Positions 1 through 64,000 of a stretch of DNA of 64,000 nucleotides are shown piece by piece. Origin of the DNA: an uncultured Bacilli bacterium. Lineage in GTDB: Bacteria; Bacillota_I; Bacilli_A; RF39; UBA660. The notes beneath the pieces were generated by a model that saw only the letters and a program-made list of their open reading frames with translations, was not told the origin of the DNA and did not search any database. Each line of letters opens with the position of its first letter. Positions within the stretch are counted from its first letter, which is position 1. Where the stretch lies: positions 274,155 through 338,154 of the forward strand of contig CAXHRJ010000002.1 in assembly GCA_964018915.1 (NCBI GenBank), in the 5' to 3' direction. The translations under genes were made by a program, and so were the position numbers.

Positions 1-114
1 TGGTGTAAGAACCATAACAAGTAATCCTAATGCTATTGCAAGTGCTAAAAAAATAGTATTTAACACCTTTTCTGGCAGCCTTGGATAAACTAGGATTACT
101 ATTTGAATAAGCAA
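1..114 (-). CDS. Possible N-terminus of a hydrophobic (membrane) protein running off the window edge; partial, start uncertain
   Basis: Minus-strand reading frame is open from about position 132 to 1 and encodes ...ILLIQIVILVYPRLPEKVLNTIFLALAIALGLLVMVLTP, which is TM-like. No clear start codon or RBS. Confidence 0.2.
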   Translation of the reverse strand, partial: MLIQIVILVYPRLPEKVLNTIFLALAIALGLLVMVLTP

Positions 115-246
115 AATATAGAATGATTCCAACTAGCGGAACAAAAAAAAGACACAACACTTATCCAAAAATAATTATTATTTTGATTTTCCATACATCT
201 TACCTCCTACGTAAAAATTATATATACAAGCCCCTTTTGCAAAAGC

Positions 247-275
247 TTTACTTTTTTTTGTCAATATATTATAAT
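247..275 (+). promoter_or_regulatory. Putative sigma-A-like promoter: TTTACT, 17 nt spacer, TATAAT
   Basis: -35-like TTTACT at 247-252 and TATAAT at 270-275, about 30 nt upstream of the RBS (AAGAGG) and ATG at 306. Confidence 0.3.
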
Positions 276-305
276 AAACACTCAATTGAGGAAAAAGAGG
301 TTTTT

Positions 306-2285
306 ATGAGTAATTTAAGTCGTATTCAAATTGGAAATCAAATTTTATCAGGTCTCTATGACGTATATCAAAGTTTAAGTGATGAGGATTTAAGCACTTT
401 TTTTTACACATTTTTATCAACAGATATTAGTGATGATGCTTTAACAAAGACTGCTTGTTTTCATTCTAAAGTTACACCAGATGATTTAGTCATTCATAAA
501 AAAGACATTATATTAGAAGTGATAGCAAATGGTTATGGTTATTTATGTTATCTAAAAGCTTTTGCTGAAATCTCTGATGAAGAAAGTCAAATATTAACAG
601 ATTTAGATTCCATGCCTTTTTCCCTTCCTAATTTAATTGCGTACTTTAGAGATCCTGCTAATGAATTTAAAATGAAAATATTACTTATTGATTATTTTGT
701 GTATGAAACACAGAATACTGATTTTATAGAAATTTGTAGGGATTATCTCTATAATGAACCAACAGTTTTTTATGATAAAATATGTCGCGTAATTAAATAT
801 ATAGAAGTTGCTGACTCTCTTGCCCATTTATGTGAAGAGGTAGCAGTGAAATATGAAAGCATGGATGATGACGATATTTATGAATTGATGTCTCAAGAAG
901 AACAAGAGGATGAAGTCGAAGAAGAATATACAGAAGATGAGGAAGAAAATAATACTCGCTTAATGGAAGCAGAAAGTGATTTAGCTGAATTAGAAGATGA
1001 TGTAGATCCATATGAGTTAAAGAAAAACTTGCTTAAAGCAGAAATGGAGCAAAAAGAATTAGCTAATTGTGTTCTAGAGCATTTAGAAAACTGCTATCAA
1101 GATAAATTTGATGTAGATGATTTTATTGGTTATTTTATGAGTTATGTATATGCATTTCTATTAGAAGCAAGAAAGGATAATATTCTTACTTTAGAAGATG
1201 AGGAAATGTTAAGAATTTTAACACAGAAAGATATGTCTCTTGAACGAGTTGCAGAAACGTTTTATGCCTCTATGGAATATATTTTTAATAGTGTAGACTT
1301 ATTTACACAACATTATTTTAGTAGAAAAGGTGACATTTATTCTGTTAGGGAGGAATATAAAGGGGTTTTTGATACTGATTTATTTCAACTGTTAGATCCG
1401 TTTTATGAAAGACCTGAAATAGAGAATAATGCTACTTTAATAGCTAATCCAATTATGGTTTCTTTAGAACAAATTTTAAAAGAAATAAAACAAAAAAATC
1501 CTGACGATTATGTTGGTGAAATTTGGCAGTTATTAAGAGACCCAGAGGCTGATAAAAGTACTTTTGAGAAACATGGTTTGGAGGCAGATGGAATTTCTTA
1601 TTATCAGGATTTAATGATGAGACTATTTGCAAGAAAGTATGTAGAAACAGCATGTTCTAAGCCAATAGGGAAGTTTTCATCAGATGAAGTTCGTATCTAT
1701 TGTGATTTAGTTCACCCAGATGAGAACTCTAAGAATATAGCGTTTTTATTTGATATGGGATATTTTTATTTTATTCCTGCCTATTTTGAACAAAAGGAGA
1801 AAGAGTATGTTCAACAAAAAAATGCCATTCATGCGTTGAGAAAAAGAAATTTACTTTGTAATGTGGCGAAGATTGATCCGACTTGCGTTGGTGATCCTCT
1901 TTATGTAAAAACAGTAAATGAAAGCGAACTTTTTCATCTATTAGAGACAAATGGACCCAAAATAATGATTACCTTGCTAGAAAAATTAAGCAATATAGAG
2001 GTTGATACAGTAATTGACTTCTTAAAAGAAGTAGTCTTTTCAAATTATTATTATGCGAAAAGGGAACAACAGCCAGATACTTTAGGTCTTTCTATTATTC
2101 AAAAAGTAGAAGAAGATGTAGAGACATATGTATCAAGGGTAAGTTTAAATAAAGAGTTGTTGGAAGAATTGTTGCAAAGGTATTTAGATAGTGAATCAAA
2201 AGAAGAATTTTCTACTAGTTACCGCGAAAAATTAGAACAAACACCAAAGATAAAACAGATATTATATCCAAATGATATATATTGA
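306..2285 (+). CDS. Hypothetical protein, about 659 aa, with a strongly acidic central low-complexity segment (DDDD/EEQEDEVEEEYTEDEEENN)
   Basis: Long ORF. The AAGAGG RBS 5 nt upstream of ATG 306 favours this start over the track start at 123. I recognise no family motif. Confidence 0.6.
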   Translation: MSNLSRIQIGNQILSGLYDVYQSLSDEDLSTFFYTFLSTDISDDALTKTACFHSKVTPDDLVIHKKDIILEVIANGYGYLCYLKAFAEISDEESQILTDLDSMPFSLPNLIAYFRDPANEFKMKILLIDYFVYETQNTDFIEICRDYLYNEPTVFYDKICRVIKYIEVADSLAHLCEEVAVKYESMDDDDIYELMSQEEQEDEVEEEYTEDEEENNTRLMEAESDLAELEDDVDPYELKKNLLKAEMEQKELANCVLEHLENCYQDKFDVDDFIGYFMSYVYAFLLEARKDNILTLEDEEMLRILTQKDMSLERVAETFYASMEYIFNSVDLFTQHYFSRKGDIYSVREEYKGVFDTDLFQLLDPFYERPEIENNATLIANPIMVSLEQILKEIKQKNPDDYVGEIWQLLRDPEADKSTFEKHGLEADGISYYQDLMMRLFARKYVETACSKPIGKFSSDEVRIYCDLVHPDENSKNIAFLFDMGYFYFIPAYFEQKEKEYVQQKNAIHALRKRNLLCNVAKIDPTCVGDPLYVKTVNESELFHLLETNGPKIMITLLEKLSNIEVDTVIDFLKEVVFSNYYYAKREQQPDTLGLSIIQKVEEDVETYVSRVSLNKELLEELLQRYLDSESKEEFSTSYREKLEQTPKIKQILYPNDIY

Positions 2286-2393
2286 AAAAGATAGTCTATT
2301 TCTTTGGTGAAAAAAGATTATCTTTTTTTGATAGATTTATAGTATGAAATGTGATAAAATGGTAATGTGAAAGAATTAGAAAAAGGTGATAAA

Positions 2394-3179
2394 ATGGGAA
2401 AAGTAATCGCATTTGTCAATCAAAAAGGTGGTGTTGGTAAAACAACATCTAGTATTAATTTATCAGCTTCATTAGGATTGCTTGGTAAAAAAACTTTGCT
2501 AGTTGATTTGGATCCACAGGGAAATAGTACAACTGGTGTAGGTATTAACAAGAGTGAACTAAAGAAGAGTTTGTATGAATTATTAACGGACCGTGCAGAG
2601 ACAAAAGAAGTAATAGTAAAAACGAAATTTAAAAATTTATATACACTACCAGCCTCTATTAACTTAGCGGGTGTAGACATGGAATTAATGGAGATGTCTA
2701 AAGGAAATAAAGATTTTGTAGCTCAACTACAATTAAAGAAATATTTAAGTGAAGTGGCAGACTTGTTTGACTACATCATTTTAGATTGTCCACCATCTTT
2801 AGGACTTATTACAACAAATGCTTTAGCAGCAGCCGATTCTGTTATTATTCCAGTACAATGTGAGTTTTTTGCGTTGGAAGGTATTATGCAATTATTAAAC
2901 TCTATTATGATCGCAAAAAAGAAATTGAATCCAGAATTGGATATTGAAGGGGTATTGCTTACAATGCTAGATAATCGTACTAATTTAGGTCTAGAAGTAG
3001 TAGAAGATATTAAAAGCTATTTTAAAGAAAAAGTATATGATACTATCATTCCAAGGTTAGTAAGGCTTTCAGAAGCTCCAAGTCATGGGAAACCAATTCA
3101 TGCTTATGACCCAAAAAGTAGGGGAACAGAGGCTTACCTAAATTTAGCCAAAGAGGTGATTGAGAGAAATGGAAAGTAG
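2394..3179 (+). CDS. soj: Chromosome partitioning ATPase ParA/Soj
   Basis: Deviant Walker A NQKGGVGKTT at the N-terminus, ParA-family length, and immediately upstream of parB. An RBS AAAAGGTGA precedes ATG 2394; track start 2367 is a GTG. Confidence 0.9.
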   Translation: MGKVIAFVNQKGGVGKTTSSINLSASLGLLGKKTLLVDLDPQGNSTTGVGINKSELKKSLYELLTDRAETKEVIVKTKFKNLYTLPASINLAGVDMELMEMSKGNKDFVAQLQLKKYLSEVADLFDYIILDCPPSLGLITTNALAAADSVIIPVQCEFFALEGIMQLLNSIMIAKKKLNPELDIEGVLLTMLDNRTNLGLEVVEDIKSYFKEKVYDTIIPRLVRLSEAPSHGKPIHAYDPKSRGTEAYLNLAKEVIERNGK

Positions 3180-4044
3180 AAAAAGAGCTTTAGGAAAAGG
3201 CTTAGAACAGTTATTCAATAATGAAAATCTAGATTTAGATAGCTTTGAGAAAAGCGTTTATGAAACAGCTACAAAAGCGGAAATTATTGAAGTTCCTTTA
3301 GATGAATTACGTGCTAATCCTTATCAACCAAGAAAAGTGTTTGATGAAGAAGCATTACAAGAACTTGCTAGTTCTATTAAAGAACATGGTGTATTTCAAC
3401 CAATCATTGTAAAAAAGAGTATTAAAGGTTATGAGATTATTGCTGGTGAACGAAGAGTTCGTGCTAGTAAAGTAGCAGGTTTAGAAACAGTTCCTGCAAT
3501 TGTCCGTAATTTAGATGATACTCAAATGATGGAAATAGCTCTTTTAGAAAACTTGCAGAGAGAAAACTTAAGTGCTATTGAAGAAGCAATCGCTTATAAG
3601 ACAATGATAGAAAAATTAAATTTAACTCAAGAGGAATTAAGTAATAAAATAGGAAAAAGTAGAAGCCATATTACGAATATGCTAGGATTACTACGATTAC
3701 CACAGGAAGTGCAAAGTATGGTTAATAGTAATCAGCTTACTATGGGACATGCTAGAGCTTTATCTAAACTAGAAGATGATGAAAAAATAATTGATTTAGC
3801 TCATAATATTGTTGATAATAAAGTTTCTGTTAGAAAAGTAGAATATCAAACAGGAACAGAGGTTAAGAAAAATAAAATAGAGAAAAAACCGACAGAAAAA
3901 CAACTAGAATTTAAATATGCAGAAGAGTTATTGCGTGAGAAATTGGATACTAAAGTATGTATTAAAGAAAATAAGATTGAAATCAGTTTTACTAATGTAG
4001 CTGATTTGAACCGTATTTTAGATATGATACATATTAAAGGATAA
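3169..4044 (+). CDS. spo0J: Chromosome partitioning protein ParB/Spo0J
   Basis: ParB N-terminal box (GKGLEQLF, IVPNPYQPRK-like, GERR) and a central HTH region; overlaps the parA stop. ATG 3169 is preferred over TTG 3160. Confidence 0.9.
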   Translation: MESRKRALGKGLEQLFNNENLDLDSFEKSVYETATKAEIIEVPLDELRANPYQPRKVFDEEALQELASSIKEHGVFQPIIVKKSIKGYEIIAGERRVRASKVAGLETVPAIVRNLDDTQMMEIALLENLQRENLSAIEEAIAYKTMIEKLNLTQEELSNKIGKSRSHITNMLGLLRLPQEVQSMVNSNQLTMGHARALSKLEDDEKIIDLAHNIVDNKVSVRKVEYQTGTEVKKNKIEKKPTEKQLEFKYAEELLREKLDTKVCIKENKIEISFTNVADLNRILDMIHIKG

Positions 4045-4046
4045 TT

Positions 4047-4835
4047 ATGTTAGATAAAATATTAGTAAAAGAAATAGTCGCACCTGTAGTTATTATTGCT
4101 TCTAGTGTCCTTTTTTATATGATTGTAAGTCGGATTGTTAAAAAAGTTTTTCAAGTTAAGACAAAAAGAATAAATGAGAAAAGGCAAAAGACTTTTGTTT
4201 CTCTTGTAAATAATTGTATTCGCTATTTTATAATTGCGGTTGCACTTATGATGATATTAGAAGTTTATGGAATTGATACAAAGTCATTAGTAGCTTCTTT
4301 AGGAGTTTTAAGTTTAGTAGCAGGATTAGCATTACAAGATATTTTAAAAGATATTATAGTTGGATGTAGTATTATTTTAGAAGGCCAATTTTCAGTAGGA
4401 GATACTATTACAATAGCAGATTTTACTGGAACAGTAATGGATTTAGGGCTTAAAACAACGAGAATAAAGTCTTATACAGGCGATGTGAAAATTATAGCTA
4501 ATAGAAATATTACAGAGGTAATCAATCATACAATGGTAGAGAATAATGCTTTAGTAGATGTAATGGTAGATTATGGCACTAATTTGAAGCAAGCTAGAGA
4601 AGTATTAAATGAATTGTGTGAAAAATTCTCGAAAGAAAATAAACTTTCTAATCATGCTGAATGCTTAGGTGTAGAGAGCCTTGGAGATAGTGGAATTACA
4701 TTCCGTATTTCTATTCCGTCTCCTTACTCTGACAAATTTGCTTTAGCACGTAAGTTTAGAGAACAAGTGAAAGAAGAATTTGCACAACATGGAATTGTTA
4801 TTCCATATCCTCAGGTGGTGGTGCATAATGGATAA
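4047..4835 (+). CDS. Small-conductance mechanosensitive channel (MscS family)
   Basis: N-terminal TM helices followed by an MscS beta-domain-like segment (GDTITIADFTGTVMDLGLKTTRIKSYTGDVKIIANRNI). Confidence 0.65.
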   Translation: MLDKILVKEIVAPVVIIASSVLFYMIVSRIVKKVFQVKTKRINEKRQKTFVSLVNNCIRYFIIAVALMMILEVYGIDTKSLVASLGVLSLVAGLALQDILKDIIVGCSIILEGQFSVGDTITIADFTGTVMDLGLKTTRIKSYTGDVKIIANRNITEVINHTMVENNALVDVMVDYGTNLKQAREVLNELCEKFSKENKLSNHAECLGVESLGDSGITFRISIPSPYSDKFALARKFREQVKEEFAQHGIVIPYPQVVVHNG

Positions 4836-5013
4836 AGAATATAAAGTAGGCAGTGTTGTTGTAATGAAAAAAGAGCATCCTTGTGGAAGTAATGAATGGG
4901 TGATTACAAGAACAGGTGCCGATATTAAAATAAAATGTGAGAAATGTGGTAGGAGCATTATGCTACCTAGAATAGAATTTAATAAAAAACTAAAGAAAGT
5001 AATTAGTTTATAG
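4828..5013 (+). CDS. DUF951 family small protein (B. subtilis YyzM-like)
   Basis: 61-aa protein MDKEYKVGSVVVMKKEHPCGSNEWVITRTGADIKIKCEKCGRS... with CGS...CxxC. It sits downstream of spo0J as in Bacillus. The start ATG overlaps the MscS stop. Confidence 0.65.
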   Translation: MDKEYKVGSVVVMKKEHPCGSNEWVITRTGADIKIKCEKCGRSIMLPRIEFNKKLKKVISL

Positions 5014-5021
5014 GAGGAAAT

Positions 5022-6521
5022 ATGTTTAAGCGGAGCAAAAGCAAAATGAATTTTGGACCTATAACAGTTATGATTGGTATAGGGATTGTAATTGCATTAC
5101 TTAGTTTTCTTCTAAATAAATTGGGAGTACAGACTTATGTAACAGATCCTGATACTTTTGAAACGACGATTATAACCGTAAAAAATATTTTTAGTAGACA
5201 AGGAATCCGATTTATTTTTGGAGAATCAATTAGTAATTTTAGATTATTGGAACCTTTTGCAGTAGTTGTTGTTTCGTTAATTGCTGTTACTATATTAGAA
5301 GTAAGTGGACTTTTAAATTCACTTACTAATGGTCTAAAAAATGTAAAACCAAATGTAATTACCTTTTTTGTTTTATTAATTAGTGTTTTCTCAACAGTAA
5401 TTGGAGATTATAGTTATGCTATTTTATTTCCATTTGTAGCTTTGCTATATAAGAATATTGGTAGAGATCCAAAAGTTGGAGTTATGACAGCTTTTATAGG
5501 AATTACAATGGGCTATGGAGGCGGTTTCCTTTACACTTATCAAGATATGGTTCTTGGAAGAGTGGCGGAGCATGCTGCTATAGATGTTTTAGGAGAATAT
5601 TCTTTTGAGCCATGGTCTATGATTTTTATTGAAATAGTATCTGCTTTAACAATTACAATTTTAGGAACTATTTTGATAGAGAAGAAATTTCCTAAGAAGT
5701 ATAAAAAACCAGAAGAAAAGGAATATATTCATTCTCCAAAAGCATTAGCCATAACAATAGGAGTATTTGCTTTCTTTGCAACATTATTAATTTATGCAAT
5801 TGTACCAGGTTTACCATTATCAGGGTGGTTATTGGATATGAATGCAACAACCTATATGGAAAAATTGTTTGGGGAAAGTGCTCCATTTAGAGAAGGGATT
5901 TTAGTTATTTTTCTTGGTATTGCACTGATTTGTGGATATATTTATGGAAATATTTCAAGAAATATTAAAAGTAGCAAAGAATATAACAAAGCGATTTCCT
6001 TAACTTTCCAAAATACAGGTTTTATATTTGCAGGATTATTTTTCTTCTCTATTATGATGAGCATATTAGAGTGGACAAATTTAGGGGATTTAATTTCATT
6101 AAAATTAATTAATTCTATTAGTCAATCTCAAATGAGTGGAATATTTTTAATATTTCTTGTATTGATAGTTGGAGTAATCGTTACTATTGTGAATCCTACT
6201 ACAGTTCATAATTTTACGCTTATGTGCCCAACTTTAGTACCTTTATTAATCCGTGCAAATATATCTCCATCTTTTACCTTAATGATATTTAAAGCTGCAG
6301 ATTCTATTGGAAAATGTTTTACACCATTTTATGTTTTTTTCATTATTATGATAGGTTTCTTATATAAGTATGATACGCAAGATGAGGACATTACTTTCTT
6401 TGGAACTATGAAAAAGATGTTGCCAATTACTTTGTGGTTAGCACTTGCTTGGTTTGTAATCATTATAGGATGGAATTTATTGGGATTTAGAATTGGTATG
6501 GGAGTATCTTCGGTATTATAG
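5022..6521 (+). CDS. AbgT/MtrF family transporter
   Basis: Polytopic membrane protein whose N-terminal third resembles AbgT/MtrF (FAVVVVSLIAV..EVSGLLNSL ... GRDPKVGVMTAFIGITMGYGGGF). Confidence 0.55.
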   Translation: MFKRSKSKMNFGPITVMIGIGIVIALLSFLLNKLGVQTYVTDPDTFETTIITVKNIFSRQGIRFIFGESISNFRLLEPFAVVVVSLIAVTILEVSGLLNSLTNGLKNVKPNVITFFVLLISVFSTVIGDYSYAILFPFVALLYKNIGRDPKVGVMTAFIGITMGYGGGFLYTYQDMVLGRVAEHAAIDVLGEYSFEPWSMIFIEIVSALTITILGTILIEKKFPKKYKKPEEKEYIHSPKALAITIGVFAFFATLLIYAIVPGLPLSGWLLDMNATTYMEKLFGESAPFREGILVIFLGIALICGYIYGNISRNIKSSKEYNKAISLTFQNTGFIFAGLFFFSIMMSILEWTNLGDLISLKLINSISQSQMSGIFLIFLVLIVGVIVTIVNPTTVHNFTLMCPTLVPLLIRANISPSFTLMIFKAADSIGKCFTPFYVFFIIMIGFLYKYDTQDEDITFFGTMKKMLPITLWLALAWFVIIIGWNLLGFRIGMGVSSVL

Positions 6522-6550
6522 AAAAGTCATTTGCACTTTTCTTTTTTTTA
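6522..6550 (+). terminator. Rho-independent terminator
   Basis: Stem GAAAAGT/ACTTTTC with a 7-nt loop, followed by a T-run. Confidence 0.5.
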
Positions 6551-6598
6551 TGTTAGAATAGGAAACATTTGACAGGGGTGGTCAGAGTGAAACAGTGG

Positions 6599-8272
6599 AT
6601 GAAAAGGGTAAGAAATTTACAAATTTATTTAACGGCAATGAGTTTATTGTTAAGTGGATGTAGCTTAGATTTAAAAAGTGCTAATCTAGACAGCGAGGAT
6701 TCTACTTGTAAACAGGAAGAAACTAATTCTTTTGGCTTTAATAATTCTTCTAATAGTGTATATTTTAATCGTACTTATAATTCTTCAGCTGATTATGATG
6801 ACATGATTTTAACATTAGAAGAAAAAGGAGTAAGAGATTTATCAGATGAAGCAAAGAGCGCTGTGCAAAATGTATCGCTCTACAATGCCATTCCTTACGA
6901 TTTTTCATGGGTAGAATATTTTCGCATTGATGATTATTATCAATCAGCCTATACCCATCCTAATATTACTAGTCGTATAAGAAATCATCATAATACAGAA
7001 CTTTATAATAGAATTAGCAATTCTATTTATTGGGAGAAATTAGCAGATTATATTATTAATAATACAGAGGCTAGAATTCAAAAAGATGATACAAATGAAT
7101 TAGTGGCACTTAGTACCTCTGATGTAAAAACGATTGTTAAACAATTATCGGAGTTCGTAAATGATGTAAAAAGGGATTATCCTGATTATGATATGGAACA
7201 TTTGGCATGTCAGTTACAATTATTATCTCTTGCTTATAGAGTTGATGATAATGATTCACGTACTTTGGCAAGCACTTCTTATGCTAGTATTGAATGGTAT
7301 TTAAATGATGATGGAAAGTATCCGATTTTAAAAACTTCTCTCATGTTAAATAATCATGAATTTAAACATTTTTTATGCAGTTATTGTAGGGATGAAATTA
7401 CTACAGGTGAAAATGTTTATGTAACACCTTCTGGGCTTATATATGGTGCTAATACTGCTTTAAATTTCTCTTTTATAGAGGAAGCTACTGCTGAGGAGTA
7501 TTCTGCTAATAGAAACGGTCAAGAGGAAGTTACTTATTATGAAAAGATTGCTGCTTTGGATACCATAAGATTTGTTTTAAGTATGCAAGATGATTATGAA
7601 GATGATGCCTTTTTAAAGTATAGCTTTCTTCAAAATCCATTGGCAACTGTTCAGCAATTTCCAGTATTAAATAGTCAGACTTATTATTTTAAAAACAATT
7701 TGAAGATGTTAGCTGCGTATAATGCGTGTCTATCTTCTTTACCATATGTATTTGTTAGTTCAGTAGAGTCTGTTCCTGGCTATCAAGGATTCTATGAAAA
7801 TTTAGAACAAAGAAAAGAAGTGTTATCTTCTTTAGGGACTTATGCTAGTGTAGAATTATCTCGTTTATTTATGACAAATTTAGTAGTAATGAATGATACA
7901 AAAGATAGTATGACATTGGGGTATAACTTCTATTTAATACGTTTATTTGAGAAAAGAATGGATATTATGTTTTCTGCTATATCTGATTTTCAAAAGTTTA
8001 ATATGAGTTCAGCAAATTACAAACAAATTTACCAAGAGAGATTAGGTGCTTTGTTTCAGTATTTAGGCGCTAAATATAAAATAGATTTAGGAGCTATAAG
8101 GGAACTTTATGAGGAGTATTATTTAAATCAAGAGACTAGTTATCCAGCGTTTGTTGATGAAAGTAGGAAAGCTTTTTATCAAGAATTAGAGAAAACAGAA
8201 TATAACGGACAACAATTAAAAGAAGACTCTGAAACTCATATGCAGTATTATGTTCAATATTCTGGAAGATAA
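6599..8272 (+). CDS. Hypothetical lipoprotein
   Basis: Signal peptide with lipobox LLSGC (MKRVRNLQIYLTAMSLLLSGCS). The rest has no recognised domain. The start could lie upstream (track 6569). Confidence 0.55.
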   Translation: MKRVRNLQIYLTAMSLLLSGCSLDLKSANLDSEDSTCKQEETNSFGFNNSSNSVYFNRTYNSSADYDDMILTLEEKGVRDLSDEAKSAVQNVSLYNAIPYDFSWVEYFRIDDYYQSAYTHPNITSRIRNHHNTELYNRISNSIYWEKLADYIINNTEARIQKDDTNELVALSTSDVKTIVKQLSEFVNDVKRDYPDYDMEHLACQLQLLSLAYRVDDNDSRTLASTSYASIEWYLNDDGKYPILKTSLMLNNHEFKHFLCSYCRDEITTGENVYVTPSGLIYGANTALNFSFIEEATAEEYSANRNGQEEVTYYEKIAALDTIRFVLSMQDDYEDDAFLKYSFLQNPLATVQQFPVLNSQTYYFKNNLKMLAAYNACLSSLPYVFVSSVESVPGYQGFYENLEQRKEVLSSLGTYASVELSRLFMTNLVVMNDTKDSMTLGYNFYLIRLFEKRMDIMFSAISDFQKFNMSSANYKQIYQERLGALFQYLGAKYKIDLGAIRELYEEYYLNQETSYPAFVDESRKAFYQELEKTEYNGQQLKEDSETHMQYYVQYSGR

Positions 8273-8329
8273 AAACATTTCTTGATTTTTAAAAATGATT
8301 ATAGTACACTTGATATTAGAGGTGATAAA

Positions 8330-9430
8330 ATGAGTTTAACAGCAGGTATAGTGGGATTACCTAATGTTGGTAAATCTACTTTATTTAATGCAATTACAAA
8401 GAAAAATATATTAGCAGCTAACTACCCATTTGCGACAATTGATCCAAATGTTGGTGTGGTAGTTGTTCCAGATAGAAGATTAGAATTTTTAGAAAATTTA
8501 TATCATCCTGCTAGTTTAGTTCCAACAACTTTTGAATTTACAGATATAGCAGGATTAGTAAAAGGGGCATCTAATGGAGAAGGACTTGGAAATAAATTTC
8601 TTTCTCATATTAGAGAAGTAGATGCCATTGTAGAAGTAGTTAGATGCTTTGATGATAAAAATATCATTCATGTGGAGAATACTGTAGATCCTATTCGTGA
8701 TATTGAAATTATTGAACTAGAGCTTATTTTGGCAGATTTAGAGATTATTGAAAATAGAATTAATAAAATAGGAAAAAAAGCTGCTTTGTCAAAAGATAAA
8801 GAAGTAAAAAAAGAAGCAGAATTACTAACAAAATTAAAAGAAGCTTTAGAAACAAATAAATCTATTCGTAGTTTGGAATTAGATGAAGAAGAGTTAAAGA
8901 CAATTAAAGCGTTTAATTTATTAACTGCTAAACCAATTATTTATATGGCAAATGTGTCAGAGGATGACTTATTAGCAGGCACTAATGAATATGTAGAAAC
9001 AGTAAAAAAATATGCTGCAGATAATGCTTCAGAAGTGATTGTTGTATGCGCTAAAATAGAGTCTGATTTAAGTGAACTAGATAGTGAAGAAAAACAAACC
9101 TTCTTAGAAGAATTGGGAGTAAAAGAAAGTGGTTTAGATCAACTTATTAAAGCTACCTATTCTTTACTTGGACTAGAAACTTTCTTTACGTCTGGAACAG
9201 ACGAAGTGCGCGCTTGGACATTTAAAAAAGGAATGAAAGCTCCACAATGTGCAGGAATTATTCATACAGATTTTGAAAGAGGCTTTATTAAGGCTGAAGT
9301 TATGAGCTATGAAGACTTAGAGTCATGTGGTAATGAAAAAAGCGTAAAAGAAGCAGGAAAGATGCGTCTTGAAGGAAAAGATTATCTAATGCAAGATGGG
9401 GATATCTGTTATTTTAGATTTAATGTATAA
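8330..9430 (+). CDS. ychF: Ribosome-binding ATPase YchF (Obg family)
   Basis: G1 motif GIVGLPNVGKSTLFN, C-terminal TGS domain, and the position before rpsF as in Bacillus (yyaF). RBS AGAGGTGA precedes ATG 8330. Confidence 0.9.
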   Translation: MSLTAGIVGLPNVGKSTLFNAITKKNILAANYPFATIDPNVGVVVVPDRRLEFLENLYHPASLVPTTFEFTDIAGLVKGASNGEGLGNKFLSHIREVDAIVEVVRCFDDKNIIHVENTVDPIRDIEIIELELILADLEIIENRINKIGKKAALSKDKEVKKEAELLTKLKEALETNKSIRSLELDEEELKTIKAFNLLTAKPIIYMANVSEDDLLAGTNEYVETVKKYAADNASEVIVVCAKIESDLSELDSEEKQTFLEELGVKESGLDQLIKATYSLLGLETFFTSGTDEVRAWTFKKGMKAPQCAGIIHTDFERGFIKAEVMSYEDLESCGNEKSVKEAGKMRLEGKDYLMQDGDICYFRFNV

Positions 9431-9460
9431 AAAAGTTTCATCATTGATGAAACTTTTTAA
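9431..9460 (+). terminator. Rho-independent terminator
   Basis: AAAAGTTTCATCA-ttg-ATGAAACTTTT followed by T-rich sequence. Confidence 0.6.
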
Positions 9461-9641
9461 TATCTTCTTCTACGATATTTTTTACCATATTGCTTTTCTT
9501 TAGTAATACCACTAGAAAAATCGATTGTTTCTTCATTTCTTCTTCCTTTTACGATACTTTCTAATGTTAAAATAGATAGAAAGTGAGAGGTTTAATTTTT
9601 GTTTTTAAAAAAAGAGTGATATACTGTAGATGGTGAAGTAA

Positions 9642-10784
9642 ATGAGAAGTAAAAGAGTATTTGCAATTTTATTTATAATAATTTTAATTATATGCATTAT
9701 AATAGGATTCTGGTATTTTAAAAGTAATGAAAAACAAACTTTTTCAGCCTCTTTAAAATTTATGGAAAAGATTCCTTATGTAGAAAATATTGAAATCTCT
9801 TTGCGAGAGAATATACCAGAGTCTAAGGATTACAATAAAGATTTTAAAAACGATATTTTTTGGCTAGACCATAATGTACAAGATTTTACAAAAAAGATAG
9901 GGACTTATCATGGATTGATTATTTCGGGATATCAATTAAACTTTATTACATTGACAGTAGTGGATGAAAATCCTCCTATTATACAAGGCGTAAAAGATAT
10001 AACGATTACTGTGGGAGATAAAATAGACTTAGAAAAACAAGTAACTGTTATAGATGATTCTAATGAAGAAGTAAGTGTAATAGTAAAAGGGGAATATTCT
10101 TTAGAAAAAGAAGGCTCTTATCCTTTAACTTATGAGGCTAAAGATTCTTCTGGTAATGTATCAACTACTGATTTTAAGTTAATTGTTAAGAAGAAAGAAG
10201 TCCAAAATCCTAGTGGGGTACCAACTAGAACATCAAAAGGATACGATATTATACAAAAGAATGGAGCTTATTACATTAAAGGAATATTGATTGCTAATAA
10301 AACGTATGCACTTTCTAAAAGTTATGCACCTGGTAGTTTAACAAAAGAAACAAGCGATGCATTTGAAAGAATGAAAGCGGATGCTGCTAAAGAAGGAATT
10401 AGTTTAAAAATTATAAGTGGATATCGTTCGTATAGTCATCAAAATAATCTTTATAATAATTATGTAAAAAGAGATGGTAAAGTAGCTGCAGATAGATATT
10501 CTGCACGTCCAGGACATAGTGAACATCAAACTGGCTTAGCTTTTGATGTCAATAGCTTAGAACAATCATTTGGTAATACGAAGGTAGGAAAATGGTTAAG
10601 CGATAATTGTTATAAATATGGATTTATTTTAAGATATCCAAAAGGAAAAGAGTCTGTTACTGGGTATATGTATGAACCATGGCATTTTCGTTATATTGGT
10701 GAAGAAGCATCCAAACTATATAACAATGGTTCATGGATTACACTAGAGGAATATTTAGGAATAGATAGTAAATATTCTTCGTAG
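9642..10784 (+). CDS. Membrane-anchored D-Ala-D-Ala carboxypeptidase (VanY/M15B family) with a central Ig-like (DUF5011-type) domain
   Basis: N-terminal TM helix, an Ig-like segment (PPIIQGVKDITITVGDKIDL...SGNVSTTDFKLIV), and a C-terminal VanY motif region (SGYRSYSHQ..., GHSEHQTGLAFDV, EPWHFRY). Confidence 0.7.
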   Translation: MRSKRVFAILFIIILIICIIIGFWYFKSNEKQTFSASLKFMEKIPYVENIEISLRENIPESKDYNKDFKNDIFWLDHNVQDFTKKIGTYHGLIISGYQLNFITLTVVDENPPIIQGVKDITITVGDKIDLEKQVTVIDDSNEEVSVIVKGEYSLEKEGSYPLTYEAKDSSGNVSTTDFKLIVKKKEVQNPSGVPTRTSKGYDIIQKNGAYYIKGILIANKTYALSKSYAPGSLTKETSDAFERMKADAAKEGISLKIISGYRSYSHQNNLYNNYVKRDGKVAADRYSARPGHSEHQTGLAFDVNSLEQSFGNTKVGKWLSDNCYKYGFILRYPKGKESVTGYMYEPWHFRYIGEEASKLYNNGSWITLEEYLGIDSKYSS

Positions 10785-10821
10785 AAAAGAATTATAAATT
10801 TTGATTTGAAGGAGGAAATAT

Positions 10822-11091
10822 ATGTTTTTTCTAAAAGTGACAGTTTTTACTTGGTTGCTAATATGCATTTATTATAATAGAAAATTAGGTTTTCAAGGAA
10901 GAAAAAACAATCCTCTTATAGTAGGAACAATGCCTTATTTGTTTCTTGCAATTATGATTTATTCTGGAATTACTTTAAATGATTATAAAATGCTTAATGT
11001 AGCTATTTTAGGGGTGGAAGTGGTTATTATTTCAACTGTATACGCTATTTACAAAATAAAAAAGTTCTATTTTCCCGTTAATGGTTCATGA
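10822..11091 (+). CDS. Small hypothetical membrane protein
   Basis: Strong RBS GGAGGAAATAT; 89 aa with 3 predicted TM segments. Confidence 0.4.
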   Translation: MFFLKVTVFTWLLICIYYNRKLGFQGRKNNPLIVGTMPYLFLAIMIYSGITLNDYKMLNVAILGVEVVIISTVYAIYKIKKFYFPVNGS

Positions 11092-11173
11092 GATGCAGGA
11101 AAGTGGATAACTTTTCCAGGTCTTGTATTTTGTATTTATATGCTAGCATTTGCTTTTATGCTTGGTGTTTTTT

Positions 11174-11200
11174 AAAGTTCAATCTTTTTGAACTTTTTTG
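11174..11200 (+). terminator. Rho-independent terminator
   Basis: Perfect 9-bp stem AAAGTTCAA/TTGAACTTT with loop TCTTT, then TTTTG. Confidence 0.65.
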
Positions 11201-11229
11201 TTTACAAAACAACTTTTCTTTGATATAAT
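11201..11229 (+). promoter_or_regulatory. Sigma-A promoter of the rpsF-ssb-rpsR operon: TTTACA, 17 nt spacer, TATAAT
   Basis: Near-consensus hexamers at canonical spacing, about 65 nt upstream of rpsF. Confidence 0.55.
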
Positions 11230-11293
11230 TAACTGCGAGTATGAATTTACTCCTTGCCTGAAGAAGGCTATGAACCATAAGGAGGTGTAGAAA

Positions 11294-11596
11294 ATGAGAA
11301 ATTATGAAATTATGTTTATCGTTAAACCAACATTAGCAGAAGCTGAAATTACAAAAGTTTCAGATAATTTCAAAGCTACTTTAGAATCAAGAGGTAGTAA
11401 AGTAACTGGTGTTGATGCATGGGGACAAAGAGCTTTAGCATACGATATTAAAAAAGGATCAGAAGTATTCAAAAGCGGATATTATTTCGTATTCCAAGTA
11501 GAAGCTAATGATGATACTGGAATTAAAGAATTTGATCGTTTAGCAGGTATTAGTTCTGATATCGTTAGACACTTAATTATTAGAAAAGAAGATTAA
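11294..11596 (+). CDS. rpsF: 30S ribosomal protein S6
   Basis: MRNYEIMFIVKP..., typical of S6; rpsF-ssb-rpsR synteny. Confidence 0.9.
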   Translation: MRNYEIMFIVKPTLAEAEITKVSDNFKATLESRGSKVTGVDAWGQRALAYDIKKGSEVFKSGYYFVFQVEANDDTGIKEFDRLAGISSDIVRHLIIRKED

Positions 11597-11610
11597 GAAA
11601 GAAGGTTCCT

Positions 11611-12066
11611 ATGAATAAAGTATTATTAGTAGGTAGAATAACCGCTAAACCAGAACTAAGATATACCAATGCAAATACAGCATTCTTACGTTTTACAGTA
11701 GCAGTAAATAGAACATTTACAAATGCTGATGGTAAAAGAGAAGCTGACTTTATCAATGTAGTTGCTTGGAGAAAACAAGCAGAAACAATTTCTAGATTTT
11801 TTGATAAAGGAAATTTAATTGGTATTGAAGGTAGATTACAAACTGGAAGTTATGATGATAAAGATGGTAATAAGAGATATACGATGGATGTTGCTTTGGA
11901 TAATTTTGAATTCGTAGAAGGAAAAAATAAATCGCAAGGTGATTCTTCAATGGGATTCTCTGAACCAAGTCCATATGATTATCAAGATAATAGTGTTAGT
12001 GTTGAAAATGATCCTTTTGCAGAATATGGGGATTCTGTTTCAATAGACGATAACTTCCTAGACTAA
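11611..12066 (+). CDS. ssb: Single-stranded DNA-binding protein
   Basis: MNKVLLVGRIT..PELRYT, an OB fold, and a Gly/acidic C-terminal tail ending DDNFLD. Confidence 0.9.
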   Translation: MNKVLLVGRITAKPELRYTNANTAFLRFTVAVNRTFTNADGKREADFINVVAWRKQAETISRFFDKGNLIGIEGRLQTGSYDDKDGNKRYTMDVALDNFEFVEGKNKSQGDSSMGFSEPSPYDYQDNSVSVENDPFAEYGDSVSIDDNFLD

Positions 12067-12078
12067 GGAGGAAATGAA

Positions 12079-12297
12079 ATGGCAGAGTTTTATAGAAAAA
12101 AGAAAAAAGTTTGTCAAATGTGTACAGGAAAAGATGTAGACTATAAAAACGTAGAAGTTATTAAAAAGTATATCAGTGCAGATAAAGGTAAAATTTTACC
12201 AAGAAGAATTACTGGTAACTGTGCTAAACACCAAAGATATATTGCAACTCAAGTTAAATATGCTCGTTTTATGGCACTTATTCCATTTACAAAATAA
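12079..12297 (+). CDS. rpsR: 30S ribosomal protein S18
   Basis: Conserved S18 sequence ([33 protein letters not shown]). Confidence 0.9.
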
Positions 12298-12322
12298 AGA
12301 AGCAAAATTGCTTCTTTTTTTA
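12297..12322 (+). terminator. Rho-independent terminator
   Basis: AAGAAGCAA-aat-TTGCTTCTT followed by TTTTTTT. Confidence 0.6.
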
Positions 12323-12359
12323 CTTCTTCCTATGCTATAATGAAATAGGAGGTATTGGT

Positions 12360-12584
12360 ATGAAAGAATTAGATAGAAAGATAGATGATTCTCTACTACA
12401 AGTAGTGAAATATCTATTTTTAGATATTATATTTTCTATTTGCTTATTAAAAATACATAGAATAGAAGGAGTTGTTATATTTTTCCCTATATTGTTATGT
12501 ACAGTATTAGCAACTTATAGTTGGATGGATAAAGTTAGTTTTATGAAACAACAAAAAAAAGAATTACAAGAAGGAGAAGAGTAA
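12360..12584 (+). CDS. Small hypothetical membrane protein
   Basis: RBS GGAGGT; 74 aa with two hydrophobic helices. Confidence 0.35.
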   Translation: MKELDRKIDDSLLQVVKYLFLDIIFSICLLKIHRIEGVVIFFPILLCTVLATYSWMDKVSFMKQQKKELQEGEE

Positions 12585-12602
12585 AACTTAAGGGGTGGAA
12601 TT

Positions 12603-13226
12603 TTGAGATATTTAGAAAGATGCGAATTATGTCATGCAAATGATAAGTCTGATACTGTTTCTATTGGTAAACGAGTATTATATAGAGGAAAATATATTTA
12701 TGTTGCAGTTGATATAGCACCTTTATGTATTGGACATTTATTAATTATTACAAAGGAACATTACTTTAATTTTTATGAAACAGGAGAAGTAATAAAGGAA
12801 GAAACAGAGAAGATAAAAGGAATAATTAAGAATATCTTTCAAAAGATTTATCATAGTGAAACGCTTTTTTTTGAACATGGTTCTGCTATTCCAGGTGAAG
12901 CTGGCTCTAGTGTGGATCATGCTCATTTGCATGCTATTCCTTGTAAAATCGATTTAAAAAACATATTAGATAATTTATTAGGAAATTCTATAGAATGTGA
13001 TATTTTTTCTAAGAACTATCATAATGAGTTCTCTTATATTTATTTAGAGGATATTAACAAGAAAGTAATTTATAAAGTTGATAAATTGCCTAGTCAATAT
13101 TTAAGAAAAACAGTTGGTGAAAAGTTAAACAATAATAACTATGACTGGCGCATGTATTGTAAAAGCTTGGCTAGCTTACAAATGTTAGAACAGACTTATA
13201 TAGATTTAAAGGGAAAAATAAAATGA
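12603..13226 (+). CDS. HIT (histidine triad) family protein
   Basis: HIT motif DHAHLHAIP; TTG start at 12603 preceded by AGGGGTGG. Confidence 0.55.
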   Translation: MRYLERCELCHANDKSDTVSIGKRVLYRGKYIYVAVDIAPLCIGHLLIITKEHYFNFYETGEVIKEETEKIKGIIKNIFQKIYHSETLFFEHGSAIPGEAGSSVDHAHLHAIPCKIDLKNILDNLLGNSIECDIFSKNYHNEFSYIYLEDINKKVIYKVDKLPSQYLRKTVGEKLNNNNYDWRMYCKSLASLQMLEQTYIDLKGKIK

Positions 13227-13250
13227 GCAATTATTCGCTCATTTTTTTAT
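13221..13250. terminator. Bidirectional terminator between convergent genes
   Basis: AATGAGC-(aattattc)-GCTCATT hairpin flanked by an A-run and a T-run. Confidence 0.5.
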
Positions 13251-13847
13251 AACACAAAATTCCCATAATACTTTAGGTACATCATATTTTCCAACGTTTT
13301 TTTCTTCCATATGATAAAACTCAAATTTATGAAAGAATGATTTTATAGATTCTTCATTGAAGAATCTTTTATAAACGTTACCATTATAAAAGAAATTCTC
13401 TTCTATTTCTTCTGTGTTTGGTAAATAAAAGGTATCGTTAGTAGAATTCACTCTAGCAAGAAATATACCATTTCTTTTTAATACTCTATATATTTCATCA
13501 GTAAGAAATTTTGTAGTAGAAGAATCAAAATAATGGATACTTAAATCTGCTATTAAAATATTGATAGAATTATCTTTAAATGGCAGACCATCTTTCATAT
13601 CAAATTGTAGAGTTTTTAAATTGGGAACTTCTTTGTGGATAATACTTAGAACTTCTTTAGAAAAGTCACAAACGGTAATGTTTTTAAATCCTAATTCTAA
13701 TAAATATCTACTATCATAGGCTCTGCCACAACCTAGCTCTACAATGACGTCTTTTTTATGAAATAAATTTAGATAATCATTTAACCAACCATCATAAGAG
13801 GAGTTATATTTTAAATGGACTTCATCCCAATATTTATCTAAATTCAT
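13239..13847 (-). CDS. Class I SAM-dependent methyltransferase
   Basis: Motif I VELGCGRAYDS. Start MNLDKYW at 13847 has an AGGTGA RBS; the ORF extends to 13880 if an upstream ATG is used. Confidence 0.6.
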   Translation of the reverse strand: MNLDKYWDEVHLKYNSSYDGWLNDYLNLFHKKDVIVELGCGRAYDSRYLLELGFKNITVCDFSKEVLSIIHKEVPNLKTLQFDMKDGLPFKDNSINILIADLSIHYFDSSTTKFLTDEIYRVLKRNGIFLARVNSTNDTFYLPNTEEIEENFFYNGNVYKRFFNEESIKSFFHKFEFYHMEEKNVGKYDVPKVLWEFCVIKK

Positions 13848-13897
13848 AGTATCACCTATTTCAATCATATCATAAACCATATAAAAAGACTAGTTAT

Positions 13898-14872
13898 CTA
13901 GCCTTTTTCAATTAGGAAAGTAAGTAAATCCGATGGTTTTTTATCATGATAAATAATATCATAAATAAGATTTATAATTGGCATGTTTACCTTTTTATTT
14001 TCTAATAATTGATAAATGGATTTTAAAGTATATAATCCTTCAATAGTAGTAGTTTCTATATATCTATCAACTTCTTCTTTAGAAGCCCCTTTTCCAAGCA
14101 ACCTCCCAAAAGAGAAGTTTCTACTTTTGGTACTTGTGCAGGTTAGGAGTAAATCTCCAAATCCAGCAAAAGATAAAATAGTATTTTTATCTCCACCTAA
14201 AGCATCTATTAATTCTTTGATATCATTTAAAGATTCAGTAATCATCATAGCCTGCGTAGAAATCGGTAAATCCATGCCATCTAACATTCCGTTTGCAATA
14301 GCTATTACATTTTTGATAGAACCACAGATCTCAATGCCTAAAATATCACTTGTTTCTCTTAATTTAACATGACTATTTTGCAATGCTTTTTTTATAATAG
14401 AGATTGTTTCTTGGTTAGTGCTTGCAAGAGATAATCCTACTGGAACTTTATTAGCGACATCAATGGCAAATGTTGGACCAGAAATAACTCCTACTTTATC
14501 AGTATCAATATATTTTTTAAATACATCATAAACGAATAGGCAAGAATCGTTTTCAATTCCTTTAGAAGCAATACATACATGTTGATCTTTCTTTATGTAT
14601 TTATTTAATTCTTGTGATACATCATCTACAAATGCAGCAGGAATAGCTATTAATATTAAGTCAGCCTCTACTACTGTTTTTTCGAAATCTGTAGATATTT
14701 TAATATTTTCATCAATGATAATATTTTTTAGATTAGGACTTCGTCTTTGCTGATCTAGAAAATTTGCTTCTTCTTCAAACTTTGTCCACATAGAAACATC
14801 GTTTCCATTTTCATTTAGAATAAGAGCTAGGGAAACTCCGAATGCTCCTGTACCTAATACACCTATTTTCAT
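13898..14872 (-). CDS. gpsA: NAD(P)H-dependent glycerol-3-phosphate dehydrogenase
   Basis: MKIGVLGTGAFG Rossmann N-terminus with GpsA-like length and motifs. AGGTGA RBS before ATG at 14872. Confidence 0.85.
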   Translation of the reverse strand: MKIGVLGTGAFGVSLALILNENGNDVSMWTKFEEEANFLDQQRRSPNLKNIIIDENIKISTDFEKTVVEADLILIAIPAAFVDDVSQELNKYIKKDQHVCIASKGIENDSCLFVYDVFKKYIDTDKVGVISGPTFAIDVANKVPVGLSLASTNQETISIIKKALQNSHVKLRETSDILGIEICGSIKNVIAIANGMLDGMDLPISTQAMMITESLNDIKELIDALGGDKNTILSFAGFGDLLLTCTSTKSRNFSFGRLLGKGASKEEVDRYIETTTIEGLYTLKSIYQLLENKKVNMPIINLIYDIIYHDKKPSDLLTFLIEKG

Positions 14873-15014
14873 TTTATCACCTACTTTATTATAGCACATT
14901 TTATGAATTAAAATTATTAAGAATGATTAAATTCTTGATTTCTAAAATGGGATGTACTATAATGATTTTAGGAATAGAATAAGTAATATGAATGCTATAG
15001 AAAGGAAGCAAATT

Positions 15015-15818
15015 ATGGTAGGACATTATCGATTAAAAGAAGAAAGTATGGAAAAAATTGGCGTTCCGGTTAAAAATATAGAGGAAAATATTTATGATTT
15101 ATGTTGCCCTTTACTTGTAAATAATAAAGGAGAACTTCCAAAAGAATTGTTATATTTATATGAGACACTAGAGATACCTATTTTAACGGTAAATGAATTT
15201 CAATCTTTTGAGGAAGAAAAGTATAGCGATTTAGAAAGTTATTTACGAAAGTTTTCTTATTATCTTCAACTTAATATTGTGGTTGAATTAAGCGAAGAAG
15301 AAAAATTAGGACATTTGCTTCGTGTTGGAAAATATGCGAAAGAATTAGCAACAAGTGCACAATTATCAAAAAAAGAAATAGATAATATTTATATAGCTGC
15401 TTTATTTCATGATGTAGGGAAGTCTAAGATTCCTGTAGAAATTATTGGTAAGAAAAATAGATTATCAGATCAAGAATTTTCCATTATTAAAACACATAGT
15501 GACTTGGCACGTTCCGTTTTAAATAATTTCTTAGATGATTCTGTCTTAGAGATGATAGAGGGCCATCATGAGAGAATGGATGGAAGCGGATATGCGAAAG
15601 GGATTGTCCCAAACTTGGGAATTCAAGTAATTGGTATAGCAGATAGTTATGATGCTATGGTGTCTTCTCGTGTATATCATCAGGGGGAAAGTAAGGAAAA
15701 TGCTTTTGAAGAACTTCTGCGTTGTACAAAAGCAAAAGAAGATGGTGGAAAAGGGATTCTCTATAATCTTGATTTAGTAAATAGGTTTATTGCTATTCAA
15801 AAAGGGGAATTAGCGTAA
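15015..15818 (+). CDS. HD-GYP domain protein (variant HHERMDGSGYA)
   Basis: HD motif (AALFHDVGK) and HHE..DGSGY(A) signature. Start uncertain between 14952 and 15015. Confidence 0.6.
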   Translation: MVGHYRLKEESMEKIGVPVKNIEENIYDLCCPLLVNNKGELPKELLYLYETLEIPILTVNEFQSFEEEKYSDLESYLRKFSYYLQLNIVVELSEEEKLGHLLRVGKYAKELATSAQLSKKEIDNIYIAALFHDVGKSKIPVEIIGKKNRLSDQEFSIIKTHSDLARSVLNNFLDDSVLEMIEGHHERMDGSGYAKGIVPNLGIQVIGIADSYDAMVSSRVYHQGESKENAFEELLRCTKAKEDGGKGILYNLDLVNRFIAIQKGELA

Positions 15819-15850
15819 AAAGATCTATGATTATTCATAGATTTTTTTAT
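15819..15850. terminator. Bidirectional terminator
   Basis: ATCTATGA-ttat-TCATAGAT followed by TTTTTTT. Confidence 0.55.
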
Positions 15851-16140
15851 GGGTATTTATTTAGTTCTTCATTAATGGTATTCATGCTTCTTCTTAGTGG
15901 ATTGAATGGATTATCACTGCTATTAATGACATGATTTCCGTCATTATTGTCATTATTATTTCTGTTATTGATAACTTGTTGCTGAGCGGAGTTTGTACAT
16001 AAAACTTGCCCAACCATCATAAACCAGTTGCCAATTGAGTTTTGTTCAGCTGGGTCTAAATCATCAATTAATAAATATCCAATCAAGAAAGCACTGATAG
16101 TAAATGTTCCTGCATCTATATTTGGGGGTAAGCTTGCCAC
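15847..16140 (-). CDS. Hypothetical small protein with N/Q-rich C-terminal half
   Basis: ORF with a GTG start and a weak RBS. No family recognised. Could be non-coding. Confidence 0.3.
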   Translation of the reverse strand: MASLPPNIDAGTFTISAFLIGYLLIDDLDPAEQNSIGNWFMMVGQVLCTNSAQQQVINNRNNNDNNDGNHVINSSDNPFNPLRRSMNTINEELNKYP

Positions 16141-16212
16141 TATATCACCTTATTATAAAAATATGTTGCAATTTTTAAAATATCTGTTAAAATATAGACC
16201 CAGGTGGTTTTT

Positions 16213-16674
16213 GTGAGTAAAACTCTAAAATTATTAATTCGTAAATATGCAATAACAGAATTTGATTGGATGAATTTTAGAATCACAAAAGAGAACCCAC
16301 TTACATTTCATCATATTAAGAAAAAATCTGATGGTGGCACAGAGACATTGGATAATGGAGCACCTCTTACAAGGCGTGCACAGGAATATCTTCATTTAAT
16401 AGAGAACTATAATTTTAAAATGTATAGAAGATTAAATCGTATTTTAAATGAGATTAATGAACAGGGCTTTGCTCCAACTTTAAATCAGCAAAAGAAAATC
16501 GATCTTATCATGATGGATTTTGAATTGAGATATTATGATGCTTTAAAAGCGCGAAGAGGAAAAGGGAAATATGATAAATTTAATGCAACTTTGGAAAGAA
16601 AAAAGTGCCAAGAAGGGACTGTGCCAGTACAAAAAAAGAAACAAATGAAGAGAAAAAGTAAAAAGGGGAATTGA
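16213..16674 (+). CDS. HNH endonuclease-like small protein
   Basis: HNH-type motif TFHHIKKKSDGGTETLDNGAPL..H. GTG start at 16213 with an AGGTGG RBS. A TTGCAA(16)TAAAAT promoter-like sequence lies upstream. Confidence 0.45.
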   Translation: MSKTLKLLIRKYAITEFDWMNFRITKENPLTFHHIKKKSDGGTETLDNGAPLTRRAQEYLHLIENYNFKMYRRLNRILNEINEQGFAPTLNQQKKIDLIMMDFELRYYDALKARRGKGKYDKFNATLERKKCQEGTVPVQKKKQMKRKSKKGN

Positions 16675-16725
16675 AAAAAAGTAACTTTTGTAGTATGATA
16701 GTAGAAAGAAAAAGGTGGTTGTGAT

Positions 16726-17259
16726 ATGCAAATGGAAGATACTAATAATGCTTTTGACGTTGTAGAAGATAATAGCAGTGCAATTCCAACTCTTGGAAAT
16801 GGTATTGAAACTTCATTACAATTTTCAGAAGTGCAAGAGCCAGAACCTAAAGATGTTAATCAATATTTACAATATATGAGACAGAAAAGGGAAGCTCTTG
16901 AAAGAGCTGCTACATTTGAGACGACTCCAACAGAAGCAGAAGAAGTAACTGCATCAGTTGTAGCTGAACCAACTTCAGAGACTGTAGCAGAAGAGGCAAA
17001 AGAGCCTGTGAATGAAGAGGGAGAAGAAATGAAAAAGAAAGATGAAATGGAATCAGTTGATATTAAAGTAGAATCTGCTAGTGGTGAAGCATCTATTGAA
17101 GATATGGTTGCTCAAGCAATGCAAAAAGATGAAATTTTACTTTATCAACAAAAATACCTTGAAAGTTTAGAGGCAAGAAAAAATAAAGTAGATACTATTA
17201 TTTCTATGCTTCAAAAAGAAAAAGAGACAATTGATAGTCAAATTCAGGCAGTAAAGTAA
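16726..17259 (+). CDS. Hypothetical acidic protein (Glu-rich, predicted coiled-coil C-terminus)
   Basis: RBS AAAGGTGG; no recognised motif. Confidence 0.5.
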   Translation: MQMEDTNNAFDVVEDNSSAIPTLGNGIETSLQFSEVQEPEPKDVNQYLQYMRQKREALERAATFETTPTEAEEVTASVVAEPTSETVAEEAKEPVNEEGEEMKKKDEMESVDIKVESASGEASIEDMVAQAMQKDEILLYQQKYLESLEARKNKVDTIISMLQKEKETIDSQIQAVK

Positions 17260-17280
17260 AATAAAATGAAAAAAAGTAAA

Positions 17281-17310
17281 AAAAGTGTTGATTTTTCAAC
17301 ACTTTTTTAG
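17281..17310 (+). terminator. Rho-independent terminator
   Basis: AAGTGTTGA-tttt-TCAACACTT followed by TTTTTT. Confidence 0.6.
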
Positions 17311-17316
17311 TATACT
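17288..17316 (+). promoter_or_regulatory. Putative promoter of the S10 operon (TTGATT, 17 nt spacer, TATACT), its -35 embedded in the upstream terminator loop, followed by a leader of about 130 nt
   Basis: Hexamers at canonical spacing. The leader 17317..17449 precedes rpsJ. Confidence 0.35.
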
Positions 17317-17449
17317 TTTGTATGTGTGGCATGCAGAGATATGTAAGGTTGCTGATACGCCAGGTTAAGTTGTAAGAAAAATAAACTGGAAAATCAGGTT
17401 TTTACATGGAGCAAGTCTATACAAGATATAGGCGAAGGGAGGACACAAA

Positions 17450-17758
17450 ATGTCAAAAGTAAAGGTTCGTATCAAATTAAAAGCGTTTGAACATAAAAGT
17501 TTAGACCAAGCTTGTGCGAAAATCGTTGAAACTGTAAAAAGAAATGGTGGCGAAGTAAGTGGACCAATTCCACTACCAACAGAAGTTGAAAAAATCACTA
17601 TCTTAAGAGCAGTTCACAAATATAAAGATTCTCGTGAACAATTTGAAAAAAGAACACACAAAAGACTTATTGATATTATTAATCCATCAAAGGAAACTAT
17701 TGAGTCATTAGCTCATTTAGAAGTACCAAGTGGTGTAGATATCAAAATTATTAAATAG
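17450..17758 (+). CDS. rpsJ: 30S ribosomal protein S10
   Basis: Conserved S10 sequence; first gene of the S10 operon. Confidence 0.95.
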
Positions 17759-17771
17759 GAGGAAATAGTAT

Positions 17772-18545
17772 ATGAAAGGAATCTTAGGTCGTAAAATTGG
17801 AATGACTCAAGTATTTACAGAATCTGGTAAATTAATTCCTGTAACTGTTGTTGAAGTTGAGCCAAACATTGTAACTCAAATTAAAACAAAAGAAAATGAC
17901 GGTTATGAAGCAATTCAATTAGGATTCGATACAAAGAGAGAAAAGTTAGCGACAAAAGCTTCTGCTGGACATACAGCAAAAGCAAATACTACACCTAAGC
18001 GCTTCTTTAGAGAAATAAAAGGTGTAGATATCAATGAATATACTGTTGGACAAGAAGTCAAAGCTGACATCTTTACAGCAGGAGAAGTAGTTGATGTAAT
18101 AGGAACATCTAAAGGAAAAGGTTTCCAAGGTGTTATTAAAAGACATGGACAAAGTAGAGGTCCTATGGGACATGGTTCTCATTATCATAGAAGACCAGGT
18201 TCAATGGGAACAATGAGACCAATGCGTGTTTTCAAGGGTAAGAAATTACCAGGACATATGGGTAGCCTTACAGTAACTATTCAAAATCTTGAAGTAGTAG
18301 CTGTAGACTTAGCTAATAATGTAATATTAATTAAGGGAAATATTCCTGGACCTAAAAAAGGTTTAGTAGTAATTAAGACATCTGTTAAAACTCCTGGAAA
18401 GGTAAATGAAACAGAGAACTTAATCAGCTATTCAGAAGTTACAGAAACACCAGAGGTTGTAGAAACTGAAGTTACTGAAGAAGTAGTAGAAGAAACTGCT
18501 CAAGAAGAAGTTGCTTCAGAGGAAACTTCTACGGAAGAAAACTAG
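17772..18545 (+). CDS. rplC: 50S ribosomal protein L3 with a C-terminal acidic extension of about 45 aa
   Basis: L3 core ([11 protein letters not shown]...) plus the tail [36 protein letters not shown]. Confidence 0.95.
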
Positions 18546-18560
18546 TAGGAGGGAATACAT

Positions 18561-19187
18561 ATGGAAAAAATAGATGTATTAAACATTAAAGGTGAAAAAG
18601 TAAAAGATATTACATTAGCTAAAGAAGTTTTTGGAATTGAACCAAATGATGTTGTTATCTATGATGCTATTCGTTTAGCAAATAGTAATGCAAGACAAGG
18701 TACACACAGTGTTAAGTCACGTGCTGAAGTATCTGGTGGTGGAAGAAAACCATGGAGACAAAAAGGAACAGGACGTGCTCGTCAAGGTTCTACACGTGCA
18801 CCACATTGGTATCATGGTGGAGTAGCATTTGGTCCACAAACTGAAAGAAATTATACGTTAAAGATGAATCGTAAAGAAAGAAAGTTAGCTTTAAAATCAG
18901 CTTTAACTTATAAAGTGTTAGATAAAGAATTAATCGTTTTAGAGGAATTAAAATTAGCTTCTAACAAAACAAAAGATATGAAAGAGATTTTATCTAATTT
19001 AAAAGTTGACAGAAACATCTTAGTTGTTGTTAACGAATTAGATGATAATTTAGTTTTAGCTACTCGTAACTTAGATAATGTTTTATTACTAAGTGCAGAT
19101 GAAATTAATACTTTAGATGTTATTTCAGCTAACGTATTAATAGTAACAGAGGAAGCTATTAAATCAGTAGAGGAGGCGCTAGCATAA
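18561..19187 (+). CDS. rplD: 50S ribosomal protein L4
   Basis: Conserved L4; operon order. Confidence 0.95.
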
Positions 19188-19468
19188 TGAATAACTATAG
19201 AGATATTATTAAAGAGCCAATCGTTACTGAAAAAACTGCTGATTTAGCACAAAATCATAACACTATTGTATTTAGTGTTGATCCTAAAGCTAACAAAACT
19301 CAAATTAAACAAGCAGTTGAAAAGGTATTTGATGTAAAAGTTGAAAGTGTTAATACTGTAAATGCTACAACTAAGAAAAAAAGAGTAGGTCGTTACGCAG
19401 GAAGAACGAATAAAAGAAAAAAAGCTATTGTTAAATTAGCTGAAGGTAGTTCAATTGAACTAAACTAA
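19187..19468 (+). CDS. rplW: 50S ribosomal protein L23
   Basis: Conserved L23; its ATG overlaps the rplD stop. Confidence 0.95.
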
Positions 19469-19488
19469 TCTAAAGGAGGATTATACAT

Positions 19489-20322
19489 ATGGCAATCAAA
19501 GCTTATAAGTCAACAACTAATGGTAGACGTGGTATGACTACTTTAGATAATAGTGAATTAACTAAAGTAAAACCAGAAAAATCATTGTTAGTGACATTAA
19601 AGAAAAATGGTGGTCGTAATAATCAAGGTAGAATTACTGTTAGACACCAAGGTGGTGGAGAAAAGAGAAAATACCGTATTATCGATTTTAGAAGAGATAA
19701 AGATGGTGTTAAAGGAACAGTTGCTTCTATCGAATACGATCCAAATAGAAGTTCTAATATTGCTCTTATCCATTATATAGATGGAGAAAAGAGATATATT
19801 ATTGCTCCAAAAGGTTTAAAAGTTGGAGATAAAATTGAAAGTGGAGAAAACGCTGATATTAAAGTTGGAAATTCTTTACCACTTGCTAATATTCCAGAAG
19901 GTACAGTTGTACACAATGTTGAATTAAAAGCAGGAAAAGGTGGGCAACTTGCTCGTTCAGCTGGTTCTAGTGTTCAAATCTTAGGACGTGAAGGAAGATA
20001 CACATTACTTCGTTTAACTTCTGGAGAAGTTCGTAAAGTATTAAGTACTTGTCGTGCTACTATCGGAGAAGTTGGAAATGAAGATCATGAATTAGTAAAT
20101 TTAGGAAAAGCTGGTCGTAAAAGACATATGGGTATTAGACCAACCGTTCGTGGTTCTGTTATGAACCCTAATGACCACCCACATGGTGGTGGTGAAGGTC
20201 GTGCTCCAGTAGGACGTACTGGTCCAGTTACCCCATGGGGTAAACCTGCACTTGGTTATAAAACTCGTAAAGGCAAAAAACAATCAGATGACTTAATAGT
20301 TCGTCGCCGTAAAGCAAAATAG
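19489..20322 (+). CDS. rplB: 50S ribosomal protein L2
   Basis: Conserved L2 (HPHGGGEGR). Confidence 0.95.
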
Positions 20323-20338
20323 GGAAAGGATGGTTTAG

Positions 20339-20611
20339 ATGGCAAGAAGTCTTAAAAAGGGACCTTTCGTTGACGCTAGTTTAATGAATAAGGTTAAGAA
20401 AAATAATAGTGCTGAGAAAAAAGAAGTTATTAAAACTTGGTCACGCCGTTCAACAATATTCCCTGAATTTATTGGTAATACATTTGCTGTTCATAACGGA
20501 AAAGAATTTGTTCCAGTATATGTAACAGAAGATATGGTTGGTCATAAATTAGGTGAATTTGTTCCAACACGTAAATTCGGTGGTCATGGCGAAAACAAAA
20601 CAGATAAATAA
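20339..20611 (+). CDS. rpsS: 30S ribosomal protein S19
   Basis: [12 protein letters not shown]... Confidence 0.95.
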
Positions 20612-20636
20612 TTGAAGTTGAGGAAGGAGGACTAAA

Positions 20637-20972
20637 ATGGAAGCAAGAGCGATTGCAAAGGGAGTTAGAATCCCACCTCGTAAAGCCCGTTTAGTTATAG
20701 ATTTAATACGTGGTAAGAACGTAGTTGAAGCAGATAAAATTTTAAATAATTTAAATAAAGAAGCTGCAAGATTAATTCGTAAAGTCTTAACTTCAGCTGT
20801 AGCAAATGCAGAAAACAACATGGGTCTTAAAAAAGAAACATTAGTTGTAAAAGAAGCATTTGTTGACGAAGGTCAAACATTAAAGAGAATGAGATTTGGT
20901 TCACGTGGACACGTAGATCCAATTAAGAAAAGAACAAGCCACATTACTGTTGTAGTAAGTGAAAAAAACTAA
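20637..20972 (+). CDS. rplV: 50S ribosomal protein L22
   Basis: Conserved L22. Confidence 0.95.
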
Positions 20973-20990
20973 AGTAAAGGAGGAACACTT

Positions 20991-21668
20991 GTGGGTCAAA
21001 AGGTTAGTCCTATAGGACTTAGAGTTGGTGTCAACAAAACTTGGGAATCTAATTGGTATGCAGATAATAAGAATTTTGCAAAATTCTTAGCTAACGATAA
21101 TAAGATTCGTAAGTATTTGGCTAAAAAGTTAAAAGATGCATCAGTTTCAAGCGTTCTTATTGAAAGAAACGATAAGAGAACCGAAGTTGTTATCAACACT
21201 GCAAAACCAGGTGTTGTAATTGGACACGGTGGAGATGAAATTGAAAAATTAAAAGCAGAATTATCTAAATTAGTTGATGAAAATGTTCAAATTTCTATTA
21301 AAGAAGTTAAGAACCCTGATTTAGATGCAGCATTAGTTGCAGAAAACATTGCTCGTCAAATCGAAGGACGTGTGTCTTTCAGAATTGCACAAAAAAGAGC
21401 AGTTAGAAATACTATGAAAGCAGGAGCGAAAGGAATTAAAACTGCCGTTTCTGGACGTTTAGGCGGAGCTGATATGGCACGTACTGAAGGTTATATCGAA
21501 GGAATTATTCCACTACATACTTTAAGAGCAGATATCGATTATGCTCATAAAGAAGCAGATACTGCTTATGGAAAAATTGGTGTTAAAGTATGGATTTGTA
21601 ATGGTGAAATACTTCCTGAAAAAAATAAGGGAGGTAATGTAGATGGCCGTAATACCAAAAAGAACTAA
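20991..21668 (+). CDS. rpsC: 30S ribosomal protein S3
   Basis: GTG start; KH domain and S3 C-terminus. Confidence 0.95.
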
Positions 21669-22071
21669 ATATCGTAATCCACATAGACTTCCTTATGATG
21701 GAAAAGCAAAAGGAAATACGGAATTACATTTCGGTGAATATGGATTAATGGCAATGGAAGGTGCTTGGATTACAGATAGACAAATCGAAGCAGCCAGAGT
21801 TGCTATGACACGTTACATGAAACGTGGAGGAAAAGTATGGATTAATATTTTCCCTCATTTATCATTAACAAAGAAACCACTAGAAACTCGTCAAGGAAAA
21901 GGTAAAGGTTCTCATGATGCATGGGTAGCAGTAGTAAAAGAAGGAAAGATTATGTTTGAAATTGCAGAAGTTTCAGAAGAAATAGCACGTGAAGCATTAC
22001 GTCTTGCTTCTCATAAACTTCCAATCAAATGTAAATTTGTAAAGAAAGAAAGCGGTGAAAGTAATGACTAA
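21643..22071 (+). CDS. rplP: 50S ribosomal protein L16
   Basis: [11 protein letters not shown]...; overlaps the rpsC 3' end. Confidence 0.95.
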
Positions 22072-22261
22072 TAAGGAAATCAGAGAATTATCAGATCAAG
22101 AAATACTTTCAAAGATTGAAGAATACAAAGAAGAATTATTTAACTTACGTTTTTCACAAGCAACTGGTTCATTAGAGAAACCTTCAAGAATCAGAGAATT
22201 AAGAAAGTTAGTTGCACGTATGAAAACAATTTTACGTGAAAGAGAACTATCTGAGAAATAA
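22064..22261 (+). CDS. rpmC: 50S ribosomal protein L29
   Basis: [14 protein letters not shown]...; ATG 22064 preferred over the GTG at 22055. Confidence 0.9.
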
Positions 22262-22273
22262 TAGGAGGACAAT

Positions 22274-22534
22274 ATGGAAGAAAGAAATAAACGTGAATTA
22301 GTTGGAAAAGTAGTTAGCGATGTTAACGACAAGACTATTACTGTTTTAGTTGAAACATATAAAAATGATAAGTTGTATGGAAAAAGAGTTAAATCTTCTA
22401 AAAAATATACTGCACATGATGAAAAAAATGAAGCTAAGAAAGGCGATACTGTAAGAATCGCTGAGACGAGACCATTATCTAAAACAAAGCATTTCCGTTT
22501 AGTGGAAATAGTAGAAAAAGCAGTTATTCTATAA
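22274..22534 (+). CDS. rpsQ: 30S ribosomal protein S17
   Basis: Conserved S17. Confidence 0.95.
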
Positions 22535-22560
22535 TTGCATTGACGAAGGAGGATTAGATT

Positions 22561-22929
22561 ATGATTCAACAAGAAAGCCGTTTAAAAGTAGCAGACAACT
22601 CAGGTGCTAAAGAATTATCTGTAATTCGTGTACTTGGTGGGTCTAAAGTAAAAACTGGCAATATTGGAGATATAGTGGTTGCAACTGTTAAAAACGCAAC
22701 ACCTAACGGAACTGTTAAAAAAGGTAAAGTAGTTAAAGCAGTTATCGTTAGAAGCAAATTCGGTCTAAGAAGAGCTGATGGATCTTATATTAAATTTGAT
22801 GATAACGCAGCAGTTATTATTAAAGATGATAAGAGTCCAGTTGGAACTCGTGTATTTGGACCAGTAGCACGTGAATTACGTGACAAAGATTTTATGAGAA
22901 TTATATCACTTGCAAAAGAAGTGTTATAG
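22561..22929 (+). CDS. rplN: 50S ribosomal protein L14
   Basis: [17 protein letters not shown]... Confidence 0.95.
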
Positions 22930-22947
22930 GAGTTTGGAGGAATGAAA

Positions 22948-23256
22948 ATGAACTTTAAAACTGGAGATAAAGTAGTTGTCATTGCTGGTAAAGATAAAGG
23001 TAAAGAAGGAAAGATTTCACACGTTTTACGTGCTGAAAACAGAGTTGTTGTTGAGGGTGTTAATGTAGTTAAAAAACACATCAAAGCAAATGGTCAAACT
23101 GCTGGTAGCATCGTTGAAGTTGAAGCTCCAATTCATGCTTCAAACGTAATGATCGTTGATCCTAAAACCGGAAAAAGAACCAGAATAGGACATTCTACTG
23201 ATAAAAAGGGCAAGAAAATTAGAGTAGCAAAAAAATCTAATGAGAATCTTGATTAA
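22948..23256 (+). CDS. rplX: 50S ribosomal protein L24
   Basis: KOW motif ([16 protein letters not shown]); ATG 22948 has better SD spacing than 22942. Confidence 0.9.
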
Positions 23257-23273
23257 TTGGAAGGAGGGTATAT

Positions 23274-23813
23274 ATGAACCGCCTAAAGGAAAAATACAAT
23301 AAAGAGATTGTATCTAGTTTAATGGATAAATATAAATACAGTAATGTTATGGAAGTACCTAAGTTAGAGAAAATTGTAGTAAACATGGGTTGTGGAGATG
23401 CAACTACTAATTCAAAATTATTAGAAGCTGCCATGAAGGACTTAGAAATTATTACAGGTCAAAAACCAGTTGCTACAAAAGCAAAGAAGTCAATTGCGGG
23501 ATTTAAATTAAGAGAAGGTCAAGCAATTGGTTGCAAAGTTACACTACGTGGTGAGAATATGTATAACTTCTTAGATAAATTAATTAGTATTACATTACCA
23601 CGTGTAAGGGACTTTAGAGGTATATCTAATAAAGCATTTGATGGTAGAGGAAACTATACATTAGGTCTTACTGAGCAATTAATCTTCTCAGAAATTGAGT
23701 ATGATGATGTTGTAAAAGTACGTGGTATGGACATTGTTTTTGTAACAACTGCAAAGACAAATGATGAAGCATATGATCTATTAAAAGGTTTCGGTATGCC
23801 ATTTAAAAAATAG
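23274..23813 (+). CDS. rplE: 50S ribosomal protein L5
   Basis: Conserved L5. Confidence 0.95.
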
Positions 23814-23829
23814 GACTTAGGAGGAAATT

Positions 23830-24015
23830 ATGGCTAAGAAAAGTATGATTATAAAAGCTAGTCGTGATCCAAAATTCGAAGTACGTAGATATACACGTTG
23901 TTCTCGTTGTGGTAGACCACACGCAGTACTTAAAAAATACGGAATTTGTAGAATTTGTTTTCGTGAACTAGCATATAAAGGACAAATCCCAGGAATGAAA
24001 AAATCTAGTTGGTAG
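23830..24015 (+). CDS. rpsN: 30S ribosomal protein S14, type Z (zinc-binding, 61 aa)
   Basis: CxxC...CxxC ([23 protein letters not shown]). Confidence 0.95.
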
Positions 24016-24029
24016 AAGGAGGGAAGTAT

Positions 24030-24425
24030 ATGGTAACAGATCCAATCGCAGATATGCTTACGAGAATTCGTAACGCAAATCAAATGCGTAATAAGGAAGT
24101 AGAAATGCCTGCTTCAAAGATAAAAGTTGAAATAGCTAGAATATTAAAAGAAGAAGGTTTTATTGTTGACTATAAAACAAAAAAGAATAATATTCAAGAT
24201 GTCCTTGTTTTATCTTTAAAATATAGTGAAAACAAGGAGCGTGTAATTACTGGATTAAAGAGAATTTCTAAACCAGGATTACGTGCATATGTAAAAGCTG
24301 AAGATGTACCAAGAGTATTAAATGGTTTAGGTATCGCTATTATATCTACCTCAAAAGGTGTTATGACAGATAAGATGGCTAGACAACAATCACTTGGTGG
24401 CGAAGTTTTAGCTTACGTTTGGTAG
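24030..24425 (+). CDS. rpsH: 30S ribosomal protein S8
   Basis: [16 protein letters not shown]...; GGAGGG RBS before ATG 24030. Confidence 0.95.
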
Positions 24426-24438
24426 AAAGGATGATTTT

Positions 24439-24972
24439 ATGAGTCGTGTTGGAAATAGAATAATAACAATCCCAGCCGGTGTAACAGTATCTGTTGATGG
24501 AAATAATGTTACAGTAAAAGGTCCAAAAGGAGAACTTTCTACTAAGATTAATGAACATATTCATGTTGAAATCGCAGATTCTGAGTTAACAGTAACTAGA
24601 GATAATGATAATTATAAAAAATACCATGGAACAGCTAATGCTAATATCAATAACATGATTATTGGTGTTACTGAAGGTTTCGAAAAGAAATTAGAATGTG
24701 TTGGAGTTGGATACCGTTTCCAATTAAAAGGAAAAGAATTGGTAATCACTGCTGGGCATTCACACCCATGGACACCAGAAATTCCAGAAGGAATTACTAT
24801 AGAAGTACCAAGTAATACAGAGTTATTAATTAAAGGTATTGATAAACAATTAGTTGGAGAATTCGCAGCTGATATCAGAAAGATTAGAAAGCCAGAACCT
24901 TATAAAGGAAAAGGTATTCGTTATGCTGACGAAACTGTTCAACGTAAAGAAGGAAAGAAAGCTTCTAAATAA
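24439..24972 (+). CDS. rplF: 50S ribosomal protein L6
   Basis: Conserved L6. Confidence 0.95.
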   Translation: MSRVGNRIITIPAGVTVSVDGNNVTVKGPKGELSTKINEHIHVEIADSELTVTRDNDNYKKYHGTANANINNMIIGVTEGFEKKLECVGVGYRFQLKGKELVITAGHSHPWTPEIPEGITIEVPSNTELLIKGIDKQLVGEFAADIRKIRKPEPYKGKGIRYADETVQRKEGKKASK

Positions 24973-24990
24973 TAGTAAAGGAGAGAAACT

Positions 24991-25353
24991 ATGATAAAAA
25001 AAGTAGCTCGTAATGAAGCACGTCAAGCAAGACACACTCGTGTTAGAGCAAAAGTATCAGGTACAGCTAGTGTACCTAGATTAAATGTTTTTAGATCAAA
25101 TAGTAATATTTTTGCACAAATAATTGATGATGAAAAAGCCGTTACTTTAGTTAGTGCCTCTTCTATCGATAAAGAGTTAAAGCTTGAAAATGGTAGTAAC
25201 GTTGAAGCAGCAACTAAAGTAGGAGAGTTATTGGCTAAGAGAGCAAAAGAAGCAAAAATAACAAAAGTAGTTTTTGATAGAGGTGGATACCTATATCATG
25301 GACGTGTAAAAGCACTAGCAGATGCAGCACGTGAAAACGGATTAGAATTCTAA
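24991..25353 (+). CDS. rplR: 50S ribosomal protein L18
   Basis: Conserved L18. Confidence 0.95.
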
Positions 25354-25363
25354 AAGGAGGGTA

Positions 25364-25981
25364 ATGATGGAAGAGAAAATCGAAAAAGTAGAAGCAGTTG
25401 AAACTGAAGAAAATACAAATACTGAAAAAACTTCAAGACCTGCGAAAAGAGAACCTCGTAATAGAGGAGAAAAACGTCAAAGAGATTCAAGACAAAGACA
25501 ACCAAAACTTTATGAAGAAGCTACCATTGCTATCGGCCGTGTTACAAAAGTAACAAAAGGTGGACGCCATTTCCGTTTCTCAGCTGTTGTAGTAGTTGGA
25601 GATAGAAAGGGTAAAGTAGGTTTAGGAACTGGTAAAGCAAATGAAGTACCAGATGCTATTAAGAAAGCTAAAGAAGCTGCTGTTAAAAATATCGTTAGCG
25701 TTTCTTTAGTTGATAACCGTACTATCCCACATGAAGCAATTGGTGTTTGTAGCGCTAGTAAAGTTATGTTAAAACCAGCTGCTAAAGGTACTGGAATTAA
25801 AGCCGGTGGTGCTGTTCGTAAAGTACTTGAAATGGCAGGAGTTAAAGACATTTTATCTAAATCACAAGGATCTAAAACAAAGATTAATACTGCATATGCA
25901 ACTTTAAGAGCATTACAGTCACAAAAAAGCGTAGAGGAAGTAGCACGTCTACGTGGAAAGAAAGTAGAGGACTTGATATAA
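25364..25981 (+). CDS. rpsE: 30S ribosomal protein S5 with a Lys/Arg/Glu-rich N-terminal extension of about 45 aa
   Basis: S5 core ([14 protein letters not shown]) preceded by a charged extension. Confidence 0.95.
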
Positions 25982-25982
25982 T

Positions 25983-26426
25983 ATGAAATTACATACATTA
26001 TATCAGCCAGAAGGCGCTGTTAAAGAAAGAAAAAGAGTCGGACGTGGAGTTGCTACAGGAAACGGTAAGACTGCAGGAAAAGGACATAAAGGTCAAAATG
26101 CAAGAAGTGGTGGAGGAGTAAGACCTGGATTTGAAGGTGGACAATTACCTTTATTCAGACGTTTACCAAAGAGAGGATTCTCTAATGCACCATTCAAAAT
26201 TGAATATGCAACAATTAATGTTAGTGATTTAGACAAATTTGAAGATGGAGCAGTTGTTACTCCAGAATTATTAAAAGAAATGGGAATTTTGAAACAACAA
26301 TTAGATGGTGTTAAAGTATTAGGTAATGGAGAATTAACTAAGAAAATCACTGTTAAAGCTAATAGATTCTCAAAGACTGCTGTTGAAAAAATAGAGAAAA
26401 TAGGTGGAAAAGCAGAGGTGATTTAA
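25983..26426 (+). CDS. rplO: 50S ribosomal protein L15
   Basis: Conserved L15. It starts 2 nt after the rpsE stop, leaving no room for rpmD (L30). Confidence 0.95.
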
Positions 26427-26427
26427 T

Positions 26428-27687
26428 ATGTTTGCAACAGTTAAGCAAATATTTAATCCAAAGAATAGAGATATTCAAAAGAAAATCCTATTTACGTTTG
26501 CTGCCCTATTTATCTTTAAACTAGGAACTATTATTCAAGTACCAGGAGTAAATCTTGATACAAAAGGATTAGGTTTTCTAGAAATTGTAAATGCAATGAG
26601 TGGGGGGGCATTTGAGAAAGCCTCAATATTTGCACTAGGTGTAATGCCATATATTACTGCCTCAATTGCTATTCAATTGTTATCTATGGATATTATTCCA
26701 TATTTATCAGAACTTAGTAAGCAAGGTGGAGTTGGTAGAAATAAACTAAACCAAATAACGAGGATTGTAGGTATTGTACTTGCCTTTGTACAAGGTTATA
26801 TGTATTCATTCGCTTATATTAAGAATGGAGCAGCTATGGATTATATGTTATATTCCTTAGTATTAACAGCTGGTACAGCATTACTATTATGGATTGGTGA
26901 CCAAATTACTCAAAAGGGTATTGGAAACGGAACATCTATGATAATTATGGCAGGTATTATTACAACATTACCAACAATGTTCTCTAGTCTATGGACAGAG
27001 TTAATTACAAATGGTAATGGATTTATGGGAATATTAACATTTATCTTATTTGTTGTAGTATTCTTAGGAATTATTATTGGTGTTATTTTTGAGGAGTGCG
27101 CTGAGCGTAGAATTCCAATTCAATATGCTAATAAGTCAACAAGTATGTTAGGAAAACAAAATTATATTCCATTTAAATTAAATAGTGCTGGTGTAATGCC
27201 TGTTATCTTTGCATCAGCTATCATATCTATTCCACAGATAATCGCATCTTTTGTAAAGAACGCTGATTTTTCATTATTTATTACAAAGTATTTAAATTAT
27301 GAAACTTTAACAGGATTTGCATTATATGTAGTTTTAATTATCATATTTGCTTATATTTATACATTTATGCAATTAAAACCAAGTGAATTATCTGATAATT
27401 TAAATAAAAGTGGAGGATATATTCCAGGGGTAAGACCTGGTAAAGAAACAGAACAATACATTAAAAAGGTATTGAAAAGAATAACAATTGTTGGTGCTTG
27501 CTTTTTAGCACTACTTGCTTCACTTCCAATTCTATTTAGTAAGTTCTCAACATTACAAACAAGTATTACATTAAGTGGTACAGGGCTATTAATTGTAGTT
27601 GGAGTTGCACTTGAAACTTACAAACAATTAGAAAGTCAATTGGTTAGTAGAACCTATACAAAAGGAAGAAAAGGGAGAAGAAGATAA
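26428..27687 (+). CDS. secY: Preprotein translocase subunit SecY
   Basis: 10-TM SecY; operon position. Confidence 0.95.
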   Translation: MFATVKQIFNPKNRDIQKKILFTFAALFIFKLGTIIQVPGVNLDTKGLGFLEIVNAMSGGAFEKASIFALGVMPYITASIAIQLLSMDIIPYLSELSKQGGVGRNKLNQITRIVGIVLAFVQGYMYSFAYIKNGAAMDYMLYSLVLTAGTALLLWIGDQITQKGIGNGTSMIIMAGIITTLPTMFSSLWTELITNGNGFMGILTFILFVVVFLGIIIGVIFEECAERRIPIQYANKSTSMLGKQNYIPFKLNSAGVMPVIFASAIISIPQIIASFVKNADFSLFITKYLNYETLTGFALYVVLIIIFAYIYTFMQLKPSELSDNLNKSGGYIPGVRPGKETEQYIKKVLKRITIVGACFLALLASLPILFSKFSTLQTSITLSGTGLLIVVGVALETYKQLESQLVSRTYTKGRKGRRR

Positions 27688-28340
27688 TGAAGAGTATAAT
27701 ATTTATTGCGCCACCAGCAGCTGGCAAAGGAACACATTCAACTTTAGTTGAAGAGAAGTATGGAATTCCTCATATTTCTACAGGAGATTTACTTAGAAGC
27801 GCAAAGAATGCTAACGATGATCGTGCAAAATTGATTTCAGATTTAATTGAACAAGGACGTCTTGTTCCAGATGAAATAGTTTTAGAGTTATTGAAAGAGA
27901 GATTAGCTCAAGAGGATTGTAAAAATGGTTACATTTTAGATGGGTTTCCAAGAAATGTATCACAAGCAGATGCTTATGAGAGGATTCTTTCAGAAATCGG
28001 TATGCCTCTTGGAAATGTTATACTATTAGAGCTTGACAAAGAAATTGCAAAGAAAAGAATTACTGGACGTTTAACTTGTCCAAAGTGTAATGCAATTTAC
28101 AATAGTGAGGCAGAAGAGTTGAAGCCAAAAGTAGATGGTTATTGTGATAATTGCCATGTAGAATTACAACATCGCTCTGATGATAATGCAGAAACTTATG
28201 ATGTAAGATATGATACTTACATGAAAGAGACTGCTCCTTTAATCGATTATTATGATGCAAAAGGTGTATTATTTAGAATCGATAGTAGTGTAGGAAAAGT
28301 TCTTACATTTAAGGAAATTGAGAAAATCATAGGGGAATAA
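27687..28340 (+). CDS. adk: Adenylate kinase (zinc-lid type)
   Basis: P-loop GPPAAGKGT; lid CPKC...CDNC. Confidence 0.95.
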   Translation: MKSIIFIAPPAAGKGTHSTLVEEKYGIPHISTGDLLRSAKNANDDRAKLISDLIEQGRLVPDEIVLELLKERLAQEDCKNGYILDGFPRNVSQADAYERILSEIGMPLGNVILLELDKEIAKKRITGRLTCPKCNAIYNSEAEELKPKVDGYCDNCHVELQHRSDDNAETYDVRYDTYMKETAPLIDYYDAKGVLFRIDSSVGKVLTFKEIEKIIGE

Positions 28341-28342
28341 TC

Positions 28343-29089
28343 GTGATTAGTATAAAAACTGAACGTGAGATTGAACTTTTAAAAATAGCTGGAGAAATAG
28401 TAGGGGATACACATAAACATTTGATTCCCTACTTGAAACCTGGCATAACAACAAAAGAGATTGATACATTGGCTAGAGACTACATTATTAGTAGGGACGC
28501 AACTCCATCTTGCTATCATTACGATGGATATCCTGCCAACATCTGTATTTCTATTAATGAAGAAGTTGTGCATGGAATTGCTAGTAATCGAAAATTAAAA
28601 GATGGCGATATTGTCACACTCGATATCTGTGCTTGTTATAAAGGATATCATGGTGACTCTGCTTGGAGTTATGCAGTCGGCAATGTTAGTGAGGAAAAAA
28701 AATATCTTCTAGAACATACTGAAAAGGCTTTATATAAAGGTTTAGAAGTAATTAAAGAAGGTACCCATGTAGGGGACATCGGTTATGCAGTAGAGACTTA
28801 CGCTTTGGAACACAACTTAGGGGTTGTAAAAGAGCTGGTTGGGCATGGAGTTGGAAACGAGTTACATGAAGATCCAGAGGTTCCAAATTATGGTCATAAG
28901 AATACTGGCCCAGTATTAAAAGAAGGAATGGTAATTGCAGTAGAGCCTATGCTTAATTTGGGTACTGCAGACGTATACTTATTAGATGATGATTGGACAG
29001 TAGTTACTGCTGATGGGGAACCATCTGCTCACTTTGAACATACAGTATTAATCACAAAAGAAGGATATACGATATTGACGAAGAGGTGA
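28343..29089 (+). CDS. map: Methionine aminopeptidase type I
   Basis: GTG start; MAP metal-binding residues. Confidence 0.9.
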
Positions 29090-29093
29090 TAAA

Positions 29094-29309
29094 ATGGCGA
29101 AGCAAGATGTTATCGAAATGGAAGGTAAAGTGTTAGAAGTTTTACCTGGCTACAATTTTAAAGTAGAATTAACGAATAAACATGTTATTACGGCACATGT
29201 ATCAGGTAAAATGCGAATGAACATGATTCGTATTTTAGCTGGAGATACAGTAACGGTTGAACTTTCAACCTACGATTTATCACATGGTCGTATAATTTAT
29301 CGAAAGTAG
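29094..29309 (+). CDS. infA: Translation initiation factor IF-1
   Basis: [13 protein letters not shown]... Confidence 0.95.
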
Positions 29310-29319
29310 GAGGGATTAT

Positions 29320-29433
29320 ATGAAAGTTAGAGCATCAGTAAAACCAATGTGTGAAAAATGTAAAGTTATTAAACGTAAGGGTCGTGTTATGGTAGTTTGT
29401 ACAAACCCAAAACATAAACAAAGACAAGGTTAA
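29320..29433 (+). CDS. rpmJ: 50S ribosomal protein L36 (37 aa; absent from the ORF track)
   Basis: [37 protein letters not shown]; GGAGGG RBS. Confidence 0.9.
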
Positions 29434-29448
29434 TATAGGAGGTGTTTT

Positions 29449-29814
29449 ATGGCACGTATTAAAGGTGTAGATATACCAAATAATAAGAGAATCGAAATCG
29501 CATTAACTTACATCTATGGGATTGGTAGAAGTTTATCAAACCAAATCTTAAAAGATGCTAAAGTTGATATTAATAAAAGAGCTGGAGAATTATCTCTAGA
29601 TGAATTAAATGCTATTCGTGACGAAGTTAATAAATATACTACTGAAGGTGATTTACGTCGTGAAGTTAATATGAATATTAAAACTAAGATGGAAATCAAT
29701 TCTTACCAAGGAACTCGTCATAAAAGAGGTTTACCAGTAAGAGGACAAAGAACAAATAGAAATGCTCGTACTCGTAAAGGTAAAGGAAAAGTAGTTGCTA
29801 ATAAGAAGAAATAG
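29449..29814 (+). CDS. rpsM: 30S ribosomal protein S13
   Basis: [10 protein letters not shown]... Confidence 0.95.
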
Positions 29815-29838
29815 TGGTAACTAAAAGGAGGTTATAAA

Positions 29839-30222
29839 ATGGCGTATAAAGCAAGAAAAAGAAAAGTTAAAAAGTCTGTACCAGAAGGTAGAGCTTATAT
29901 CCATTCAACATTCAACAATACAATTGTAACCATCACTGATAATGAAGGTAATGCAATTAGTTGGGCTTCTGCAGGAACTTTAGGATTTAAAGGATCTAAG
30001 AAGTCAACTCCATTCGCTGCTGGTATGTCAGCTGAAGCAACTGGTAAAGCAGCTTATGATATGGGAATGAGAAAAGTTGAAGTATTTGTTAAAGGGTTAG
30101 GATCAGGAAGAGAAACAGCAATTCGTTCACTTCAAACAGCAGGGTTAGAGATTACATCTATAACTGATGTTACACCTATACCACATAACGGATGTCGTCC
30201 ACCAAAACGTCCACGTGGATAA
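29839..30222 (+). CDS. rpsK: 30S ribosomal protein S11
   Basis: Conserved S11. Confidence 0.95.
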
Positions 30223-30242
30223 TAAAGAAAAGGAGTGGGGAA

Positions 30243-31193
30243 ATGTTAAATTTTGAGAAACCAACATATAAAATTACTGAGTATGTTGAAAACAAAAATT
30301 ATGGTAAATTTGAATTAGAACCTTTAGAGAGAGGTTTTGGAACAACTTTAGGTAATGCTCTTAGAAGAATTATGCTATCTAGCATGCCTGGAAGTGCTAT
30401 TGTAGCTGTTAAAATTGATGGCGTAATGCATGAGTTCCAAACAATAGATGGAATCGTAGAAGATGTTACTACAATTATTTTAAATTTAAAAAATGTTGTT
30501 GTAAAAAATAATTCATCAGAAGTACAAATCATTAAATTATTCTCAGATAAAGAGGGTACAGTAACTGCTGCTGATATTGAAACAAATAGTGATGTAGAAG
30601 TTATTTCTAAAGATCAAGAAATTGCAACTATTGCAAAAGGTGGTAAACTTGATATGGAATTAATGATTGCTAATGGAAGAGGATATGTTCCATCAACTGA
30701 TAACAAATCATTTGTTGATAATGAGAAAAAAGGTTTTATTCCAATTGATGCGCTTTACTCACCTATTGAAAGAGTTAGTTATGAAACAGAGAGTGCTCGT
30801 GTAGGACAAGATGCTAACTATGATAAATTAATCATGGAAGTATTTACAAATGGTTCTATTCGTCCTGAAGAGGCAATGGCACTTGCTGCTAAAATCATGA
30901 TTGAACATTTAAACATCGTCACTAATTTAAGTGAAATTGCAGATATTACAGGAATCATGAATGCTAAACAAGAAGATAGCAAATTAAAGAAATTAGAAAC
31001 ATCAATCGATGATTTAGATTTCTCTGTAAGAGCTTACAATTGCTTAAAAAGAGCTGGAGTTAATACATTAGGAGATTTAACTTCTAAATCAGAATTAGAA
31101 ATGATGAAAATTCGTAATCTAGGTAAAAAGTCTTTAAAAGAAGTAATCGATAAGATTAAAGAAATGGGACTTAAATTCCGTGAAGACGATTAG
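30243..31193 (+). CDS. rpoA: DNA-directed RNA polymerase subunit alpha
   Basis: MLNFEKPTYKI... NTD, and CTD (LDFSVRAYNCLKRAG). ATG 30243 follows an AAAGGAGTGGGG RBS; the track's upstream extension is unlikely. Confidence 0.95.
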   Translation: MLNFEKPTYKITEYVENKNYGKFELEPLERGFGTTLGNALRRIMLSSMPGSAIVAVKIDGVMHEFQTIDGIVEDVTTIILNLKNVVVKNNSSEVQIIKLFSDKEGTVTAADIETNSDVEVISKDQEIATIAKGGKLDMELMIANGRGYVPSTDNKSFVDNEKKGFIPIDALYSPIERVSYETESARVGQDANYDKLIMEVFTNGSIRPEEAMALAAKIMIEHLNIVTNLSEIADITGIMNAKQEDSKLKKLETSIDDLDFSVRAYNCLKRAGVNTLGDLTSKSELEMMKIRNLGKKSLKEVIDKIKEMGLKFREDD

Positions 31194-31209
31194 TAGTTAG
31201 GAGGATATT

Positions 31210-31566
31210 ATGGCTTATAGAAAATTAGGACGTACAAATAAACACAGAAGAAGTATGCTTGCTAACCTAACTAGAGACGTTATCATGAAAGAAAGAATCG
31301 AGACAACAGAAACAAGAGCTAAAGAAGTTCGTAAGTTTGTTGATAAGATGATTACTTATGGTAAAGATGGTTCTTTAGTAGCAAGAAGAAAAGCATTAGC
31401 TTTCTTACATAATGATACAGAGGCTGTTAAGAAAGTATTTGATGATTTAGCACCACGTTTTGCAAAACGTAATGGTGGATATACAAGAATTTTAAAATTA
31501 ACTGAACGTCGCGGAGATGACGCTTTAGAGGTTATTTTAGAGTTAGTAGAAGGAGATGCTGCATAA
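31210..31566 (+). CDS. rplQ: 50S ribosomal protein L17
   Basis: [14 protein letters not shown]... Confidence 0.95.
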
Positions 31567-31636
31567 GCGTCTTTTTTTGTATTTATTTTTGATAATATAT
31601 GATATAATTGGAATATGAAAATATGGGGAGGTATTT

Positions 31637-32230
31637 ATGAGTATGTTAATGGATCCAAAAACAACCTATATCGATGATACAGTTATATTGGGTGAAAACT
31701 GTACTATATATCCTAATGTTATGATTAAAGGAAATAGTGTTATTGGAAAAAATACTGTCATCTATATGGGTTCTTATATTGAAGACTCTATAATTGGAGA
31801 AAATAACATTATTTATACATCTTATATTATGAATAGTGCAATAGGCGATGATAATGTGATTGGGCCTTATGCACATATTCGTGCAGGGAATCATATTGCT
31901 AATAAAAATAAAATAGGTTCTTTTGTGGAACTTAAAAACAGTGACATAAAAAACAATGTTAAAATACCTCATTTAAGCTATGTTGGTGATACTTCTGTTG
32001 GTAATCATGTAAATATAGGCGCTGGTGTAAAAGTTGCAAATTATGACGGAAAAGAGAAGTATAGGACGGTTATTCATGATAAAGTTTTTGTGGGGTGTAA
32101 TTCGGTACTCGTTGCTCCAGTAACTTTGTCAAAGGAAAGTTATATAGCAGCTGGATCCATTATAACAGAAAATGTTCCTGAACATTCATTAGCAATCGCA
32201 AGAGAGAGGCAAATTAATAAGAACTTATAA
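31637..32230 (+). CDS. Hexapeptide-repeat (LbH) acetyltransferase homologous to the C-terminal GlcN-1-P acetyltransferase domain of GlmU; stand-alone, no uridylyltransferase domain
   Basis: Left-handed beta-helix repeats ending in a GlmU-like tail (NYDGKEKYRTVIHDKVFVGCNSVLVAPVTL...IAAGSIITENVPEHSLAIAR.RQ). No pyrophosphorylase domain upstream. Confidence 0.6.
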   Translation: MSMLMDPKTTYIDDTVILGENCTIYPNVMIKGNSVIGKNTVIYMGSYIEDSIIGENNIIYTSYIMNSAIGDDNVIGPYAHIRAGNHIANKNKIGSFVELKNSDIKNNVKIPHLSYVGDTSVGNHVNIGAGVKVANYDGKEKYRTVIHDKVFVGCNSVLVAPVTLSKESYIAAGSIITENVPEHSLAIARERQINKNL

Positions 32231-32262
32231 TTTGTCTTTTTGTTTGAGTAAGGAGGATAAGT

Positions 32263-32964
32263 GTGATAGAAACAATAATTTGTGATGATGACAAAAGTTG
32301 TAGAAATGCAGTAGCTAGTGTAGTAAAAGAATTTTTTAATGAAAAGAAAATATCTCATAAAATAGTGAAGTATGCAGATTATAATGAAAAGTTTATTCAA
32401 GATATTACACCAGGTGGTAAAAAGATTTATATCTTAGATATCGAAACTCCTAGTCGTTCAGGAATAGATATTGCTAGAATTATTAGAAAAAGAGATGTAG
32501 AAAGTATTATTATCTTTGTAACTGGTTATGAAGAATTTAGTAAATTAGTTTTAAAGAAAAATATTATGTGTTTATCATTTATTAATAAATTCGATCACTT
32601 AAATGAAAATTTAAAAGAATCATTGGAAGAATCTCTTCATTTCTTTGAAACTAATAAAGTGTTGAGAATTACAGACAATGGAATAACTTATAATATTCGT
32701 TTAAATACAATTCTATATTTTACCAGAGATAGTCTAGATAGAAGAACAATAATCAAATGTGATAAAACAGAATATAAATTAAAAATGACTTTGGCTGAAG
32801 TAAAAGAAATATTCGGAGATAAGTTTATTCAAACACATAGAAGTTGTTTTGTAAATGAACAAAGAATAGATACAATAGACCATAAGAATAAAATTATTAC
32901 ATTTGACAATGGTGTAACTATTGATTTATTATCTGATACTTATAGAAAGGAGTTGATGAGATGA
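32263..32964 (+). CDS. agrA: LytTR-family response regulator (AgrA-like)
   Basis: N-terminal receiver (acidic pocket CDDD; LDIETP Asp) plus a C-terminal LytTR domain (FIQTHRSCFVN). GTG start with an AGGAGG RBS. Overlaps the downstream kinase (ATGA). Confidence 0.8.
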   Translation: MIETIICDDDKSCRNAVASVVKEFFNEKKISHKIVKYADYNEKFIQDITPGGKKIYILDIETPSRSGIDIARIIRKRDVESIIIFVTGYEEFSKLVLKKNIMCLSFINKFDHLNENLKESLEESLHFFETNKVLRITDNGITYNIRLNTILYFTRDSLDRRTIIKCDKTEYKLKMTLAEVKEIFGDKFIQTHRSCFVNEQRIDTIDHKNKIITFDNGVTIDLLSDTYRKELMR

Positions 32965-34256
32965 AGTATGCTGTATCGTTTTTAATCATTCATTTGTGTT
33001 TTACTATTTCAATGGGATTATTAGCAAACGAAAAGATTAATCTAAAAAATAAACGGTTTTTACTGTCCTTTTTTGTCACATGGATTTTATTAGTTCTAAA
33101 CTTTGAATATTCTATATCTTCTATAAGAGTAATCCTTAATATAGGTATTTATATGTTATTGGCAAAATTATTATTTGACAAGAATTTTAAAGAGTCAATA
33201 ATATTGGGGATGTTAGTAACAATATTGGGAATATGTGCAGAGTTTGCATATGTTATAATAACATATCCAATTTTTCATTATAATTCAGTTTTAGAAGAAA
33301 AAATAAATATGGTGTTTGTTAATAATTTGGGAACAGGTATATTGATGATTCTTTTCTGTGTTTTAAAAAAAATTAGGAATCTATATGATATGGTTCTTTC
33401 ATCAACAAACAAAATTAGTGAAAAACACATAGCGCTTTTTTCTTTATTTATTGTTGCGATATTTAATTTTGTTAGCTTGATTTCATATTATATATCTAAA
33501 GATTTAATAGACAAGTTTTATTTTACTTTGATAGGGTCATTTTTATATGTTTTTAGTGCTATTCTAATTTTTCTCTATTTTAAGACACAAAGTAAATATT
33601 TAACTTTTTATGAGAAATATAATGTATCATTAGAAAGTATTAGAGAATTTGAAATGACGATAGAAAGATATAGGATCAATACTCATGAGAATAAAAATCA
33701 ATTTCGCACTATTAGAAATATGAGTAAGAATAAAAAGATTGTATCTTATATTGATGCACTGTTAACAGATAATATTAGTGATGATGAGAAGTTACTAATA
33801 GAAACTCAACGAATCCCAGCTGGTGGCTTAAGAGGAATAATTTATTCCAAGTTGTTATTGATGCAACAGGAAAATATTCCATTTGAATTGGTTATAGATA
33901 AAAAAATTACTATAGAAAAAACTAATAAAATAGATGATTATACTTTAACATCTGTTTGTAGAATTTTAGGAGTATTATTAGATAATGCTATTGAAGAGGT
34001 CAAAAAGTTGGATAATAAATATATAATGGTTGAATTATATGAAGAAGATAAAGATATAGTAATTTCTATTACAAATAATTATGAAGGGTATGTAGATATT
34101 GAAGCTATCAATAATCCTGGTATATCATCAAAAGGTAAGAATCATGGATATGGTCTATCTTTAGTTCAAAAATTAGTCAGAAAAAATAAAAAAATCCAAC
34201 AGAGTAGTGAATTTTTTGAGGATAATTTTATGCAAAAGTTAATAATAAAAGTGTAG
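32961..34256 (+). CDS. agrC: AgrC-like (HPK10 family) sensor histidine kinase
   Basis: Six or seven N-terminal TM helices. C-terminal GHKL ATPase region (LLDNAIEE N-box; GYGLSLV G-box). Confidence 0.8.
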   Translation: MKYAVSFLIIHLCFTISMGLLANEKINLKNKRFLLSFFVTWILLVLNFEYSISSIRVILNIGIYMLLAKLLFDKNFKESIILGMLVTILGICAEFAYVIITYPIFHYNSVLEEKINMVFVNNLGTGILMILFCVLKKIRNLYDMVLSSTNKISEKHIALFSLFIVAIFNFVSLISYYISKDLIDKFYFTLIGSFLYVFSAILIFLYFKTQSKYLTFYEKYNVSLESIREFEMTIERYRINTHENKNQFRTIRNMSKNKKIVSYIDALLTDNISDDEKLLIETQRIPAGGLRGIIYSKLLLMQQENIPFELVIDKKITIEKTNKIDDYTLTSVCRILGVLLDNAIEEVKKLDNKYIMVELYEEDKDIVISITNNYEGYVDIEAINNPGISSKGKNHGYGLSLVQKLVRKNKKIQQSSEFFEDNFMQKLIIKV

Positions 34257-34278
34257 AATTTCTACACTTTTTATTTGA
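34248..34278. terminator. Bidirectional terminator shared by convergent agrC and agrD
   Basis: GTGTAGA-att-TCTACAC hairpin with an A-run before and a T-run after. Confidence 0.5.
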
Positions 34279-34396
34279 TTAATGATTTAGGGCATTCTGG
34301 TTCGTCAACTGTAAAGAAAATTAAACAACCTACTTCACATGTACTTGCTACAAAAGCCCCAATGTGTGAAAGTATCCCAGCTAAAAATCCTAACAT
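34271..34396 (-). CDS. agrD: AgrD-like autoinducing-peptide precursor (41 aa; absent from the ORF track)
   Basis: MLGFLAGILSHIGAFVASTCEVGCLIFFTVDEPECPKSLIK. Amphipathic leader, Cys-containing core (CLIFF) and conserved C-terminal recognition motif (DEPECPKSL; compare C. perfringens ...CLWFTHQPEEPKSL). AGGAG RBS 7 nt before the ATG. Start overlaps the agrB stop. Confidence 0.8.
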   Translation of the reverse strand: MLGFLAGILSHIGAFVASTCEVGCLIFFTVDEPECPKSLIK

Positions 34397-35013
34397 ACTG
34401 CAACTCCTTCCTCTTTTTTGAGATAGTTCAAATAATTGTTATAAGGGAGTTTGAATATGCGATATGTTATAGGGGAAATCATGATATCTATTAATAGCAT
34501 GCTCATAAAAAAGCAATTTGATAAAAAGTTATTTGTTATAGAAATAGAGATGATTACGTATATGATTGCTGTCAGTGTTGCTAGTAATTTATGACGTAAT
34601 CTTTTTTGCTTATCTATAATTGGCCTTTTCTTCGTATCTGCAGGGCTGTTCTTGAAGATGAGAATGCTTGCTACTATTCCCAGTACATATTTTATCAGAA
34701 ATGGAACTCTCAAGTTCATTGCAACAAGTGGTATTCCCAGAAAAGCTACAGAAGATGTGATTAGACACACCCAGCTCTTCGTTGCATGTATACCATACGC
34801 ATTGTTTCTCAGAATTGCAAATATTATTAGGAAACACGCACATTCTCTTTGAATTTCTAGCAAATACGCTATTATTATGATAATAATTAGTTTTGTTATT
34901 GATAAATATACACCTGCTAATCCATATTCAATTTGTTCTAATTCCACATTTGTTAAATGTGGTTTTTCTTTTTTTATAAGTTTCATACAATTTCCTACAA
35001 AAACATTTCTCAT
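34390..35013 (-). CDS. agrB: AgrB-like membrane peptidase (AIP processing and export)
   Basis: Polytopic membrane protein of AgrB size with a basic cytoplasmic loop. Start MRNVF at 35013 has an AAAGGAG RBS. Directly upstream of agrD. Confidence 0.75.
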   Translation of the reverse strand: MRNVFVGNCMKLIKKEKPHLTNVELEQIEYGLAGVYLSITKLIIIIIIAYLLEIQRECACFLIIFAILRNNAYGIHATKSWVCLITSSVAFLGIPLVAMNLRVPFLIKYVLGIVASILIFKNSPADTKKRPIIDKQKRLRHKLLATLTAIIYVIISISITNNFLSNCFFMSMLLIDIMISPITYRIFKLPYNNYLNYLKKEEGVAVC

Positions 35014-35059
35014 ACTGCCTACTCCTTTATACGATTGAAATTGTAACATGAATGAATTT

Positions 35060-35150
35060 GTTTTAAAATAGAAAATGTTCCAAATACCTAAAATCGTGTT
35101 CGAAATGGTAGAAAGAGGATTTCAGACACGATTTTTTCCATTTCGAGCAC
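35060..35150. promoter_or_regulatory. agrBD promoter region with repeated AACA(CG)TTTT-type motifs and two crossing inverted repeats (candidate LytTR binding sites)
   Basis: A TACAAT -10 (minus strand, about 35040-35045) lacks a good -35. Upstream lie motifs AAAATGTTCC (35072-81) and AAAATCGTGTTCG (35090-102). The inverted repeats are AAAATCGTGT/ACACGATTTT and TCGAAATGG/CCATTTCGA. Confidence 0.35.
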
Positions 35151-35293
35151 AAAGTATTCCCATGGAGTTTAATTTATGATACGATGGTTGTGTTCTGCTA
35201 AAAATGTTGAAATTTGTAGTTTAGATTTTATGTTTTGAGCAGAAGATGTATGCTATAATTTATTTGTATTCAAAAAAGAAGGGAGATGTTAGT

Positions 35294-35509
35294 GTGATAA
35301 CAGGTAAGGTAAAATGGTTCAATAACGAAAAAGGTTATGGATTTATTGAGTACAAAGACATGGAAGATATTTTTGTACATTATTCAGCAATTTTATCAGA
35401 AGGATATAAAACATTAGTTGAAGGTCAATATGTCACTTTTGAATTAGTTAGAACTGATAAAGGTTTACAAGCTAAGAATGTAGTAGAAAATAAAACTGCG
35501 GTAGTTTAG
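35294..35509 (+). CDS. csp: Cold-shock protein (CspA family)
   Basis: [17 protein letters not shown] motifs. GTG start 35294 with an AGAAGGGAG RBS; the track's upstream extension is unlikely. Confidence 0.85.
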
Positions 35510-35568
35510 TAGTTTTTTTTTATTATCTAAATTGGAAAAGATGATATAATTAGAAATGAGGTGTTCCT

Positions 35569-36804
35569 ATGAAGAAAAAAGCTATAATTACAATGCTTAT
35601 CATTCCTGTTTTCGTAATAGTAATTTTTTTAGGAATTCATATTAAGAAAAAGATGGATATAAAAAGGGAAGAGGAGCGTATTAAGAACGCTAGAGTAGAG
35701 GTAACTCTTACTGAAGAATTGATAATTCCGTTTTTAGAGAAAAAGAAAGTATCTGATTTTATTATTAGTATTAATGGGGACATCATAGAAGATTATGAAA
35801 TAGATACTACTTCTTTAGGGAAGAAATCTATTTCGTTTGAATTTATTAATGATGAAGGAATAAAGATTCCTTATAACTTTGAAATAGAAGTTAAGGACGT
35901 AACTCCTCCTACTGTTTTATTAGGCGGTTCTTATAGGGTGAAAAAGGGCTCTACTTCCAAGTTTATGAATAATATTTTGTGTGGAGATGATTATGATAGT
36001 GATCCAAAATGTGAGGTAGTTGGAGATTATGATTTAAATAAAGAGGGAACTTATCCAGTTACTTTTAAAGCAACAGATAAAAGTGGGAATGTAACCGAAA
36101 AAAAATTTAATTTAATCGTTTATGTTCCAAAAAATGGTGGTGGAACTAGTACTACCAAACCTAAGAGAACAAATTTTTCAGATGTTGTAAAAGTGCATAA
36201 AAATGAGAATACTCGTATTGGAATAGATGTTTCTAAATGGCAAGGAGATATTGATTTTGATAAATTAAAGGATGCAGGAGTTGAGTTTGTTATCATTCGT
36301 ATAGGGACAACAGCTGGTATGGATGGAGAATATGTGATAGATCCTAAGTTCATTCAAAATATGGAAGGTGCTACTCGTGTAGGCATGGATGTAGGTCTTT
36401 ATTTTTATTCTTATGCTTATTCTAAAGAAAGTGCTTTAAAAGATGCGGAATGGGTAATAGAGCAGATAAAAGATTATGATATTTCATTACCAATTGCTTT
36501 TGATTGGGAAGAGTGGAATGATTTTAATAGTTTTCATATTAGCTTTTTTGAGCTTACAAATGCAGCTGATACCTTTTTAACTCGTTTAGAAGAAGAGGGG
36601 TATAAAGGTTATGTGTATAGTAGTAAATACTATTTAGAGAATGTTTGGTTAGAACATCGGCATGATATTTGGTTAGCCCATTATACAACAAATACAAATT
36701 ATAAAGGAAAGTATAGTATGTGGCAGCTTTGTAGCAATGGAAAAGTAGACGGTATTAAAGGCAATGTTGATATAGATGTATTATATTTAAATCAAAATAA
36801 TTAA
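35569..36804 (+). CDS. Membrane-anchored GH25 muramidase (lysozyme) with an Ig-like (DUF5011-type) domain
   Basis: N-terminal TM helix, an Ig-like segment (TPPTVLLGG...SGNVTEKKFNLIVY), then a GH25 signature (GIDVSKWQGDIDF, GLYFYSYA). Confidence 0.7.
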   Translation: MKKKAIITMLIIPVFVIVIFLGIHIKKKMDIKREEERIKNARVEVTLTEELIIPFLEKKKVSDFIISINGDIIEDYEIDTTSLGKKSISFEFINDEGIKIPYNFEIEVKDVTPPTVLLGGSYRVKKGSTSKFMNNILCGDDYDSDPKCEVVGDYDLNKEGTYPVTFKATDKSGNVTEKKFNLIVYVPKNGGGTSTTKPKRTNFSDVVKVHKNENTRIGIDVSKWQGDIDFDKLKDAGVEFVIIRIGTTAGMDGEYVIDPKFIQNMEGATRVGMDVGLYFYSYAYSKESALKDAEWVIEQIKDYDISLPIAFDWEEWNDFNSFHISFFELTNAADTFLTRLEEEGYKGYVYSSKYYLENVWLEHRHDIWLAHYTTNTNYKGKYSMWQLCSNGKVDGIKGNVDIDVLYLNQNN

Positions 36805-36830
36805 GAAGATTTCTTAATTATTTTTAATTT
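36800..36830 (+). terminator. Rho-independent terminator
   Basis: TTAAGAA-gat-TTCTTAA followed by a T-rich run. Confidence 0.5.
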
Positions 36831-36877
36831 GTAAATGCCAAGTTTTATGATATAATGGAGTTAGAAAGGATGATATT

Positions 36878-37408
36878 ATGAAATTTAATATTCATGGAAA
36901 GAAAGTTGAGGTTACAGAGCCAATCAAAAAATATATTGAGGAAAAGATTGGTAGACTAGACAAGTATTTCGAAAATCCAAGTGACGTTACAGCTACTGTG
37001 GTGGTAAGAATAAGGGGTATAGAACAAATTGTAGAGGTTACAATTCCTATCCAAAAAATGATATTGCGTGCGGAAGAAAGCCATAGTGATTTATATGCAG
37101 CGATTGATATTGTTTCTGATAAAGTGGAAAGACAAATCAGAAAGAATAAAACTCGTATGAATAAGAGAACTTCAAAAGGGGAAGAGTTAGGTTTTAACTT
37201 ATCTTTTGAAGATGTAAAAGATAATGAAGAATCTAGTGTTGTAAAGAGAAAAGAGATTGAGATGAAACCTATGAGTGAAGAAGAAGCGATTCTTCAAATG
37301 GAACTTTTAGGACATGAATTCTTTGTATTTAGAAATGTAGAATCTGGTGAAATTGACATTCTTTATATGAGAAAAGATGGCAATTACGGAATTATTGAAA
37401 CAAAATAG
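36878..37408 (+). CDS. hpf: Ribosome hibernation-promoting factor (long HPF)
   Basis: MKFNIHGKKVEVTEPIKKYIEEKIGRLDKYF... plus the C-terminal dimerisation domain. Confidence 0.85.
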   Translation: MKFNIHGKKVEVTEPIKKYIEEKIGRLDKYFENPSDVTATVVVRIRGIEQIVEVTIPIQKMILRAEESHSDLYAAIDIVSDKVERQIRKNKTRMNKRTSKGEELGFNLSFEDVKDNEESSVVKRKEIEMKPMSEEEAILQMELLGHEFFVFRNVESGEIDILYMRKDGNYGIIETK

Positions 37409-37432
37409 GCTTAAATGCCTATTTTTAATTGT
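37409..37432 (+). terminator. Rho-independent terminator (weak)
   Basis: TAGGC-ttaaa-GCCTA followed by TTTTTAA. Confidence 0.35.
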
Positions 37433-37519
37433 GAAAAATTCTTAAAAGTTAGGGGATATGCTATGATTTCTAAAGAATATTTGATAAAATAGATATGGAT
37501 ACAAAAAGGAGAATGGGAC

Positions 37520-40006
37520 ATGAAGTTTTTAAAGAAAATATTTGATCATGAATATAAACAATTAGAGAGATTTCGCAAGATTGCTGACCAAGTAATAGCA
37601 CTTGAAGATGAATATGCGAAATTATCTGATAAAAAATTAAAAGCAAAGACAGAGGAATTCAAAAAACGTTTAGAAGACGGAGAAACATTAGAAGATATTA
37701 AGGTAGAAGCATTTGCAACTGCAAGAGAGGCTGCTTTCCGTGTTATTGGAGAAAGAGCTTACTACGTTCAGATTTTAGGTGGTCTTGCTATTCACTATGG
37801 TAATATTGCAGAAATGAAGACTGGTGAAGGTAAAACTTTAACAGCTACTATGCCAGCCTATTTAAATGCGTTAACTGGTGAAGGTGTTCATATTATTACA
37901 GTTAATGAATATCTTGCTGGACGTGATGCAGAATGGATGGGGGAAGTATATCGCTTTTTAGGACTTACAGTAGGCGTTAACTATAGGGAATTAACTCCTA
38001 GTGAAAAGAAAGAGGCTTACAATTGCGATATTCTTTATTCAACAAATAATGAAATTGGATTTGATTATTTAAGGGATAATATGGTTATTAAAGCTTCTGA
38101 TAGAGTTGCTAGGCCATTTAATTTTGTTATTATTGATGAGGTTGACTCTGTATTAATTGATGAGGCAAGAACTCCACTTATTATTTCTGGTGGACATATG
38201 CAGTCTGCTAATTTATATATCCAAACAGATAAGTTTGTAAAAGGATTAAAAGAAAATGAGGGGTATATCTATGATGAGCAAACAAAGGCTACTATTTTAG
38301 ATCAAACTGGTATTGAAAAAGCAGAAAAAGCATTTAAGGTTAATAACTTATATGATATTGAAAATACTAATTTAGTTCATTTTATTAATCAAGCATTAAA
38401 AGCTAATTTTTCAATGAAGAAAGATTTTGATTATGTAGTGGAAGATGACAAAGTAATTATTGTAGATCCTTTTACTGGTCGTTTAATGCAAGGAAGATCT
38501 TATTCTGATGGTTTACATCAAGCAATTGAAGCTAAAGAGGGAGTTACTATTAATGAAGAAACTAAGACTTTAGCAACTATTACGTTCCAAAATTTATTCC
38601 GCATGTATAAAAAACTTGCTGGTATGACAGGTACTGCTAAAACAGAAGAAGAAGAGTTTAGAGATATTTATAATATGTATGTTATCTGTATTCCAACAAA
38701 TAAGCCAGTTTCTCGTAAAGATTATGGAGATTTGCTATTTGCAACACAAGAGGGAAAATTTAATGCGATTGTAAAAGAGATTAAAGAACGTCATGCAGCA
38801 GGACAACCAGTATTAGTTGGTACTGTTGCTGTAGAAACGAGTGAGCTTATTAGTGAAAAGTTAAAAAAGGCAAAAGTTCCTCATGAAGTATTAAATGCTA
38901 AAAATAATGCTCGTGAAGCTGAAATTATTGCTAAAGCTGGTGAAAAAGGCGCTGTAACAATAGCTACTAATATGGCAGGACGTGGAACAGATATTAAGAT
39001 TAATGATGAAGTTAAAGAATTAGGTGGTCTTTGCGTTATTGGTACAGAACGCCATGAATCACGCCGTATCGATAATCAGTTGCGTGGACGTTCTGGTCGT
39101 CAAGGAGATCCAGGATTCTCTCAATTCTGTGTATCTTTTGAAGATGATTTAATGGTTCGATTTGGTACTGATAAAGCAAAAGGATTACTTGCTAGAATGG
39201 GATTTGATGGGGAAGCTGCTATTCGTAATAAAATGCTTTCTAATTCTATTGAAGCAGCACAGAAACGTGTAGAAGGTAATAACTTTGATGTTCGTAAAAC
39301 ATTGCTAGAATATGATAATGTTATTAATGAACAAAGAGAAGTTATTTATGAAAAAAGAAATGAAATATTGGATTCTGAGTCTATTCATGAAACGATATTA
39401 GATAGTTTCCATAACTTTGTTGAAGATGTGTTCTATGAACATATGGAAGATGGAGATTTAAGTCAAGAAGATAGAGAAGAAATGGCTACTTATTTTACAG
39501 AAATGTTAGGAACAGAAATTTCAGCTGCTGAATATGAAGAAAAAGATTTAGATGCTGAAATTGAATATATTTATGGAAGATTAGTAGAAAACTATGAAAA
39601 TAAAATTGAAGAGGTTCCAACTGAAATAGTTAATGAGTTTGAGAAAGCTATTACGCTAAGGGTAATTGATACTTATTGGATGGAACATATCAATACAATG
39701 GCTCATTTAAGAGAAGGTATTTATTTACGTGGATATGCGCAAGAAAATCCATTACGTGCTTATAAGAGTGAAGGATATGAATTGTTTGATAATTTATTAG
39801 CACGTATTGACAGACAAGCTTCCATTTATTTATTAAAGGCTGAAGTAAGACAAAACGTAGAACGTAAGAAAGTAGCAGAAGGTGTTGCTAATAACGATTC
39901 CAATAAAGTAAAAAAGCAATCTCCAAAAAGAGTTGCGAAAGTAGGAAGAAATGACAAATGCCCTTGTGGCTCAGGTAAGAAATATAAGCAATGTTGTGGA
40001 AAATAA
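37520..40006 (+). CDS. secA: Preprotein translocase ATPase SecA
   Basis: DEAD-like motor motifs (MKTGEGKT; DEVDSVLIDEARTPLIIS) and a C-terminal zinc-binding tail (KCPCGSGKKYKQCCG). Confidence 0.95.
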   Translation: MKFLKKIFDHEYKQLERFRKIADQVIALEDEYAKLSDKKLKAKTEEFKKRLEDGETLEDIKVEAFATAREAAFRVIGERAYYVQILGGLAIHYGNIAEMKTGEGKTLTATMPAYLNALTGEGVHIITVNEYLAGRDAEWMGEVYRFLGLTVGVNYRELTPSEKKEAYNCDILYSTNNEIGFDYLRDNMVIKASDRVARPFNFVIIDEVDSVLIDEARTPLIISGGHMQSANLYIQTDKFVKGLKENEGYIYDEQTKATILDQTGIEKAEKAFKVNNLYDIENTNLVHFINQALKANFSMKKDFDYVVEDDKVIIVDPFTGRLMQGRSYSDGLHQAIEAKEGVTINEETKTLATITFQNLFRMYKKLAGMTGTAKTEEEEFRDIYNMYVICIPTNKPVSRKDYGDLLFATQEGKFNAIVKEIKERHAAGQPVLVGTVAVETSELISEKLKKAKVPHEVLNAKNNAREAEIIAKAGEKGAVTIATNMAGRGTDIKINDEVKELGGLCVIGTERHESRRIDNQLRGRSGRQGDPGFSQFCVSFEDDLMVRFGTDKAKGLLARMGFDGEAAIRNKMLSNSIEAAQKRVEGNNFDVRKTLLEYDNVINEQREVIYEKRNEILDSESIHETILDSFHNFVEDVFYEHMEDGDLSQEDREEMATYFTEMLGTEISAAEYEEKDLDAEIEYIYGRLVENYENKIEEVPTEIVNEFEKAITLRVIDTYWMEHINTMAHLREGIYLRGYAQENPLRAYKSEGYELFDNLLARIDRQASIYLLKAEVRQNVERKKVAEGVANNDSNKVKKQSPKRVAKVGRNDKCPCGSGKKYKQCCGK

Positions 40007-40029
40007 ATAGGTGACAGTGTGAAAGAACT

Positions 40030-40458
40030 ATGGATATGGATGGTAATGTAACTTACTTTGGTGAGTGGACAGAACAAATTGATAAACATAATCGTCGTCA
40101 AGTTCATGATTATAGTTTTGAAGATGATGTACTATCTAAAGACACATTTCGAAGATTAAATTTGAAATACGATAGAGAAATGGGATTCTTTGGAAAAGCC
40201 ATAGCCTTCGCTTTACAAGGCATGGTAGTTATGCAAAATAGGACGAGTCAGGGGATTAGTAGTTTTATAATGTATGCTTCAGAACAATTAACAGAGAAAC
40301 AAAAAGATAAATTTGTTGAACTGTATCCCCTTTTATCATCTTTTGCAGAAGTTAATGTTGTAATTCCTAAATCTGTATGTATTACAGATGAGGATACAAT
40401 CGATAGCGTAGATGATTATTATGAAATGTATGGTATTTTCCCTTCAAAAGTAAGATAG
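40030..40458 (+). CDS. Hypothetical protein (142 aa)
   Basis: ORF only; weak RBS; no motif recognised. Confidence 0.35.
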   Translation: MDMDGNVTYFGEWTEQIDKHNRRQVHDYSFEDDVLSKDTFRRLNLKYDREMGFFGKAIAFALQGMVVMQNRTSQGISSFIMYASEQLTEKQKDKFVELYPLLSSFAEVNVVIPKSVCITDEDTIDSVDDYYEMYGIFPSKVR

Positions 40459-40474
40459 TTTATGGGGAGCAAAT

Positions 40475-41188
40475 ATGGATGAATATATAAGAGATAATAT
40501 TTTTAAAGAATATCAAAGTCGTTATCAAGATTTAGTAACATTAAATCAAAAAATAGAGGATATTAAGATAAATAGAAAACCTATTCTCATTGAATTCTTA
40601 GGATCGGCTAGAAGTGGCAAATCTACTTCAATCGAATTAATTTCAGATGTTTTAAGAAAGCATGGATTAAAAGTTTTTGTAGTAGATGAGGAAAAAGTAA
40701 AATTAACAAAAGTGATTAATGAAAGCCGAAGTAAAAAAATGCAAGTAGACAGTTTAGATTATACGAATCAAGTGATTGATGAGAAGGTTTTGCTGTTTGA
40801 TAGTTTTTATCAAAATGATGAGGATGTTATTATTTTTGACAGAGGTATTAATGACGAATTTATTTGGTTAGATACTTTTGGTGCTACGAATTCTAAAATA
40901 GAAGAATATGACAAAAAGTTACAGGATAGGAAAGTAGATATTTTGATTATTCAAACATGTGATGTAGAGGTAAGTTTAAAAAGAAAATATTTTAATTCAT
41001 TATCTATAATGCCCAATAAATGGACAAACTTTGAAACATTATCTAAGTATTTAGGTGGGTTAGAGAAGGTATCTAAATATTTTAATAATCATGCAAAAGT
41101 AATTCATTATATAGATAGTTCTAAAATAGATAAAGTAGAGGTTGCAATGGAGATTTGTAATCAAATAATAGATGATATAAATCAGTAA
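40475..41188 (+). CDS. P-loop NTPase, nucleoside/nucleotide kinase-like
   Basis: Walker A FLGSARSGKST and a DR motif (IFDRGINDE) reminiscent of the dNK/TMPK fold. Confidence 0.4.
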   Translation: MDEYIRDNIFKEYQSRYQDLVTLNQKIEDIKINRKPILIEFLGSARSGKSTSIELISDVLRKHGLKVFVVDEEKVKLTKVINESRSKKMQVDSLDYTNQVIDEKVLLFDSFYQNDEDVIIFDRGINDEFIWLDTFGATNSKIEEYDKKLQDRKVDILIIQTCDVEVSLKRKYFNSLSIMPNKWTNFETLSKYLGGLEKVSKYFNNHAKVIHYIDSSKIDKVEVAMEICNQIIDDINQ

Positions 41189-41213
41189 AATGAGGCTTAG
41201 AAAGAGGGATATT

Positions 41214-42281
41214 ATGGCAAATAAAAAGAAAAATACAGAAGAAGAAACAGTAAAAAATAAAAAAAATAATGTAAAAAAGAATGATTCAAAGAAAAATGAA
41301 GTAAAAAAAGAACCAGTAAAGAAAGATGAAAAAGTAGAAATTGAAAGCCCTATAAAAAGTGGAATGAGTGAAACAACTAGAGGTATGATTATTGGAATGA
41401 TTATTATGGGGCTTATTTCGATTATTATTATTTTATTAATTTTAGGAAAAAATGATAATGCTAATAAACCTAGTGGTTCTGGAAGTAATTCTTCAAATAT
41501 TACTGCCAGTGCAGATTATGCAAAATTATCAGCAGCAGATAAGAAAAAAGGTAGCGAGGAAATGCAAAAATTTTATCAATATTTTGATAAAGATAAGCCA
41601 ACGTTAATTGTGTTTGCAAGTACAAGTTGTGGATGGTGTGAGTTACAGAAACCAATTGTAGAAAGAATTGGAAAAATGTATGATTTAGATTATCTATTTA
41701 TGGATGCAACAAAATTAGAAGGTAGTGAAGTATATGATGTCATTTCTTATTTAGGGATTGAAGGAACTACACCTACTTCTCTTGTAGTACAAGATGGAAA
41801 AGTTTTAAGCTCATTAAATGGAATGCGAGAAGGTAAAGATTTTGTTGAATTTTTAGTAGATGGTGGAGTTTTATCAAAAGGTTCTACCTATAAAGATGAA
41901 GAAAACTTAATTGTTGTAACTTATGAAAAATTTGAAGAACTATTAAAAGGAAAAGATACAAGTGTTGTTTTATTTGATTTCTATGCAGTTTCAAGTTCTG
42001 TTTGTGGAGAAAGATGTTTAGATCAAAGAATTGTTATTAATGAAATTGCTAAAGAAAATAATATTCCAGTATACCATTTACCTTTAGCGAATACGACAGA
42101 TGATTTTATTGATAAATTAGGAGAATGGGGATATTCAACTGACGATTACAAAGAAAATAAATCTGTAGGAATTCCGTTATTAATGTTTGTACGTGATGGA
42201 AAATTAGTATGGTATCAAAATGGTAATATGACAGAAGATGATATTCGTACAGAAATGAAGAATCATAAAATAATTAAATAA
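41214..42281 (+). CDS. Membrane-anchored protein with two thioredoxin-fold domains (CGWC and CGERC)
   Basis: Lys-rich N-terminus, one TM helix, a Ser/Gly linker, then two Trx-like modules each with a CxxC-type motif and a cis-Pro TPT/IP motif. AGAAAGAGGGA RBS before ATG 41214. Confidence 0.6.
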   Translation: MANKKKNTEEETVKNKKNNVKKNDSKKNEVKKEPVKKDEKVEIESPIKSGMSETTRGMIIGMIIMGLISIIIILLILGKNDNANKPSGSGSNSSNITASADYAKLSAADKKKGSEEMQKFYQYFDKDKPTLIVFASTSCGWCELQKPIVERIGKMYDLDYLFMDATKLEGSEVYDVISYLGIEGTTPTSLVVQDGKVLSSLNGMREGKDFVEFLVDGGVLSKGSTYKDEENLIVVTYEKFEELLKGKDTSVVLFDFYAVSSSVCGERCLDQRIVINEIAKENNIPVYHLPLANTTDDFIDKLGEWGYSTDDYKENKSVGIPLLMFVRDGKLVWYQNGNMTEDDIRTEMKNHKIIK

Positions 42282-42302
42282 ATGATTTAGGAAGTGGTTT
42301 AT

Positions 42303-43166
42303 ATGAGTAAAGATAAGAAAAAAGAAAATCTTATTAAGAATAAAACTTTAATGGTTGGTCTTATTTCTGTTATGATTATTGTTTTAGTATCGTTATTAGG
42401 ATATGTGATTTTTACTAAGATATCTAAATACCAAGACGAGAAAAAAACAATGCAAGAATTTCGTGAAAAGATGGAAAGTAAAGAGTTATCCATTATTTAT
42501 TACATGCATACTGATTGTCATTTTTGTGAAATGGAAAAACCTATTTTAGAACAAATTGCTAAGGACTATGATTTTGAGTATTTAACAATTGATTCTAATA
42601 AATTGACAAAAAAAGAAAATAATGAAGTAAAAGATGCTTTAAAAATCGAAGGAAGAACGCCAACTATCGCAATTGTAAAAGATGGTGAAGTGCAGGCTAC
42701 TCATGTAGGATATCTTGAAGGTTATAAATTAGTAGAGTTTTTTGTGAAAGCTGAATTTTTAGATGAGGGTTCAACTTATAAACCTGAAGCCAATTTAACT
42801 TTTATAGAATTTTCTGAGTTTGAAGAATTAAAAGAAGAAGAAAAAACATCTGTTTTGGTGTTAGGCTCAGCAACTTGTGACTATTGTAAAGCTGTACGTC
42901 CTATTTTAAGTAATCTTAGCAAAGCTTATAATATTCCAATCTATTATTTAGGATTAAATTATATTGGAAGTTCTAATGGTGACAAGTTTGAAAGTTATTT
43001 GAAAGATATGGGATATGATGAAGAGACTTTTGTAAACTCTGGTAAGTATAGTACACCAGCAGTATTAGTTATTAAAAACGGAAAAATAGTTTCTCATATA
43101 GAAGGTTACCAAGATACAGCTGATTATATCAAATATTTTAAAGAGCAAAAAGTGATTGAAGAATAA
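42303..43166 (+). CDS. Membrane-anchored double thioredoxin-fold protein (CHFC and CDYC); paralog of 41214..42281
   Basis: Same architecture, with a conserved inter-domain linker (GSTYK.E.NL....EFEEL). GGAAGTGG RBS. Confidence 0.6.
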   Translation: MSKDKKKENLIKNKTLMVGLISVMIIVLVSLLGYVIFTKISKYQDEKKTMQEFREKMESKELSIIYYMHTDCHFCEMEKPILEQIAKDYDFEYLTIDSNKLTKKENNEVKDALKIEGRTPTIAIVKDGEVQATHVGYLEGYKLVEFFVKAEFLDEGSTYKPEANLTFIEFSEFEELKEEEKTSVLVLGSATCDYCKAVRPILSNLSKAYNIPIYYLGLNYIGSSNGDKFESYLKDMGYDEETFVNSGKYSTPAVLVIKNGKIVSHIEGYQDTADYIKYFKEQKVIEE

Positions 43167-43187
43167 AGGGAAAAGGGAGTGCTATAA

Positions 43188-44474
43188 ATGAAATGTGAGA
43201 GTTGTGGACATGTTAATAGTTCTTACTCTATTGTTTGCGAAAAATGTGGGACTCCTTTAAAAATAGAAGAAAATGAATTGCTACAAAAAAAGTATCATGA
43301 TAAAGGTAAGCATATTGATATAGAAGAAATAGAAGAGATACATGATGAACCTGATTTCAATAAAATAAGAAAACAGGTTAGAAGAATGATTGTATTCATA
43401 ATTGTCTTTGTTCTTGCTTACCTTCTTTATTTTTTAGCAATTTATCTATTAGATGAAGGATCAAAAGAGGTTTTAAATACTTATTCAGATTATATGGAGA
43501 ATTCTTCATTAGCGTTATTTTATTTTGGCGATGAAAGGGAATTAGATTCTCTTTGTGAAGACTATTCTAAAAATTATGGATTTGATTATTTAAATATTCA
43601 AACTAATAAAATTAGTAAAAAAAATAGAAAAAAAATTCAAAAAGAATTAAATGTTTACAATGTTACTGCGGCCTTAGTGATTGTAAAAAATGGTGTTCCT
43701 GTAGCCTCTTTTACACAGATAGATGAGGAAGAAAAGATATTGGAGTTTTTACAGATTAATGAAGTAATTCCCCAATATTTAGGGGATACAGAAGCAGAAT
43801 TAGCATCCTTTAAAAATGCTTTTGAATCTGAAAATCCAGTTTTATTATATTTCCCCACTAGCTATCATAACAATATAGAAAATAGTGAAGAGTCTATTAA
43901 GTCTATAGCAGAGCAGTACGATTTAGAGTATCATGAAGTAAAAGGATATTTACTAAGCAAAAGACAATTATTAAAAATAATGTCACAGTTAGGTTATACA
44001 GAAATACAGGAAGATTTGATTTTATATATTGTTGATGGAAAAGTAGAAAAAGCAGTAACGGATACAGAGAAAAAGTCTTATTTTAAATTATTGTCATCTT
44101 ATGGTATAATTGATACATCAAGTGCAGATTACTTGGTTCACATTTCTGAAGAGCAATTTTTCGAATTGATGAAAGATGAAAAATCAAAACATGTTATTTT
44201 GATTGGCTCTGATGATTGTAATTATTGTGATAGGGTAAAACCAGTTTTGGGACAAATTGCTAATCAAAAACAGATTGTTATCTACTATTTGAATGTTTCA
44301 AATAAGGGGGATGCAATTTCAGAAAAAGTAAAGGAAATGGGATTGGAGACTGGGATTACTAATACACCATTTATGATGATTGTAGAAAAAAATACAATAT
44401 TGGGACATATAGTTGGCCCAGCTAAAAAAGATTTATATTTAGAAACATTAACAGAGATGGGTGTAATACGATAG
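43188..44474 (+). CDS. Zinc-ribbon + TM + double thioredoxin-fold protein (first domain lacks CxxC, second CNYC); third paralog
   Basis: N-terminal CxxC-x11-CxxC (CESCGH...CEKCG), a TM helix, and two Trx-like modules with cis-Pro (NTPF). Confidence 0.55.
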   Translation: MKCESCGHVNSSYSIVCEKCGTPLKIEENELLQKKYHDKGKHIDIEEIEEIHDEPDFNKIRKQVRRMIVFIIVFVLAYLLYFLAIYLLDEGSKEVLNTYSDYMENSSLALFYFGDERELDSLCEDYSKNYGFDYLNIQTNKISKKNRKKIQKELNVYNVTAALVIVKNGVPVASFTQIDEEEKILEFLQINEVIPQYLGDTEAELASFKNAFESENPVLLYFPTSYHNNIENSEESIKSIAEQYDLEYHEVKGYLLSKRQLLKIMSQLGYTEIQEDLILYIVDGKVEKAVTDTEKKSYFKLLSSYGIIDTSSADYLVHISEEQFFELMKDEKSKHVILIGSDDCNYCDRVKPVLGQIANQKQIVIYYLNVSNKGDAISEKVKEMGLETGITNTPFMMIVEKNTILGHIVGPAKKDLYLETLTEMGVIR

Positions 44475-44484
44475 GAGGTATATC

Positions 44485-44934
44485 ATGAATGATAGTGTTT
44501 ATGACAAGATAATGGAACACACAAAAAAATATCCAGGTACAGTAGCTTGGAGAAAAAAAGCACATGCAAAGGTAATAGAGAAGCATTTAAATGAAGGAGA
44601 AGTAGTATTGTATGCTTTTTGTTGTCAAAAAGGATTTTCTTCTTTAGAAATGTTTAATACTTATGCTGTAGTTATTACCAATAAAAGAATTTTAATGGCA
44701 CAGAAACGTGTTCTATTCGGTTATTTATTGTTATCTATTACACCAGATATGTTTAATGATTTAACAATTAAGACTGGGATTATATGGGGAAAAGCATGCA
44801 TAGATACAGTAAAAGAGGTTGTAGTTTTATCTAATTTATCAAAAAGCTCTGTTGATGCGATAGAGACGGCTATTACAGAATATATGATGTCAGAAAAAAA
44901 GAAGTATGTGAAAATCGCAAAGGAAAGTGTATAA
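44485..44934 (+). CDS. Hypothetical protein, possibly a bacterial PH-like domain
   Basis: AVVITNKRILMAQK segment resembles bPH domains. Weak call. Confidence 0.3.
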   Translation: MNDSVYDKIMEHTKKYPGTVAWRKKAHAKVIEKHLNEGEVVLYAFCCQKGFSSLEMFNTYAVVITNKRILMAQKRVLFGYLLLSITPDMFNDLTIKTGIIWGKACIDTVKEVVVLSNLSKSSVDAIETAITEYMMSEKKKYVKIAKESV

Positions 44935-44981
44935 CTTTTCTTTTTTTCAAAAAAAGGATATAATGAAATTAGTGGTGGTAT

Positions 44982-46244
44982 ATGAAGAAAAAATATAAAA
45001 TAAAATATAAATCAGTTATTATTTTTGCGTTTTTAATATTAACAATTTTTTGTTGTATTCGTTTTTATTCTAAGGGGTATACAATTCATTATAAATTGCA
45101 AGAGGGAAAATATGAAGTAACAGAAATTTATACAAAAAATGCTAAAAAGGAAATTGATAATTATTATATAGAAGTAAAGGATAATGATATTACTTACGGG
45201 TTTGAATTTTATCATAGATTTTCTAAAAAAAGAAAAGTTGTTAGTGATATTATCAGTTATCAAGGGGACTATTCGTGTGTTTTACCAATAATTGATGGAA
45301 AAGCGCAAACAGATTTATTATGTTATAAGAATTATCGTTATTATTTTTATAATTCTATTATTGGCGAAGATTCTGCGTTGGATAAGTTTGTAGAGGAAAT
45401 AGATTTTGATTTATATGATAGGCATGATTGGCAAGATCAAATTACTGATGGGAAAAAAGAAGAAAATATTATTTTATATTCTAAAAATTTAGTAGCTGAT
45501 CATTCTTTCATGGTTACTAATTTAAAGGGTGTTTATCAAGCAAAAGAAAATGTATTAGATGTTTCGATTTTTGCAAAGGATATTTATCAAAGAGATTTAA
45601 GTGCATTTGTTGGGAATTATTATGTGACTGCTGATTATTCTGAAAGTCAACAGTTTAGAACTTTTTACTTTGTTGATATGATAACTGGTAAAAAAGAGGA
45701 ATCCAAAGCACCAAATTATATTTCTTTTGATTCCTATATTCAAGGAATAGTAGATGATAAACTTTATATTTATGATCGGGATAATGAAAAGCAATATAGT
45801 ATTTCTCCTAAGAAGAAGGTAATAGAGGAAATCGGAAATAGTAAAAAGAAAATAAAATATTATAGTAATGGAGACTGGGATAAGATTACTACAACGAAAG
45901 CTAATAAAACGCTTTTGTTTGAAGATGTAACTATAGATTTAGATTTCCAAAAATATAGTGCAGTTTATCATATTGGAGGAGAAGTTTCAGGTTATTACTA
46001 TTTATTAGAAGAGTCAAAAGATGGGTACATTCTTTATAGGACGCCATCTCAAAATAAAAAGTTGATTACTTATATAACAACTGTTTCTGATAAAAAGGAT
46101 ATTTTCTTTTTAGATGATTATGTATATTTCCAAGAAGGCGGCAAGATAAAATATTATCATGATGAGACAGGAGTTCGCACCTTATTAGAATATAGTGAAT
46201 TAGAATTTAATAAAAACCTAATATTTGGGGTATGCAAAAAATAG
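44982..46244 (+). CDS. Hypothetical membrane-anchored Tyr/Lys-rich protein
   Basis: N-terminal TM helix. The beta-rich remainder has no motif I recognise. Confidence 0.4.
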   Translation: MKKKYKIKYKSVIIFAFLILTIFCCIRFYSKGYTIHYKLQEGKYEVTEIYTKNAKKEIDNYYIEVKDNDITYGFEFYHRFSKKRKVVSDIISYQGDYSCVLPIIDGKAQTDLLCYKNYRYYFYNSIIGEDSALDKFVEEIDFDLYDRHDWQDQITDGKKEENIILYSKNLVADHSFMVTNLKGVYQAKENVLDVSIFAKDIYQRDLSAFVGNYYVTADYSESQQFRTFYFVDMITGKKEESKAPNYISFDSYIQGIVDDKLYIYDRDNEKQYSISPKKKVIEEIGNSKKKIKYYSNGDWDKITTTKANKTLLFEDVTIDLDFQKYSAVYHIGGEVSGYYYLLEESKDGYILYRTPSQNKKLITYITTVSDKKDIFFLDDYVYFQEGGKIKYYHDETGVRTLLEYSELEFNKNLIFGVCKK

Positions 46245-46268
46245 AGGAATTTATTCCTCTTTTTTCTT
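46243..46268 (+). terminator. Rho-independent terminator
   Basis: AGAGGAAT-ttat-TCCTCT followed by TTTTTC. Confidence 0.5.
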
Positions 46269-46274
46269 AAAAAT

Positions 46275-46303
46275 TTGGTTAATTGCATAGGTTATGATAT
46301 AAT
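46275..46303 (+). promoter_or_regulatory. Putative trpS promoter: TTGGTT, 17 nt spacer, TATAAT
   Basis: Hexamers at canonical spacing. The leader is about 75 nt; no T-box specifier or AGGGTGG antiterminator core is seen. Confidence 0.4.
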
Positions 46304-46381
46304 GAATAAAGGTGATGTCTATGACAAAACGATGGTGCCTTTTATAGAAATAATTATTTTTTATAAAGGGAGGATGAAAAT

Positions 46382-47389
46382 ATGAAAACAATTATTACAG
46401 GAGATAGACCAACAGGAAGGATGCATTTAGGTCATTATTTTGGCTCTATTCAAAATAGAGTAAAAATGCAGTATGATTATGACACTTATATTTTGATAGC
46501 CGATGTTCAGGCGTTAACGGATAATTTTGATAATCCAGATAAAGTTAGAAAGAATGTTTATGAATTAGCGCTTGATTATTTAGCGTCAGGAATTGATCCA
46601 AAGCATACACATATTTATATTCAGTCTTATATTCCTGAAGTGGCAGAATTAACAGTTTATTATTCTAATTTAGTAACGGTATCTAGACTATATAGGAATC
46701 CCACAACAAAACATGAAGTAGGACAAAAGACAGAAAAGTTTGGTGAGAGTGGAGAGTCTATTACTTATGGGTTCTTAGGATACCCAGTTAGTCAAGCTGC
46801 TGATATTACAGCACTTGATGGGGATGTTGTTCCAGTAGGAGAAGATCAAGTTCCTCACATTGAACAAACTCGCGAAATTGTTAGAAAATTCAATTCTATT
46901 TATGGAGAAACATTAAAAGAGCCAGAGGCTTGCTTAAGTGAAAACCCTAGAATTAAAGGCTTAGATGGCAATGAAAAAATGGGAAAAAGTCTAGGAAATG
47001 CTATCTATTTAGCAGACGATGAAGAAACAATTACAAAAAAAGTAATGGGGGCAGTAACAGATCCAAGTAAGATTAAAAAGGATGATCCAGCCAATCCAGA
47101 AATCTGTATGGTTTATTATTACCATAAACTACTTAAAAATCCTAATTTAGAGACAGTATGTTCTGAATGTAAGTCAGGATGTAGAGGCTGTGTTGCTTGC
47201 AAAAAAGAACTTATTAAAGTAATGATGGAGTTTTTAAAACCACTTCAGGAGAGAAGAAAATATTATGAGGAACATCCTGAAGAAGTAGAACAAATCTTAA
47301 AAGAAGGAACAGAAGCAGCTCGTATTAGAGCAAAAGAAGTAATGAAGCGTGTACGTAAGAGTATGAAGCTTGACTATTTTGAAGAATAA
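46382..47389 (+). CDS. trpS: Tryptophan--tRNA ligase with a Cys-rich insertion (possible Fe-S site)
   Basis: HIGH (HLGHY) and KMSKS (KMGKS) motifs. Cluster C-x19-CxxC-x3-C-x2-C-x2-C at about nt 47103-47200. Confidence 0.9.
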   Translation: MKTIITGDRPTGRMHLGHYFGSIQNRVKMQYDYDTYILIADVQALTDNFDNPDKVRKNVYELALDYLASGIDPKHTHIYIQSYIPEVAELTVYYSNLVTVSRLYRNPTTKHEVGQKTEKFGESGESITYGFLGYPVSQAADITALDGDVVPVGEDQVPHIEQTREIVRKFNSIYGETLKEPEACLSENPRIKGLDGNEKMGKSLGNAIYLADDEETITKKVMGAVTDPSKIKKDDPANPEICMVYYYHKLLKNPNLETVCSECKSGCRGCVACKKELIKVMMEFLKPLQERRKYYEEHPEEVEQILKEGTEAARIRAKEVMKRVRKSMKLDYFEE

Positions 47390-47395
47390 TCATAG

Positions 47396-47425
47396 AAAAG
47401 TCAATAAATTTGTTGACTTTTTTAC
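47396..47425 (+). terminator. Rho-independent terminator
   Basis: AAAAGTCAA-(taaatttg)-TTGACTTTT followed by TTAC. Confidence 0.5.
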
Positions 47426-47427
47426 TT

Positions 47428-47520
47428 ATTTATAGTACCATTTTAAATGGTACATTTATTAATCCCACATTGAATAAGTTCTGGGAAAACTTATTTTATG
47501 TAAAGGAGAAAGGAAAATTG
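47428..47520 (+). promoter_or_regulatory. Structured leader upstream of rplM-rpsI (candidate L13-leader-type autoregulatory element)
   Basis: Palindrome GTACCATTT-T-AAATGGTAC and a second hairpin AATAAGTT-(ctgggaaa)-AACTTATT before the RBS. Confidence 0.3.
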
Positions 47521-47522
47521 TT

Positions 47523-47960
47523 ATGATGAAGAATTCATACATGCAAAAGAAAGAAGAGGTAGTTCGTAACTGGTATGTTATTGATGCTGAGGGAATTTCT
47601 CTTGGACGTTTAGCTGCTAAAGTTGCTAATGTACTTCGTGGGAAGCATAAACCAACTTATACTCCACATGTTGATTGCGGAGACTTCGTAGTTGTAGTAA
47701 ATGCTTCAAAAGTTAATCTAACAGGAAATAAATTAACAGATAAAATTTATTATGACCACAGTGGTTATACTGGAGGATTAAGAGAAAGAACTGCAAAAGA
47801 GATGATTGAAAAATATCCAGTTGAGATGGTAGAAAGAGCTGTTAAAGGTATGCTACCAAAAACAAGATTAGGACGTCAAATGTATAAAAAATTATTTGTT
47901 TACGAAGGTTCAGAACATCCACATATGGCTCAAAAGCCAGAAAAGATGGAAGTTAAATAG
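47523..47960 (+). CDS. rplM: 50S ribosomal protein L13
   Basis: [16 protein letters not shown]... conserved L13. Confidence 0.9.
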
Positions 47961-47971
47961 GGAGGGTTTAC

Positions 47972-48382
47972 ATGGCAAAAATATTTACAGGTACAGGTAG
48001 AAGAAAATCTTCAGTAGCTCAAGTTAAAATGACCGCTGGAAGTGGAAAAATTACTGTTAATGGTAAAGATGTTCATGAGTTCATGCCTTATGAAACTTAC
48101 GTAATGGATTTAATGCAACCATTAGTTGCAACAAATAATGAAAAGACATTTGATATTGAAGTAAAAGTTACTGGTGGTGGAGCTAGTGGGCAAACTGGAG
48201 CAATCCGTTTAGGTATCACAAGAGCTTTACTAGAGTATGATGAAGCGAATGAAGGTAATGAAGATAGCTATAGAAAAATCTTAAAAAGAGCAGGATTTGT
48301 TACAAGAGATTCAAGAGCTAAAGAACGTAAAAAACCAGGTCTTAAAGCAGCACGTCGTGCACCACAATTCTCAAAGAGATAA
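47972..48382 (+). CDS. rpsI: 30S ribosomal protein S9
   Basis: [12 protein letters not shown]... and C-terminal [17 protein letters not shown]. Confidence 0.9.
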
Positions 48383-48399
48383 AATCAATACAGTTCATA

Positions 48400-48432
48400 T
48401 ACCTTGGAAACTTTGTTTTCAAGGTTTTTTCT
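48400..48432 (+). terminator. Rho-independent terminator
   Basis: CCTTGGAAAC-(tttg)-TTTTCAAGG followed by TTTTTT. Confidence 0.55.
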
Positions 48433-48572
48433 TGTTTTAAAATATTCTTATCATGATTAGAAAATTGATAATAAGGAAAATTTTTATATGTGGTAATAAT
48501 TTTAGCAAAAAATGTAGAAAAAAAACGAAACATATGTTAAAATGTGATTAGATAGAATAATAAGATAGAGCC

Positions 48573-50171
48573 ATGGGGTGGAAGTATATGTTAAAATATG
48601 AACGATTAGGATTAGAGAATACGATAGAAAAGTTTTTATCAATTAAGCAGAAAGAGAATGCTAAAAATATTCGTAAAGCAGTAAGAAGAAAGAAGAGAAA
48701 AGATTTAAAGCTAGGAGAAAGGCTTGCTTCTATTTTTGACTTGCATTTTCGTAAATCTTTTGCTATTGATTTAGCTGATTTAATAAAATCCTTTAAAGAA
48801 TTCAATACTACTGCAACGATTTATACATTACCAGCCGATTTAAAAAAGGATTTAGAATGTATAGGAGCTCACACAACAAGTTCTACTTTTTCTGAATTAT
48901 CTACTGCGATTAATTCTGCTTTATCAGAATCGCATGCTTCCTCTAGGCTTTCTTTAGCACATAAGAATAATAGATTATTAAGGGCATTAAAAAAGTCTAA
49001 ATTAGAATCAAAATATATTACCTATTGGGAAGATGGTAAGGCAATTAATTCGTCATTAGAGGCAGGTATTATTCATTTAGGTAATAAAAAACTTTCTGCT
49101 TTAAGCTTAGCTGAAAGAAAAGGTCTAGTGCTATTTGATACTACTAATGCAGATACAATAGAGCCACCACTTTCTGATGAAGAGGCTTGTTTGACGGAAT
49201 TAGAAGATATGGTTAGAAAAGGAGAAATAGCAGAAAGTGAAATTACTAAGAATGTAAGTGAAATTCGAATCATATTTAGAAAGCGACATGTTTTAGATGA
49301 GTTAAATGCTAAAATTTGGAAGCTTATATGCAACCTTCAAAAAGAAAAAAGTAATAGTGGTGTAGATTTTTCGGCCGCTAATAAAATATTACAAACTATT
49401 TATGATAGAAATAGAAGAGAAATTTCTAGATGTGATAATTATCTAGGCAGATTCGATTTTGCTACTCTAGTGGAAAAAGTAGCATGGGTTAATAATAAAA
49501 GGGAACAAGAGGCATGGACTCGTGCTCATTTAGAAGCTTTAGATAAAGTTGGAGAAGTAACTCCTAGAAGTCCACAAGTAATAGAACAAATTAAAAGGAG
49601 TAATAGAATTACAATGGAGGCTAAGAAAGATTTGCGTCATATAGCAATTCAAGAGCTTCAATTGAATGGAGAATTGGTGGAAACACATCAACATGTAGGA
49701 AGTGTGGTTGTTCCAGATTCTGTTGATGAGGACACTCATGAATCCATGATTCGTAAGAAAATAGATGAAATGATAGCGATTGCTATCCAAACTCCAGAAG
49801 AAAGAGCAGTATCTTATTTGAGGGATATGGGAATTAATACAACGAAAACCGCTGTAGATGAGATGCCACAAGAATCTGCTGAAAGTTATCGTGAAATATT
49901 TAAGGATGAATCTTATAGCTTTGATATTGAAAGAATTAGAAAGATTAAAGAATTAATCGATGCACAGAGAAGAGATAAAGCAAATTCTATTTGCAAAGAA
50001 TATATTCGTTATCGTGCTGCTTTAGGTGATAAACGTTCTGCTTTAACTTTCTCAGAATATGCGAGAGCTCTATATTTACAAGAAAACATGGATATATCTA
50101 TGATTGATGAAAAAATCATGACAGATGATGTAGCACTAGTAGCTGATGAGGTTGGCGAAAGAGTTCGTTAA
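48573..50171 (+). CDS. Hypothetical protein (about 530 aa), no recognised domain
   Basis: Long ORF; start is either 48573 or 48588. Its C-terminal ~35 aa (CKEYIRYRAALGDKRSALTFSEYARALYLQEN) are paralogous to the small ORF 50315..50545. Confidence 0.5.
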   Translation: MGWKYMLKYERLGLENTIEKFLSIKQKENAKNIRKAVRRKKRKDLKLGERLASIFDLHFRKSFAIDLADLIKSFKEFNTTATIYTLPADLKKDLECIGAHTTSSTFSELSTAINSALSESHASSRLSLAHKNNRLLRALKKSKLESKYITYWEDGKAINSSLEAGIIHLGNKKLSALSLAERKGLVLFDTTNADTIEPPLSDEEACLTELEDMVRKGEIAESEITKNVSEIRIIFRKRHVLDELNAKIWKLICNLQKEKSNSGVDFSAANKILQTIYDRNRREISRCDNYLGRFDFATLVEKVAWVNNKREQEAWTRAHLEALDKVGEVTPRSPQVIEQIKRSNRITMEAKKDLRHIAIQELQLNGELVETHQHVGSVVVPDSVDEDTHESMIRKKIDEMIAIAIQTPEERAVSYLRDMGINTTKTAVDEMPQESAESYREIFKDESYSFDIERIRKIKELIDAQRRDKANSICKEYIRYRAALGDKRSALTFSEYARALYLQENMDISMIDEKIMTDDVALVADEVGERVR

Positions 50172-50182
50172 TAATGAAGATA

Positions 50183-50216
50183 GCCTTGAAAGGATTCCTT
50201 TCAAGGCTTTTTCTTT
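50183..50216 (+). terminator. Rho-independent terminator
   Basis: Perfect 12-bp stem AGCCTTGAAAGG/CCTTTCAAGGCT followed by TTTTC. Confidence 0.6.
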
Positions 50217-50314
50217 ACACTAGAAAATAACTTATTTGTTAAAATAGTAGAAAAATAGAATTGATTATGTTAGAATAAAAGTATAAAAAGTAGACTAAAG
50301 TTAGAGGGGGATTC

Positions 50315-50545
50315 TTGATGACAAATGAAGAACAAATGAAATTAAATGATTTAGAAAATAATGGTGCCCAAAAAGGTTTTAGTGAACAAAAATCTAATAC
50401 TATCTATGCACAGTATCTTAGATATCGCATATCATTAGAAGATAAGAAAAGTGCACTTAAATTTTCAGAATTTTGCAATTTTATGTATTCACAACAAAGT
50501 ATCAATAATTCTAGTGTAGAAGAAGTAAAGGGGAGACGTATGTAA
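50315..50545 (+). CDS. Small hypothetical protein (76 aa), paralogous to the C-terminus of the 532-aa protein
   Basis: YAQYLRYRISLEDKKSALKFSEFCNFMY matches YIRYRAALGDKRSALTFSEYARALY. RBS AGAGGGGGA. Confidence 0.45.
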   Translation: MMTNEEQMKLNDLENNGAQKGFSEQKSNTIYAQYLRYRISLEDKKSALKFSEFCNFMYSQQSINNSSVEEVKGRRM

Positions 50546-50745
50546 TGAAAGATGTAGAGGAACAGAAAAAAACTTTAAATTTAGAGACGAGAGAGTTGCT
50601 AGCTATTATGGATATGATAGATGGAAATACGAGAGAATATGAAAATTATGTTGAAAATACATTAAATGAAAGCGAGTTTTTAGATTTACAAATTAAATTA
50701 GTTTCAGAAGTTAAACATCGGCTAATTGATATATTTAGAGATTAA
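50545..50745 (+). CDS. Small hypothetical acidic helical protein (66 aa), translationally coupled
   Basis: TAATG overlap with the upstream ORF; no motif recognised. Confidence 0.4.
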   Translation: MKDVEEQKKTLNLETRELLAIMDMIDGNTREYENYVENTLNESEFLDLQIKLVSEVKHRLIDIFRD

Positions 50746-50747
50746 AT

Positions 50748-50780
50748 AAGTCTTGAAAATGCATTCAAGACTTTTCTTCT
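50748..50780 (+). terminator. Rho-independent terminator
   Basis: AAGTCTTGAA-(aatgca)-TTCAAGACTT followed by TTCTTCT. Confidence 0.5.
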
Positions 50781-50803
50781 ATTGTATATAAGGGGGGAAA
50801 TTT

Positions 50804-52300
50804 ATGTTTTTAAAAAAATGTAAAAATTGCGGTATAAAAATTCCAAGAAAAGCAAATTTCTGCCCAGGATGTGGACATCAAAAAAAGAAGAATATTGCTT
50901 TTTTCTTTTTAAAAATGTTAATCCTATTTTTATTCGTTCAAGTAATTACTACTTCTATACCAGCTATTCTTACTGGTTCTATTCTTCATTATAAATATGG
51001 GATAAATTTTGTTATAGAAGCAATTTGGGGAATGACAATTTTAATTGTTATGTTATTAAGTGGTAATTCGTATGTATTTACACAAAAAAGGGAAAAATTC
51101 TTTCAATCTTTAAAATTAGGTGCAGCTTTTTTAGGTATGACCTTTCTTATTCTGCCAGGATCTATTTCTTCTTTACAAGGAACGAGCATCTGGGTATGTA
51201 TTAATTTAATCTTGTATTGTGCAGCCATAGGAATTACAGAAGAATTTTTATGTAGGGGCTGGGTTCAAAATGAGTTCTTAGAGAGATTTGGTAAAAATAG
51301 AAAACAAGTTATTTTATCAATTGTGTTATCTTCTTTTATATTTGGTGGAATGCATATTAGTAATATTTGGAATGCTAATCAAGGAGTTTTTGAAACCTTT
51401 TTGCAAGTAATTCAAGCAACTGCTTCAGGAGCTCTCTTAGGTAGTATCTATTATCGTACAAAGAATATTTGGACAGTAGCTTTTTTACATGGTTTCTATG
51501 ATTTCGCTATTATGCTTGGAGACGTTAGTGTTATTAAATCTTGTACAACAGGAGAACCAACTCCTTCTATTGCTATGTATCATATATTTACTTCTCTTTT
51601 GGTAATTGCATTTTATGTTATTAGTTCTATGATATTACTTAGAAAGAGTACAATGAATAAAATGTTAGATGCTAATTATGAACAAAATGTAGAAGAATAT
51701 TTAGCAGAGTCTAAATTTACTAAAAACTTAAAAATGGCCTTGATTATAGTAGTGATTATCTTCTTTTTACCATTTGGAAGTAATTTAGAAGGATATGAAG
51801 ATTACTATATTTGTTATAGTTATGATGAGTTAGAAATTGGTGATTTTGATGAGCACTATTTCAATCGTCTTACTTATACTATCACATATGATACAACAGA
51901 TATTATAACAGATTTACCACTCCATTATGAATTTGAGGTTTTCTATGATGATAAAATAGGTATTCAAAATAAAATAACAAAAGAAGTTATTTATTTAAAT
52001 TATGAAAATATATATGGTTTTGAAGTAATTGATAATGAGGATACTTTTATTATTCTGATTTATGATTATGATGATGATTCAATCATCTATTATATGAAGA
52101 TGTATAAAGAACTCCTTTCTAATGATTGGCAAACTTTACAGGCAATGAAAACATCATTTCAATCTTATAGTATGCCTAATTTAGGTAAATTGGGATATTT
52201 AACAGTAGAGGAAACTAATTATAAATATCCACTTATGATATCTAGTATGGGTGATTATTTTATCATTGATGAAGAAGATGATTTATATTTATTAAGATAG
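50804..52300 (+). CDS. CPBP-family (CAAX/Abi) intramembrane metalloprotease with an N-terminal zinc ribbon and a large C-terminal soluble domain
   Basis: CKNCG...CPGCG ribbon. Multi-TM region with CPBP motifs EEFLCRGW (EExxxR), FGGMHISN (FxxxH) and HGFYDF. About 200-aa C-terminal extension. Confidence 0.65.
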   Translation: MFLKKCKNCGIKIPRKANFCPGCGHQKKKNIAFFFLKMLILFLFVQVITTSIPAILTGSILHYKYGINFVIEAIWGMTILIVMLLSGNSYVFTQKREKFFQSLKLGAAFLGMTFLILPGSISSLQGTSIWVCINLILYCAAIGITEEFLCRGWVQNEFLERFGKNRKQVILSIVLSSFIFGGMHISNIWNANQGVFETFLQVIQATASGALLGSIYYRTKNIWTVAFLHGFYDFAIMLGDVSVIKSCTTGEPTPSIAMYHIFTSLLVIAFYVISSMILLRKSTMNKMLDANYEQNVEEYLAESKFTKNLKMALIIVVIIFFLPFGSNLEGYEDYYICYSYDELEIGDFDEHYFNRLTYTITYDTTDIITDLPLHYEFEVFYDDKIGIQNKITKEVIYLNYENIYGFEVIDNEDTFIILIYDYDDDSIIYYMKMYKELLSNDWQTLQAMKTSFQSYSMPNLGKLGYLTVEETNYKYPLMISSMGDYFIIDEEDDLYLLR

Positions 52301-52418
52301 TATTATTACTACCTTTTTTGTACACAATTATGTGCATAAATTTGTAAAGAGAAAATAATCAGAAAAGATAATTGAAGTAAAAGAAGAGCAGTCATGATAT
52401 AATATAGATGGTGATGGT

Positions 52419-54008
52419 ATGAGTTTAGCTGATTTTTTAAAACCAAAAGACTTATTTTATCCTAATGTATTTTATGAGGGAGAATGGATTTTAGGGGGAG
52501 AATTTAATCCTGCTAATGTATATGAAGATTATTTATTATTAAATGCAAAAGTAGAGAATGGTGTTAATTGTTACCAAAGTTTTTTAGAAAAAAATTATTA
52601 TAGGCCTTTAACTGATATTTTAAATTCTAATAGCTTATCCCATACCTTTTTTCCTAAAATAGTATTAACAGTTAATGATCAAGAAGGAAATAGGACTGCT
52701 AATTTTGCTATGAGCGTATTTGTCTATCAACAAATATTAGGCTTACTTTTTGCTGGAGATGCTCAAAATAGGTTTCAAGAATTTATAGGAACAGTAAATA
52801 CTATCGAGGAGTGGATTCCGTTTTTAAAGCAATTATTAAAAGAAGATAGAAGAGTATACTTCGATGTTCAACAAAATCGAACAAAGTCTGCAAATTATGG
52901 AAATGTTTATCAATTATATTTAGATTATGTAAGACAATCTCAAAGCATGATGTCTTTTGATGAATTTCTAGATGGAAAAATAAGTGCTAGTACGAAACTT
53001 TTAGTATCTGCTAGATATTATCCAGAACTATTTAAAAAAGAAATTCCAAGCGAAGAATTAGTGAGTGCTTTTGATTATGATACTTTTTGTTTGGTAGCAG
53101 CTAAAAGTGCTTTAGATAGTTGTAGGACTACAGAAACGATTTCGAATTTAGTAGATAACTCTGCTGGTTATGTAAAGCTTTATTTAGATGCAGTAGAAAG
53201 AGTAAGACAAGAGAATCCTAATTATGATTGTGCTATGAAACAGCTTGATGAGAATGGCAATGTACATAAAATCAGAATACAAGATATTCAAAGAGAGTAT
53301 GAGGCACTACTTGCTAGGCATCCAGAATTTTCTTTCATTATTATAAGTGAAAATGAGGCTTCTGCTTTATTACGTAAAGAAGGAGTAGAAAAAGCAGGTA
53401 TAGATTGTTTTGATTTTAGTAAGAAAGATAATTCTGCAACTTTGGAAGCTATTTTAAAGAGATTAAAAGAGGATAGGGAATTAGCTGCTGAATGGGAGTT
53501 TATTAGAAAAGGTTCTGATGAATCAACAACTAGTATTCATCATTCCTCAGCCCTGTATCCTACGCAAGCTTTACCTGAAGATGAGAAGATAAGGCGGATG
53601 ATTGTTGGTCGTGAATATTTAGAAAATAGTGATTATGTTTATAAAATTTATGGTATTCATAAGTTTGAAGGATATATAGGTTATATTTATCCAAACGGTA
53701 CTGTTATTTTTGAAAAATATTACGAAAATATAAAAACTAAAAAGGTTGCATCTTCATCTGCTACCTATGTTATGCGTTTAGATAATTTTATGGAAATGTC
53801 AAAATTAAGTAAAACAGAAATTATTAGAATTATTCATAGGGATAGTGGAGCAAATGTAAAAAGAATCTTTCATAGAGAAAATATGGAAAGGTGGAAAAGC
53901 GATATTTTTAGAGTAATATCAGGAAGTGAGTATACAGAAGAAGTAATGAATTATATTAATGCGCTAATTTCCCGTAATGATTTGAAAAAAAGTGAGGTGA
54001 AGTCATGA
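52419..54008 (+). CDS. Hypothetical protein (529 aa)
   Basis: GGTGA RBS; an extended -10 TGaTATAAT lies upstream. No recognised motif. Confidence 0.45.
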   Translation: MSLADFLKPKDLFYPNVFYEGEWILGGEFNPANVYEDYLLLNAKVENGVNCYQSFLEKNYYRPLTDILNSNSLSHTFFPKIVLTVNDQEGNRTANFAMSVFVYQQILGLLFAGDAQNRFQEFIGTVNTIEEWIPFLKQLLKEDRRVYFDVQQNRTKSANYGNVYQLYLDYVRQSQSMMSFDEFLDGKISASTKLLVSARYYPELFKKEIPSEELVSAFDYDTFCLVAAKSALDSCRTTETISNLVDNSAGYVKLYLDAVERVRQENPNYDCAMKQLDENGNVHKIRIQDIQREYEALLARHPEFSFIIISENEASALLRKEGVEKAGIDCFDFSKKDNSATLEAILKRLKEDRELAAEWEFIRKGSDESTTSIHHSSALYPTQALPEDEKIRRMIVGREYLENSDYVYKIYGIHKFEGYIGYIYPNGTVIFEKYYENIKTKKVASSSATYVMRLDNFMEMSKLSKTEIIRIIHRDSGANVKRIFHRENMERWKSDIFRVISGSEYTEEVMNYINALISRNDLKKSEVKS

Positions 54009-54469
54009 CTTTAGAAAACTACCTATTAGGGCATATCATAGAAGAGAAACCAATAATTGAAGAGTTATTAAAAATTGATAATGCTGTTCAAAAAACAAAT
54101 TATACATATGCTACTTTTCTAAACAGAATAAGAAATGTCAAAAAATTAAATCTTTCTTTACCAGAACTTTGTAATTTTGTAACAGATGGAGATCCAGATA
54201 CTGTATATAATATTTTAATTACTTCCTCTTTTGTTAAGGGGATTCATATTGATAATTCTTTTGTTGCTCTTAATAAGTGGTTAGTAGAAAGAACGAAGGA
54301 ATATTATCAGGATAATAATAGAGAATTTAGTCTTTCTTTAGATATAGAAAAGGATTATAATAAATATATAGAAGAAGATACCAGTATTATTCTTTATGGG
54401 TTTGCCGAATTTGTAGAGGGAATGGAAGAAGTATTTCAAGATAAAAATATTGCTGTTATCAAAAAATAG
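54005..54469 (+). CDS. Hypothetical protein (154 aa), translationally coupled (ATGA overlap)
   Basis: Overlapping start and stop; no motif. Confidence 0.4.
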   Translation: MTLENYLLGHIIEEKPIIEELLKIDNAVQKTNYTYATFLNRIRNVKKLNLSLPELCNFVTDGDPDTVYNILITSSFVKGIHIDNSFVALNKWLVERTKEYYQDNNREFSLSLDIEKDYNKYIEEDTSIILYGFAEFVEGMEEVFQDKNIAVIKK

Positions 54470-54483
54470 AAAGAAGGAAATGT

Positions 54484-55227
54484 ATGCTAGAAAATAAAGT
54501 TGCTATTATAACAGGCGGAACAAGGGGAATTGGTTATGCAATCGCTAAAGTGTATGCACAAAATAAGGCTACCGTTGTTATTCTTGGCTCTAGAGAAGAA
54601 AGTGTGTCAAAAGCTTTAGAAAAGATGAGTGTAGATGTTCCAAGTGCTCAAGTTACAGGATATTATCCAAATTTATGTAATGATGCTGAAATAGAAGAAA
54701 CTTTTAGAAAAGTGAAAGAACAATATGGACATATTGACATTTTGGTAAATAATGCAGGAGTTTCTGCAAGAGATAAAATCTATGATTATAAAGTAGAAGA
54801 TTTTGAAAAGACAATGGATTTAAATGTTAATGCAGTCTTTGTCTGCTCAAAAGTAGCAGCTAAGTATATGAAAGAACAAGGTGGGGGAGTTATTTTAAAT
54901 ACAAGCTCTATGGTAAGTATTTATGGACAACCATCAGGTTCTGCTTATCCTACTAGCAAATTTGCAGTGAATGGTCTTACAAAATCTTTAGCTCGTGAAT
55001 TAGGACGCGATAATATTCGTGTAAATGCAGTAGCACCTGGTGTAACAAATACAGATATGGTTTCTGTATTACCAAAAGAAGTAATTGAACCAATTATTAA
55101 AACGATTCCACTTGGTAGGGTTGGGGAACCAGAGGATGTTGCGAATGCATTCTTATTCTTAGCCAGTGATTTAGCGTCTTATATAACTGGTGTAGTATTA
55201 TCCGTAGATGGGGCAGCTATGAGTTAA
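54484..55227 (+). CDS. SDR-family oxidoreductase (FabG-like 3-oxoacyl-ACP reductase)
   Basis: TGGTRGIG Rossmann motif, NNAG, and the catalytic S...Y..SK triad (YPTSK). Confidence 0.75.
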   Translation: MLENKVAIITGGTRGIGYAIAKVYAQNKATVVILGSREESVSKALEKMSVDVPSAQVTGYYPNLCNDAEIEETFRKVKEQYGHIDILVNNAGVSARDKIYDYKVEDFEKTMDLNVNAVFVCSKVAAKYMKEQGGGVILNTSSMVSIYGQPSGSAYPTSKFAVNGLTKSLARELGRDNIRVNAVAPGVTNTDMVSVLPKEVIEPIIKTIPLGRVGEPEDVANAFLFLASDLASYITGVVLSVDGAAMS

Positions 55228-55258
55228 GAGATACTTAGTATCTCTTTTCTTTTTTTTA
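55226..55258 (+). terminator. Rho-independent terminator
   Basis: AGAGATA-(cttag)-TATCTCT followed by a long T-run. Confidence 0.5.
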
Positions 55259-55289
55259 TGGTATACTAATAGACGAAAGAAGGTTTTCT

Positions 55290-56162
55290 ATGCTTAGAGT
55301 AAGTAATGAATGGATTGACTATGAATGTTTAGATGCAGGCAATGGAGAAAAATTAGAACGTTGGAAAGATGTTATTTTAAGACGTCCTGATCCACAAGCT
55401 ATGTGGCCACTTCTAGAGCGTGATAATAAATGGAAGAGTGCAGATGGTCACTACTTTAGAAGCAATCAAGGCGGAGGCCATTGGGAGTTTTCGAAGCAGT
55501 TACCAGAGTACTGGACAGTTAATTATAAGAACTTAACTTTTAAAGTAAGTCCTACTAATTTTAAACATACAGGATTATTTCCAGAACAAGCTACCAATTG
55601 GGATTTTATGATGGATAAAATAAAGAATAGTAATCGTCCTATTACTGTTTTGAATTTATTTGCTTATACTGGTGGTGCAACAATGGCATGTGCTAGTGCA
55701 GGTGCGATAGAAGTAGTCCATGTAGATGCTTCTAAAGGTATGACAGAATGGGCAAAAGAGAATCAAAGACTAAGTGGTTTAGAAGACTGCAAAATACGTT
55801 TTATTGTTGATGATTGTTTAAAATTTGTAGAAAGAGAAGCACGCCGTGGTAGAAAATATGATGTTATTATTATGGATCCTCCAAGTTATGGAAGAGGACC
55901 TAATGGAGAAGTATGGAAATTTGAACACAATATTCATAATCTAATTATGGCTTGTATGAAGATATTAAGTGATAAACCATTATTCTTTTTGATTAATTCT
56001 TATACAACAGGTATCTCTAGTACTGTTCTATATAATATTTTAAAAACAACTATGGAACCTAAGTATAAAGGAGTAGTGGATGCTGGAGAAGTAGGTCTTT
56101 CTATTACTAAGAATAATATGGTATTACCATGTGGAATCTATGGAAGATGGCAAGATGAATAA
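55290..56162 (+). CDS. Class I SAM-dependent methyltransferase (rRNA methyltransferase-like, RlmI/RlmK-type)
   Basis: LNLFAYTGGAT motif I-like and a DPPSY motif IV. Confidence 0.5.
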   Translation: MLRVSNEWIDYECLDAGNGEKLERWKDVILRRPDPQAMWPLLERDNKWKSADGHYFRSNQGGGHWEFSKQLPEYWTVNYKNLTFKVSPTNFKHTGLFPEQATNWDFMMDKIKNSNRPITVLNLFAYTGGATMACASAGAIEVVHVDASKGMTEWAKENQRLSGLEDCKIRFIVDDCLKFVEREARRGRKYDVIIMDPPSYGRGPNGEVWKFEHNIHNLIMACMKILSDKPLFFLINSYTTGISSTVLYNILKTTMEPKYKGVVDAGEVGLSITKNNMVLPCGIYGRWQDE

Positions 56163-56808
56163 TATTTTATATGAAGATAATCACATTATTGTAGTAGAAA
56201 AAAAAATCAATATTCCAGTACAGGAAGATGAAAGTAGAGATTCAGATTTATTAACTATCATTAAAGAATATTTAAAAGAAAAATATAAAAAACCAGGAAA
56301 TGTTTATTTAGGTCTTATCCATAGGTTAGATAGACCAGTAGGTGGGATAATGGTATTTGCTAAAACTAGTAAAGCTGCTTCTCGTTTAAGTGAACAAATG
56401 CGTACTCATCAGATAAAGAAGAGATACTATGCAGTAGTAGAAGGTATTCCTAAAGAAAAAGATACTTATATTGATAAACTATATAAAGATACTAAACTAA
56501 ATAAAGTAACTGTCGACAATAGGGGAAAAGAAGCTATTCTAAACTATGAAAGAGTAAAAACGTATAAAGGATATAGTCTAGTTGCTATTACGCTTAAAAC
56601 AGGCCGTAGTCATCAAATACGGGTACAATTTAGTAGTAGAGGAACTCCGCTATATGGGGATCAAAAATATAACAAGAATGCAAAAGTAGGAGAACAGATA
56701 GCGTTATATTCCTATTATTTATCTTTTAATCATCCTACTACAAAGGAAAAGATGGAGTTTAGCTTACCATTACCAGATAGAAAACCATTTATTTATTTTA
56801 AAGATTGA
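56155..56808 (+). CDS. RluA-family pseudouridine synthase
   Basis: HRLDRPVGG catalytic motif, about 218 aa. Start MNNILYEDNHIIVV overlaps the upstream methyltransferase by 8 nt. Confidence 0.75.
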   Translation: MNNILYEDNHIIVVEKKINIPVQEDESRDSDLLTIIKEYLKEKYKKPGNVYLGLIHRLDRPVGGIMVFAKTSKAASRLSEQMRTHQIKKRYYAVVEGIPKEKDTYIDKLYKDTKLNKVTVDNRGKEAILNYERVKTYKGYSLVAITLKTGRSHQIRVQFSSRGTPLYGDQKYNKNAKVGEQIALYSYYLSFNHPTTKEKMEFSLPLPDRKPFIYFKD

Positions 56809-56823
56809 TTTATTAGGAGCATT

Positions 56824-57415
56824 ATGAAAAAGGTGTTTGTAGTAGTTATCATATTATTTTTGTTTCCAATAGGAGTAGAAGCTTCTAGGGGATGTTGTTC
56901 TCACCATGGTGTGTAGTGCAGATGGTAGGCAAGTGTGTAAAGATGGTACTTTAAGTCCTTCTTGTACTTGTACTCCTCCAACTGTTTATGAATGTATGGA
57001 TAGTAGTGCGAAAAATTATAATCCTAAAGCCAATAAAAGTAATGGAAAATGTACTTATTATGTAAAAGGATGCACAGACGAAAATTCTATCAATTATAAT
57101 TCTAAAGCAGAAAAAGATGACGGAAGCTGTGTAAAAAAGGTTTCTGGTTGCACTGATGAAAATGCACTTAATTATAATAGTAAGGCAAATGTAGACGATG
57201 GAAACTGTGAGTATAGACAAGTAGAAATAAAAGATAATGTGGAAGAAAAAGATTCAAATTCTAATCAATTGCAAAGTACTAATGAAAATCGTTTGGATGA
57301 TATAAAGGAAGAAAAAGTAGCAGATTCAGAAGATAGCGGTTCAGCTGCTATAAGTTTGGGAATTCTAGGAGTTGCAGGATATTTTATTGGAAAAAGCAGA
57401 AAAAATAAAAAATAA
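56824..57415 (+). pseudogene. Secreted/anchored Cys-rich repeat protein interrupted by a +1 frame discontinuity (signal-peptide ORF 56824..56916, body 56906..57415)
   Basis: AGGAG RBS before ATG 56824, which encodes MKKVFVVVIILFLFPIGVEASRGCCSHHGV then stop. The body has three C-(T/M)-D-x-N/S-x-x-NYN-x-KA-x-x-DDG-x-C repeats and a C-terminal TM anchor (AAISLGILGVAGYFIGKSRKNKK). The body's own ATG has no RBS. Confidence 0.5.
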
Positions 57416-57416
57416 A

Positions 57417-57443
57417 ATGAACATTTATATGTTCTTTTTTTAT
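57417..57443 (+). terminator. Rho-independent terminator
   Basis: GAACAT-ttat-ATGTTC followed by TTTTTTT. Confidence 0.55.
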
Positions 57444-57495
57444 ACCTAAAAGTTCTTTCTAAAATTTCTTTTCATATAGTAAAATAGGTGATTTT

Positions 57496-58143
57496 ATGCG
57501 TCATAGATTTCATATGCTATTCTTATTGATATTAATGATTTGTACATTTTCCTTTTTAAAAGTAAGAGGGAATGAAATGCCATTAGCAGGAAAAATAATT
57601 TACTTAGATGCAGGACATGGAGGAGTAGATAGTGGTGCTAATTACAAAGCCATTTTAGAAAAAGATATTAATTTATCTATTGTAAAAATATTAGCACTCA
57701 AACTAGAATCTTTAGGAGCAACCGTTTATCTTACTCGTTATGGAGATTATGATTTAAGCAATATTGGGGTATACTATAGAAAGCAAAGTGATTTATATAA
57801 TCGTGCAAAGATAATCAATGAAAGCGAAGCAGATATTTATCTATCCATTCATTTAAATTCCACTACTTCTTCTACTTGGTCTGGTGCTCAAGTGTTTTAT
57901 GATGATATTCATTCTGAAAATATGAAAATAGCTGAAATTATGACAGAGGCATTGGGAACAAAAAGAGAAGTATCAGAGATAGAAACAATGTATTTTAATA
58001 GAAGAGTGAAAGTACCTGGAGTATTGATTGAAGCAGGCTTTTTATCAAATAGTAGTGATCGAGCAAAACTTGTAAAAGAAGAATATCAAGAGGAATTAGC
58101 AGATAAAATTGTTGCTGGCGTAATGAAATATTTCATCACATAA
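57496..58143 (+). CDS. N-acetylmuramoyl-L-alanine amidase (Amidase_3 family, CwlD-like) with an N-terminal TM/signal segment
   Basis: IYLDAGHGGVDSGA... and ADIYLSIHLNS motifs. Confidence 0.65.
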   Translation: MRHRFHMLFLLILMICTFSFLKVRGNEMPLAGKIIYLDAGHGGVDSGANYKAILEKDINLSIVKILALKLESLGATVYLTRYGDYDLSNIGVYYRKQSDLYNRAKIINESEADIYLSIHLNSTTSSTWSGAQVFYDDIHSENMKIAEIMTEALGTKREVSEIETMYFNRRVKVPGVLIEAGFLSNSSDRAKLVKEEYQEELADKIVAGVMKYFIT

Positions 58144-58205
58144 ATTACACATAAAAGACATATTTTTTTCAAGTGTTTTGTGATATAATGTGATAAGGTG
58201 ATAGT

Positions 58206-59144
58206 ATGAGAAGTAATAAGGTATTTAAAACATTAGATGAACAAATAGATATTCTTCGTTCTAAAGGCCTTACGATAAATGATGAGGAGAAAGCAAAAGA
58301 TATTCTGCTTAAGGAAAATTATTTCTTTATTAGTGGTTATAGACATCTATTTATGAAGTCTTATAATGATGGAAAATTTTTGCAAGGAACAACATTTGAT
58401 GAATTATATGCTGTATTTCAATTTGATCGCCAAGTTCGTAATATTATGTTTAAACATATCTTGGTGGTAGAAAATAACCTTAAATCTCTCATAAGCTATG
58501 TAATGTCTAAAAAGTATGGATTTCATGAAAAAGATTATTTAAATATGAATAACTTTACACAAGATCCAATGCGTATAAGGCAAGTACATGATGTCATTGA
58601 TAAGATGAAGAGACAAATAAGAGTCAATGGTAAGCAACACAGTGCAACTAACCATTATCTTAGCAATTATGGATATATTCCTCTTTGGATTTCTGTAAAA
58701 GTGTTATCTTTTGGTATAGTATCAGAACTTTATTCCATATTAAAGGAAGAGGAACAAGAAGAAATTTCAGATATTTATAAAGTAGATATTGCATCATTAA
58801 GTATTTATTTGTCTATTTTATCAAATTATCGAAATCTTTGTGCACATGAAGATATTTTGTATGATCATCGTACCCAGAGATCTATTCCAGATACGAAGTA
58901 TCATTATCAATTAGATATCGAAAGAAATGAAGAGGGAGAATATATTTATGGGAAGAATGATTTATTCTCAGTGATTATTATTTTAAGGCAGATGTTAACG
59001 GAGGAAGAATTCAGAAATTTAGTTTATGAAGTTGGTTATGAAATTGACATATTAGATGGCAAATTAAATGTATTACCATTAAATCAGTTACTTAATAAAA
59101 TAAGTTTTCCAAATACTTGGCGGAATATTTTAGATATTCATTAG
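58206..59144 (+). CDS. Abortive-infection protein of the AbiD/AbiF (Abi_2) family
   Basis: Abi_2-like conserved C-terminal region (VLSFGIVSELYS ... YRNLCAHEDILYD). An extended -10 TGtgaTATAAT lies upstream. Confidence 0.6.
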   Translation: MRSNKVFKTLDEQIDILRSKGLTINDEEKAKDILLKENYFFISGYRHLFMKSYNDGKFLQGTTFDELYAVFQFDRQVRNIMFKHILVVENNLKSLISYVMSKKYGFHEKDYLNMNNFTQDPMRIRQVHDVIDKMKRQIRVNGKQHSATNHYLSNYGYIPLWISVKVLSFGIVSELYSILKEEEQEEISDIYKVDIASLSIYLSILSNYRNLCAHEDILYDHRTQRSIPDTKYHYQLDIERNEEGEYIYGKNDLFSVIIILRQMLTEEEFRNLVYEVGYEIDILDGKLNVLPLNQLLNKISFPNTWRNILDIH

Positions 59145-59152
59145 GAGGTAAT

Positions 59153-60226
59153 ATGATAAAAAAATATGGTAGTTATGTACTAACAGTAATTCTATCGATG
59201 GCTGTTGGAGTTACTGGTACATATTTTATACTAAAGGATAAAGCGATAGGAAAAGAAATTACAAAAACAGTATCGGAAGTAAATATCACAGAAACAAATA
59301 CGATTAAATCTTCTATTAAAAAGATTTATAAAGCATCTGTTTTAATAGAGGCTTATAAAAATGGAAGACTTGGTAGTAGTGGCTCAGGCTTTGTTTATAA
59401 ACAAGATGATCAATATGGGTATGTTCTTACTAATAATCATGTAGTTGAAAATACTACTAGTGTGAAAGTGATTAATGTAGAAGGCGTTGAAGTAGATGCG
59501 ATAGTACTTGGGACTGATGTCTATATGGATATTGCTGTTTTAAGAATTCCAAAAGATGCCATTTTACAGGTAGCAACAATTGGTGATAGTAGCAATTCTG
59601 AACTTGGGGATACAGTCTTTACAGTAGGCTCTCCAGAGGGAAGAGAGTATATGGGAACTGTTACCAAAGGTATTCTTTCTGGAAAAGATAGAGAAGTAAC
59701 TGTTAAACTATCAAACGGTAGCTATATCATGTCGGTATTACAGACCGATGCGGCTATTAATCCAGGTAATAGTGGTGGACCACTTGTTAATATCAACGGT
59801 GAAGTAATTGGAATTAATTCTTTAAAACTTGTGGAAGATGAAATAGAAGGAATGGGATTCGCTTTACCAATTGAAGAAGTAATGTTATATGTAGATAGAT
59901 TAGAGAAAGGTGAACAAATTACTAGACCAACAGTTGGTTTAGAGTTAATCGATGCTACTAATAGTTATTTACTTGGATATTATCAGATGAATGTGAATAC
60001 AGATGTTACAGAAGGTGCTATTATTTATCGGGTAGTAGATAATTCTCCAGCTGCTCTAGCAGGACTTAAATCTGGAGATGTTATCATGGCAGTAGATGGC
60101 AATAAAGTAACAGATGTAACCCATTTTAGATATCTTTTATATAAGCATAGTATAGGGGAAGAAATGAAAGTTACTTATATTAGAGATGGTAAAGAAGCCA
60201 CTCTTGTTGTAAAACTTACACAATAG
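59153..60226 (+). CDS. htrA: HtrA/DegP-family serine protease with PDZ domain
   Basis: N-terminal TM helix, catalytic triad context (NNHVV; GNSGGPLVN) and a C-terminal PDZ domain. GGAGG RBS. Confidence 0.8.
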   Translation: MIKKYGSYVLTVILSMAVGVTGTYFILKDKAIGKEITKTVSEVNITETNTIKSSIKKIYKASVLIEAYKNGRLGSSGSGFVYKQDDQYGYVLTNNHVVENTTSVKVINVEGVEVDAIVLGTDVYMDIAVLRIPKDAILQVATIGDSSNSELGDTVFTVGSPEGREYMGTVTKGILSGKDREVTVKLSNGSYIMSVLQTDAAINPGNSGGPLVNINGEVIGINSLKLVEDEIEGMGFALPIEEVMLYVDRLEKGEQITRPTVGLELIDATNSYLLGYYQMNVNTDVTEGAIIYRVVDNSPAALAGLKSGDVIMAVDGNKVTDVTHFRYLLYKHSIGEEMKVTYIRDGKEATLVVKLTQ

Positions 60227-60251
60227 ATAGCGTATGCTATCTATTTTTTGC
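60224..60251 (+). terminator. Rho-independent terminator
   Basis: ATAGATAGC-gtat-GCTATCTAT followed by TTTTTTG. Confidence 0.6.
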
Positions 60252-60301
60252 GTAAATACTACATTTCTGTTATAATATAGGCGATGTGGGAGGAATGTTT
60301 T

Positions 60302-61018
60302 TTGAAAGTATTAATAATTATTCCTGCTTATAATGAAGAAAAGAGTATTGTAAGTACTGTAGCTTCTTTAAAAAAAGCAAAAATAAAAAACGGAACTTTA
60401 GACTATATTATTGTTAATGATGGATCAACAGATAATACAAGAGAAGTGTGTGAAAAAGAAAATTTAAACTATATTAATTTACCAATGAATTTAGGAATAG
60501 GCGGAGCTGTCCAAACTGGATATAAATATGCTTTTGAAAATAACTATGATATTGCGATTCAATTTGATGGTGATGGGCAACATGATGCTAGTTATATTGG
60601 GAATTTAGTAGAAGAAATTGAAAAAGGAAATGATATTGTAATTGGTTCTAGATATGTAGCAGATTTAAGCAAATTTCGTTCTACTGCACTAAGACGTTTT
60701 GGGAGTAGTCTATTATCTTTTTTAATTAAGTTATGTACAGGTAAAAAGATATATGATCCAACTAGTGGATTTCGTGCTTCTAATAGAGAGGTTATTGAAT
60801 TATTTGCTAATGATTACCCAACAGATTACCCAGAACCAGATACGATTGTAACAGTTATTAAAGGTGGTTATAAGGTATCAGAAATTCCTGTTAAAATGAA
60901 TGAGAGAACTAGTGGAAAAAGTTCATTAAGTAGTCCTTTTAAAGCATCTTTTTATATGATTAAAGTAAGTGTTGCGATTATTGTATCTGGACTATCTCAT
61001 AAGAGGAGGAAAAAATAA
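60302..61018 (+). CDS. GT2 polyprenyl-phosphate glycosyltransferase (CsbB/GtrB-like)
   Basis: IIIPAYNEE ... VNDGSTDNT ... DGDGQHD motifs. TTG start 60302 lies 8 nt after a GGGAGG RBS. Confidence 0.7.
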   Translation: MKVLIIIPAYNEEKSIVSTVASLKKAKIKNGTLDYIIVNDGSTDNTREVCEKENLNYINLPMNLGIGGAVQTGYKYAFENNYDIAIQFDGDGQHDASYIGNLVEEIEKGNDIVIGSRYVADLSKFRSTALRRFGSSLLSFLIKLCTGKKIYDPTSGFRASNREVIELFANDYPTDYPEPDTIVTVIKGGYKVSEIPVKMNERTSGKSSLSSPFKASFYMIKVSVAIIVSGLSHKRRKK

Positions 61019-61386
61019 TGCCACAAGAACTAATTATATTTTTGTTAATACTTTGCTCATTCTTCTTATTTAATATTTGGAGATTAGTAAGTAAAAAGAA
61101 AATTTTATTAAAACATGCTATTTCTTGGACTTTTCTAACCATAGCAGTAATGATAGCAACTTTAACTACAGACTATTTAAAGGTGATTTCTGATTTTGTT
61201 GGAATTCAAGAAGTATCTAATATGATATTCTTATTTGGGTTCTTAGTGTTACTTGTGGTAGCATTTAGCTTAACAACAACTGTATCTAAGCAAAAGATGG
61301 CTATTGTACAGTTAACTCAGGAGCTAGCTCTTACTAATAAAAGAATAGGGGAGTTGAACAATGATAAATCTAATAAAAAAGTATAG
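61018..61386 (+). CDS. DUF2304-type small membrane protein
   Basis: Three TM helices plus a coiled-coil tail; typical partner of GT2/GtrA genes. Confidence 0.45.
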   Translation: MPQELIIFLLILCSFFLFNIWRLVSKKKILLKHAISWTFLTIAVMIATLTTDYLKVISDFVGIQEVSNMIFLFGFLVLLVVAFSLTTTVSKQKMAIVQLTQELALTNKRIGELNNDKSNKKV

Positions 61387-61774
61387 CACTTTTATAAAGT
61401 ATATCTTTTCAGCTGGTACATCTTTTATTTTAGATCAAGGATTATTTCGTTTATTTTTACTATTTTTAAAGAAATCAATAGGAGATGCTAGTATCTTTGT
61501 AGCAACTGTATTAGCTCGTATTATTTCTTCTTTTTATAACTATTTAGTAAATAGAAATGCGGTATTTAAAACAGACAAAAAAGGAATAGATTCTACTACA
61601 TTTGTAAAATATTTTTTATTAGTAGTAATTCAAATGGGAGTATCTTCATGCCTAGTATTTGTTGGTTATAAGATATTAGGAATAGATGAAACCTTTATTA
61701 AAATTCCAGTAGATATTTTTCTATTTGTAATAAACTATTTCGTTCAGAAGAAATTTATCTTCATTGAAAATTAG
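61361..61774 (+). CDS. GtrA-family membrane protein (putative lipid-linked sugar translocase)
   Basis: About 135 aa with 4 TM helices and GtrA-like N- and C-terminal regions. Confidence 0.55.
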   Translation: MINLIKKYSTFIKYIFSAGTSFILDQGLFRLFLLFLKKSIGDASIFVATVLARIISSFYNYLVNRNAVFKTDKKGIDSTTFVKYFLLVVIQMGVSSCLVFVGYKILGIDETFIKIPVDIFLFVINYFVQKKFIFIEN

Positions 61775-61784
61775 AGGGGATTAT

Positions 61785-63608
61785 ATGAAAAAAAATTGGT
61801 ATCATATAAAATGTTTTCTACTCGCTATACTAACATCATTTGGTCTACTTGTAGAATTCAGTTTAAAAAAAGGAATGTTAACGCCAAGAATTAATAATGA
61901 CAATTTCACTTTATTTATTATTGGATTATTTTTCTTTTGGTTTTATGAGAAATTCTTGAAAGAAAATAAAAAGAATCGAGTGTTTCAATTTTTAGCGCTT
62001 CTTTTTAGTTTCTTTATGGTATTTGGATATAGTTATGATGTGGTAGGGAATGCCTCTTTAGTGAATTCTAGTCTACAATTTATTATTATTTCTATCATTA
62101 AGTATATAGCGTTTTATTATATGTTCAAAACCACTTTACATTTGGTATACCAAACAATTATTACTTATAAGTGGAAAGAAAAAGTAACAAATTCAAAAAT
62201 TAGTAAAATGTTTATGGAACATCCATTACTATTTTCATTTGCATTTATCTTTATTTGTTATATACCCTATTTAATTATATTTGCTCCAGCTGTTATGTGT
62301 TATGATCCAGCGAATCAAATAAAAGAAGTAATGGGAATTCATACTCGCTATATGGACAGTGTCATATTATTAGACCCAAATATGACTCTTACAAACTTTA
62401 ATCCTATTATTCATACGTTATTAATTGGTGGATGTTTTAAATTAGGCTATGTTTTAGGAAGTGTAAATTTAGGATTAATGCTATATACTCTTATTCAAAC
62501 CAGTATTTTAGTATTCGCATTATCTTACTCTATTTCTTATATGAAAAAAGAGGACGTTCCAACTAAACTACTTTGGTTAACACTTCTTATTTACGCACTT
62601 GTACCAGTATTTCCATTTTACGCTGTAGCAACTGTAAAAGATACCTTATTTAGTGCATTTATTCTACTTTACGTTATTCAACTATATGATATTATTAAGT
62701 ATGATGGAACTAAGAAAAAATATATATTACTATTTATTACTTCGTTATTAGTAATATTTTTCAGAAATAATGGTATCTATACAGTACTTCTTAGTATGCC
62801 ATTTTTATTAATTGCAGAAAAACAAAAGAGAAAGCCAATAACAGCTATTCTAGTTTTGTTATTAGTAATTCACATTGGATATGGTAAAGTTTTATTACCA
62901 AGTCTTAAAATTAGTAATACAAGTATTAGGGAAGTATTATCTATTCCATTTCAACAGACTGCTAGAGTAGTGAAATATCATAAAGAGAAAATCCCAGAAG
63001 AGGAAGCAAAAGTAATTGATTATCTATTAAACTTTGAAACATTAGGAGATCGATATGAATCCTATATTTCTGACCCAGTAAAGAATGAATATAATAAAGA
63101 AGCAACGAATGAGGATTTAATGAATTACTTTAAAGTATGGTTTAATCAATTCTTTAGATATCCAGTAGATTATATAGACGCTACGATTAGTAATGTATAT
63201 GGATATTTTTATCCTAATACCTCAAAATGGTATATTTATTCAGATGTAGACGAAAATGAAAAACTGCCAGAAGCTGGTTTTGATTATCACTTTGTTTCGC
63301 CAAGATGGATGAGACAAATATTAAGTAATTATGGTAATCATTTTCCTTATTATCCAGTAGTTGGTATGTTTGTAAATATTGGATTTGTAGTATGGATTTA
63401 TTTCACAATGGTAGGATTTTTGCTTGTTAATAAAAAGAAAAAGTATTTACCAGTATTACTTCCTGCACTTTCGTTAATATTAGTTTGTGTAGCAAGTCCA
63501 GTAAATACATACTTTAGATATGCCCAACCATATGTGTTTGCCTTACCAGTTACTATGTTTTTGCTATATCAGATTCTTACGAAAGAAAAGAAGAAGTATA
63601 CAAAATAG
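61785..63608 (+). CDS. Large polytopic membrane protein, putative GT-C-type glycosyltransferase (YfhO-like role)
   Basis: More than 10 TM helices. Sits in the GT2/GtrA module. GAGGGG RBS before ATG 61785. Confidence 0.4.
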   Translation: MKKNWYHIKCFLLAILTSFGLLVEFSLKKGMLTPRINNDNFTLFIIGLFFFWFYEKFLKENKKNRVFQFLALLFSFFMVFGYSYDVVGNASLVNSSLQFIIISIIKYIAFYYMFKTTLHLVYQTIITYKWKEKVTNSKISKMFMEHPLLFSFAFIFICYIPYLIIFAPAVMCYDPANQIKEVMGIHTRYMDSVILLDPNMTLTNFNPIIHTLLIGGCFKLGYVLGSVNLGLMLYTLIQTSILVFALSYSISYMKKEDVPTKLLWLTLLIYALVPVFPFYAVATVKDTLFSAFILLYVIQLYDIIKYDGTKKKYILLFITSLLVIFFRNNGIYTVLLSMPFLLIAEKQKRKPITAILVLLLVIHIGYGKVLLPSLKISNTSIREVLSIPFQQTARVVKYHKEKIPEEEAKVIDYLLNFETLGDRYESYISDPVKNEYNKEATNEDLMNYFKVWFNQFFRYPVDYIDATISNVYGYFYPNTSKWYIYSDVDENEKLPEAGFDYHFVSPRWMRQILSNYGNHFPYYPVVGMFVNIGFVVWIYFTMVGFLLVNKKKKYLPVLLPALSLILVCVASPVNTYFRYAQPYVFALPVTMFLLYQILTKEKKKYTK

Positions 63609-63620
63609 GTAATAATTTCA

Positions 63621-63656
63621 AAAGAAGAAGAAATATACAATAATATTTCTTCTTTT
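63621..63656 (+). terminator. Rho-independent terminator
   Basis: AAGAAGAAATAT-(acaata)-ATATTTCTTCTT followed by TTTG. Confidence 0.6.
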
Positions 63657-63681
63657 TGTATATATTTATAGTGGTGATAAA

Positions 63682-64000
63682 ATGAGTAAATATGTAATTA
63701 TTAATCCAACTCATGGGGGGACTGACTCAGGAAAAGTAAGCGAAAGTGTAAAAGAAAGTGACTATACTTTAAAGATGGCAAATGAAATTAGTAGATTATT
63801 AAATAATGGTGGGATTGCAAATAAATTGCTTCGAACAGGAAATCAGACGATTTCAAGGGAAGAAAGAATTAATCAAATTGTAACGACTAGTCCAGATTCT
63901 AAAGATACGATTGTACTTTCTCTTGGGATGGATAGTGCAGATAGCGGAATTGAAGTTATCTATGCTTTAAGGAATACAGATAAATTAGCATCTACTCTTG
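63682..64000 (+). CDS. N-acetylmuramoyl-L-alanine amidase (Amidase_3), N-terminal part; runs off the window
   Basis: MSKYVIINPTHGGTDSGK... Amidase_3 N-terminal motif. Confidence 0.55.
   Translation, partial: MSKYVIINPTHGGTDSGKVSESVKESDYTLKMANEISRLLNNGGIANKLLRTGNQTISREERINQIVTTSPDSKDTIVLSLGMDSADSGIEVIYALRNTDKLASTL

Follow-up and report, generated by a model that had tools for sequence, protein, structure and literature searches.

An agr-type peptide quorum-sensing locus in an uncultured gut member of the Bacilli with low G+C content (30%) raises two questions, namely whether the system is complete, and which gene its response regulator might control besides those for the signal itself. Direct agr targets outside the staphylococci are largely unknown, and a search of open-access papers found none that deals with agr in lineages like RF39 or with a module of agr and csp. 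The stretch of DNA that was analysed, 64 kb in length, is referred to below as the window, and the loci of relatives are cited by number where they need to be told apart.

Gene content of the agr locus

All four agr ORFs were found where an earlier, sequence-only reading of the window had placed them. Upstream of these lies a further gene, overlooked in that reading, which encodes a protein with the acetyltransferase fold of the GlmU C-terminus and ends 32 bp before agrA. The features of this part of the locus are:

31600..31608, plus strand: extended -10 element TGaTATAAT, read from the sequence, after the rplQ terminator (31546-31580)
31637..32230, plus strand: stand-alone GlmU C-terminal (left-handed beta-helix acetyltransferase) ORF, 197 aa (NCBIfam GlmU, 5.5e-75)
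32263..32964, plus strand: agrA, response regulator with receiver and LytTR domains, 233 aa (Pfam, structure matches, conserved residues)
32961..34256, plus strand: agrC, HPK10-type sensor kinase, 431 aa (HATPase_c_5, 3.2e-15; structure matches)
34247..34271, both strands: two-way hairpin terminator shared by agrC and agrD (folding energy, shuffles)
34271..34396, minus strand: agrD, signal-peptide precursor, 41 aa (TIGR04223; pattern in relatives)
34390..35013, minus strand: agrB, membrane peptidase/cyclase, 207 aa (PF04647, 9.4e-32)

Profile searches support the four domain assignments made earlier, and with them the claim of a complete agr-type system. Matches were obtained for Response_reg (1.8e-7) and LytTR (2.2e-14) in AgrA, for HATPase_c_5 in AgrC and for AgrB, while AgrD is marginal, being slightly under the Pfam cut-off (6.9e-4; 20.0 bits, GA 22.7) and above that of TIGR04223 (19.5 bits, cut-off 19). 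The agrA gene starts with GTG, 5 nt after the sequence AAGGAGG. Among solved structures its product matches ComE (4cbv, 1.1e-8) and the LytTR domain of AgrA (3bs1, 7e-5), and 65 homologues conserve residues D9, D59, T87 and K109. AgrC has about seven transmembrane segments in residues 1-205, according to its hydropathy profile, and carries an ATPase domain with intact N and G boxes; H242 of the H-box, N342 and the G396-Y-G-L motif are invariant among homologues, and the protein aligns to the S. aureus AgrC structures 4bxi (5.1e-9) and 6e52 (1.8e-8). A protein 100% identical to AgrC from end to end occurs on five contigs in total, from NCBI and from several independent assemblies in Logan. The coupling of agrA and agrC is confirmed by the ATGA at 32961-32964, in which the start codon of agrC overlaps the stop codon of agrA.

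In AgrB, H76 and C83, seven residues apart, are 100% conserved in 64 homologues, and hydropathy indicates multiple hydrophobic segments; the sequence search returned no solved relative. The start of agrB at 35013 is again preferred to the longest-ORF start at 35049, because it has an RBS (AAGGAG) and is positioned downstream of the predicted -10. The ATG of agrD overlaps the stop of agrB by 7 nt. AgrD reads MLGFLAGILSHIGAFVAST-C20-EVG-C24-LIFFTV-DEPECPKSLIK, where C24 is the ring cysteine and DEPECPKSLIK the conserved follower, and the pattern of a cysteine, a variable core and DEP[EK][CM]PKSLIK is common to more than 55 relatives. L086 and L087 have serine in place of C20; C24 is invariant. 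From this alignment the signal peptide may have a seven-residue ring; no ring of this size is listed for the characterised peptides of the kind, which have rings of 5, 6 and 9 residues. The leader, the hydrophobic Cys/Ser core and the acidic, proline-containing follower predicted for AgrD are, together with AgrB, those of an agr-type pair. Judged from its four intact genes and the presence of the catalytic residues, the locus is a complete agr-type peptide quorum-sensing system.

The single co-linear agrBDCA operon (RNAII) of staphylococci is not the arrangement found here, where agrAC lies on the plus strand and agrBD on the minus strand. As had been claimed, agrBD is necessarily transcribed apart from agrCA, the two units being on opposite strands and converging. 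This convergence had been presented as a peculiarity of the locus; it proved to be standard in the lineage. Of 80 loci anchored on agrC, which come from different uncultured species of gut Bacilli and Clostridia, about 70 have it, as do 24 metagenome loci anchored on Hpf. The shared bidirectional terminator proposed between the two units was also recovered, although its span is 34247-34271 and not 34248-34278. It is a hairpin with an 11-bp stem, within which the agrC stop codon lies, and a 3-nt loop, folding at -14.0 kcal/mol on the plus strand and -11.7 on the minus strand (z = -4.0 and -4.4); none of 200 shuffled sequences folded as well, the hairpin was also listed as terminator-like, and a U-run follows it on both strands. 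In 48 of 59 related loci the agrC-agrD spacer is likewise structured (z < -2).

The ORF upstream of agrA matches the NCBIfam GlmU models over profile positions 251-443 only, and a probe comparison showed 40% identity to residues 253-446 of E. coli GlmU. The N-terminal uridyltransferase domain of a bifunctional GlmU was not found within the 64-kb window. On account of its identity to the acetyltransferase domain of GlmU, the ORF may be no more than one half of a split housekeeping glmU. Its place next to agrA is confined to the clade of the window (L003 and L083-L086), and in the window it is probably the first gene of the agrAC transcript, with which it would share a promoter. The extended -10 at 31600..31608 is the likely constitutive promoter of this predicted glmU-C-like/agrA/agrC operon.

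Direct repeats and predicted promoters between agrB and csp

The gene divergent from agrBD is csp, as had been noted, and no RNAIII-like effector accompanies it: its product has a clear cold-shock domain, and the search of positions 31000-37600 against Rfam gave no match at E <= 1, and hence no divergent RNA of the RNAIII type. The regulon of the system had been described as not obvious from context. That judgement is not upheld, because the context itself names csp as the first candidate target: it is a conserved neighbour behind a conserved direct-repeat promoter of the LytTR type, which mirrors the one facing agrBD. The relevant features are:

35040..35048, minus strand: extended -10 of the agrBD promoter, TGtTACAAT (TTTAAA-16-TACAAT with TG)
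35076..35106, minus strand: agrB-facing direct-repeat pair, ATTTCGAACA, 11 nt, ATTTGGAACA (10-bp repeats, 21-bp period)
35119..35149, plus strand: csp-facing direct-repeat pair, ATTTCAGACA, 11 nt, ATTTCGAGCA (10-bp repeats, 21-bp period)
35177..35185, plus strand: extended -10 TGaTACGAT of the predicted distal, box-dependent csp promoter, read from the sequence 30 nt after the pair
35205..35219, plus strand: conserved, putative leader or operator motif, TGTTGAAATTTGTAG in the window, family consensus TTTTGTCGAAATTTTG (alignment of loci)
35251..35259, plus strand: extended -10 TGcTATAAT of the proximal csp promoter, in a conserved TTGAAA-17-TATA(A/T)T block (alignment)
35294..35509, plus strand: csp, CspA-family cold-shock-domain protein, 71 aa (CSD PF00313, 3.8e-26)
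35495..35521, plus strand: weak intrinsic terminator 3' of csp, ACTGC...GTAGT stem and eight T (-8.2 kcal/mol, z = -3.1)

Regulators of the LytTR family (AgrA, ComE, PlnC) bind 9-10-bp direct repeats with a 12-13-bp spacer, at roughly -70 to -40. Promoters under LytTR control carry two such repeats, spaced by about 21 bp, which immediately precede a weak -35. Both pairs in the agrB-csp spacer have this geometry, with a 21-bp period and an end 30 nt before an extended -10. The sequence of the boxes, ATTTCAnnCA, does not obviously resemble the consensus ACAGTTAAG of AgrA from S. aureus. No LytTR protein other than AgrA is encoded near them.

As a strict regular expression for the boxes matched only 5 of 69 loci, an iterative position-weight model was used instead. 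This was initially seeded from the window, which carried a risk of circularity; models that left out one locus at a time, or the window itself, were used to address it. In the window, the csp-facing pair scored 23.0 bits in the leave-one-out test and ranked first of 32,000 positions in a 16-kb stretch, and in 33 of 36 loci no 31-mer anywhere in the locus outscored the csp-facing site. With a model trained only on other species the pair was, again at 23.0 bits, the top match of the whole 64-kb window, and the agrB-facing pair, at 15.8 bits, ranked second when the window was left out of training. The two sites are the sole matches in the 64 kb even with two mismatches allowed, and across 764 kb of loci matches of at least 14 bits fall almost exclusively in the agrB-csp spacer. 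No box pair was found upstream of agrA in the position-weight scan.

The two pairs differ in their conservation. The agrB-facing one is conserved in L085-L087 and is weaker elsewhere: about two thirds of the other species show it weakly or not at all. Such a pair is nevertheless enriched at one fixed offset (p = 2.5e-8), with 11 of 36 loci exceeding the 99th percentile of the controls. Its cognate -10 is conserved in L083-L087 as TGcTACAAT or TGcTAAAAT, and the pair is a predicted AgrA site for the auto-induction of agrBD. For the csp-facing pair the prediction is an AgrA site within a promoter resembling P3. Footprinting across L083-L087 shows that the boxes and both -10 elements are retained while the spacers drift, the distal csp -10 being kept as TGnTA(C/T)GAT.

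The most likely start of csp is the GTG at 35294. Csp, which is the only protein of its kind encoded in the window, consists of a single cold-shock domain with RNP1 (KGYGFI) and RNP2 (IFVHY). Divergent csp adjoins agrB in 53 of 69 loci. Its proximal promoter is apparently constitutive, as judged from the conserved block. In 30 of 52 loci the leader motif sits at positions -97 to -89 relative to the start of the csp ORF, an 11-fold enrichment. A hairpin in the window's leader (35190-35247) folds at -18.3 kcal/mol (z = -5.3). It is not proposed as an RNA element, and is read as clade-specific or incidental, because RNAalifold found no consensus structure in 24 csp leaders. Obligatory read-through of a quorum-driven csp transcript into GH25, hpf and secA was considered and rejected, since the weak terminator that follows csp is conserved (a hairpin and T-run in 35 of 40 loci under a relaxed search).

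A proposed circuit and its alternatives

The reading which we favour, with somewhat more than even confidence, is that of a working agr system in which agrAC is constitutive, phosphorylated AgrA acts on the two box pairs to drive agrBD and csp, and relatives fall into specificity groups. AgrA and AgrC would be made constitutively, since no regulator boxes lie upstream of their genes. AgrB, through His76 and Cys83, would remove the DEPECPKSLIK follower from AgrD and close a thioester ring on Cys24. The exported peptide would be sensed by the helical sensor of AgrC, whose His242 would then phosphorylate Asp59 of AgrA. Phosphorylated AgrA would bind the two pairs of 10-bp direct repeats, with their 21-bp period, in the agrB-csp spacer. 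Because the pairs, each 30 nt upstream of an extended -10, face agrBD and csp, the system probably auto-induces agrBD only and also drives csp from a P3-like promoter. Positive feedback would thus be confined to signal production, and the csp-facing promoter would fire from a distal site stacked on the gene's own constitutive promoter.

Specificity groups are suggested by the pattern of divergence in close relatives, in which RpoA is 98% and Csp 99-100% identical to the window, whereas the AgrC sensor is only 45-69% identical and the AgrD core varies. Divergence of the sensor and the peptide core between nearly identical housekeeping flanks points to agr specificity groups. Since the second box-driven promoter is predicted to fire towards csp, the Csp RNA chaperone would hold the position of staphylococcal RNAIII. 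A more specific version, in which Csp is the direct output of agr through a P3-like AgrA promoter, the window clade makes a seven-residue ring [CLIFFTV] and the acetyltransferase-fold protein possibly modifies the signal, is put forward tentatively and is on balance doubtful.

The agr system might instead be real and auto-induce agrBD while the csp-facing repeats and distal promoter belong to the regulation of csp itself, by another factor or as a stress promoter, the adjacency being inherited with the synteny of hpf and secA. The csp-hpf-secA side is indeed conserved (in 46 and 38 loci), and csp has an independent, conserved proximal promoter, so that the distal one is not needed for its expression, as well as a separate conserved motif, TTTTGTCGAAATTT, which could bind another factor. 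The co-occurrence of csp and agr is striking in raw counts (Fisher 4e-10); it is given little weight here, as on a rough tree of Hpf it comes down to about 3-5 events, and the linkage could be historical. About 10 of 28 agrB-positive metagenome loci have no csp-facing pair at 12 bits or more. Against this, the pair tracks agr in the metagenome loci (18 of 28 agrB-positive, 2 of 8 agrB-negative), and four csp loci that clearly lack agr (L100, L120, L147, L157) are without it. The same type of repeat, with the same period and 30-nt distance, is mirrored towards agrBD in the window clade and is enriched at a fixed offset elsewhere, and its direct-repeat geometry is of the LytTR type, of which AgrA is the sole representative nearby. 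Separate regulation of csp is considered unlikely, although it deserves to be taken seriously.

A different division of labour, which we consider quite improbable, would have both pairs serve as AgrA sites in one joint upstream activating region for agrBD alone, leaving the csp-directed -10 incidental and csp outside quorum control. As the csp-facing pair is stronger and better conserved than the often weak agrB-facing one, it might be the real agrBD operator, at about -100, and the distance between the pairs is fixed at 33-35 nt in most loci. This sits poorly with the -10-like hexamer that, in 31 of 36 loci, begins 29 or 30 nt past the csp-facing pair and, in close relatives, is kept while the spacer drifts, and with L027, in which a second copy of csp has its own box pair and no second agrB accompanies it. 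That the locus is a decaying or orphan remnant which has lost signalling is barely credible: AgrD does fall under the Pfam cut-off and evolution is much faster in the agr genes than in the flanks, yet every ORF is intact with its catalytic residues conserved, the identical AgrC recurs in independent assemblies, and variation in AgrD is confined to the core beside a near-invariant follower, the pattern of diversifying specificity.

If the more specific and doubtful version, with Csp as the direct output of agr, is true, cell density would act on mRNA folding and translation via Csp, and not via a regulatory RNA, in a large uncultured lineage of gut Bacilli with reduced genomes. From comparative genomics alone there is now a candidate that is specific, conserved and open to testing, namely a further promoter of the AgrA type which points at the gene for a Csp RNA chaperone and recurs in dozens of uncultured species from the gut. 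The strain-level polymorphism of signal and receptor, and possibly an unusual ring size, bear on density sensing and competition among small-genome gut bacteria. At about 3.3 kb, with a further 280 bp of control region, the system is small enough that it could be rebuilt in Bacillus subtilis without culturing the host.

Comparison with known agr systems

The locus shares with S. aureus agrBDCA the same four protein families, including an HPK10 AgrC and a LytTR AgrA, an AgrB with His and Cys seven residues apart (cf. H77/C84), two direct-repeat pairs of 21-bp period in a divergent promoter region (P2/P3), one of them facing the signal genes, and strain-level hypervariability of the AgrD core and AgrC sensor. 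It differs in having two converging units, of which only agrBD, and not agrCA, lies behind the boxes, in its box sequence, in the divergent transcript, which is a Csp mRNA and not RNAIII, and in a longer AgrD core (Cys+6 before the follower, compared with Cys+4).

Separate agrBD and agrCA operons have already been described for clostridia, and a 2025 primer states that clostridia and Listeria have no known counterpart of RNAIII (PMC12312760). Clostridium acetobutylicum resembles the window in its separate signal and sensor units and its (Y/D)EPxxP-type follower, and its ring, [CVLVTL], exceeds five residues and is cleaved directly before the follower; its operons were described without orientation and with no csp partner (PMC12312760), whereas here they converge and csp is adjacent. 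The gene order of C. difficile 027 agr2, agrA-agrC-agrD-agrB ('agrACDB'), is identical to that of the window, the comparison being one of order, as strand is not given there; its authors found no divergent RNAIII and suggested a single transcript, and described no csp neighbour or AgrA boxes (PMC3754575).

The follower of Ruminiclostridium cellulolyticum Rc-AIP1 is of the ...ECPKSLLK type (PMC8251862), a type that the related loci L079 and L074 also show. The six-residue product CWFWSY lacks an N-terminal tail, so that AgrB cleavage directly before the follower is indicated (PMC8251862). That system controls sporulation (PMC8251862), and the window-clade core is one residue longer. In R. cellobioparum (L079) agrC is followed by a reversed agrB, the same convergence as in the window, and the locus contains no csp. 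Finally, an agr-adjacent acetyltransferase, agrE, modifies the signal peptide in Paenibacillus polymyxa (PMC12180512). In the window, the ORF placed 32 bp upstream of agrA also has an acetyltransferase fold, but may simply be the half of a split glmU described above.

The agr locus and its relatives

The four agr ORFs lie where the sequence-only reading had placed them, and profile searches, a check which that reading had itself named, uphold the AgrA, AgrC, AgrB and AgrD assignments; its annotation of a real agr system is correct.

Features of the agr genes and the region upstream of agrA (window positions)
31546-31580: rplQ terminator, followed by an extended -10, TGaTATAAT (31600-31608)
32263-32964, plus strand: agrA, GTG start 5 nt 3' of AAGGAGG
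to 34256, plus strand: agrC, start overlapping the agrA stop in ATGA (32961-32964)
34396-34271, minus strand: agrD, 7-nt overlap with agrB
35013-34390, minus strand: agrB, 7-nt overlap with agrD

The longest agrB ORF begins at 35049, but the ATG at 35013 is the better start because both a ribosome-binding site and the predicted promoter lie upstream of it. AgrA matched LytTR (2.2e-14) and Response_reg (1.8e-7), AgrC matched HATPase_c_5 (3.2e-15) and AgrB its own profile (9.4e-32). AgrD scored 20.0 bits in Pfam, slightly below the cut-off of 22.7, and passed the NCBIfam AgrD model TIGR04223 (19.5 bits, cut-off 19). The proposed hairpin between the converging stops was also confirmed (34247-34271; 11-bp stem, U-runs on both sides), with energies of -14.0 and -11.7 kcal/mol on the two strands (z about -4).

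The catalytic core of AgrC aligns to the S. aureus AgrC structures 4bxi (5.1e-9) and 6e52 (1.8e-8), about seven hydrophobic segments lie within residues 1-205, and 20 aligned homologues, the most distant at 33% identity, all share His242, Asn342 and the GYGL box. The whole of AgrA aligns to ComE (4cbv), and the LytTR part to the AgrA structure 3bs1; Asp9, Asp59, Thr87 and Lys109 are kept. The structural search found no solved relative of AgrB. In 64 homologues of AgrB, His76 and Cys83 are invariant, and their spacing is that of the catalytic His77/Cys84 in the S. aureus enzyme.

The exact AgrC protein is present in NCBI, where the longest contig carrying it measures 391 kb, and in independent Logan assemblies, with identical gene order. 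The organism occurs, for instance, in the samples behind SRR12959766 and SRR12959821. A scan with an AgrC alignment, using one genome per species, gave 80 loci, a few from Clostridia and almost all others from metagenome-assembled genomes of uncultured gut 'Bacilli' or 'Tenericutes'; the closest AgrC was only 41% identical, so the genome studied here is absent from the species representatives. The convergent architecture highlighted by the sequence-only reading is real, but as a peculiarity it does not hold: agrA, agrC and then an opposite-strand agrB recur in about 70 of the 80 loci and a structured agrC-agrD spacer in 48 of 59, making this layout the norm in the lineage. It was also partly known, as clostridia carry agrBD and agrCA as separate operons (PMC12312760), and C. 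difficile 027 has been described with the order agrA-agrC-agrD-agrB, in a text that does not establish strand orientation (PMC3754575). AgrB and AgrD genes of gut genomes have been catalogued in large surveys (PMC11953309, PMC12180512).

The window (1-64000) shows a very strong strand bias: among 71 ORFs of at least 110 aa, nearly every one that looks like a real gene lies on the plus strand, and the only clear minus-strand units are agrB-agrD and a pair at 13239-14899. The G+C content of the agr region is 26%, against 30% for the window. Some related loci carry two agrC genes in tandem (L010, 5953-8643; L019, 5986-8635; L037, 5929-9801; L137), and in L037 an agrB fragment accompanies a pair of agrD genes whose cores differ (C-VIIFL, C-WIWYM), which suggests duplication and divergence of signal-receptor pairs.

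Paired boxes between agrB and csp

At 35014-35293, the 280-bp spacer between agrB and csp holds four 10-bp boxes, ATTT[CG][GA][AG][AG]CA, arranged as two pairs.

Box pairs in the agrB-csp spacer
35106-35097 and 35085-35076, minus strand: agrB-facing boxes, 21-bp period, TGtTACAAT after 30 nt
35119-35128 and 35140-35149, plus strand: csp-facing boxes, 21-bp period, TGaTACGAT after 30 nt

LytTR regulators have a known arrangement: paired direct repeats, spaced about 21 bp, with the end of the pair near -40. The two sites are the only matches to the box-pair pattern in 64 kb, even at two mismatches, where about 0.09 would be expected by chance. Since this pattern was drawn from the sites themselves, it was tested on other species with an iteratively refined 31-nt model run on 69 loci. 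Comparable pairs were found upstream of agrB in about 42 of these, and across 764 kb of loci, matches of at least 14 bits were almost confined to the agrB-csp spacer and to its strand directed away from agrB. In a leave-one-out test from which similar sites were excluded, the held-out site was the top 31-mer of the whole locus in 33 of 36 cases, and a -10-like hexamer begins 29 or 30 nt 3' of the pair in 31/36. With a model built without the window, its two sites reached 23.0 and 15.8 bits; the match ranking third (11.5 bits) lies inside hpf. This third match (37290-37320, minus strand) recurs at the same place in two loci of the window's clade, L087 (11.3 bits) and L003 (8.8 bits), and probably reflects coding constraint, not a binding site.

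In other species the agrB-facing pair is weaker, yet enriched relative to controls (p = 2.5e-8), exceeding their 99th percentile in 11/36 loci, and the two pairs are a fixed 33-35 nt apart, whereas in the window the distance is 12 nt. In close relatives all four boxes persist, as do both -10 elements, although the sequence between them drifts. AgrA binding and promoter activity at this locus, as well as the structure of its peptide, are inferred. On the proposed model, transcription would start near 35033 (minus strand) and 35192 (plus strand), rising with cell density, and constitutively near 35266.

Predicted expression of csp and agrAC

A Csp homologue is divergent from agrB in 53 of the 69 loci, followed by hpf in 46 and secA in 38; the agrA side is variable. 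Some 25 nt before the -35 of a conserved proximal csp promoter lies TTTTGTCGAAATTT, a motif that is also conserved. A box-dependent promoter would therefore be a second, distal one. A weak conserved terminator 3' of csp (35/40 loci) indicates that the gene is probably a separate transcription unit. The motif TTTTGTCGAAATTTTG (in the window TGTTGAAATTTG, 35205-35219) occupies a fixed position in 30/52 loci, about 90-97 nt 5' of the start of the csp ORF; it is 11-fold enriched at this position (csp leaders of L004-L072), is sometimes tandem (L006, L036), and loosely resembles a CodY box. No consensus RNA structure was detected among 24 csp leaders. The predicted long leader in the window has a strong hairpin (35190-35247; -18.3 kcal/mol, z = -5.3) covering both the conserved motif and the proximal -35 region; nothing comparable occurs in the wider family. 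A gene for a GH25 lysozyme-like protein with an Ig-like domain (35569-36804) separates csp from hpf in the window's clade alone, and its product is fast-evolving (64-76% identity, against 98% for RpoA).

In related loci L027 (about 8120-8500) and L107 the csp gene is followed by a second copy that has its own box pair (20 and 25 bits), and the box pair plus csp seems to duplicate as a block. In an independent sample of 80 metagenome loci anchored on Hpf, those with at least 3 kb upstream comprised 24 with csp and agr, 17 with neither, two with csp only and none with agr only; on a rough Hpf tree about 3-5 changes account for this co-occurrence, which therefore lends only modest support. The box pair occurs in 18/28 loci with agrB versus 2/8 without; the two agrB-less loci with a pair seem to be truncated or degenerate. 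Where an agr locus has no csp beside it (L046, L058, L059, L061, L062, L065), a 104-aa ORF is divergent from agrB, followed by a second, distantly AgrC-like GHKL kinase (60-140 bits). The csp-type-locus model detected no box pair in these six, which appear to have a different output wiring.

No box pair precedes agrA in any locus scanned. An ORF of 197 aa (31637-32230), 32 bp upstream of agrA and with its own extended -10, would form with agrA and agrC a constitutive three-gene operon, leaving only signal production under feedback. Its similarity to GlmU is confined to the C-terminal acetyltransferase half, with 40% identity to residues 253-446 of the E. coli enzyme; the N-terminal domain was not found within 64 kb. 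The ORF could be either part of a split housekeeping glmU or a peptide-modifying enzyme; its position next to agrA is specific to the clade of the window (L003, L083-L086), and the agr-adjacent acetyltransferase AgrE of Paenibacillus modifies the signal peptide (PMC12180512).

Signal peptide and possible specificity groups

In more than 55 loci agrB is followed by a small ORF with a common plan: after the leader come an invariant Cys, a hydrophobic core that is hypervariable, and a follower, DEP[EK][CM]PKSLIK, that hardly varies. The gap from Cys to follower is five residues in most loci, and six in the window and its clade (L003, L083-L087). Two relatives have Ser in place of the upstream Cys20, which makes Cys24 the ring residue. 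Cleavage directly before the follower is indicated by the characterised Rc-AIP1 of Ruminiclostridium cellulolyticum, CWFWSY without an N-terminal tail (PMC8251862), by the C. acetobutylicum peptide [CVLVTL] (PMC12312760), and by the related precursors L079 (ACWFSSF, then YQQECPKSLLK) and L074 (ACWFFTY, then YQRECPKSLLK). By this rule most of the family would have 6-residue rings, and the window peptide may be a 7-residue ring, [CLIFFTV], as read from the alignment. The calculated [M+H]+ is 824.4375 for this ring, 725.3691 for [CLIFFT] and 624.3214 for [CLIFF], to which acetylation would add 42.011. The core is C-LIFFTV in the window and L087, and C-AIFVIL, C-MLLFVV, C-VYFFLV and C-VILFFV in the other four loci.

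The whole neighbourhood is common to four close relatives.

Identity of each protein in close relatives to that of the window
RpoA: 98%
RplQ: 97-98%
Csp: 99-100%
Hpf: 90-95%
AgrC sensor: 45-69%
AgrC kinase half: 64-80%
AgrD: 71-90%
AgrB: 78-84%
AgrA: 79-88%

A literature search found no paper describing an agr-csp module. New here are a predicted LytTR-type promoter, conserved and mirrored, that points at csp, a possible ring of seven residues, and the strain-level polymorphism in an uncultured gut lineage. The divergence pattern of this clade, conserved flanks around a variable AgrC sensor, is that shown by the agr allelic groups of staphylococci.

What the first reader, a model, noticed from the sequence alone, without database searches (positions are those of the whole stretch)
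34271..34396. AgrD-like autoinducing-peptide precursor gene missing from the ORF track
On the minus strand, translationally coupled to the agrB stop, a 41-aa ORF encodes MLGFLAGILSHIGAFVASTCEVGCLIFFTVDEPECPKSLIK. It has the three-part AgrD layout: an amphipathic N-terminal leader, a Cys-containing core (CLIFF) and the conserved acidic/Pro C-terminal AgrB-recognition tail (DEPECPKSL). The tail matches the clostridial ...CLWFT-HQPEEPKSL pattern almost residue for residue. By analogy the mature signal would be a thiolactone macrocycle through Cys24 (CLIFF or CLIFFT). A second Cys, in STCEVG, could allow an alternative ring. This is the signal peptide for the adjacent two-component system, and it is easy to miss because it falls below ORF-caller length cutoffs.
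Basis: partly seen in the sequence, partly recalled or inferred. Interest (0 to 1): 0.75.

Follow-up and report, generated by a model that had tools for sequence, protein, structure and literature searches.

The report
AgrD quorum-sensing peptide precursor gene
The 41-codon ORF is a genuine AgrD-type precursor of a cyclic quorum-sensing peptide in a complete agr locus of an uncultured gut Bacilli bacterium; it is an ordinary member of a known system, except that its ring is predicted to have seven residues rather than the usual five.

Summary
A 41-aa ORF lies at 34271..34396 (-) with a strong ribosome-binding site, and its ATG overlaps the agrB stop by 7 nt. It passes NCBIfam TIGR04223 (AgrD family; 19.5 bits, cutoff 19) and falls just below the Pfam AgrD cutoff.

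Intact homologues follow agrB in all 80 loci fetched, out of 111 matching species genomes. These are nearly all uncultured gut Bacilli/'Tenericutes' MAGs. The AgrC-like kinase and LytTR regulator lie convergent downstream.

Cys24 is the ring cysteine. It is invariant, whereas Cys20 is replaced by Gly or Ser in relatives, and the tail Cys35 by Met/Thr/Ala in the wider family.

In eight reference precursors with described ring sizes of 5, 6 and 9, the conserved Pro sits 6 residues after the ring end. Here that places the AgrB cut at V30|D31 and predicts a 7-residue ring, CLIFFTV. All six positions after Cys24 are hypervariable, next to an invariant DEPECPKSLIK tail.

A near-identical strain carries a different ring and a kinase only 60% identical, which resembles staphylococcal agr specificity groups.

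Verdict: a new member of a known kind, of modest interest.

The parts
34271..34396 (-). agrD: 41-aa AIP precursor. It has a hydrophobic leader (residues 1-23), a predicted core C24-V30 (CLIFFTV) and a tail D31-K41 (DEPECPKSLIK).
   Evidence: sequence; PF05931 20 bits, below cutoff; TIGR04223 19.5 bits, above cutoff 19; conservation pattern; synonymous codon variation.
34390..35013 (-). agrB: 207-aa membrane cysteine peptidase/cyclase. Its start at 35013 follows a conserved AAAGGAG ribosome-binding site.
   Evidence: PF04647, E=1e-31. R69/G74/H76/C83 align with S. aureus R70/G75/H77/C84 and are conserved in 78-80 of 80 AgrB sequences (the window's and 79 relatives'). (conserved RBS and start). 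(the 207-aa product is a called gene).
32961..34256 (+). AgrC-like sensor histidine kinase, convergent with agrBD. It has about 7 hydrophobic segments in residues 1-205, a candidate phospho-accepting His242 and a GHKL ATPase domain.
   Evidence: HATPase_c_5, 3e-15. (full-length but sub-threshold match to staphylococcal AgrC, 2.2e-8). (hydropathy). (present and convergent in 72 of 80 loci). (hypervariable between close strains).
32263..32964 (+). AgrA-like response regulator (receiver plus LytTR DNA-binding domain), in an operon with the kinase.
   Evidence: LytTR 2e-14, Response_reg 2e-7, best NCBIfam hit AgrA 7.5e-13, sub-threshold. (66 of 80 loci).
34247..34271 (.). Hairpin AAAAGTGTAGAATTTCTACACTTTT between the two convergent stop codons, flanked by T runs on both strands. 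It is probably a bidirectional terminator for agrBD and for the kinase operon.
   Evidence: terminator scan; 2 found against 0.5 expected. (sequence).
35040..35067 (-). Promoter-like site for agrBD: TTTAAA, 16 nt, TG-TACAAT (extended -10).
   Evidence: One search shows the TGnTAnAAT element is conserved in all 11 aligned upstream regions.
35076..35149 (.). Four copies of TGYTYSAAAT arranged as two pairs with 21-bp register, 35076-35106 (+) and 35119-35149 (-). These are candidate LytTR-regulator boxes between agrB and the divergent csp gene.
   Evidence: The paired pattern occurs nowhere else in the 64-kb window at 1 mismatch or fewer. It sits at the same position in the 7 closest species. The pattern was derived from these sites and binding is not tested.

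Best explanation
The ORF is agrD, the ribosomally made precursor of an autoinducing peptide (AIP). It belongs to a four-gene agr quorum-sensing locus in which agrB-agrD converges on the agrA-like and agrC-like genes.

Shown by sequence: agrD is co-transcribed with agrB and has its own ribosome-binding site. AgrB carries the catalytic R/G/H/C residues. The peptide has an invariant Cys24, six hypervariable hydrophobic residues, and then an invariant acidic, Pro-containing tail.

Inferred by analogy with S. aureus and C. acetobutylicum: AgrB recognises the DEPECPKSL tail and cuts between V30 and D31. It then joins the V30 carboxyl to the Cys24 thiol, giving a 7-residue thiolactone, CLIFFTV, with predicted [M+H]+ 824.44. 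An unidentified membrane protease removes the hydrophobic leader, so the length of the N-terminal extension is unknown. If there is no extension, the thiolactone would rearrange to a lactam, as in clostridial cAIPs.

The secreted peptide would be sensed by the polytopic kinase. The kinase would phosphorylate the LytTR regulator, which would bind the repeat boxes upstream of agrB and so close an autoinduction loop.

Ring residues and the kinase diverge together between near-identical strains. This suggests strain-specific signalling groups.
For: Family assignment: TIGR04223 19.5 bits, above cutoff 19; PF05931 E=7e-4; AgrB PF04647 1e-31.

Synteny: all 80 related loci have agrB immediately upstream on the same strand, 72 have the kinase and 66 the regulator convergent downstream.

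Ring Cys: C24 is invariant in 27 of 27 word/HMM-found homologues, while C20 is not.

Cut site: the reference precursors were verified as exact database entries. Their described rings are CDFIM, CSSLF, CLWFT, A[CFMFV], CVGIW, CVLVTL and QN[SPNIFGQWM]; the S. epidermidis ring CASYF is from my own knowledge. The 6-membered C. acetobutylicum AIP was confirmed by HRMS in PMC8251862, and its precursor sequence is in the PMC10301443 supplement. In all eight the conserved Pro is the 6th residue after the ring end. Alignment A2 keeps P36 as the only invariant column, and the tail aligns gap-free from D31. S. aureus AgrB cuts M32|D33, and D33/E34 are essential for cleavage (PMC10196373). D31/E32 occupy those positions here.

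Variability: all positions between Cys and D have entropy of 1.4-2.8 bits in the window's 7-spacing clade and 2.4-3.4 bits in the 6-spacing majority, next to near-invariant flanks.

Unbiased profile search: spacing is 6 in 93 and 7 in 11 representatives.

AgrB catalytic residues are conserved.

Strain polymorphism: in L084, L17 is 100% identical, HPF 98.9%, the regulator 97%, AgrB 88%, the AgrD ring changes from LIFFTV to MVLFLV, and the kinase is only 59.6% identical.

Promoter and boxes.
Against: There is no expression, peptide or binding data of any kind.

The Pfam AgrD score (20.0) is below the gathering cutoff (22.7).

The 7-residue ring rests entirely on analogy. No AIP with a 7-residue ring appears in the 2025 primer's table. 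AgrB could instead cut two residues earlier and leave a canonical 5-ring. Hypervariability at positions +5 and +6 would also fit an unconstrained spacer.

Tail invariance in the 80 genome loci is partly circular, because they were retrieved with the pattern DEPECP[KS]SL.

The kinase and regulator match the staphylococcal AgrC/AgrA equivalog models only far below their cutoffs.

The repeat-box pattern was derived from the same sites it 'finds', and it is recognisable in only 21 of 76 loci.
Confidence: 0.88

Rival explanations
1. It is an AgrD precursor, but with the canonical 5-residue thiolactone CLIFF (or 6-residue CLIFFT). T29 and V30 would then be the first residues of a longer AgrB-recognition tail.
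For: Five-residue rings are by far the commonest in characterised AIPs. Ring size has never been measured for this family. F28 would be a typical bulky hydrophobic ring terminus.
Against: In 8 of 8 reference precursors the ring ends exactly 5 residues before the conserved Pro, whatever the ring size (5, 6 or 9). That position is V30 here. The D-E pair essential for AgrB cleavage in S. aureus follows the scissile bond directly. Positions 29-30 are as variable as positions 25-28 and change between near-identical strains together with the kinase. The closest characterised tail type, C. acetobutylicum YEPKMPEEL, goes with a confirmed 6-ring that ends directly before the tail.
Confidence: 0.2
2. 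The macrocycle is closed through Cys20 (STCEVG...) rather than Cys24, or the mature signal needs a Cys20-Cys24 or Cys35 disulfide.
For: Cys20 is present in 23 of 28 members of the window's clade, and 'STC' resembles the S. aureus AIP-I 'YSTC'.
Against: Cys20 is Ser in a 90%-identical peptide with the same ring (P0027) and Gly in others. It is absent from all 73 six-spacing family members. MAFFT aligns Cys24, not Cys20, with the ring Cys of six reference AgrDs. Cys35 is replaced by Met, Thr, Ala, Ser or Val in the profile-found wider family, and it lies in the part removed by AgrB.
Confidence: 0.03
3. The ORF is a chance open frame in AT-rich DNA and no peptide is made.
For: Short ORFs abound here (66 of at least 25 aa in 9 kb). 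The profile E-values are modest (about 1e-3).
Against: An intact ORF with an SD motif sits at the same position in all 80 loci fetched, out of 111 matching species genomes. Its synonymous codon variation includes TCN/AGY serine switches, and its conservation pattern is that of AgrD. No other small ORF beside agrB matches any Pfam family.
Confidence: 0.01

Closest known systems
Clostridium acetobutylicum AgrD / AIP (CA_C0079; ring CVLVTL)
   Same: It is a short precursor with Cys, a hydrophobic core and then an xEPxxPxxL tail (YEPKMPEEL against DEPECPKSL). Its ring is larger than five residues and ends directly before the tail, as confirmed by HRMS. agrBD and agrCA are separate transcription units.
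   Different: The ring is 6 residues there against a predicted 7 here (6 in most of this family). The leader there is long and charged, whereas here it is short and uncharged. The units run in the same direction there but converge here. No LanM-like gene lies next to this locus.
Staphylococcus aureus / S. epidermidis AgrD (PF05931; agrBDCA)
   Same: The window peptide is 42% identical to S. aureus AgrD-I in alignment A2. The leader motif ILxxIG is shared, the tail DEPEVPEEL (S. epidermidis) is close to DEPECPKSL, and the acidic pair follows the cut site. AgrB R70/G75/H77/C84 are conserved. The core and the receptor are hypervariable between strains.
   Different: The ring has five residues there. 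The staphylococcal locus is a single agrBDCA operon with a divergent RNAIII. Here the kinase and regulator are convergent and the divergent neighbour is a cold-shock-domain gene. The Pfam score is below the gathering cutoff.
Clostridium perfringens AgrD (ring CLWFT, tail HQPEEPKSL)
   Same: The tail aligns gap-free with 6 of 9 identical residues (P, E, P, K, S, L). The core is hydrophobic and starts CL.
   Different: The core is two residues shorter. C. perfringens agrBD has no adjacent kinase and regulator; it signals through VirSR (this point is from my own knowledge).
Enterococcus faecalis FsrD / GBAP
   Same: It shows that AgrB-family enzymes can make rings well above five residues (9), with the same Pro-at-+6 tail register.
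   Different: It is a lactone through Ser rather than a thiolactone. The precursor is longer and is encoded in frame with fsrB.

Membership tests
AgrD family (cyclic lactone autoinducer peptide; NCBIfam TIGR04223 / Pfam PF05931) | The sequence matches the family profile above the curated cutoff. | tested here: met
   TIGR04223 scores 19.5 bits against cutoff 19, covering residues 2-41. Pfam PF05931 scores 20.0 bits, E=6.9e-4, which is below its gathering score of 22.7. The NCBIfam pass is by a narrow margin and the Pfam model fails.
AgrD family | A small ORF (about 40-55 aa) immediately downstream of agrB and co-oriented with it. | tested here: met
   The ORF has 41 aa and overlaps the agrB stop by 7 nt. 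The same arrangement is found in 80 of 80 related loci.
AgrD family | A three-part layout: hydrophobic/amphipathic leader, Cys (or Ser) core, and charged tail with a conserved Pro. | tested here: met
   Alignment A2 with eight reference precursors has P36 as the only invariant column, and Cys24 aligns with the ring Cys. The leader is hydrophobic but only weakly amphipathic.
AgrD family | An acidic pair directly after the scissile bond (S. aureus D33/E34, required for AgrB cleavage). | tested here: met
   D31 and E32 are invariant. The S. aureus requirement is cited from PMC10196373.
AgrD family | A core that is hypervariable between relatives, with conserved flanks. | tested here: met
   Entropy at the core positions is 1.4-2.8 bits in the window's 7-spacing clade and 2.4-3.4 bits in the 6-spacing majority, against near zero in most flanking positions. 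The ring differs between near-identical strains.
Canonical (staphylococcal-type) AIP | A five-residue macrocycle, with the ring Cys exactly 5 residues before the tail start. | tested here: not met
   The Cys-to-tail spacing is 7 here and 6 in most of the family. This spacing is the only evidence for ring size, and the actual ring has not been measured.
agr quorum-sensing system | An AgrB with the catalytic His and Cys plus R70 and G75. | tested here: met
   R69/G74/H76/C83 are aligned and conserved in 78-80 of 80 AgrB sequences (the window's and 79 relatives'). The S. aureus sequence used was recalled from memory, but its numbering agrees with PMC10196373.
agr quorum-sensing system | A cognate polytopic HPK10-type kinase and a LytTR response regulator. 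| tested here: met
   The domains are HATPase_c_5, about 7 TM-like segments, LytTR and a receiver. The best NCBIfam hits are AgrC and AgrA but lie far below the equivalog cutoffs. These proteins are therefore AgrC/AgrA-like rather than orthologues.
agr quorum-sensing system | Autoinduction: regulator binding sites (direct repeats in a 21-bp register) upstream of agrB. | tested here: inconclusive
   Two pairs of TGYTYSAAAT with 21-bp spacing are unique in the window and positionally conserved in the 7 closest species. The pattern was derived from the sites themselves and binding is untested.
agr quorum-sensing system | Production of a secreted cyclic (thio)lactone peptide that activates the kinase. 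| not testable with these tools
   This needs LC-MS/MS and reporter assays. The organism is known only from metagenome assemblies.

The most novel reading that the evidence does not exclude
This family of agr loci is found in over a hundred species of uncultured gut Bacilli/'Tenericutes'-labelled genomes. It may make AIPs with non-canonical 6- and 7-residue macrocycles. The window's clade would then be the first case of a 7-residue AIP ring. The cold-shock-domain gene that is divergent from agrB in 76 of 80 loci may be the directly Agr-controlled output, in the position that RNAIII holds in S. aureus.
Probability: 0.25. Interest if true: 0.55.

Novelty: new member of a known kind. Interest (0 to 1): 0.3.

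Why it matters
The locus shows that a complete peptide quorum-sensing circuit exists in a lineage known only from metagenomes, and that it has strain-level signal/receptor polymorphism. That suggests cell-cell signalling and possibly cross-inhibition among gut bacteria that have never been cultured.

The predicted cyclic peptide is short enough to be made chemically. Synthetic CLIFFTV, and the allelic MVLFLV and VLFFAI rings, could serve as probes or cultivation aids. They would also test whether AgrB enzymes make 7-residue rings.

For annotation, the lesson is routine: look for agrD directly after every agrB.

Tried and rejected
- A PDB sequence search with AgrB found no solved relative.
- Supplements of PMC8251862 and PMC11953309 are not held as text, so precursor tables and gut AIP family sequences could not be checked.
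- Literature searches for AgrD+RF39, for the tail motif DEPECPKSL and for seven-membered AIPs returned nothing relevant. This covers only the held library.
- The repeat finder did not report the short direct repeats upstream of agrB. They were found by alignment and a pattern search.
- Other small ORFs around agrB (35063-35152 -, 34275-34421 +, 34339-34494 +, 34439-34516 -, 35075-35179 +) have no Pfam match at E of 10 or less. No better AgrD candidate exists.
- Three long repeat proteins in the profile search (P0135, P0195, P0241) are low-complexity false positives, not multi-core precursors.
- I considered a role for the tail Cys35 and rejected it as essential. It is Met, Thr, Ala, Ser or Val in the wider family.
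- A fused AgrB-AgrD model could not be submitted under the tool's input rules, so no structure-based test of ring size was made.

Full report
**1. The observation**

The minus strand of 34271..34396 carries an ATG-to-TAA ORF of 41 codons. The ATG sits inside GTATGTTAG, so it overlaps the TAG stop of the upstream ORF by 7 nt. GAGGAAGGAG lies just upstream.

The upstream ORF is AgrB (PF04647, E=1e-31). Its real start is the ATG at 35013, behind a conserved AAAGGAG, which gives 207 aa. Convergent with agrBD are a LytTR response regulator (32263..32964) and a 431-aa kinase (32961..34256). The kinase has a GHKL domain of the AgrC type, about seven hydrophobic segments in its first 205 residues, and a candidate His242. 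A hairpin with T runs on both sides (34247..34271) lies between the two stop codons and looks like a shared terminator.

**2. Is it a real gene, and is it AgrD?**

Short ORFs are common in this AT-rich DNA, so length alone proves nothing. Four lines of evidence show the gene is real.

- *Profile matches.* The peptide scores 19.5 bits on NCBIfam TIGR04223 ('AgrD family cyclic lactone autoinducer peptide', cutoff 19). It scores 20.0 bits on Pfam AgrD, just under the 22.7 cutoff.
- *Homologues.* A word-plus-HMM search of 5.8 billion proteins found 25 relatives of 37-47 aa. The exact sequence is already a called gene in NCBI-derived and Logan assemblies.
- *Synteny.* A scan of one genome per species found 111 genomes encoding a relative, and 80 loci were fetched. 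Nearly all are uncultured gut 'Bacilli' or 'Tenericutes' MAGs from mouse, rabbit, human, chicken and ruminants. Examples are Acholeplasma sp. CAG:878, Firmicutes bacterium CAG:822 and Candidatus Faecisoma. In all 80, the ORF is intact, has its own Shine-Dalgarno motif and follows agrB on the same strand. In 72 and 66 loci respectively, the kinase and the regulator are convergent downstream; the rest are cut by contig ends.
- *Protein-level selection.* The eleven tail codons occur in 52 different nucleotide versions, and serine is encoded by both TCN and AGY.

No other small ORF near agrB matches any Pfam family.

**3. Which cysteine, and where does the ring end?**

Among the 27 homologues that were not selected by any tail pattern, Cys24 and the tail DEPECPxSLIK are invariant. 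Cys20 is Gly in four sequences and Ser in one that is 90% identical and has the same ring. Across 102 distinct sequences, Cys20 exists only in the window's own clade, in 23 of 28 members. MAFFT aligns Cys24 with the ring Cys of S. aureus I and II, S. epidermidis, C. perfringens, L. monocytogenes and L. plantarum.

The third cysteine, Cys35 in the tail, looked invariant only because the genome scan used the pattern DEPECP[KS]SL. A profile search that read all 1.84 billion representatives found Met, Thr, Ala, Ser, Val or Phe at that position in many relatives. Cys35 is a lineage habit rather than a requirement.

To place the C-terminal end of the ring, I calibrated on precursors whose AIP rings are described:

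- My recalled sequences of eight reference precursors all exist exactly in the collection under AgrD or FsrB names.
- Their rings are listed in a 2025 primer: CDFIM, CSSLF, CLWFT, A[CFMFV], CVGIW, CVLVTL and QN[SPNIFGQWM]. The S. epidermidis ring CASYF is from my own knowledge.
- The 6-membered C. acetobutylicum ring was confirmed by HRMS (PMC8251862). Its precursor...GKCVLVTLYEPKMPEELL..., is printed in the supplement of PMC10301443.

In all eight, whatever the ring size (5, 6 or 9), the conserved proline is the sixth residue after the last ring residue. In S. aureus, AgrB cuts M32|D33, and D33/E34 are essential for cleavage (PMC10196373).

In the window peptide, P36 is the only column invariant across all eleven aligned sequences, and the tail aligns without gaps from D31. 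By this rule the cut is V30|D31 and the ring is C24-V30, CLIFFTV, seven residues.

The variability pattern agrees with this. Every position between Cys24 and D31 is hypervariable and hydrophobic, while the flanking positions are nearly fixed. In the wider family the Cys-to-Asp spacing is 6 in 93 representatives and 7 in 11. The family norm is therefore the C. acetobutylicum-type 6-ring, and the window's clade carries one extra residue.

This is inference by analogy, and no ring in this family has been measured. I put the 7-ring at roughly 0.6-0.65, a 5- or 6-ring at about 0.2-0.25, and anything else at the remainder. Predicted [M+H]+ values are 824.4375 (CLIFFTV), 725.3691 (CLIFFT) and 624.3214 (CLIFF).

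**4. The processing enzyme and the circuit**

AgrB keeps the residues required for S. aureus AgrB activity, with identical spacing. R69, G74, H76 and C83 correspond to R70, G75, H77 and C84, and they are conserved in 78-80 of 80 AgrB sequences, the window's and 79 relatives'.

Upstream of agrB is an extended -10 promoter, conserved in all eleven aligned relatives. Just upstream of its -35 lie four copies of TGYTYSAAAT. They form two pairs in a 21-bp register (35076-35106 and 35119-35149), the geometry typical of LytTR regulators (from my knowledge of AgrA boxes). With at most one mismatch, the paired pattern occurs nowhere else in the window. It sits at the same distance from agrB in the seven closest species. 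Because the pattern was derived from these sites, this is suggestive only.

**5. Strain polymorphism**

A metagenomic contig from a very close relative (L084) can be compared gene by gene with the window:

| Gene product | Identity to window |
|---|---|
| Ribosomal protein L17 | 100% |
| Cold-shock-domain protein | 100% |
| Hibernation factor | 98.9% |
| Response regulator | 97% |
| AgrB | 88% |
| AgrD | 85% (ring changes from LIFFTV to MVLFLV) |
| Kinase | 59.6% |

This matches the pattern of staphylococcal agr specificity groups, except that here the whole kinase is divergent, not only its sensor half. It is indirect support that residues 25-30 are the signal and that this kinase is its receptor.

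**6. Comparison with known systems, and novelty**

The locus meets the defining sequence features of the AgrD/AgrB system (see the membership table). It fails only the 'five-residue ring' spacing of the staphylococcal prototype. That feature does not define the family, since rings of 6 and 9 residues are known.

The nearest characterised relative in layout is C. acetobutylicum AgrD. The leader and tail also resemble staphylococcal AgrD, with 42% identity to AgrD-I in A2.

Gut-microbiome AIP families have already been surveyed at scale (PMC11953309). I could not check whether this family is among them. The held literature contains no mention of the DEPECPKSL tail, or of AgrD together with RF39.

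I therefore rate it a new member of a known kind. The possible novelty is limited to an unmeasured 7-residue ring and to its host lineage.

**7. Verdict**

Three details are wrong or overstated: the ring prediction, the 'second Cys' idea and the claim that the gene is 'missed'. Interest is modest (0.3). A specialist would not be surprised by an agrD after agrB. They might take interest in the ring size, the strain-level allelic diversity in uncultured gut Bacilli, and the conserved divergent cold-shock-domain gene.

Noticed in passing
window 35294..35509 (+), and loci L004-L083: A cold-shock-domain (CspA-like) gene is transcribed divergently from agrB, 190-360 bp away, in 76 of 80 related loci. 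The other flanking genes (GH25 lysozyme, hexapeptide transferase) are conserved only in the 7 closest species. The candidate LytTR boxes lie in this shared intergenic region, so csp may be an Agr-controlled output.
   Followed up: partly
window 32961..34256 compared with L084 4151..5446: The AgrC-like kinase is only 59.6% identical between two strains whose flanking genes are 97-100% identical. The divergence spans the whole protein, not only the sensor domain.
   Followed up: partly
window 50804..52300 (+): A 498-aa protein has a CPBP/Rce1-like (PF02517) membrane protease domain. I recall the S. aureus leader peptidase MroQ belonging to this family, which was not checked here. The protein is a speculative candidate for removing the AgrD leader and lies 16 kb from the agr locus.
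   Followed up: no
proteins P0133, P0169, P0181, P0184, P0186, P0187, P0189, P0192, P0196, P0222, P0234: About ten representatives of the wider family lack the ring Cys and have Ser or Thr before the hydrophobic core. This suggests lactone-type AIPs like GBAP within the same family.
   Followed up: no
protein P0213: A 236-aa ORF fuses AgrB and an AgrD-like C-terminus (...ACTLIIMDEPNCPLSLIK) in one frame, reminiscent of the fsrB/fsrD arrangement. It could also be an assembly or frameshift artefact.
   Followed up: no
window 41190..44474 (+): Three consecutive ORFs (363, 290 and 428 aa) each carry thioredoxin-fold domains. The preceding ORFs at 40030..41188 have no Pfam match.
   Followed up: no
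window 1..31600 and 37500..40000: The context is core chromosome near the replication origin: ParA/ParB, YchF, SSB, the large ribosomal-protein cluster, rpoA, L17 and secA. Almost every gene is on the + strand, and agrBD is one of the few on the minus strand.
   Followed up: no
window 123..2285, 6569..8272, 48573..50171, 52419..54008 (+): Four large ORFs (720, 567, 532 and 529 aa) have no Pfam match at E of 1e-5 or less.
   Followed up: no

Follow-up and report, generated by a model that had tools for sequence, protein, structure and literature searches.

A conserved thioredoxin-fold module between secA and trpS of uncultured gut Bacilli, lying behind a variable slot and probably involved in extracytoplasmic disulfide handling

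The window (the whole 64,000-nucleotide stretch of DNA from an uncultured Bacilli bacterium that was analysed) carries seven open reading frames between secA and trpS, all on the + strand and co-directional as in the original prediction. These genes, hereafter P1 to P7, and the features around them are as follows:

37520-40006, + strand, secA, the upstream flank of the block
40030-40458, + strand, P1, soluble protein of 142 aa
40475-41188, + strand, P2, P-loop protein
41190-42281, + strand, P3, one transmembrane (TM) segment and two thioredoxin (Trx)-like domains; likely true start at ATG 41214
42294-43166, + strand, P4, one TM segment and two catalytic Trx domains; likely start at ATG 42303
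43188-44474, + strand, P5, Zn-ribbon, one TM segment and three Trx-like domains
44485-44934, + strand, P6, soluble bPH_3 protein of 149 aa
44982-46244, + strand, P7, single-pass membrane protein of 420 aa
46243-46260, + strand, intrinsic-terminator-like hairpin, AGAGGAAT-TTAT-TCCTCT then TTTTTTC
46382-47389, trpS, the downstream flank of the block

The spacing is as tight as had been predicted, with successive gaps of 16, 1, 12, 21, 10 and 47 nt from P1 to P7 (range 1-47 nt); secA and P1 are separated by 23 nt, and P7 and trpS by 137 nt. A good ribosome-binding site precedes each of the internal ATG codons 41214 and 42303, which are likely the true starts of P3 and P4. P1 to P7 are real genes, and not chance open reading frames, because conserved homologues exist for each of them. 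No function is annotated for the block, the genes of which had rightly been called uncharacterised, and the domains first assigned to them broadly hold, except that P5 has three Trx-like domains, not two.

The hairpin and its T-run lie directly 3' of P7 and resemble a terminator that would close the transcription unit at this point. A terminator scan found no such site between the genes in the interval bounded by the 3' ends of secA and P7, and the sole other + strand terminator-like site from the start of secA to the hairpin (38188-38210, inside secA) looks like a chance match. A promoter-like sequence, TGATATAAT, occurs upstream of trpS; the promoter scan returned no more sites than it did in shuffled sequence. 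Judged solely from spacing and consensus scans, the block is plausibly co-transcribed, as was first suggested, and the transcription unit probably also includes secA as its upstream portion.

P1 has no match in Pfam, NCBIfam or PHROG, and is one of a small and seldom encountered family, of which 29 relatives were found among 1.84 billion representatives and the conserved positions are G5, G11, H26, F30, G64 and Q91. It was not found in any of the 64 related loci described below, and it is likewise absent from a close relative (L077), where a secA gene 94% identical to that of the window is followed, after 26 nt, by P2. Elsewhere, P1 homologues adjoin unrelated genes (capsule genes; an acetyltransferase gene with a CN-hydrolase gene; Dus). 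Hence the presence of P1 between secA and P2 reflects a lineage-specific insertion, and P1 lies outside the conserved module. P2, originally described as kinase-like, matches thymidylate-kinase and AAA_28 models, but below threshold. It is a P-loop protein that resembles (deoxy)nucleoside-monophosphate kinases and has a thymidylate-kinase fold, but it is divergent, and differs from thymidylate kinases and deoxynucleoside kinases by an identity of just 14-18%, by scores under the Pfam and TIGR00041 cut-offs, and by an additional 30-residue N-terminal helical extension. It is probably a stand-alone enzyme of nucleotide metabolism, and its homologues elsewhere have unrelated neighbours. Among relatives, the position after secA holds different genes, frequently those of nucleotide metabolism. 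P1 and P2 occupy this variable post-secA slot, neither of them being functionally tied to P3-P7.

Using P7 as the query, we collected 64 genome loci, all from uncultured gut Bacilli/Mycoplasmatota; the hosts are probably gut anaerobes. A core order recurs in these loci, namely a membrane-anchored tandem Trx gene, then a bPH gene, then P7, usually located between csp-hpf-secA and trpS-rplM-rpsI. With enough flanking sequence (52 loci), one or more TM-anchored Trx genes lie at most 3.5 kb upstream of P7 in 31 loci and a bPH gene directly upstream of it in 36; trpS was found downstream in 30/46 loci, and secA upstream in 9/31. Where both flanks are available (42 loci), a Trx gene occurs on either side of P7 in 31 loci and is missing within 3.5 kb in the other 11, so a neighbouring Trx gene is not a strict requirement for P7. 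The secA gene is the conserved neighbour of this core in distant relatives too: in L059 and L060, with a P7 identity of only 29-36%, Trx-bPH-P7 comes straight after secA, which abuts or overlaps the Trx gene, and in L014, L030 and L037 168-770 nt separate secA from the Trx gene. The number of Trx genes upstream of P7 is three in the sub-clade of the window, two in a second sub-clade and one in the others. Since the secA-trpS synteny of Trx-bPH-P7 persists down to about 30% P7 identity across the uncultured Bacilli clade, the module is core to its clade, as well as uncharacterised. The original prediction had named conservation as core genome with annotated functions as what would refute it; the core conservation is found, the annotated functions are not. 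As to other neighbours, a CotZ-like Cys-rich protein adjoins P7 in 18 loci, several relatives encode a genuine PF20207 protein downstream of P7, at a distance of a few genes, and an AgrB-family gene is located 5 kb upstream on the opposite strand.

The three anchored proteins P3, P4 and P5 hold seven Trx-like domains in total, four of them with a canonical CxxC motif. Of these, P4 represents the ancestral form and occurs across the whole clade. Its active sites are CHFC (75-78) and CDYC (195-198), it matches the Pfam families Thioredoxin, TraF and Thioredoxin_2, and both CxxC pairs, as well as T122-P123 and T254-P255, are 100% conserved in P4 and its 25 orthologues. Among these 26 proteins, the motif varies as CSYC, CGYC or CSWC in domain A and is mostly CSHC in domain B, the overall tandem-Trx patterns being C[SGA][YWF]C and CSHC/CPHC. 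The active-site motif is CGYC in DsbC, CPYC in DsbG, CPHC in DsbA and CGHC in PDI, whereas it is CGPC in thioredoxin and CEPC in ResA; by these residues, the P4-type motifs resemble those of the first four proteins, unlike those of the last two. The best solved relatives of a P4-orthologue profile are TXNDC5 and PDIA4, of the PDI family, and archaeal PDO (E about 1e-10 to 1e-8).

P3 comprises a Lys-rich, predicted cytoplasmic tail N-terminal to its single TM segment, a domain with CGWC (118-230) and a domain with a non-canonical CGERC (237-362). It matches Pfam Thioredoxin (E 4.8e-11), and HMMs built from orthologue domains match both of its domains. Its orthologues occur in the closest sub-clade only (L004, L005, L007, L008, L013, L040 and L077). 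P5 starts with a Zn-ribbon (CxxC-x10-CxxC, sub-threshold in Pfam) placed before the TM segment and followed by three Trx-like domains (91-196, 202-310 and 316-427), all detected by the domain HMMs; only the last one has a CxxC (CNYC), and Pfam Thioredoxin matches there (317-416). P5 orthologues of about 370 aa, without Zn-ribbon and with CKYC, are present in the second sub-clade. P3-P5 arose by lineage-specific expansion from one ancestral Trx gene, the product of which would have been a type-II membrane protein with two thioredoxin domains. The N-terminal tails are Lys/Arg-rich, the Zn-ribbon of P5 is of a cytoplasmic type, and a crude charge count predicts the N-in, C-out (type-II) orientation, with a weak bias for P4.

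Within the block, conservation is highest for P6, its identities being 50-84% where those of P7 drop to 27-67%. The bPH domain suggested as possible holds, PF14470 (bPH_3) matching P6 over its full length at 37.2 bits for a cut-off of 23. P6 shares this domain with the bPH_3 family, for which we know of no established function, and adds a conserved N-terminal extension (W22-R23, H27). It has 3755 homologues and also matches phrog_2700; no solved relative was found by sequence. P7 was correctly described as TM-anchored and Tyr-rich (one TM helix, 11% Tyr). It matches no family in Pfam, NCBIfam or PHROG and its family is undescribed. Its model confidently shows an all-beta Tyr-rich ectodomain and the single TM helix; the predicted ectodomain consists of an N-terminal beta domain followed by about six four-stranded propeller-like repeats, and its fold matches are propeller-like, with no close solved structure. 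An invariant pair of cysteines, Cys99/Cys114, lies on neighbouring strands.

The block can be read as three layers: the P1-P2 slot, the P3-P5 paralogues and the P6-P7 pair. With a confidence slightly better than even, we propose that it encodes a set of extracytoplasmic thiol-disulfide oxidoreductases linked to secA, with two conserved partners, P6 and P7. Encoded and probably transcribed together with secA, and anchored at the membrane, P3-P5 would form or reshuffle disulfides in the proteins leaving the Sec translocon. Like the b domains of PDI, the two Trx-like domains of P5 that have no CxxC and the degenerate second one of P3 would bind substrate without taking part in catalysis. P6 and P7 are a conserved pair travelling with the Trx gene. 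P7 is most likely a client that carries a disulfide bond or else a platform for binding beside the oxidoreductases; P6, presumably cytoplasmic, may act as a membrane-proximal adaptor. The analysis shows the anatomy and domain content of the genes, their synteny, the conserved catalytic residues and the independence of P1 and P2, whereas the topology, the redox direction, the co-transcription and any physical link of the Trx proteins with P6 and P7 are inferred. A reductant-dependent isomerase would be as compatible as an oxidase with CGYC-type motifs and with a Thr preceding the cis-Pro, and the Cys counts of the predicted exported proteins of the clade are even in 24 families and odd in 20. 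No DsbB, VKOR or CcdA/DsbD partner was found in the window or in the flanks of related loci, which amount to about 1 Mb. Some clostridial DsbA homologues, described in PMC12453122 as working with no DsbB partner and being recycled by small disulfides, offer a precedent for partner-independent recycling.

Rather unlikely, in our opinion, is a reductive pathway, in which P3-P5 would act as reductases of the ResA, StoA or Etrx kind, fed by CcdA/DsbD and keeping particular extracytoplasmic cysteines reduced or repairing oxidised proteins, for instance in sporulation or oxidative stress, with P7 as a target. Plain membrane-anchored Trx-fold domains of about 115 aa each, without the DsbA helical insert, agree with this pathway, as does the invariant Thr-cisPro, also typical of the reductase/isomerase class, and the CotZ-like neighbour of P7 hints at spore-related biology. 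However, the x-Tyr/Trp/His dipeptides are of the oxidase/isomerase type, CxPC being found in Trx, ResA, StoA and TlpA, and a search of the window and of the related flanks gave no CcdA/DsbD-like, ResB/C or Msr gene.

It is improbable that the block is a maturation cluster for a bacteriocin or secreted peptide, the Trx proteins being PedC/BrcD-type isomerases for a nearby exported Cys peptide. PedC is a putative thiol-disulfide oxidoreductase that raises the potency of pediocin (PMC4919988). The TIGR01295 model matches P4 (E 3e-12) and P5 (E 7e-9), faint PF20207 'PedC-like' matches occur in close homologues, including one of P5, and the AgrB-family gene also speaks for this possibility. Three points argue against it. 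First, the TIGR01295 scores of P4 and P5 (46.5 and 35.7 bits) are far under the cut-off of 120. Second, neither the block nor its conserved neighbours include an immunity gene, a C39-peptidase ABC exporter or a precursor peptide. Third, bacteriocin loci are strain-variable, whereas the module is syntenic clade-wide in the core ribosomal-protein/secA/trpS region.

The original prediction of a seven-gene accessory operon serving one function, which might then be a horizontally acquired island, is highly improbable and is largely refuted by synteny. The tight co-directional spacing, the absence of terminator-like sites between the genes and a GC content slightly lower inside the block (0.26-0.29) than in its flanks (0.31-0.33) speak in its favour. 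On the other hand, no linkage of P1 or P2 to the other genes is conserved and their homologues keep unrelated company, P1 being absent from 64/64 loci and from the relative with the 94% identical secA; the P3-P7 orthologues hold a constant chromosomal position across the clade, so that the core is not accessory; and the ORF list of the region shows neither an integrase nor repeats nor a tRNA. A conserved Trx-bPH-P7 set is preceded by two unrelated genes, and the block is therefore a patchwork. As for TraF/TrbB thiol-disulfide isomerases of a conjugative element, we give them hardly any credence: PF13728 is above threshold in P4 (48.4 vs 23 bits) and in 19/19 orthologues tested, and NCBIfam TrbB and TraF-like models match weakly, but the latter scores (42-45 bits) are far under the cut-offs of 132 and 232, the PF13728 match spans only the generic Trx-fold C-terminal part of the model (positions 110-210/224), no other transfer genes lie nearby and the core-chromosome location is conserved.

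The proposed oxidoreductase set can be compared with several known systems. Similarly to P3-P5, the PedC/BrcD proteins (TIGR01295; PF20207, DUF6568) come from Firmicutes and combine an N-terminal membrane anchor with a Trx-fold domain that bears a CxxC and lies outside the cytoplasm, and their models give matches to P4 and P5 that are specific, though weak and far under the family cut-off; P3-P5 differ from them by two or three tandem Trx-like domains, a core-genome location and the lack of accompanying bacteriocin or exporter genes. PDIA4/ERp72, TXNDC5 and PDO likewise combine catalytic (CxxC) and non-catalytic Trx-fold domains in one chain, and the PDI family and PDO have active sites of the CxHC or CxYC type, the TIGR02187 PDO model being matched here. 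The similarity is distant: our proteins are bacterial, single-pass anchored and predicted to be extracellular, unlike the cytoplasmic PDO, and no Ero1-like or other oxidant is known for them. In Helicobacter and Campylobacter, PMC4597128 describes the pairing of DsbK (HP0231) with DsbI, a DsbB-like membrane protein with a beta-propeller. This couple of a DsbC/G-like oxidoreductase and a membrane protein exposing a propeller would find an analogue, with no homology implied, in the Trx genes and P7, which differs from DsbI by its single TM helix and by having no DsbB-like multi-pass domain or CxxC loop. Finally, although the proteins described here have neither the DsbA-type helical insert nor the DsbC dimerisation domain, and differ by their tandem-domain architecture, they have the Thr-cisPro loop and motifs of the CGYC, CPYC and CPHC types in common with DsbC, DsbG and DsbA of Proteobacteria, which, together with BdbD, SdbA and MdbA of Gram-positive bacteria, are extracytoplasmic Trx-fold oxidoreductases that act on Sec-exported proteins, as we propose for P3-P5.

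The seven co-directional ORFs of the original prediction, between secA and trpS, are confirmed to the nucleotide (40030-46244). They encode a rare 142-aa protein (P1), a P-loop kinase-like protein (P2), three membrane-anchored thioredoxin-like (Trx) proteins (P3, P4 and P5), a bPH protein (P6) and a propeller-like membrane protein (P7). The features of the window that surround them are as follows.

34390-35049, minus strand, AgrB-family gene (PF04647, 110 bits), divergent, upstream of csp-hpf-secA
upstream of P1-P7, plus strand, csp, a GH25 muramidase-like gene, hpf and secA (37520-40006)
36829-36856, best upstream promoter-like site, before hpf
38188-38210, plus strand, terminator-like site inside secA
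40030-46244, plus strand, P1-P7
46243-46260, terminator-like hairpin and T-run, overlapping the P7 stop codon
downstream of P1-P7, trpS, rplM and rpsI, in that order
48573-50171, plus strand, 532-aa ORF directly after rpsI, without Pfam match

AgrB-family homologues lie at the same position in three related loci (L014, L039 and L059), suggesting that an Agr-type cyclic-peptide quorum-sensing gene is conserved in the clade. In the close relatives L003, L005, L008 and L013, an ORF of similar size (527-545 aa) comes after rpsI.

The genes are tightly packed, with gaps of 16, 1, 12, 21, 10 and 47 nt within P1-P7, 23 nt between secA and P1, and 137 nt between P7 and trpS. The consensus scan found no terminator-like site in the intergenic gaps from secA to the P7 end; the one plus-strand site between the secA start and that end, inside secA, is read as a chance match. 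From these clear gaps and the hairpin at the P7 stop codon, a single transcript running from hpf or secA through the end of P7 would be the most economical reading. The promoter scan returned 67 sites versus 68.4 in shuffled sequence, no excess, and thus says nothing on internal promoters. The 137 nt preceding trpS (46245-46381) hold the terminator-like hairpin as well as a promoter-like extended -10 element, TGATATAAT; a search with Rfam at the gathering threshold found no T-box or other leader there. T-boxes are common on the tryptophanyl-tRNA synthetase genes of many Firmicutes.

The window is AT-rich (about 30% GC), and the P1-P7 block is slightly lower in GC (0.26-0.29) than its flanks (0.31-0.33), with unchanged GC skew. 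The ribosomal S10/spc region lies farther upstream of secA, which places the locus in the chromosome core, and the reading of the block as a horizontally acquired island was rejected on synteny.

This synteny was established through P7. A search of 5.8 billion clustered proteins yielded just 194 P7 homologues, every one from a metagenome-assembled genome (MAG) of uncultured Bacilli or Mollicutes, and a pattern scan of one genome per species gave 64 related loci in MAGs from the guts of rabbit, ruminant, chicken, mouse and human; a named genome, Candidatus Pelethosoma, is placed in Mycoplasmatota. ORFs were called in every locus and searched with the window proteins and iterated HMMs. A bPH gene stands immediately 5' of P7 in 36 of the 52 loci with enough flank, and membrane-anchored Trx genes occur within 3.5 kb upstream of P7 in 31 of these 52. 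When both flanks were available (42 loci), a Trx gene was found on at least one side of P7 in 31, and none within 3.5 kb of P7 in the other 11. Downstream, trpS is present in 30/46 loci; upstream, secA is present in 9/31, abutting or overlapping a Trx gene in L059 and L060, whose P7 proteins are only 29-36% identical, and separated from it by 168-770 nt in L014, L030 and L037. The number of Trx genes is three in the sub-clade of the window, two in a second sub-clade (a P4-like and a P5-like gene, the latter without zinc-ribbon) and one in the rest.

Two other arrangements were observed around P7. In the first, P7 is followed by a LysM protein, a single-domain membrane-anchored Trx protein (CSHC), an AAA ATPase and a DUF6568/'PedC-like' (PF20207) membrane protein, a further tie of P7 to Trx-fold membrane proteins; the arrangement also has a putative methylase of SpoU/TrmL type, assigned by eye from its sequence. 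In the second, polC lies upstream of P7, a divergent gene beside it encodes a Cys-rich, CotZ-like protein (spore coat protein Z, PF10612, 52.6 bits), a patatin-like phospholipase gene sits downstream, between P7 and trpS, and no Trx gene is nearby. A CotZ-like gene is unexpected in MAGs of about 1.3-1.5 Mb labelled Bacilli or Mollicutes. Representative coordinates in the related loci are the following.

L010, 5832-9523, LysM/Trx/AAA/PF20207 arrangement (also L011, L012, L022, L027, L033, L043 and L044)
L019, 9454-9966, minus strand, CotZ-like gene (plus 17 further loci, e.g. L024, L025, L031, L034-L036 and L062)

The original prediction had interpreted the seven genes as one accessory operon. 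That they are uncharacterised and probably co-transcribed stands; their unity as one accessory operon does not, as judged from the following lines of evidence. First, P1 was found in none of the 64 related loci by iterated HMM searches. Second, in the further close relative L077 (secA 94% and P7 78% identical), P2 begins 26 nt after secA and P1 is missing. Third, the homologues of P1 and P2 have unrelated neighbours elsewhere: P1 follows capsule genes or Dus, or is flanked by an acetyltransferase and a CN-hydrolase, and P2 adjoins Trx genes in L013 and L077 only, takes other positions in L026 and L047, and in Clostridia MAGs stands beside YfbR-like, NUDIX, radical-SAM and dUTPase-like genes. 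Fourth, the slot from secA to the first Trx gene harbours zero to six unrelated genes, varying from relative to relative. Often they are for nucleotide metabolism, such as NTPase_I-T, purine nucleoside phosphorylase (PNP), a dCTP-deaminase/dUTPase-like gene that comes with DUF1653, a metallophosphoesterase and the P2 kinase; an acyltransferase and, in L013, a KilA-N protein and a 670-aa double GT2 also occur there. The slot has the following limits.

window, 40007-41189
L013, 1387-6241
L050, 3547-7377
L008, about 5274-5849

Judged by these gene neighbourhoods, P1 and P2 are occupants of a variable slot, outside the Trx-bPH-P7 module. P1 has no family match in Pfam, NCBIfam or PHROG but is a real gene, with 29 relatives of about 150 aa among 1.84 billion representative proteins searched exhaustively with HMMER; several of their residues are invariant. 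P2 displays the P-loop, DR motif and LID of the TMPK/dNK fold; its identification as a thymidylate kinase was rejected on scores of 18.9 bits for TIGR00041 (cut-off 83.25) and 24.1 for PF02223 (cut-off 27).

The interesting part is the conserved Trx-bPH-P7 core, which has expanded here to three Trx genes with seven Trx-like domains. P3, P4 and P5 are single-pass membrane proteins that exceed the PF00085 threshold of 23.5 bits (43.0, 52.7 and 31.6 bits, respectively), and the Trx-fold model was also matched by all 19 orthologues tested. By HMMs built from orthologous domains, P3 and P4 each have two Trx-like domains and P5 has three. A canonical CxxC is carried by P3 domain 1 (CGWC), both domains of P4 (CHFC and CDYC) and P5 domain 3 (CNYC); P3 domain 2 has a non-canonical CGERC, and the motif is missing from the first two domains of P5. 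The N-terminus of P5 is a zinc-ribbon (CxxC-x10-CxxC). A 498-aa protein encoded at 50804-52300 (plus strand) shares this N-terminal design with P5, a zinc-ribbon (CKNC...CPGC) ahead of membrane segments.

We propose that P3-P5 are extracytoplasmic oxidase or isomerase-type oxidoreductases, anchored in the membrane beside the Sec machinery, from the following lines of evidence. First, C75/C78, C195/C198 and the cis-Pro loop pairs T122-P123 and T254-P255 are 100% conserved across P4 and 25 tandem-Trx orthologues (26 sequences), and the residues between the CxxC cysteines are [S/G/A]-[Y/W/F] for domain A and predominantly S-H for domain B. DsbC (CGYC), DsbG (CPYC), DsbA (CPHC) and PDI (CGHC) are characterised by His or an aromatic residue as the third residue of CxxC, where reductases such as thioredoxin, ResA and TlpA have Pro. 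Second, the solved structures closest to the orthologue profile are multi-domain PDI-family proteins and PDO. Third, the Lys/Arg-rich N-terminal tails, and the zinc-ribbon that precedes the membrane segment of P5, indicate an N-in, C-out topology. The redox direction assigned here (oxidase, isomerase or reductase) is a prediction from the motifs, and the Trx-like domains devoid of cysteines would serve as substrate-binding modules.

Two other identities of the Trx proteins were rejected. A PedC/BrcD assignment fell short of the TIGR01295 cut-off of 120 bits (P4, 46.5; P5, 35.7), and neither a bacteriocin precursor nor an ABC exporter was found in the block or the conserved neighbourhoods. TraF/TrbB conjugative isomerases were dismissed on 41.9 bits versus the TrbB cut-off of 132 and 44.8 versus the TraF-like cut-off of 232, on the failure to find transfer genes nearby and on the location of the module in the core chromosome.

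Within the block, P6 shows the strongest conservation, and its family is very large (3755 relatives); the protein passes bPH_3 (PF14470) with 37.2 bits (threshold 23) over model positions 1-94 of 95. P6 (44485-44934) also matches the C-terminal half of phrog_2700 (positions 149-285 of 331, E 1.2e-12), so that related PH domains occur in phage proteins. P7 has a transmembrane helix at residues 3-29 followed by an all-beta ectodomain; its family is confidently folded, with neither a Pfam nor a structural relative, the fold comparison covering solved structures. Its sole invariant cysteines, C99 and C114, lie on adjacent strands (98-104 and 113-116), which makes P7 a plausible disulfide-bonded client; alternatively, it may be a binding platform. 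Another possible client of disulfide-forming enzymes is the product of a 169-aa ORF at 56906-57415 (plus strand) with 10 cysteines (MVCSADGRQVCKDGTLSPSCTCTPP...), possibly a secreted Cys-rich protein.

A screen of the 64-kb window and about 1 Mb of related flanks for Cys-paired multi-pass membrane ORFs gave no candidate for DsbB, VKOR or CcdA, neither a re-oxidase nor a reductant transporter. Recycling by small-molecule disulfides, with no DsbB involved, is reported for some DsbA homologues of clostridia (PMC12453122), so that a partner may be unnecessary. The predicted exported proteins of the clade comprise 24 families with even and 20 with odd numbers of cysteines, and the cytoplasmic proteins 216 and 257, respectively, in what is a small-sample test. 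This even-versus-odd count reportedly follows Dutton et al. 2008.

A more ambitious reading, which we regard as improbable, is that Trx-bPH-P7 forms an undescribed Sec-coupled oxidative folding apparatus in reduced-genome uncultured gut Bacilli/Mycoplasmatota that are without classical DsbA/DsbB, with P7 as obligate partner. The PDI-like multi-domain thioredoxins, combining catalytic and non-catalytic domains, would act on the outer face of the membrane; the propeller-like P7 would hold clients or, by analogy with the propeller-bearing DsbI, serve as a redox relay through its invariant Cys pair; and the bPH protein, on the cytoplasmic side, would be a tether or regulator of the complex.

Returning to P3-P5 as membrane-anchored oxidoreductases, our survey of the literature on bPH/PF14470 and tandem extracytoplasmic thioredoxins in Firmicutes found no description of this module. 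Animal and human guts harbour the host lineage in abundance; in this analysis it was represented solely by metagenome assemblies. To our knowledge, disulfide formation and correction in the exported proteins of anaerobic Gram-positive-type bacteria without DsbA/DsbB are poorly understood; a conserved set of secA-linked, membrane-anchored tandem thioredoxins of PDI-like domain composition would offer a compact model of such a pathway. The module adds to it the P7 family and P6, a member of a large bPH family without known function. The locus also carries a practical warning: close spacing and common orientation made a patchwork of unrelated genes resemble a single operon.

As to known systems, one report describes the pairing of the Helicobacter DsbC/G-like HP0231 with DsbI, a DsbB-like membrane protein bearing a beta-propeller (PMC4597128), a partial precedent for an oxidoreductase with a propeller-bearing membrane partner. 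P7 itself is not a DsbI: it has a single transmembrane helix and an all-beta ectodomain instead of a multi-pass DsbB-like domain with Cys pairs, and the comparison is therefore an analogy only. The Trx-bPH-P7 module would join the known extracytoplasmic thiol-disulfide oxidoreductases, in the company of two associated families without known function.
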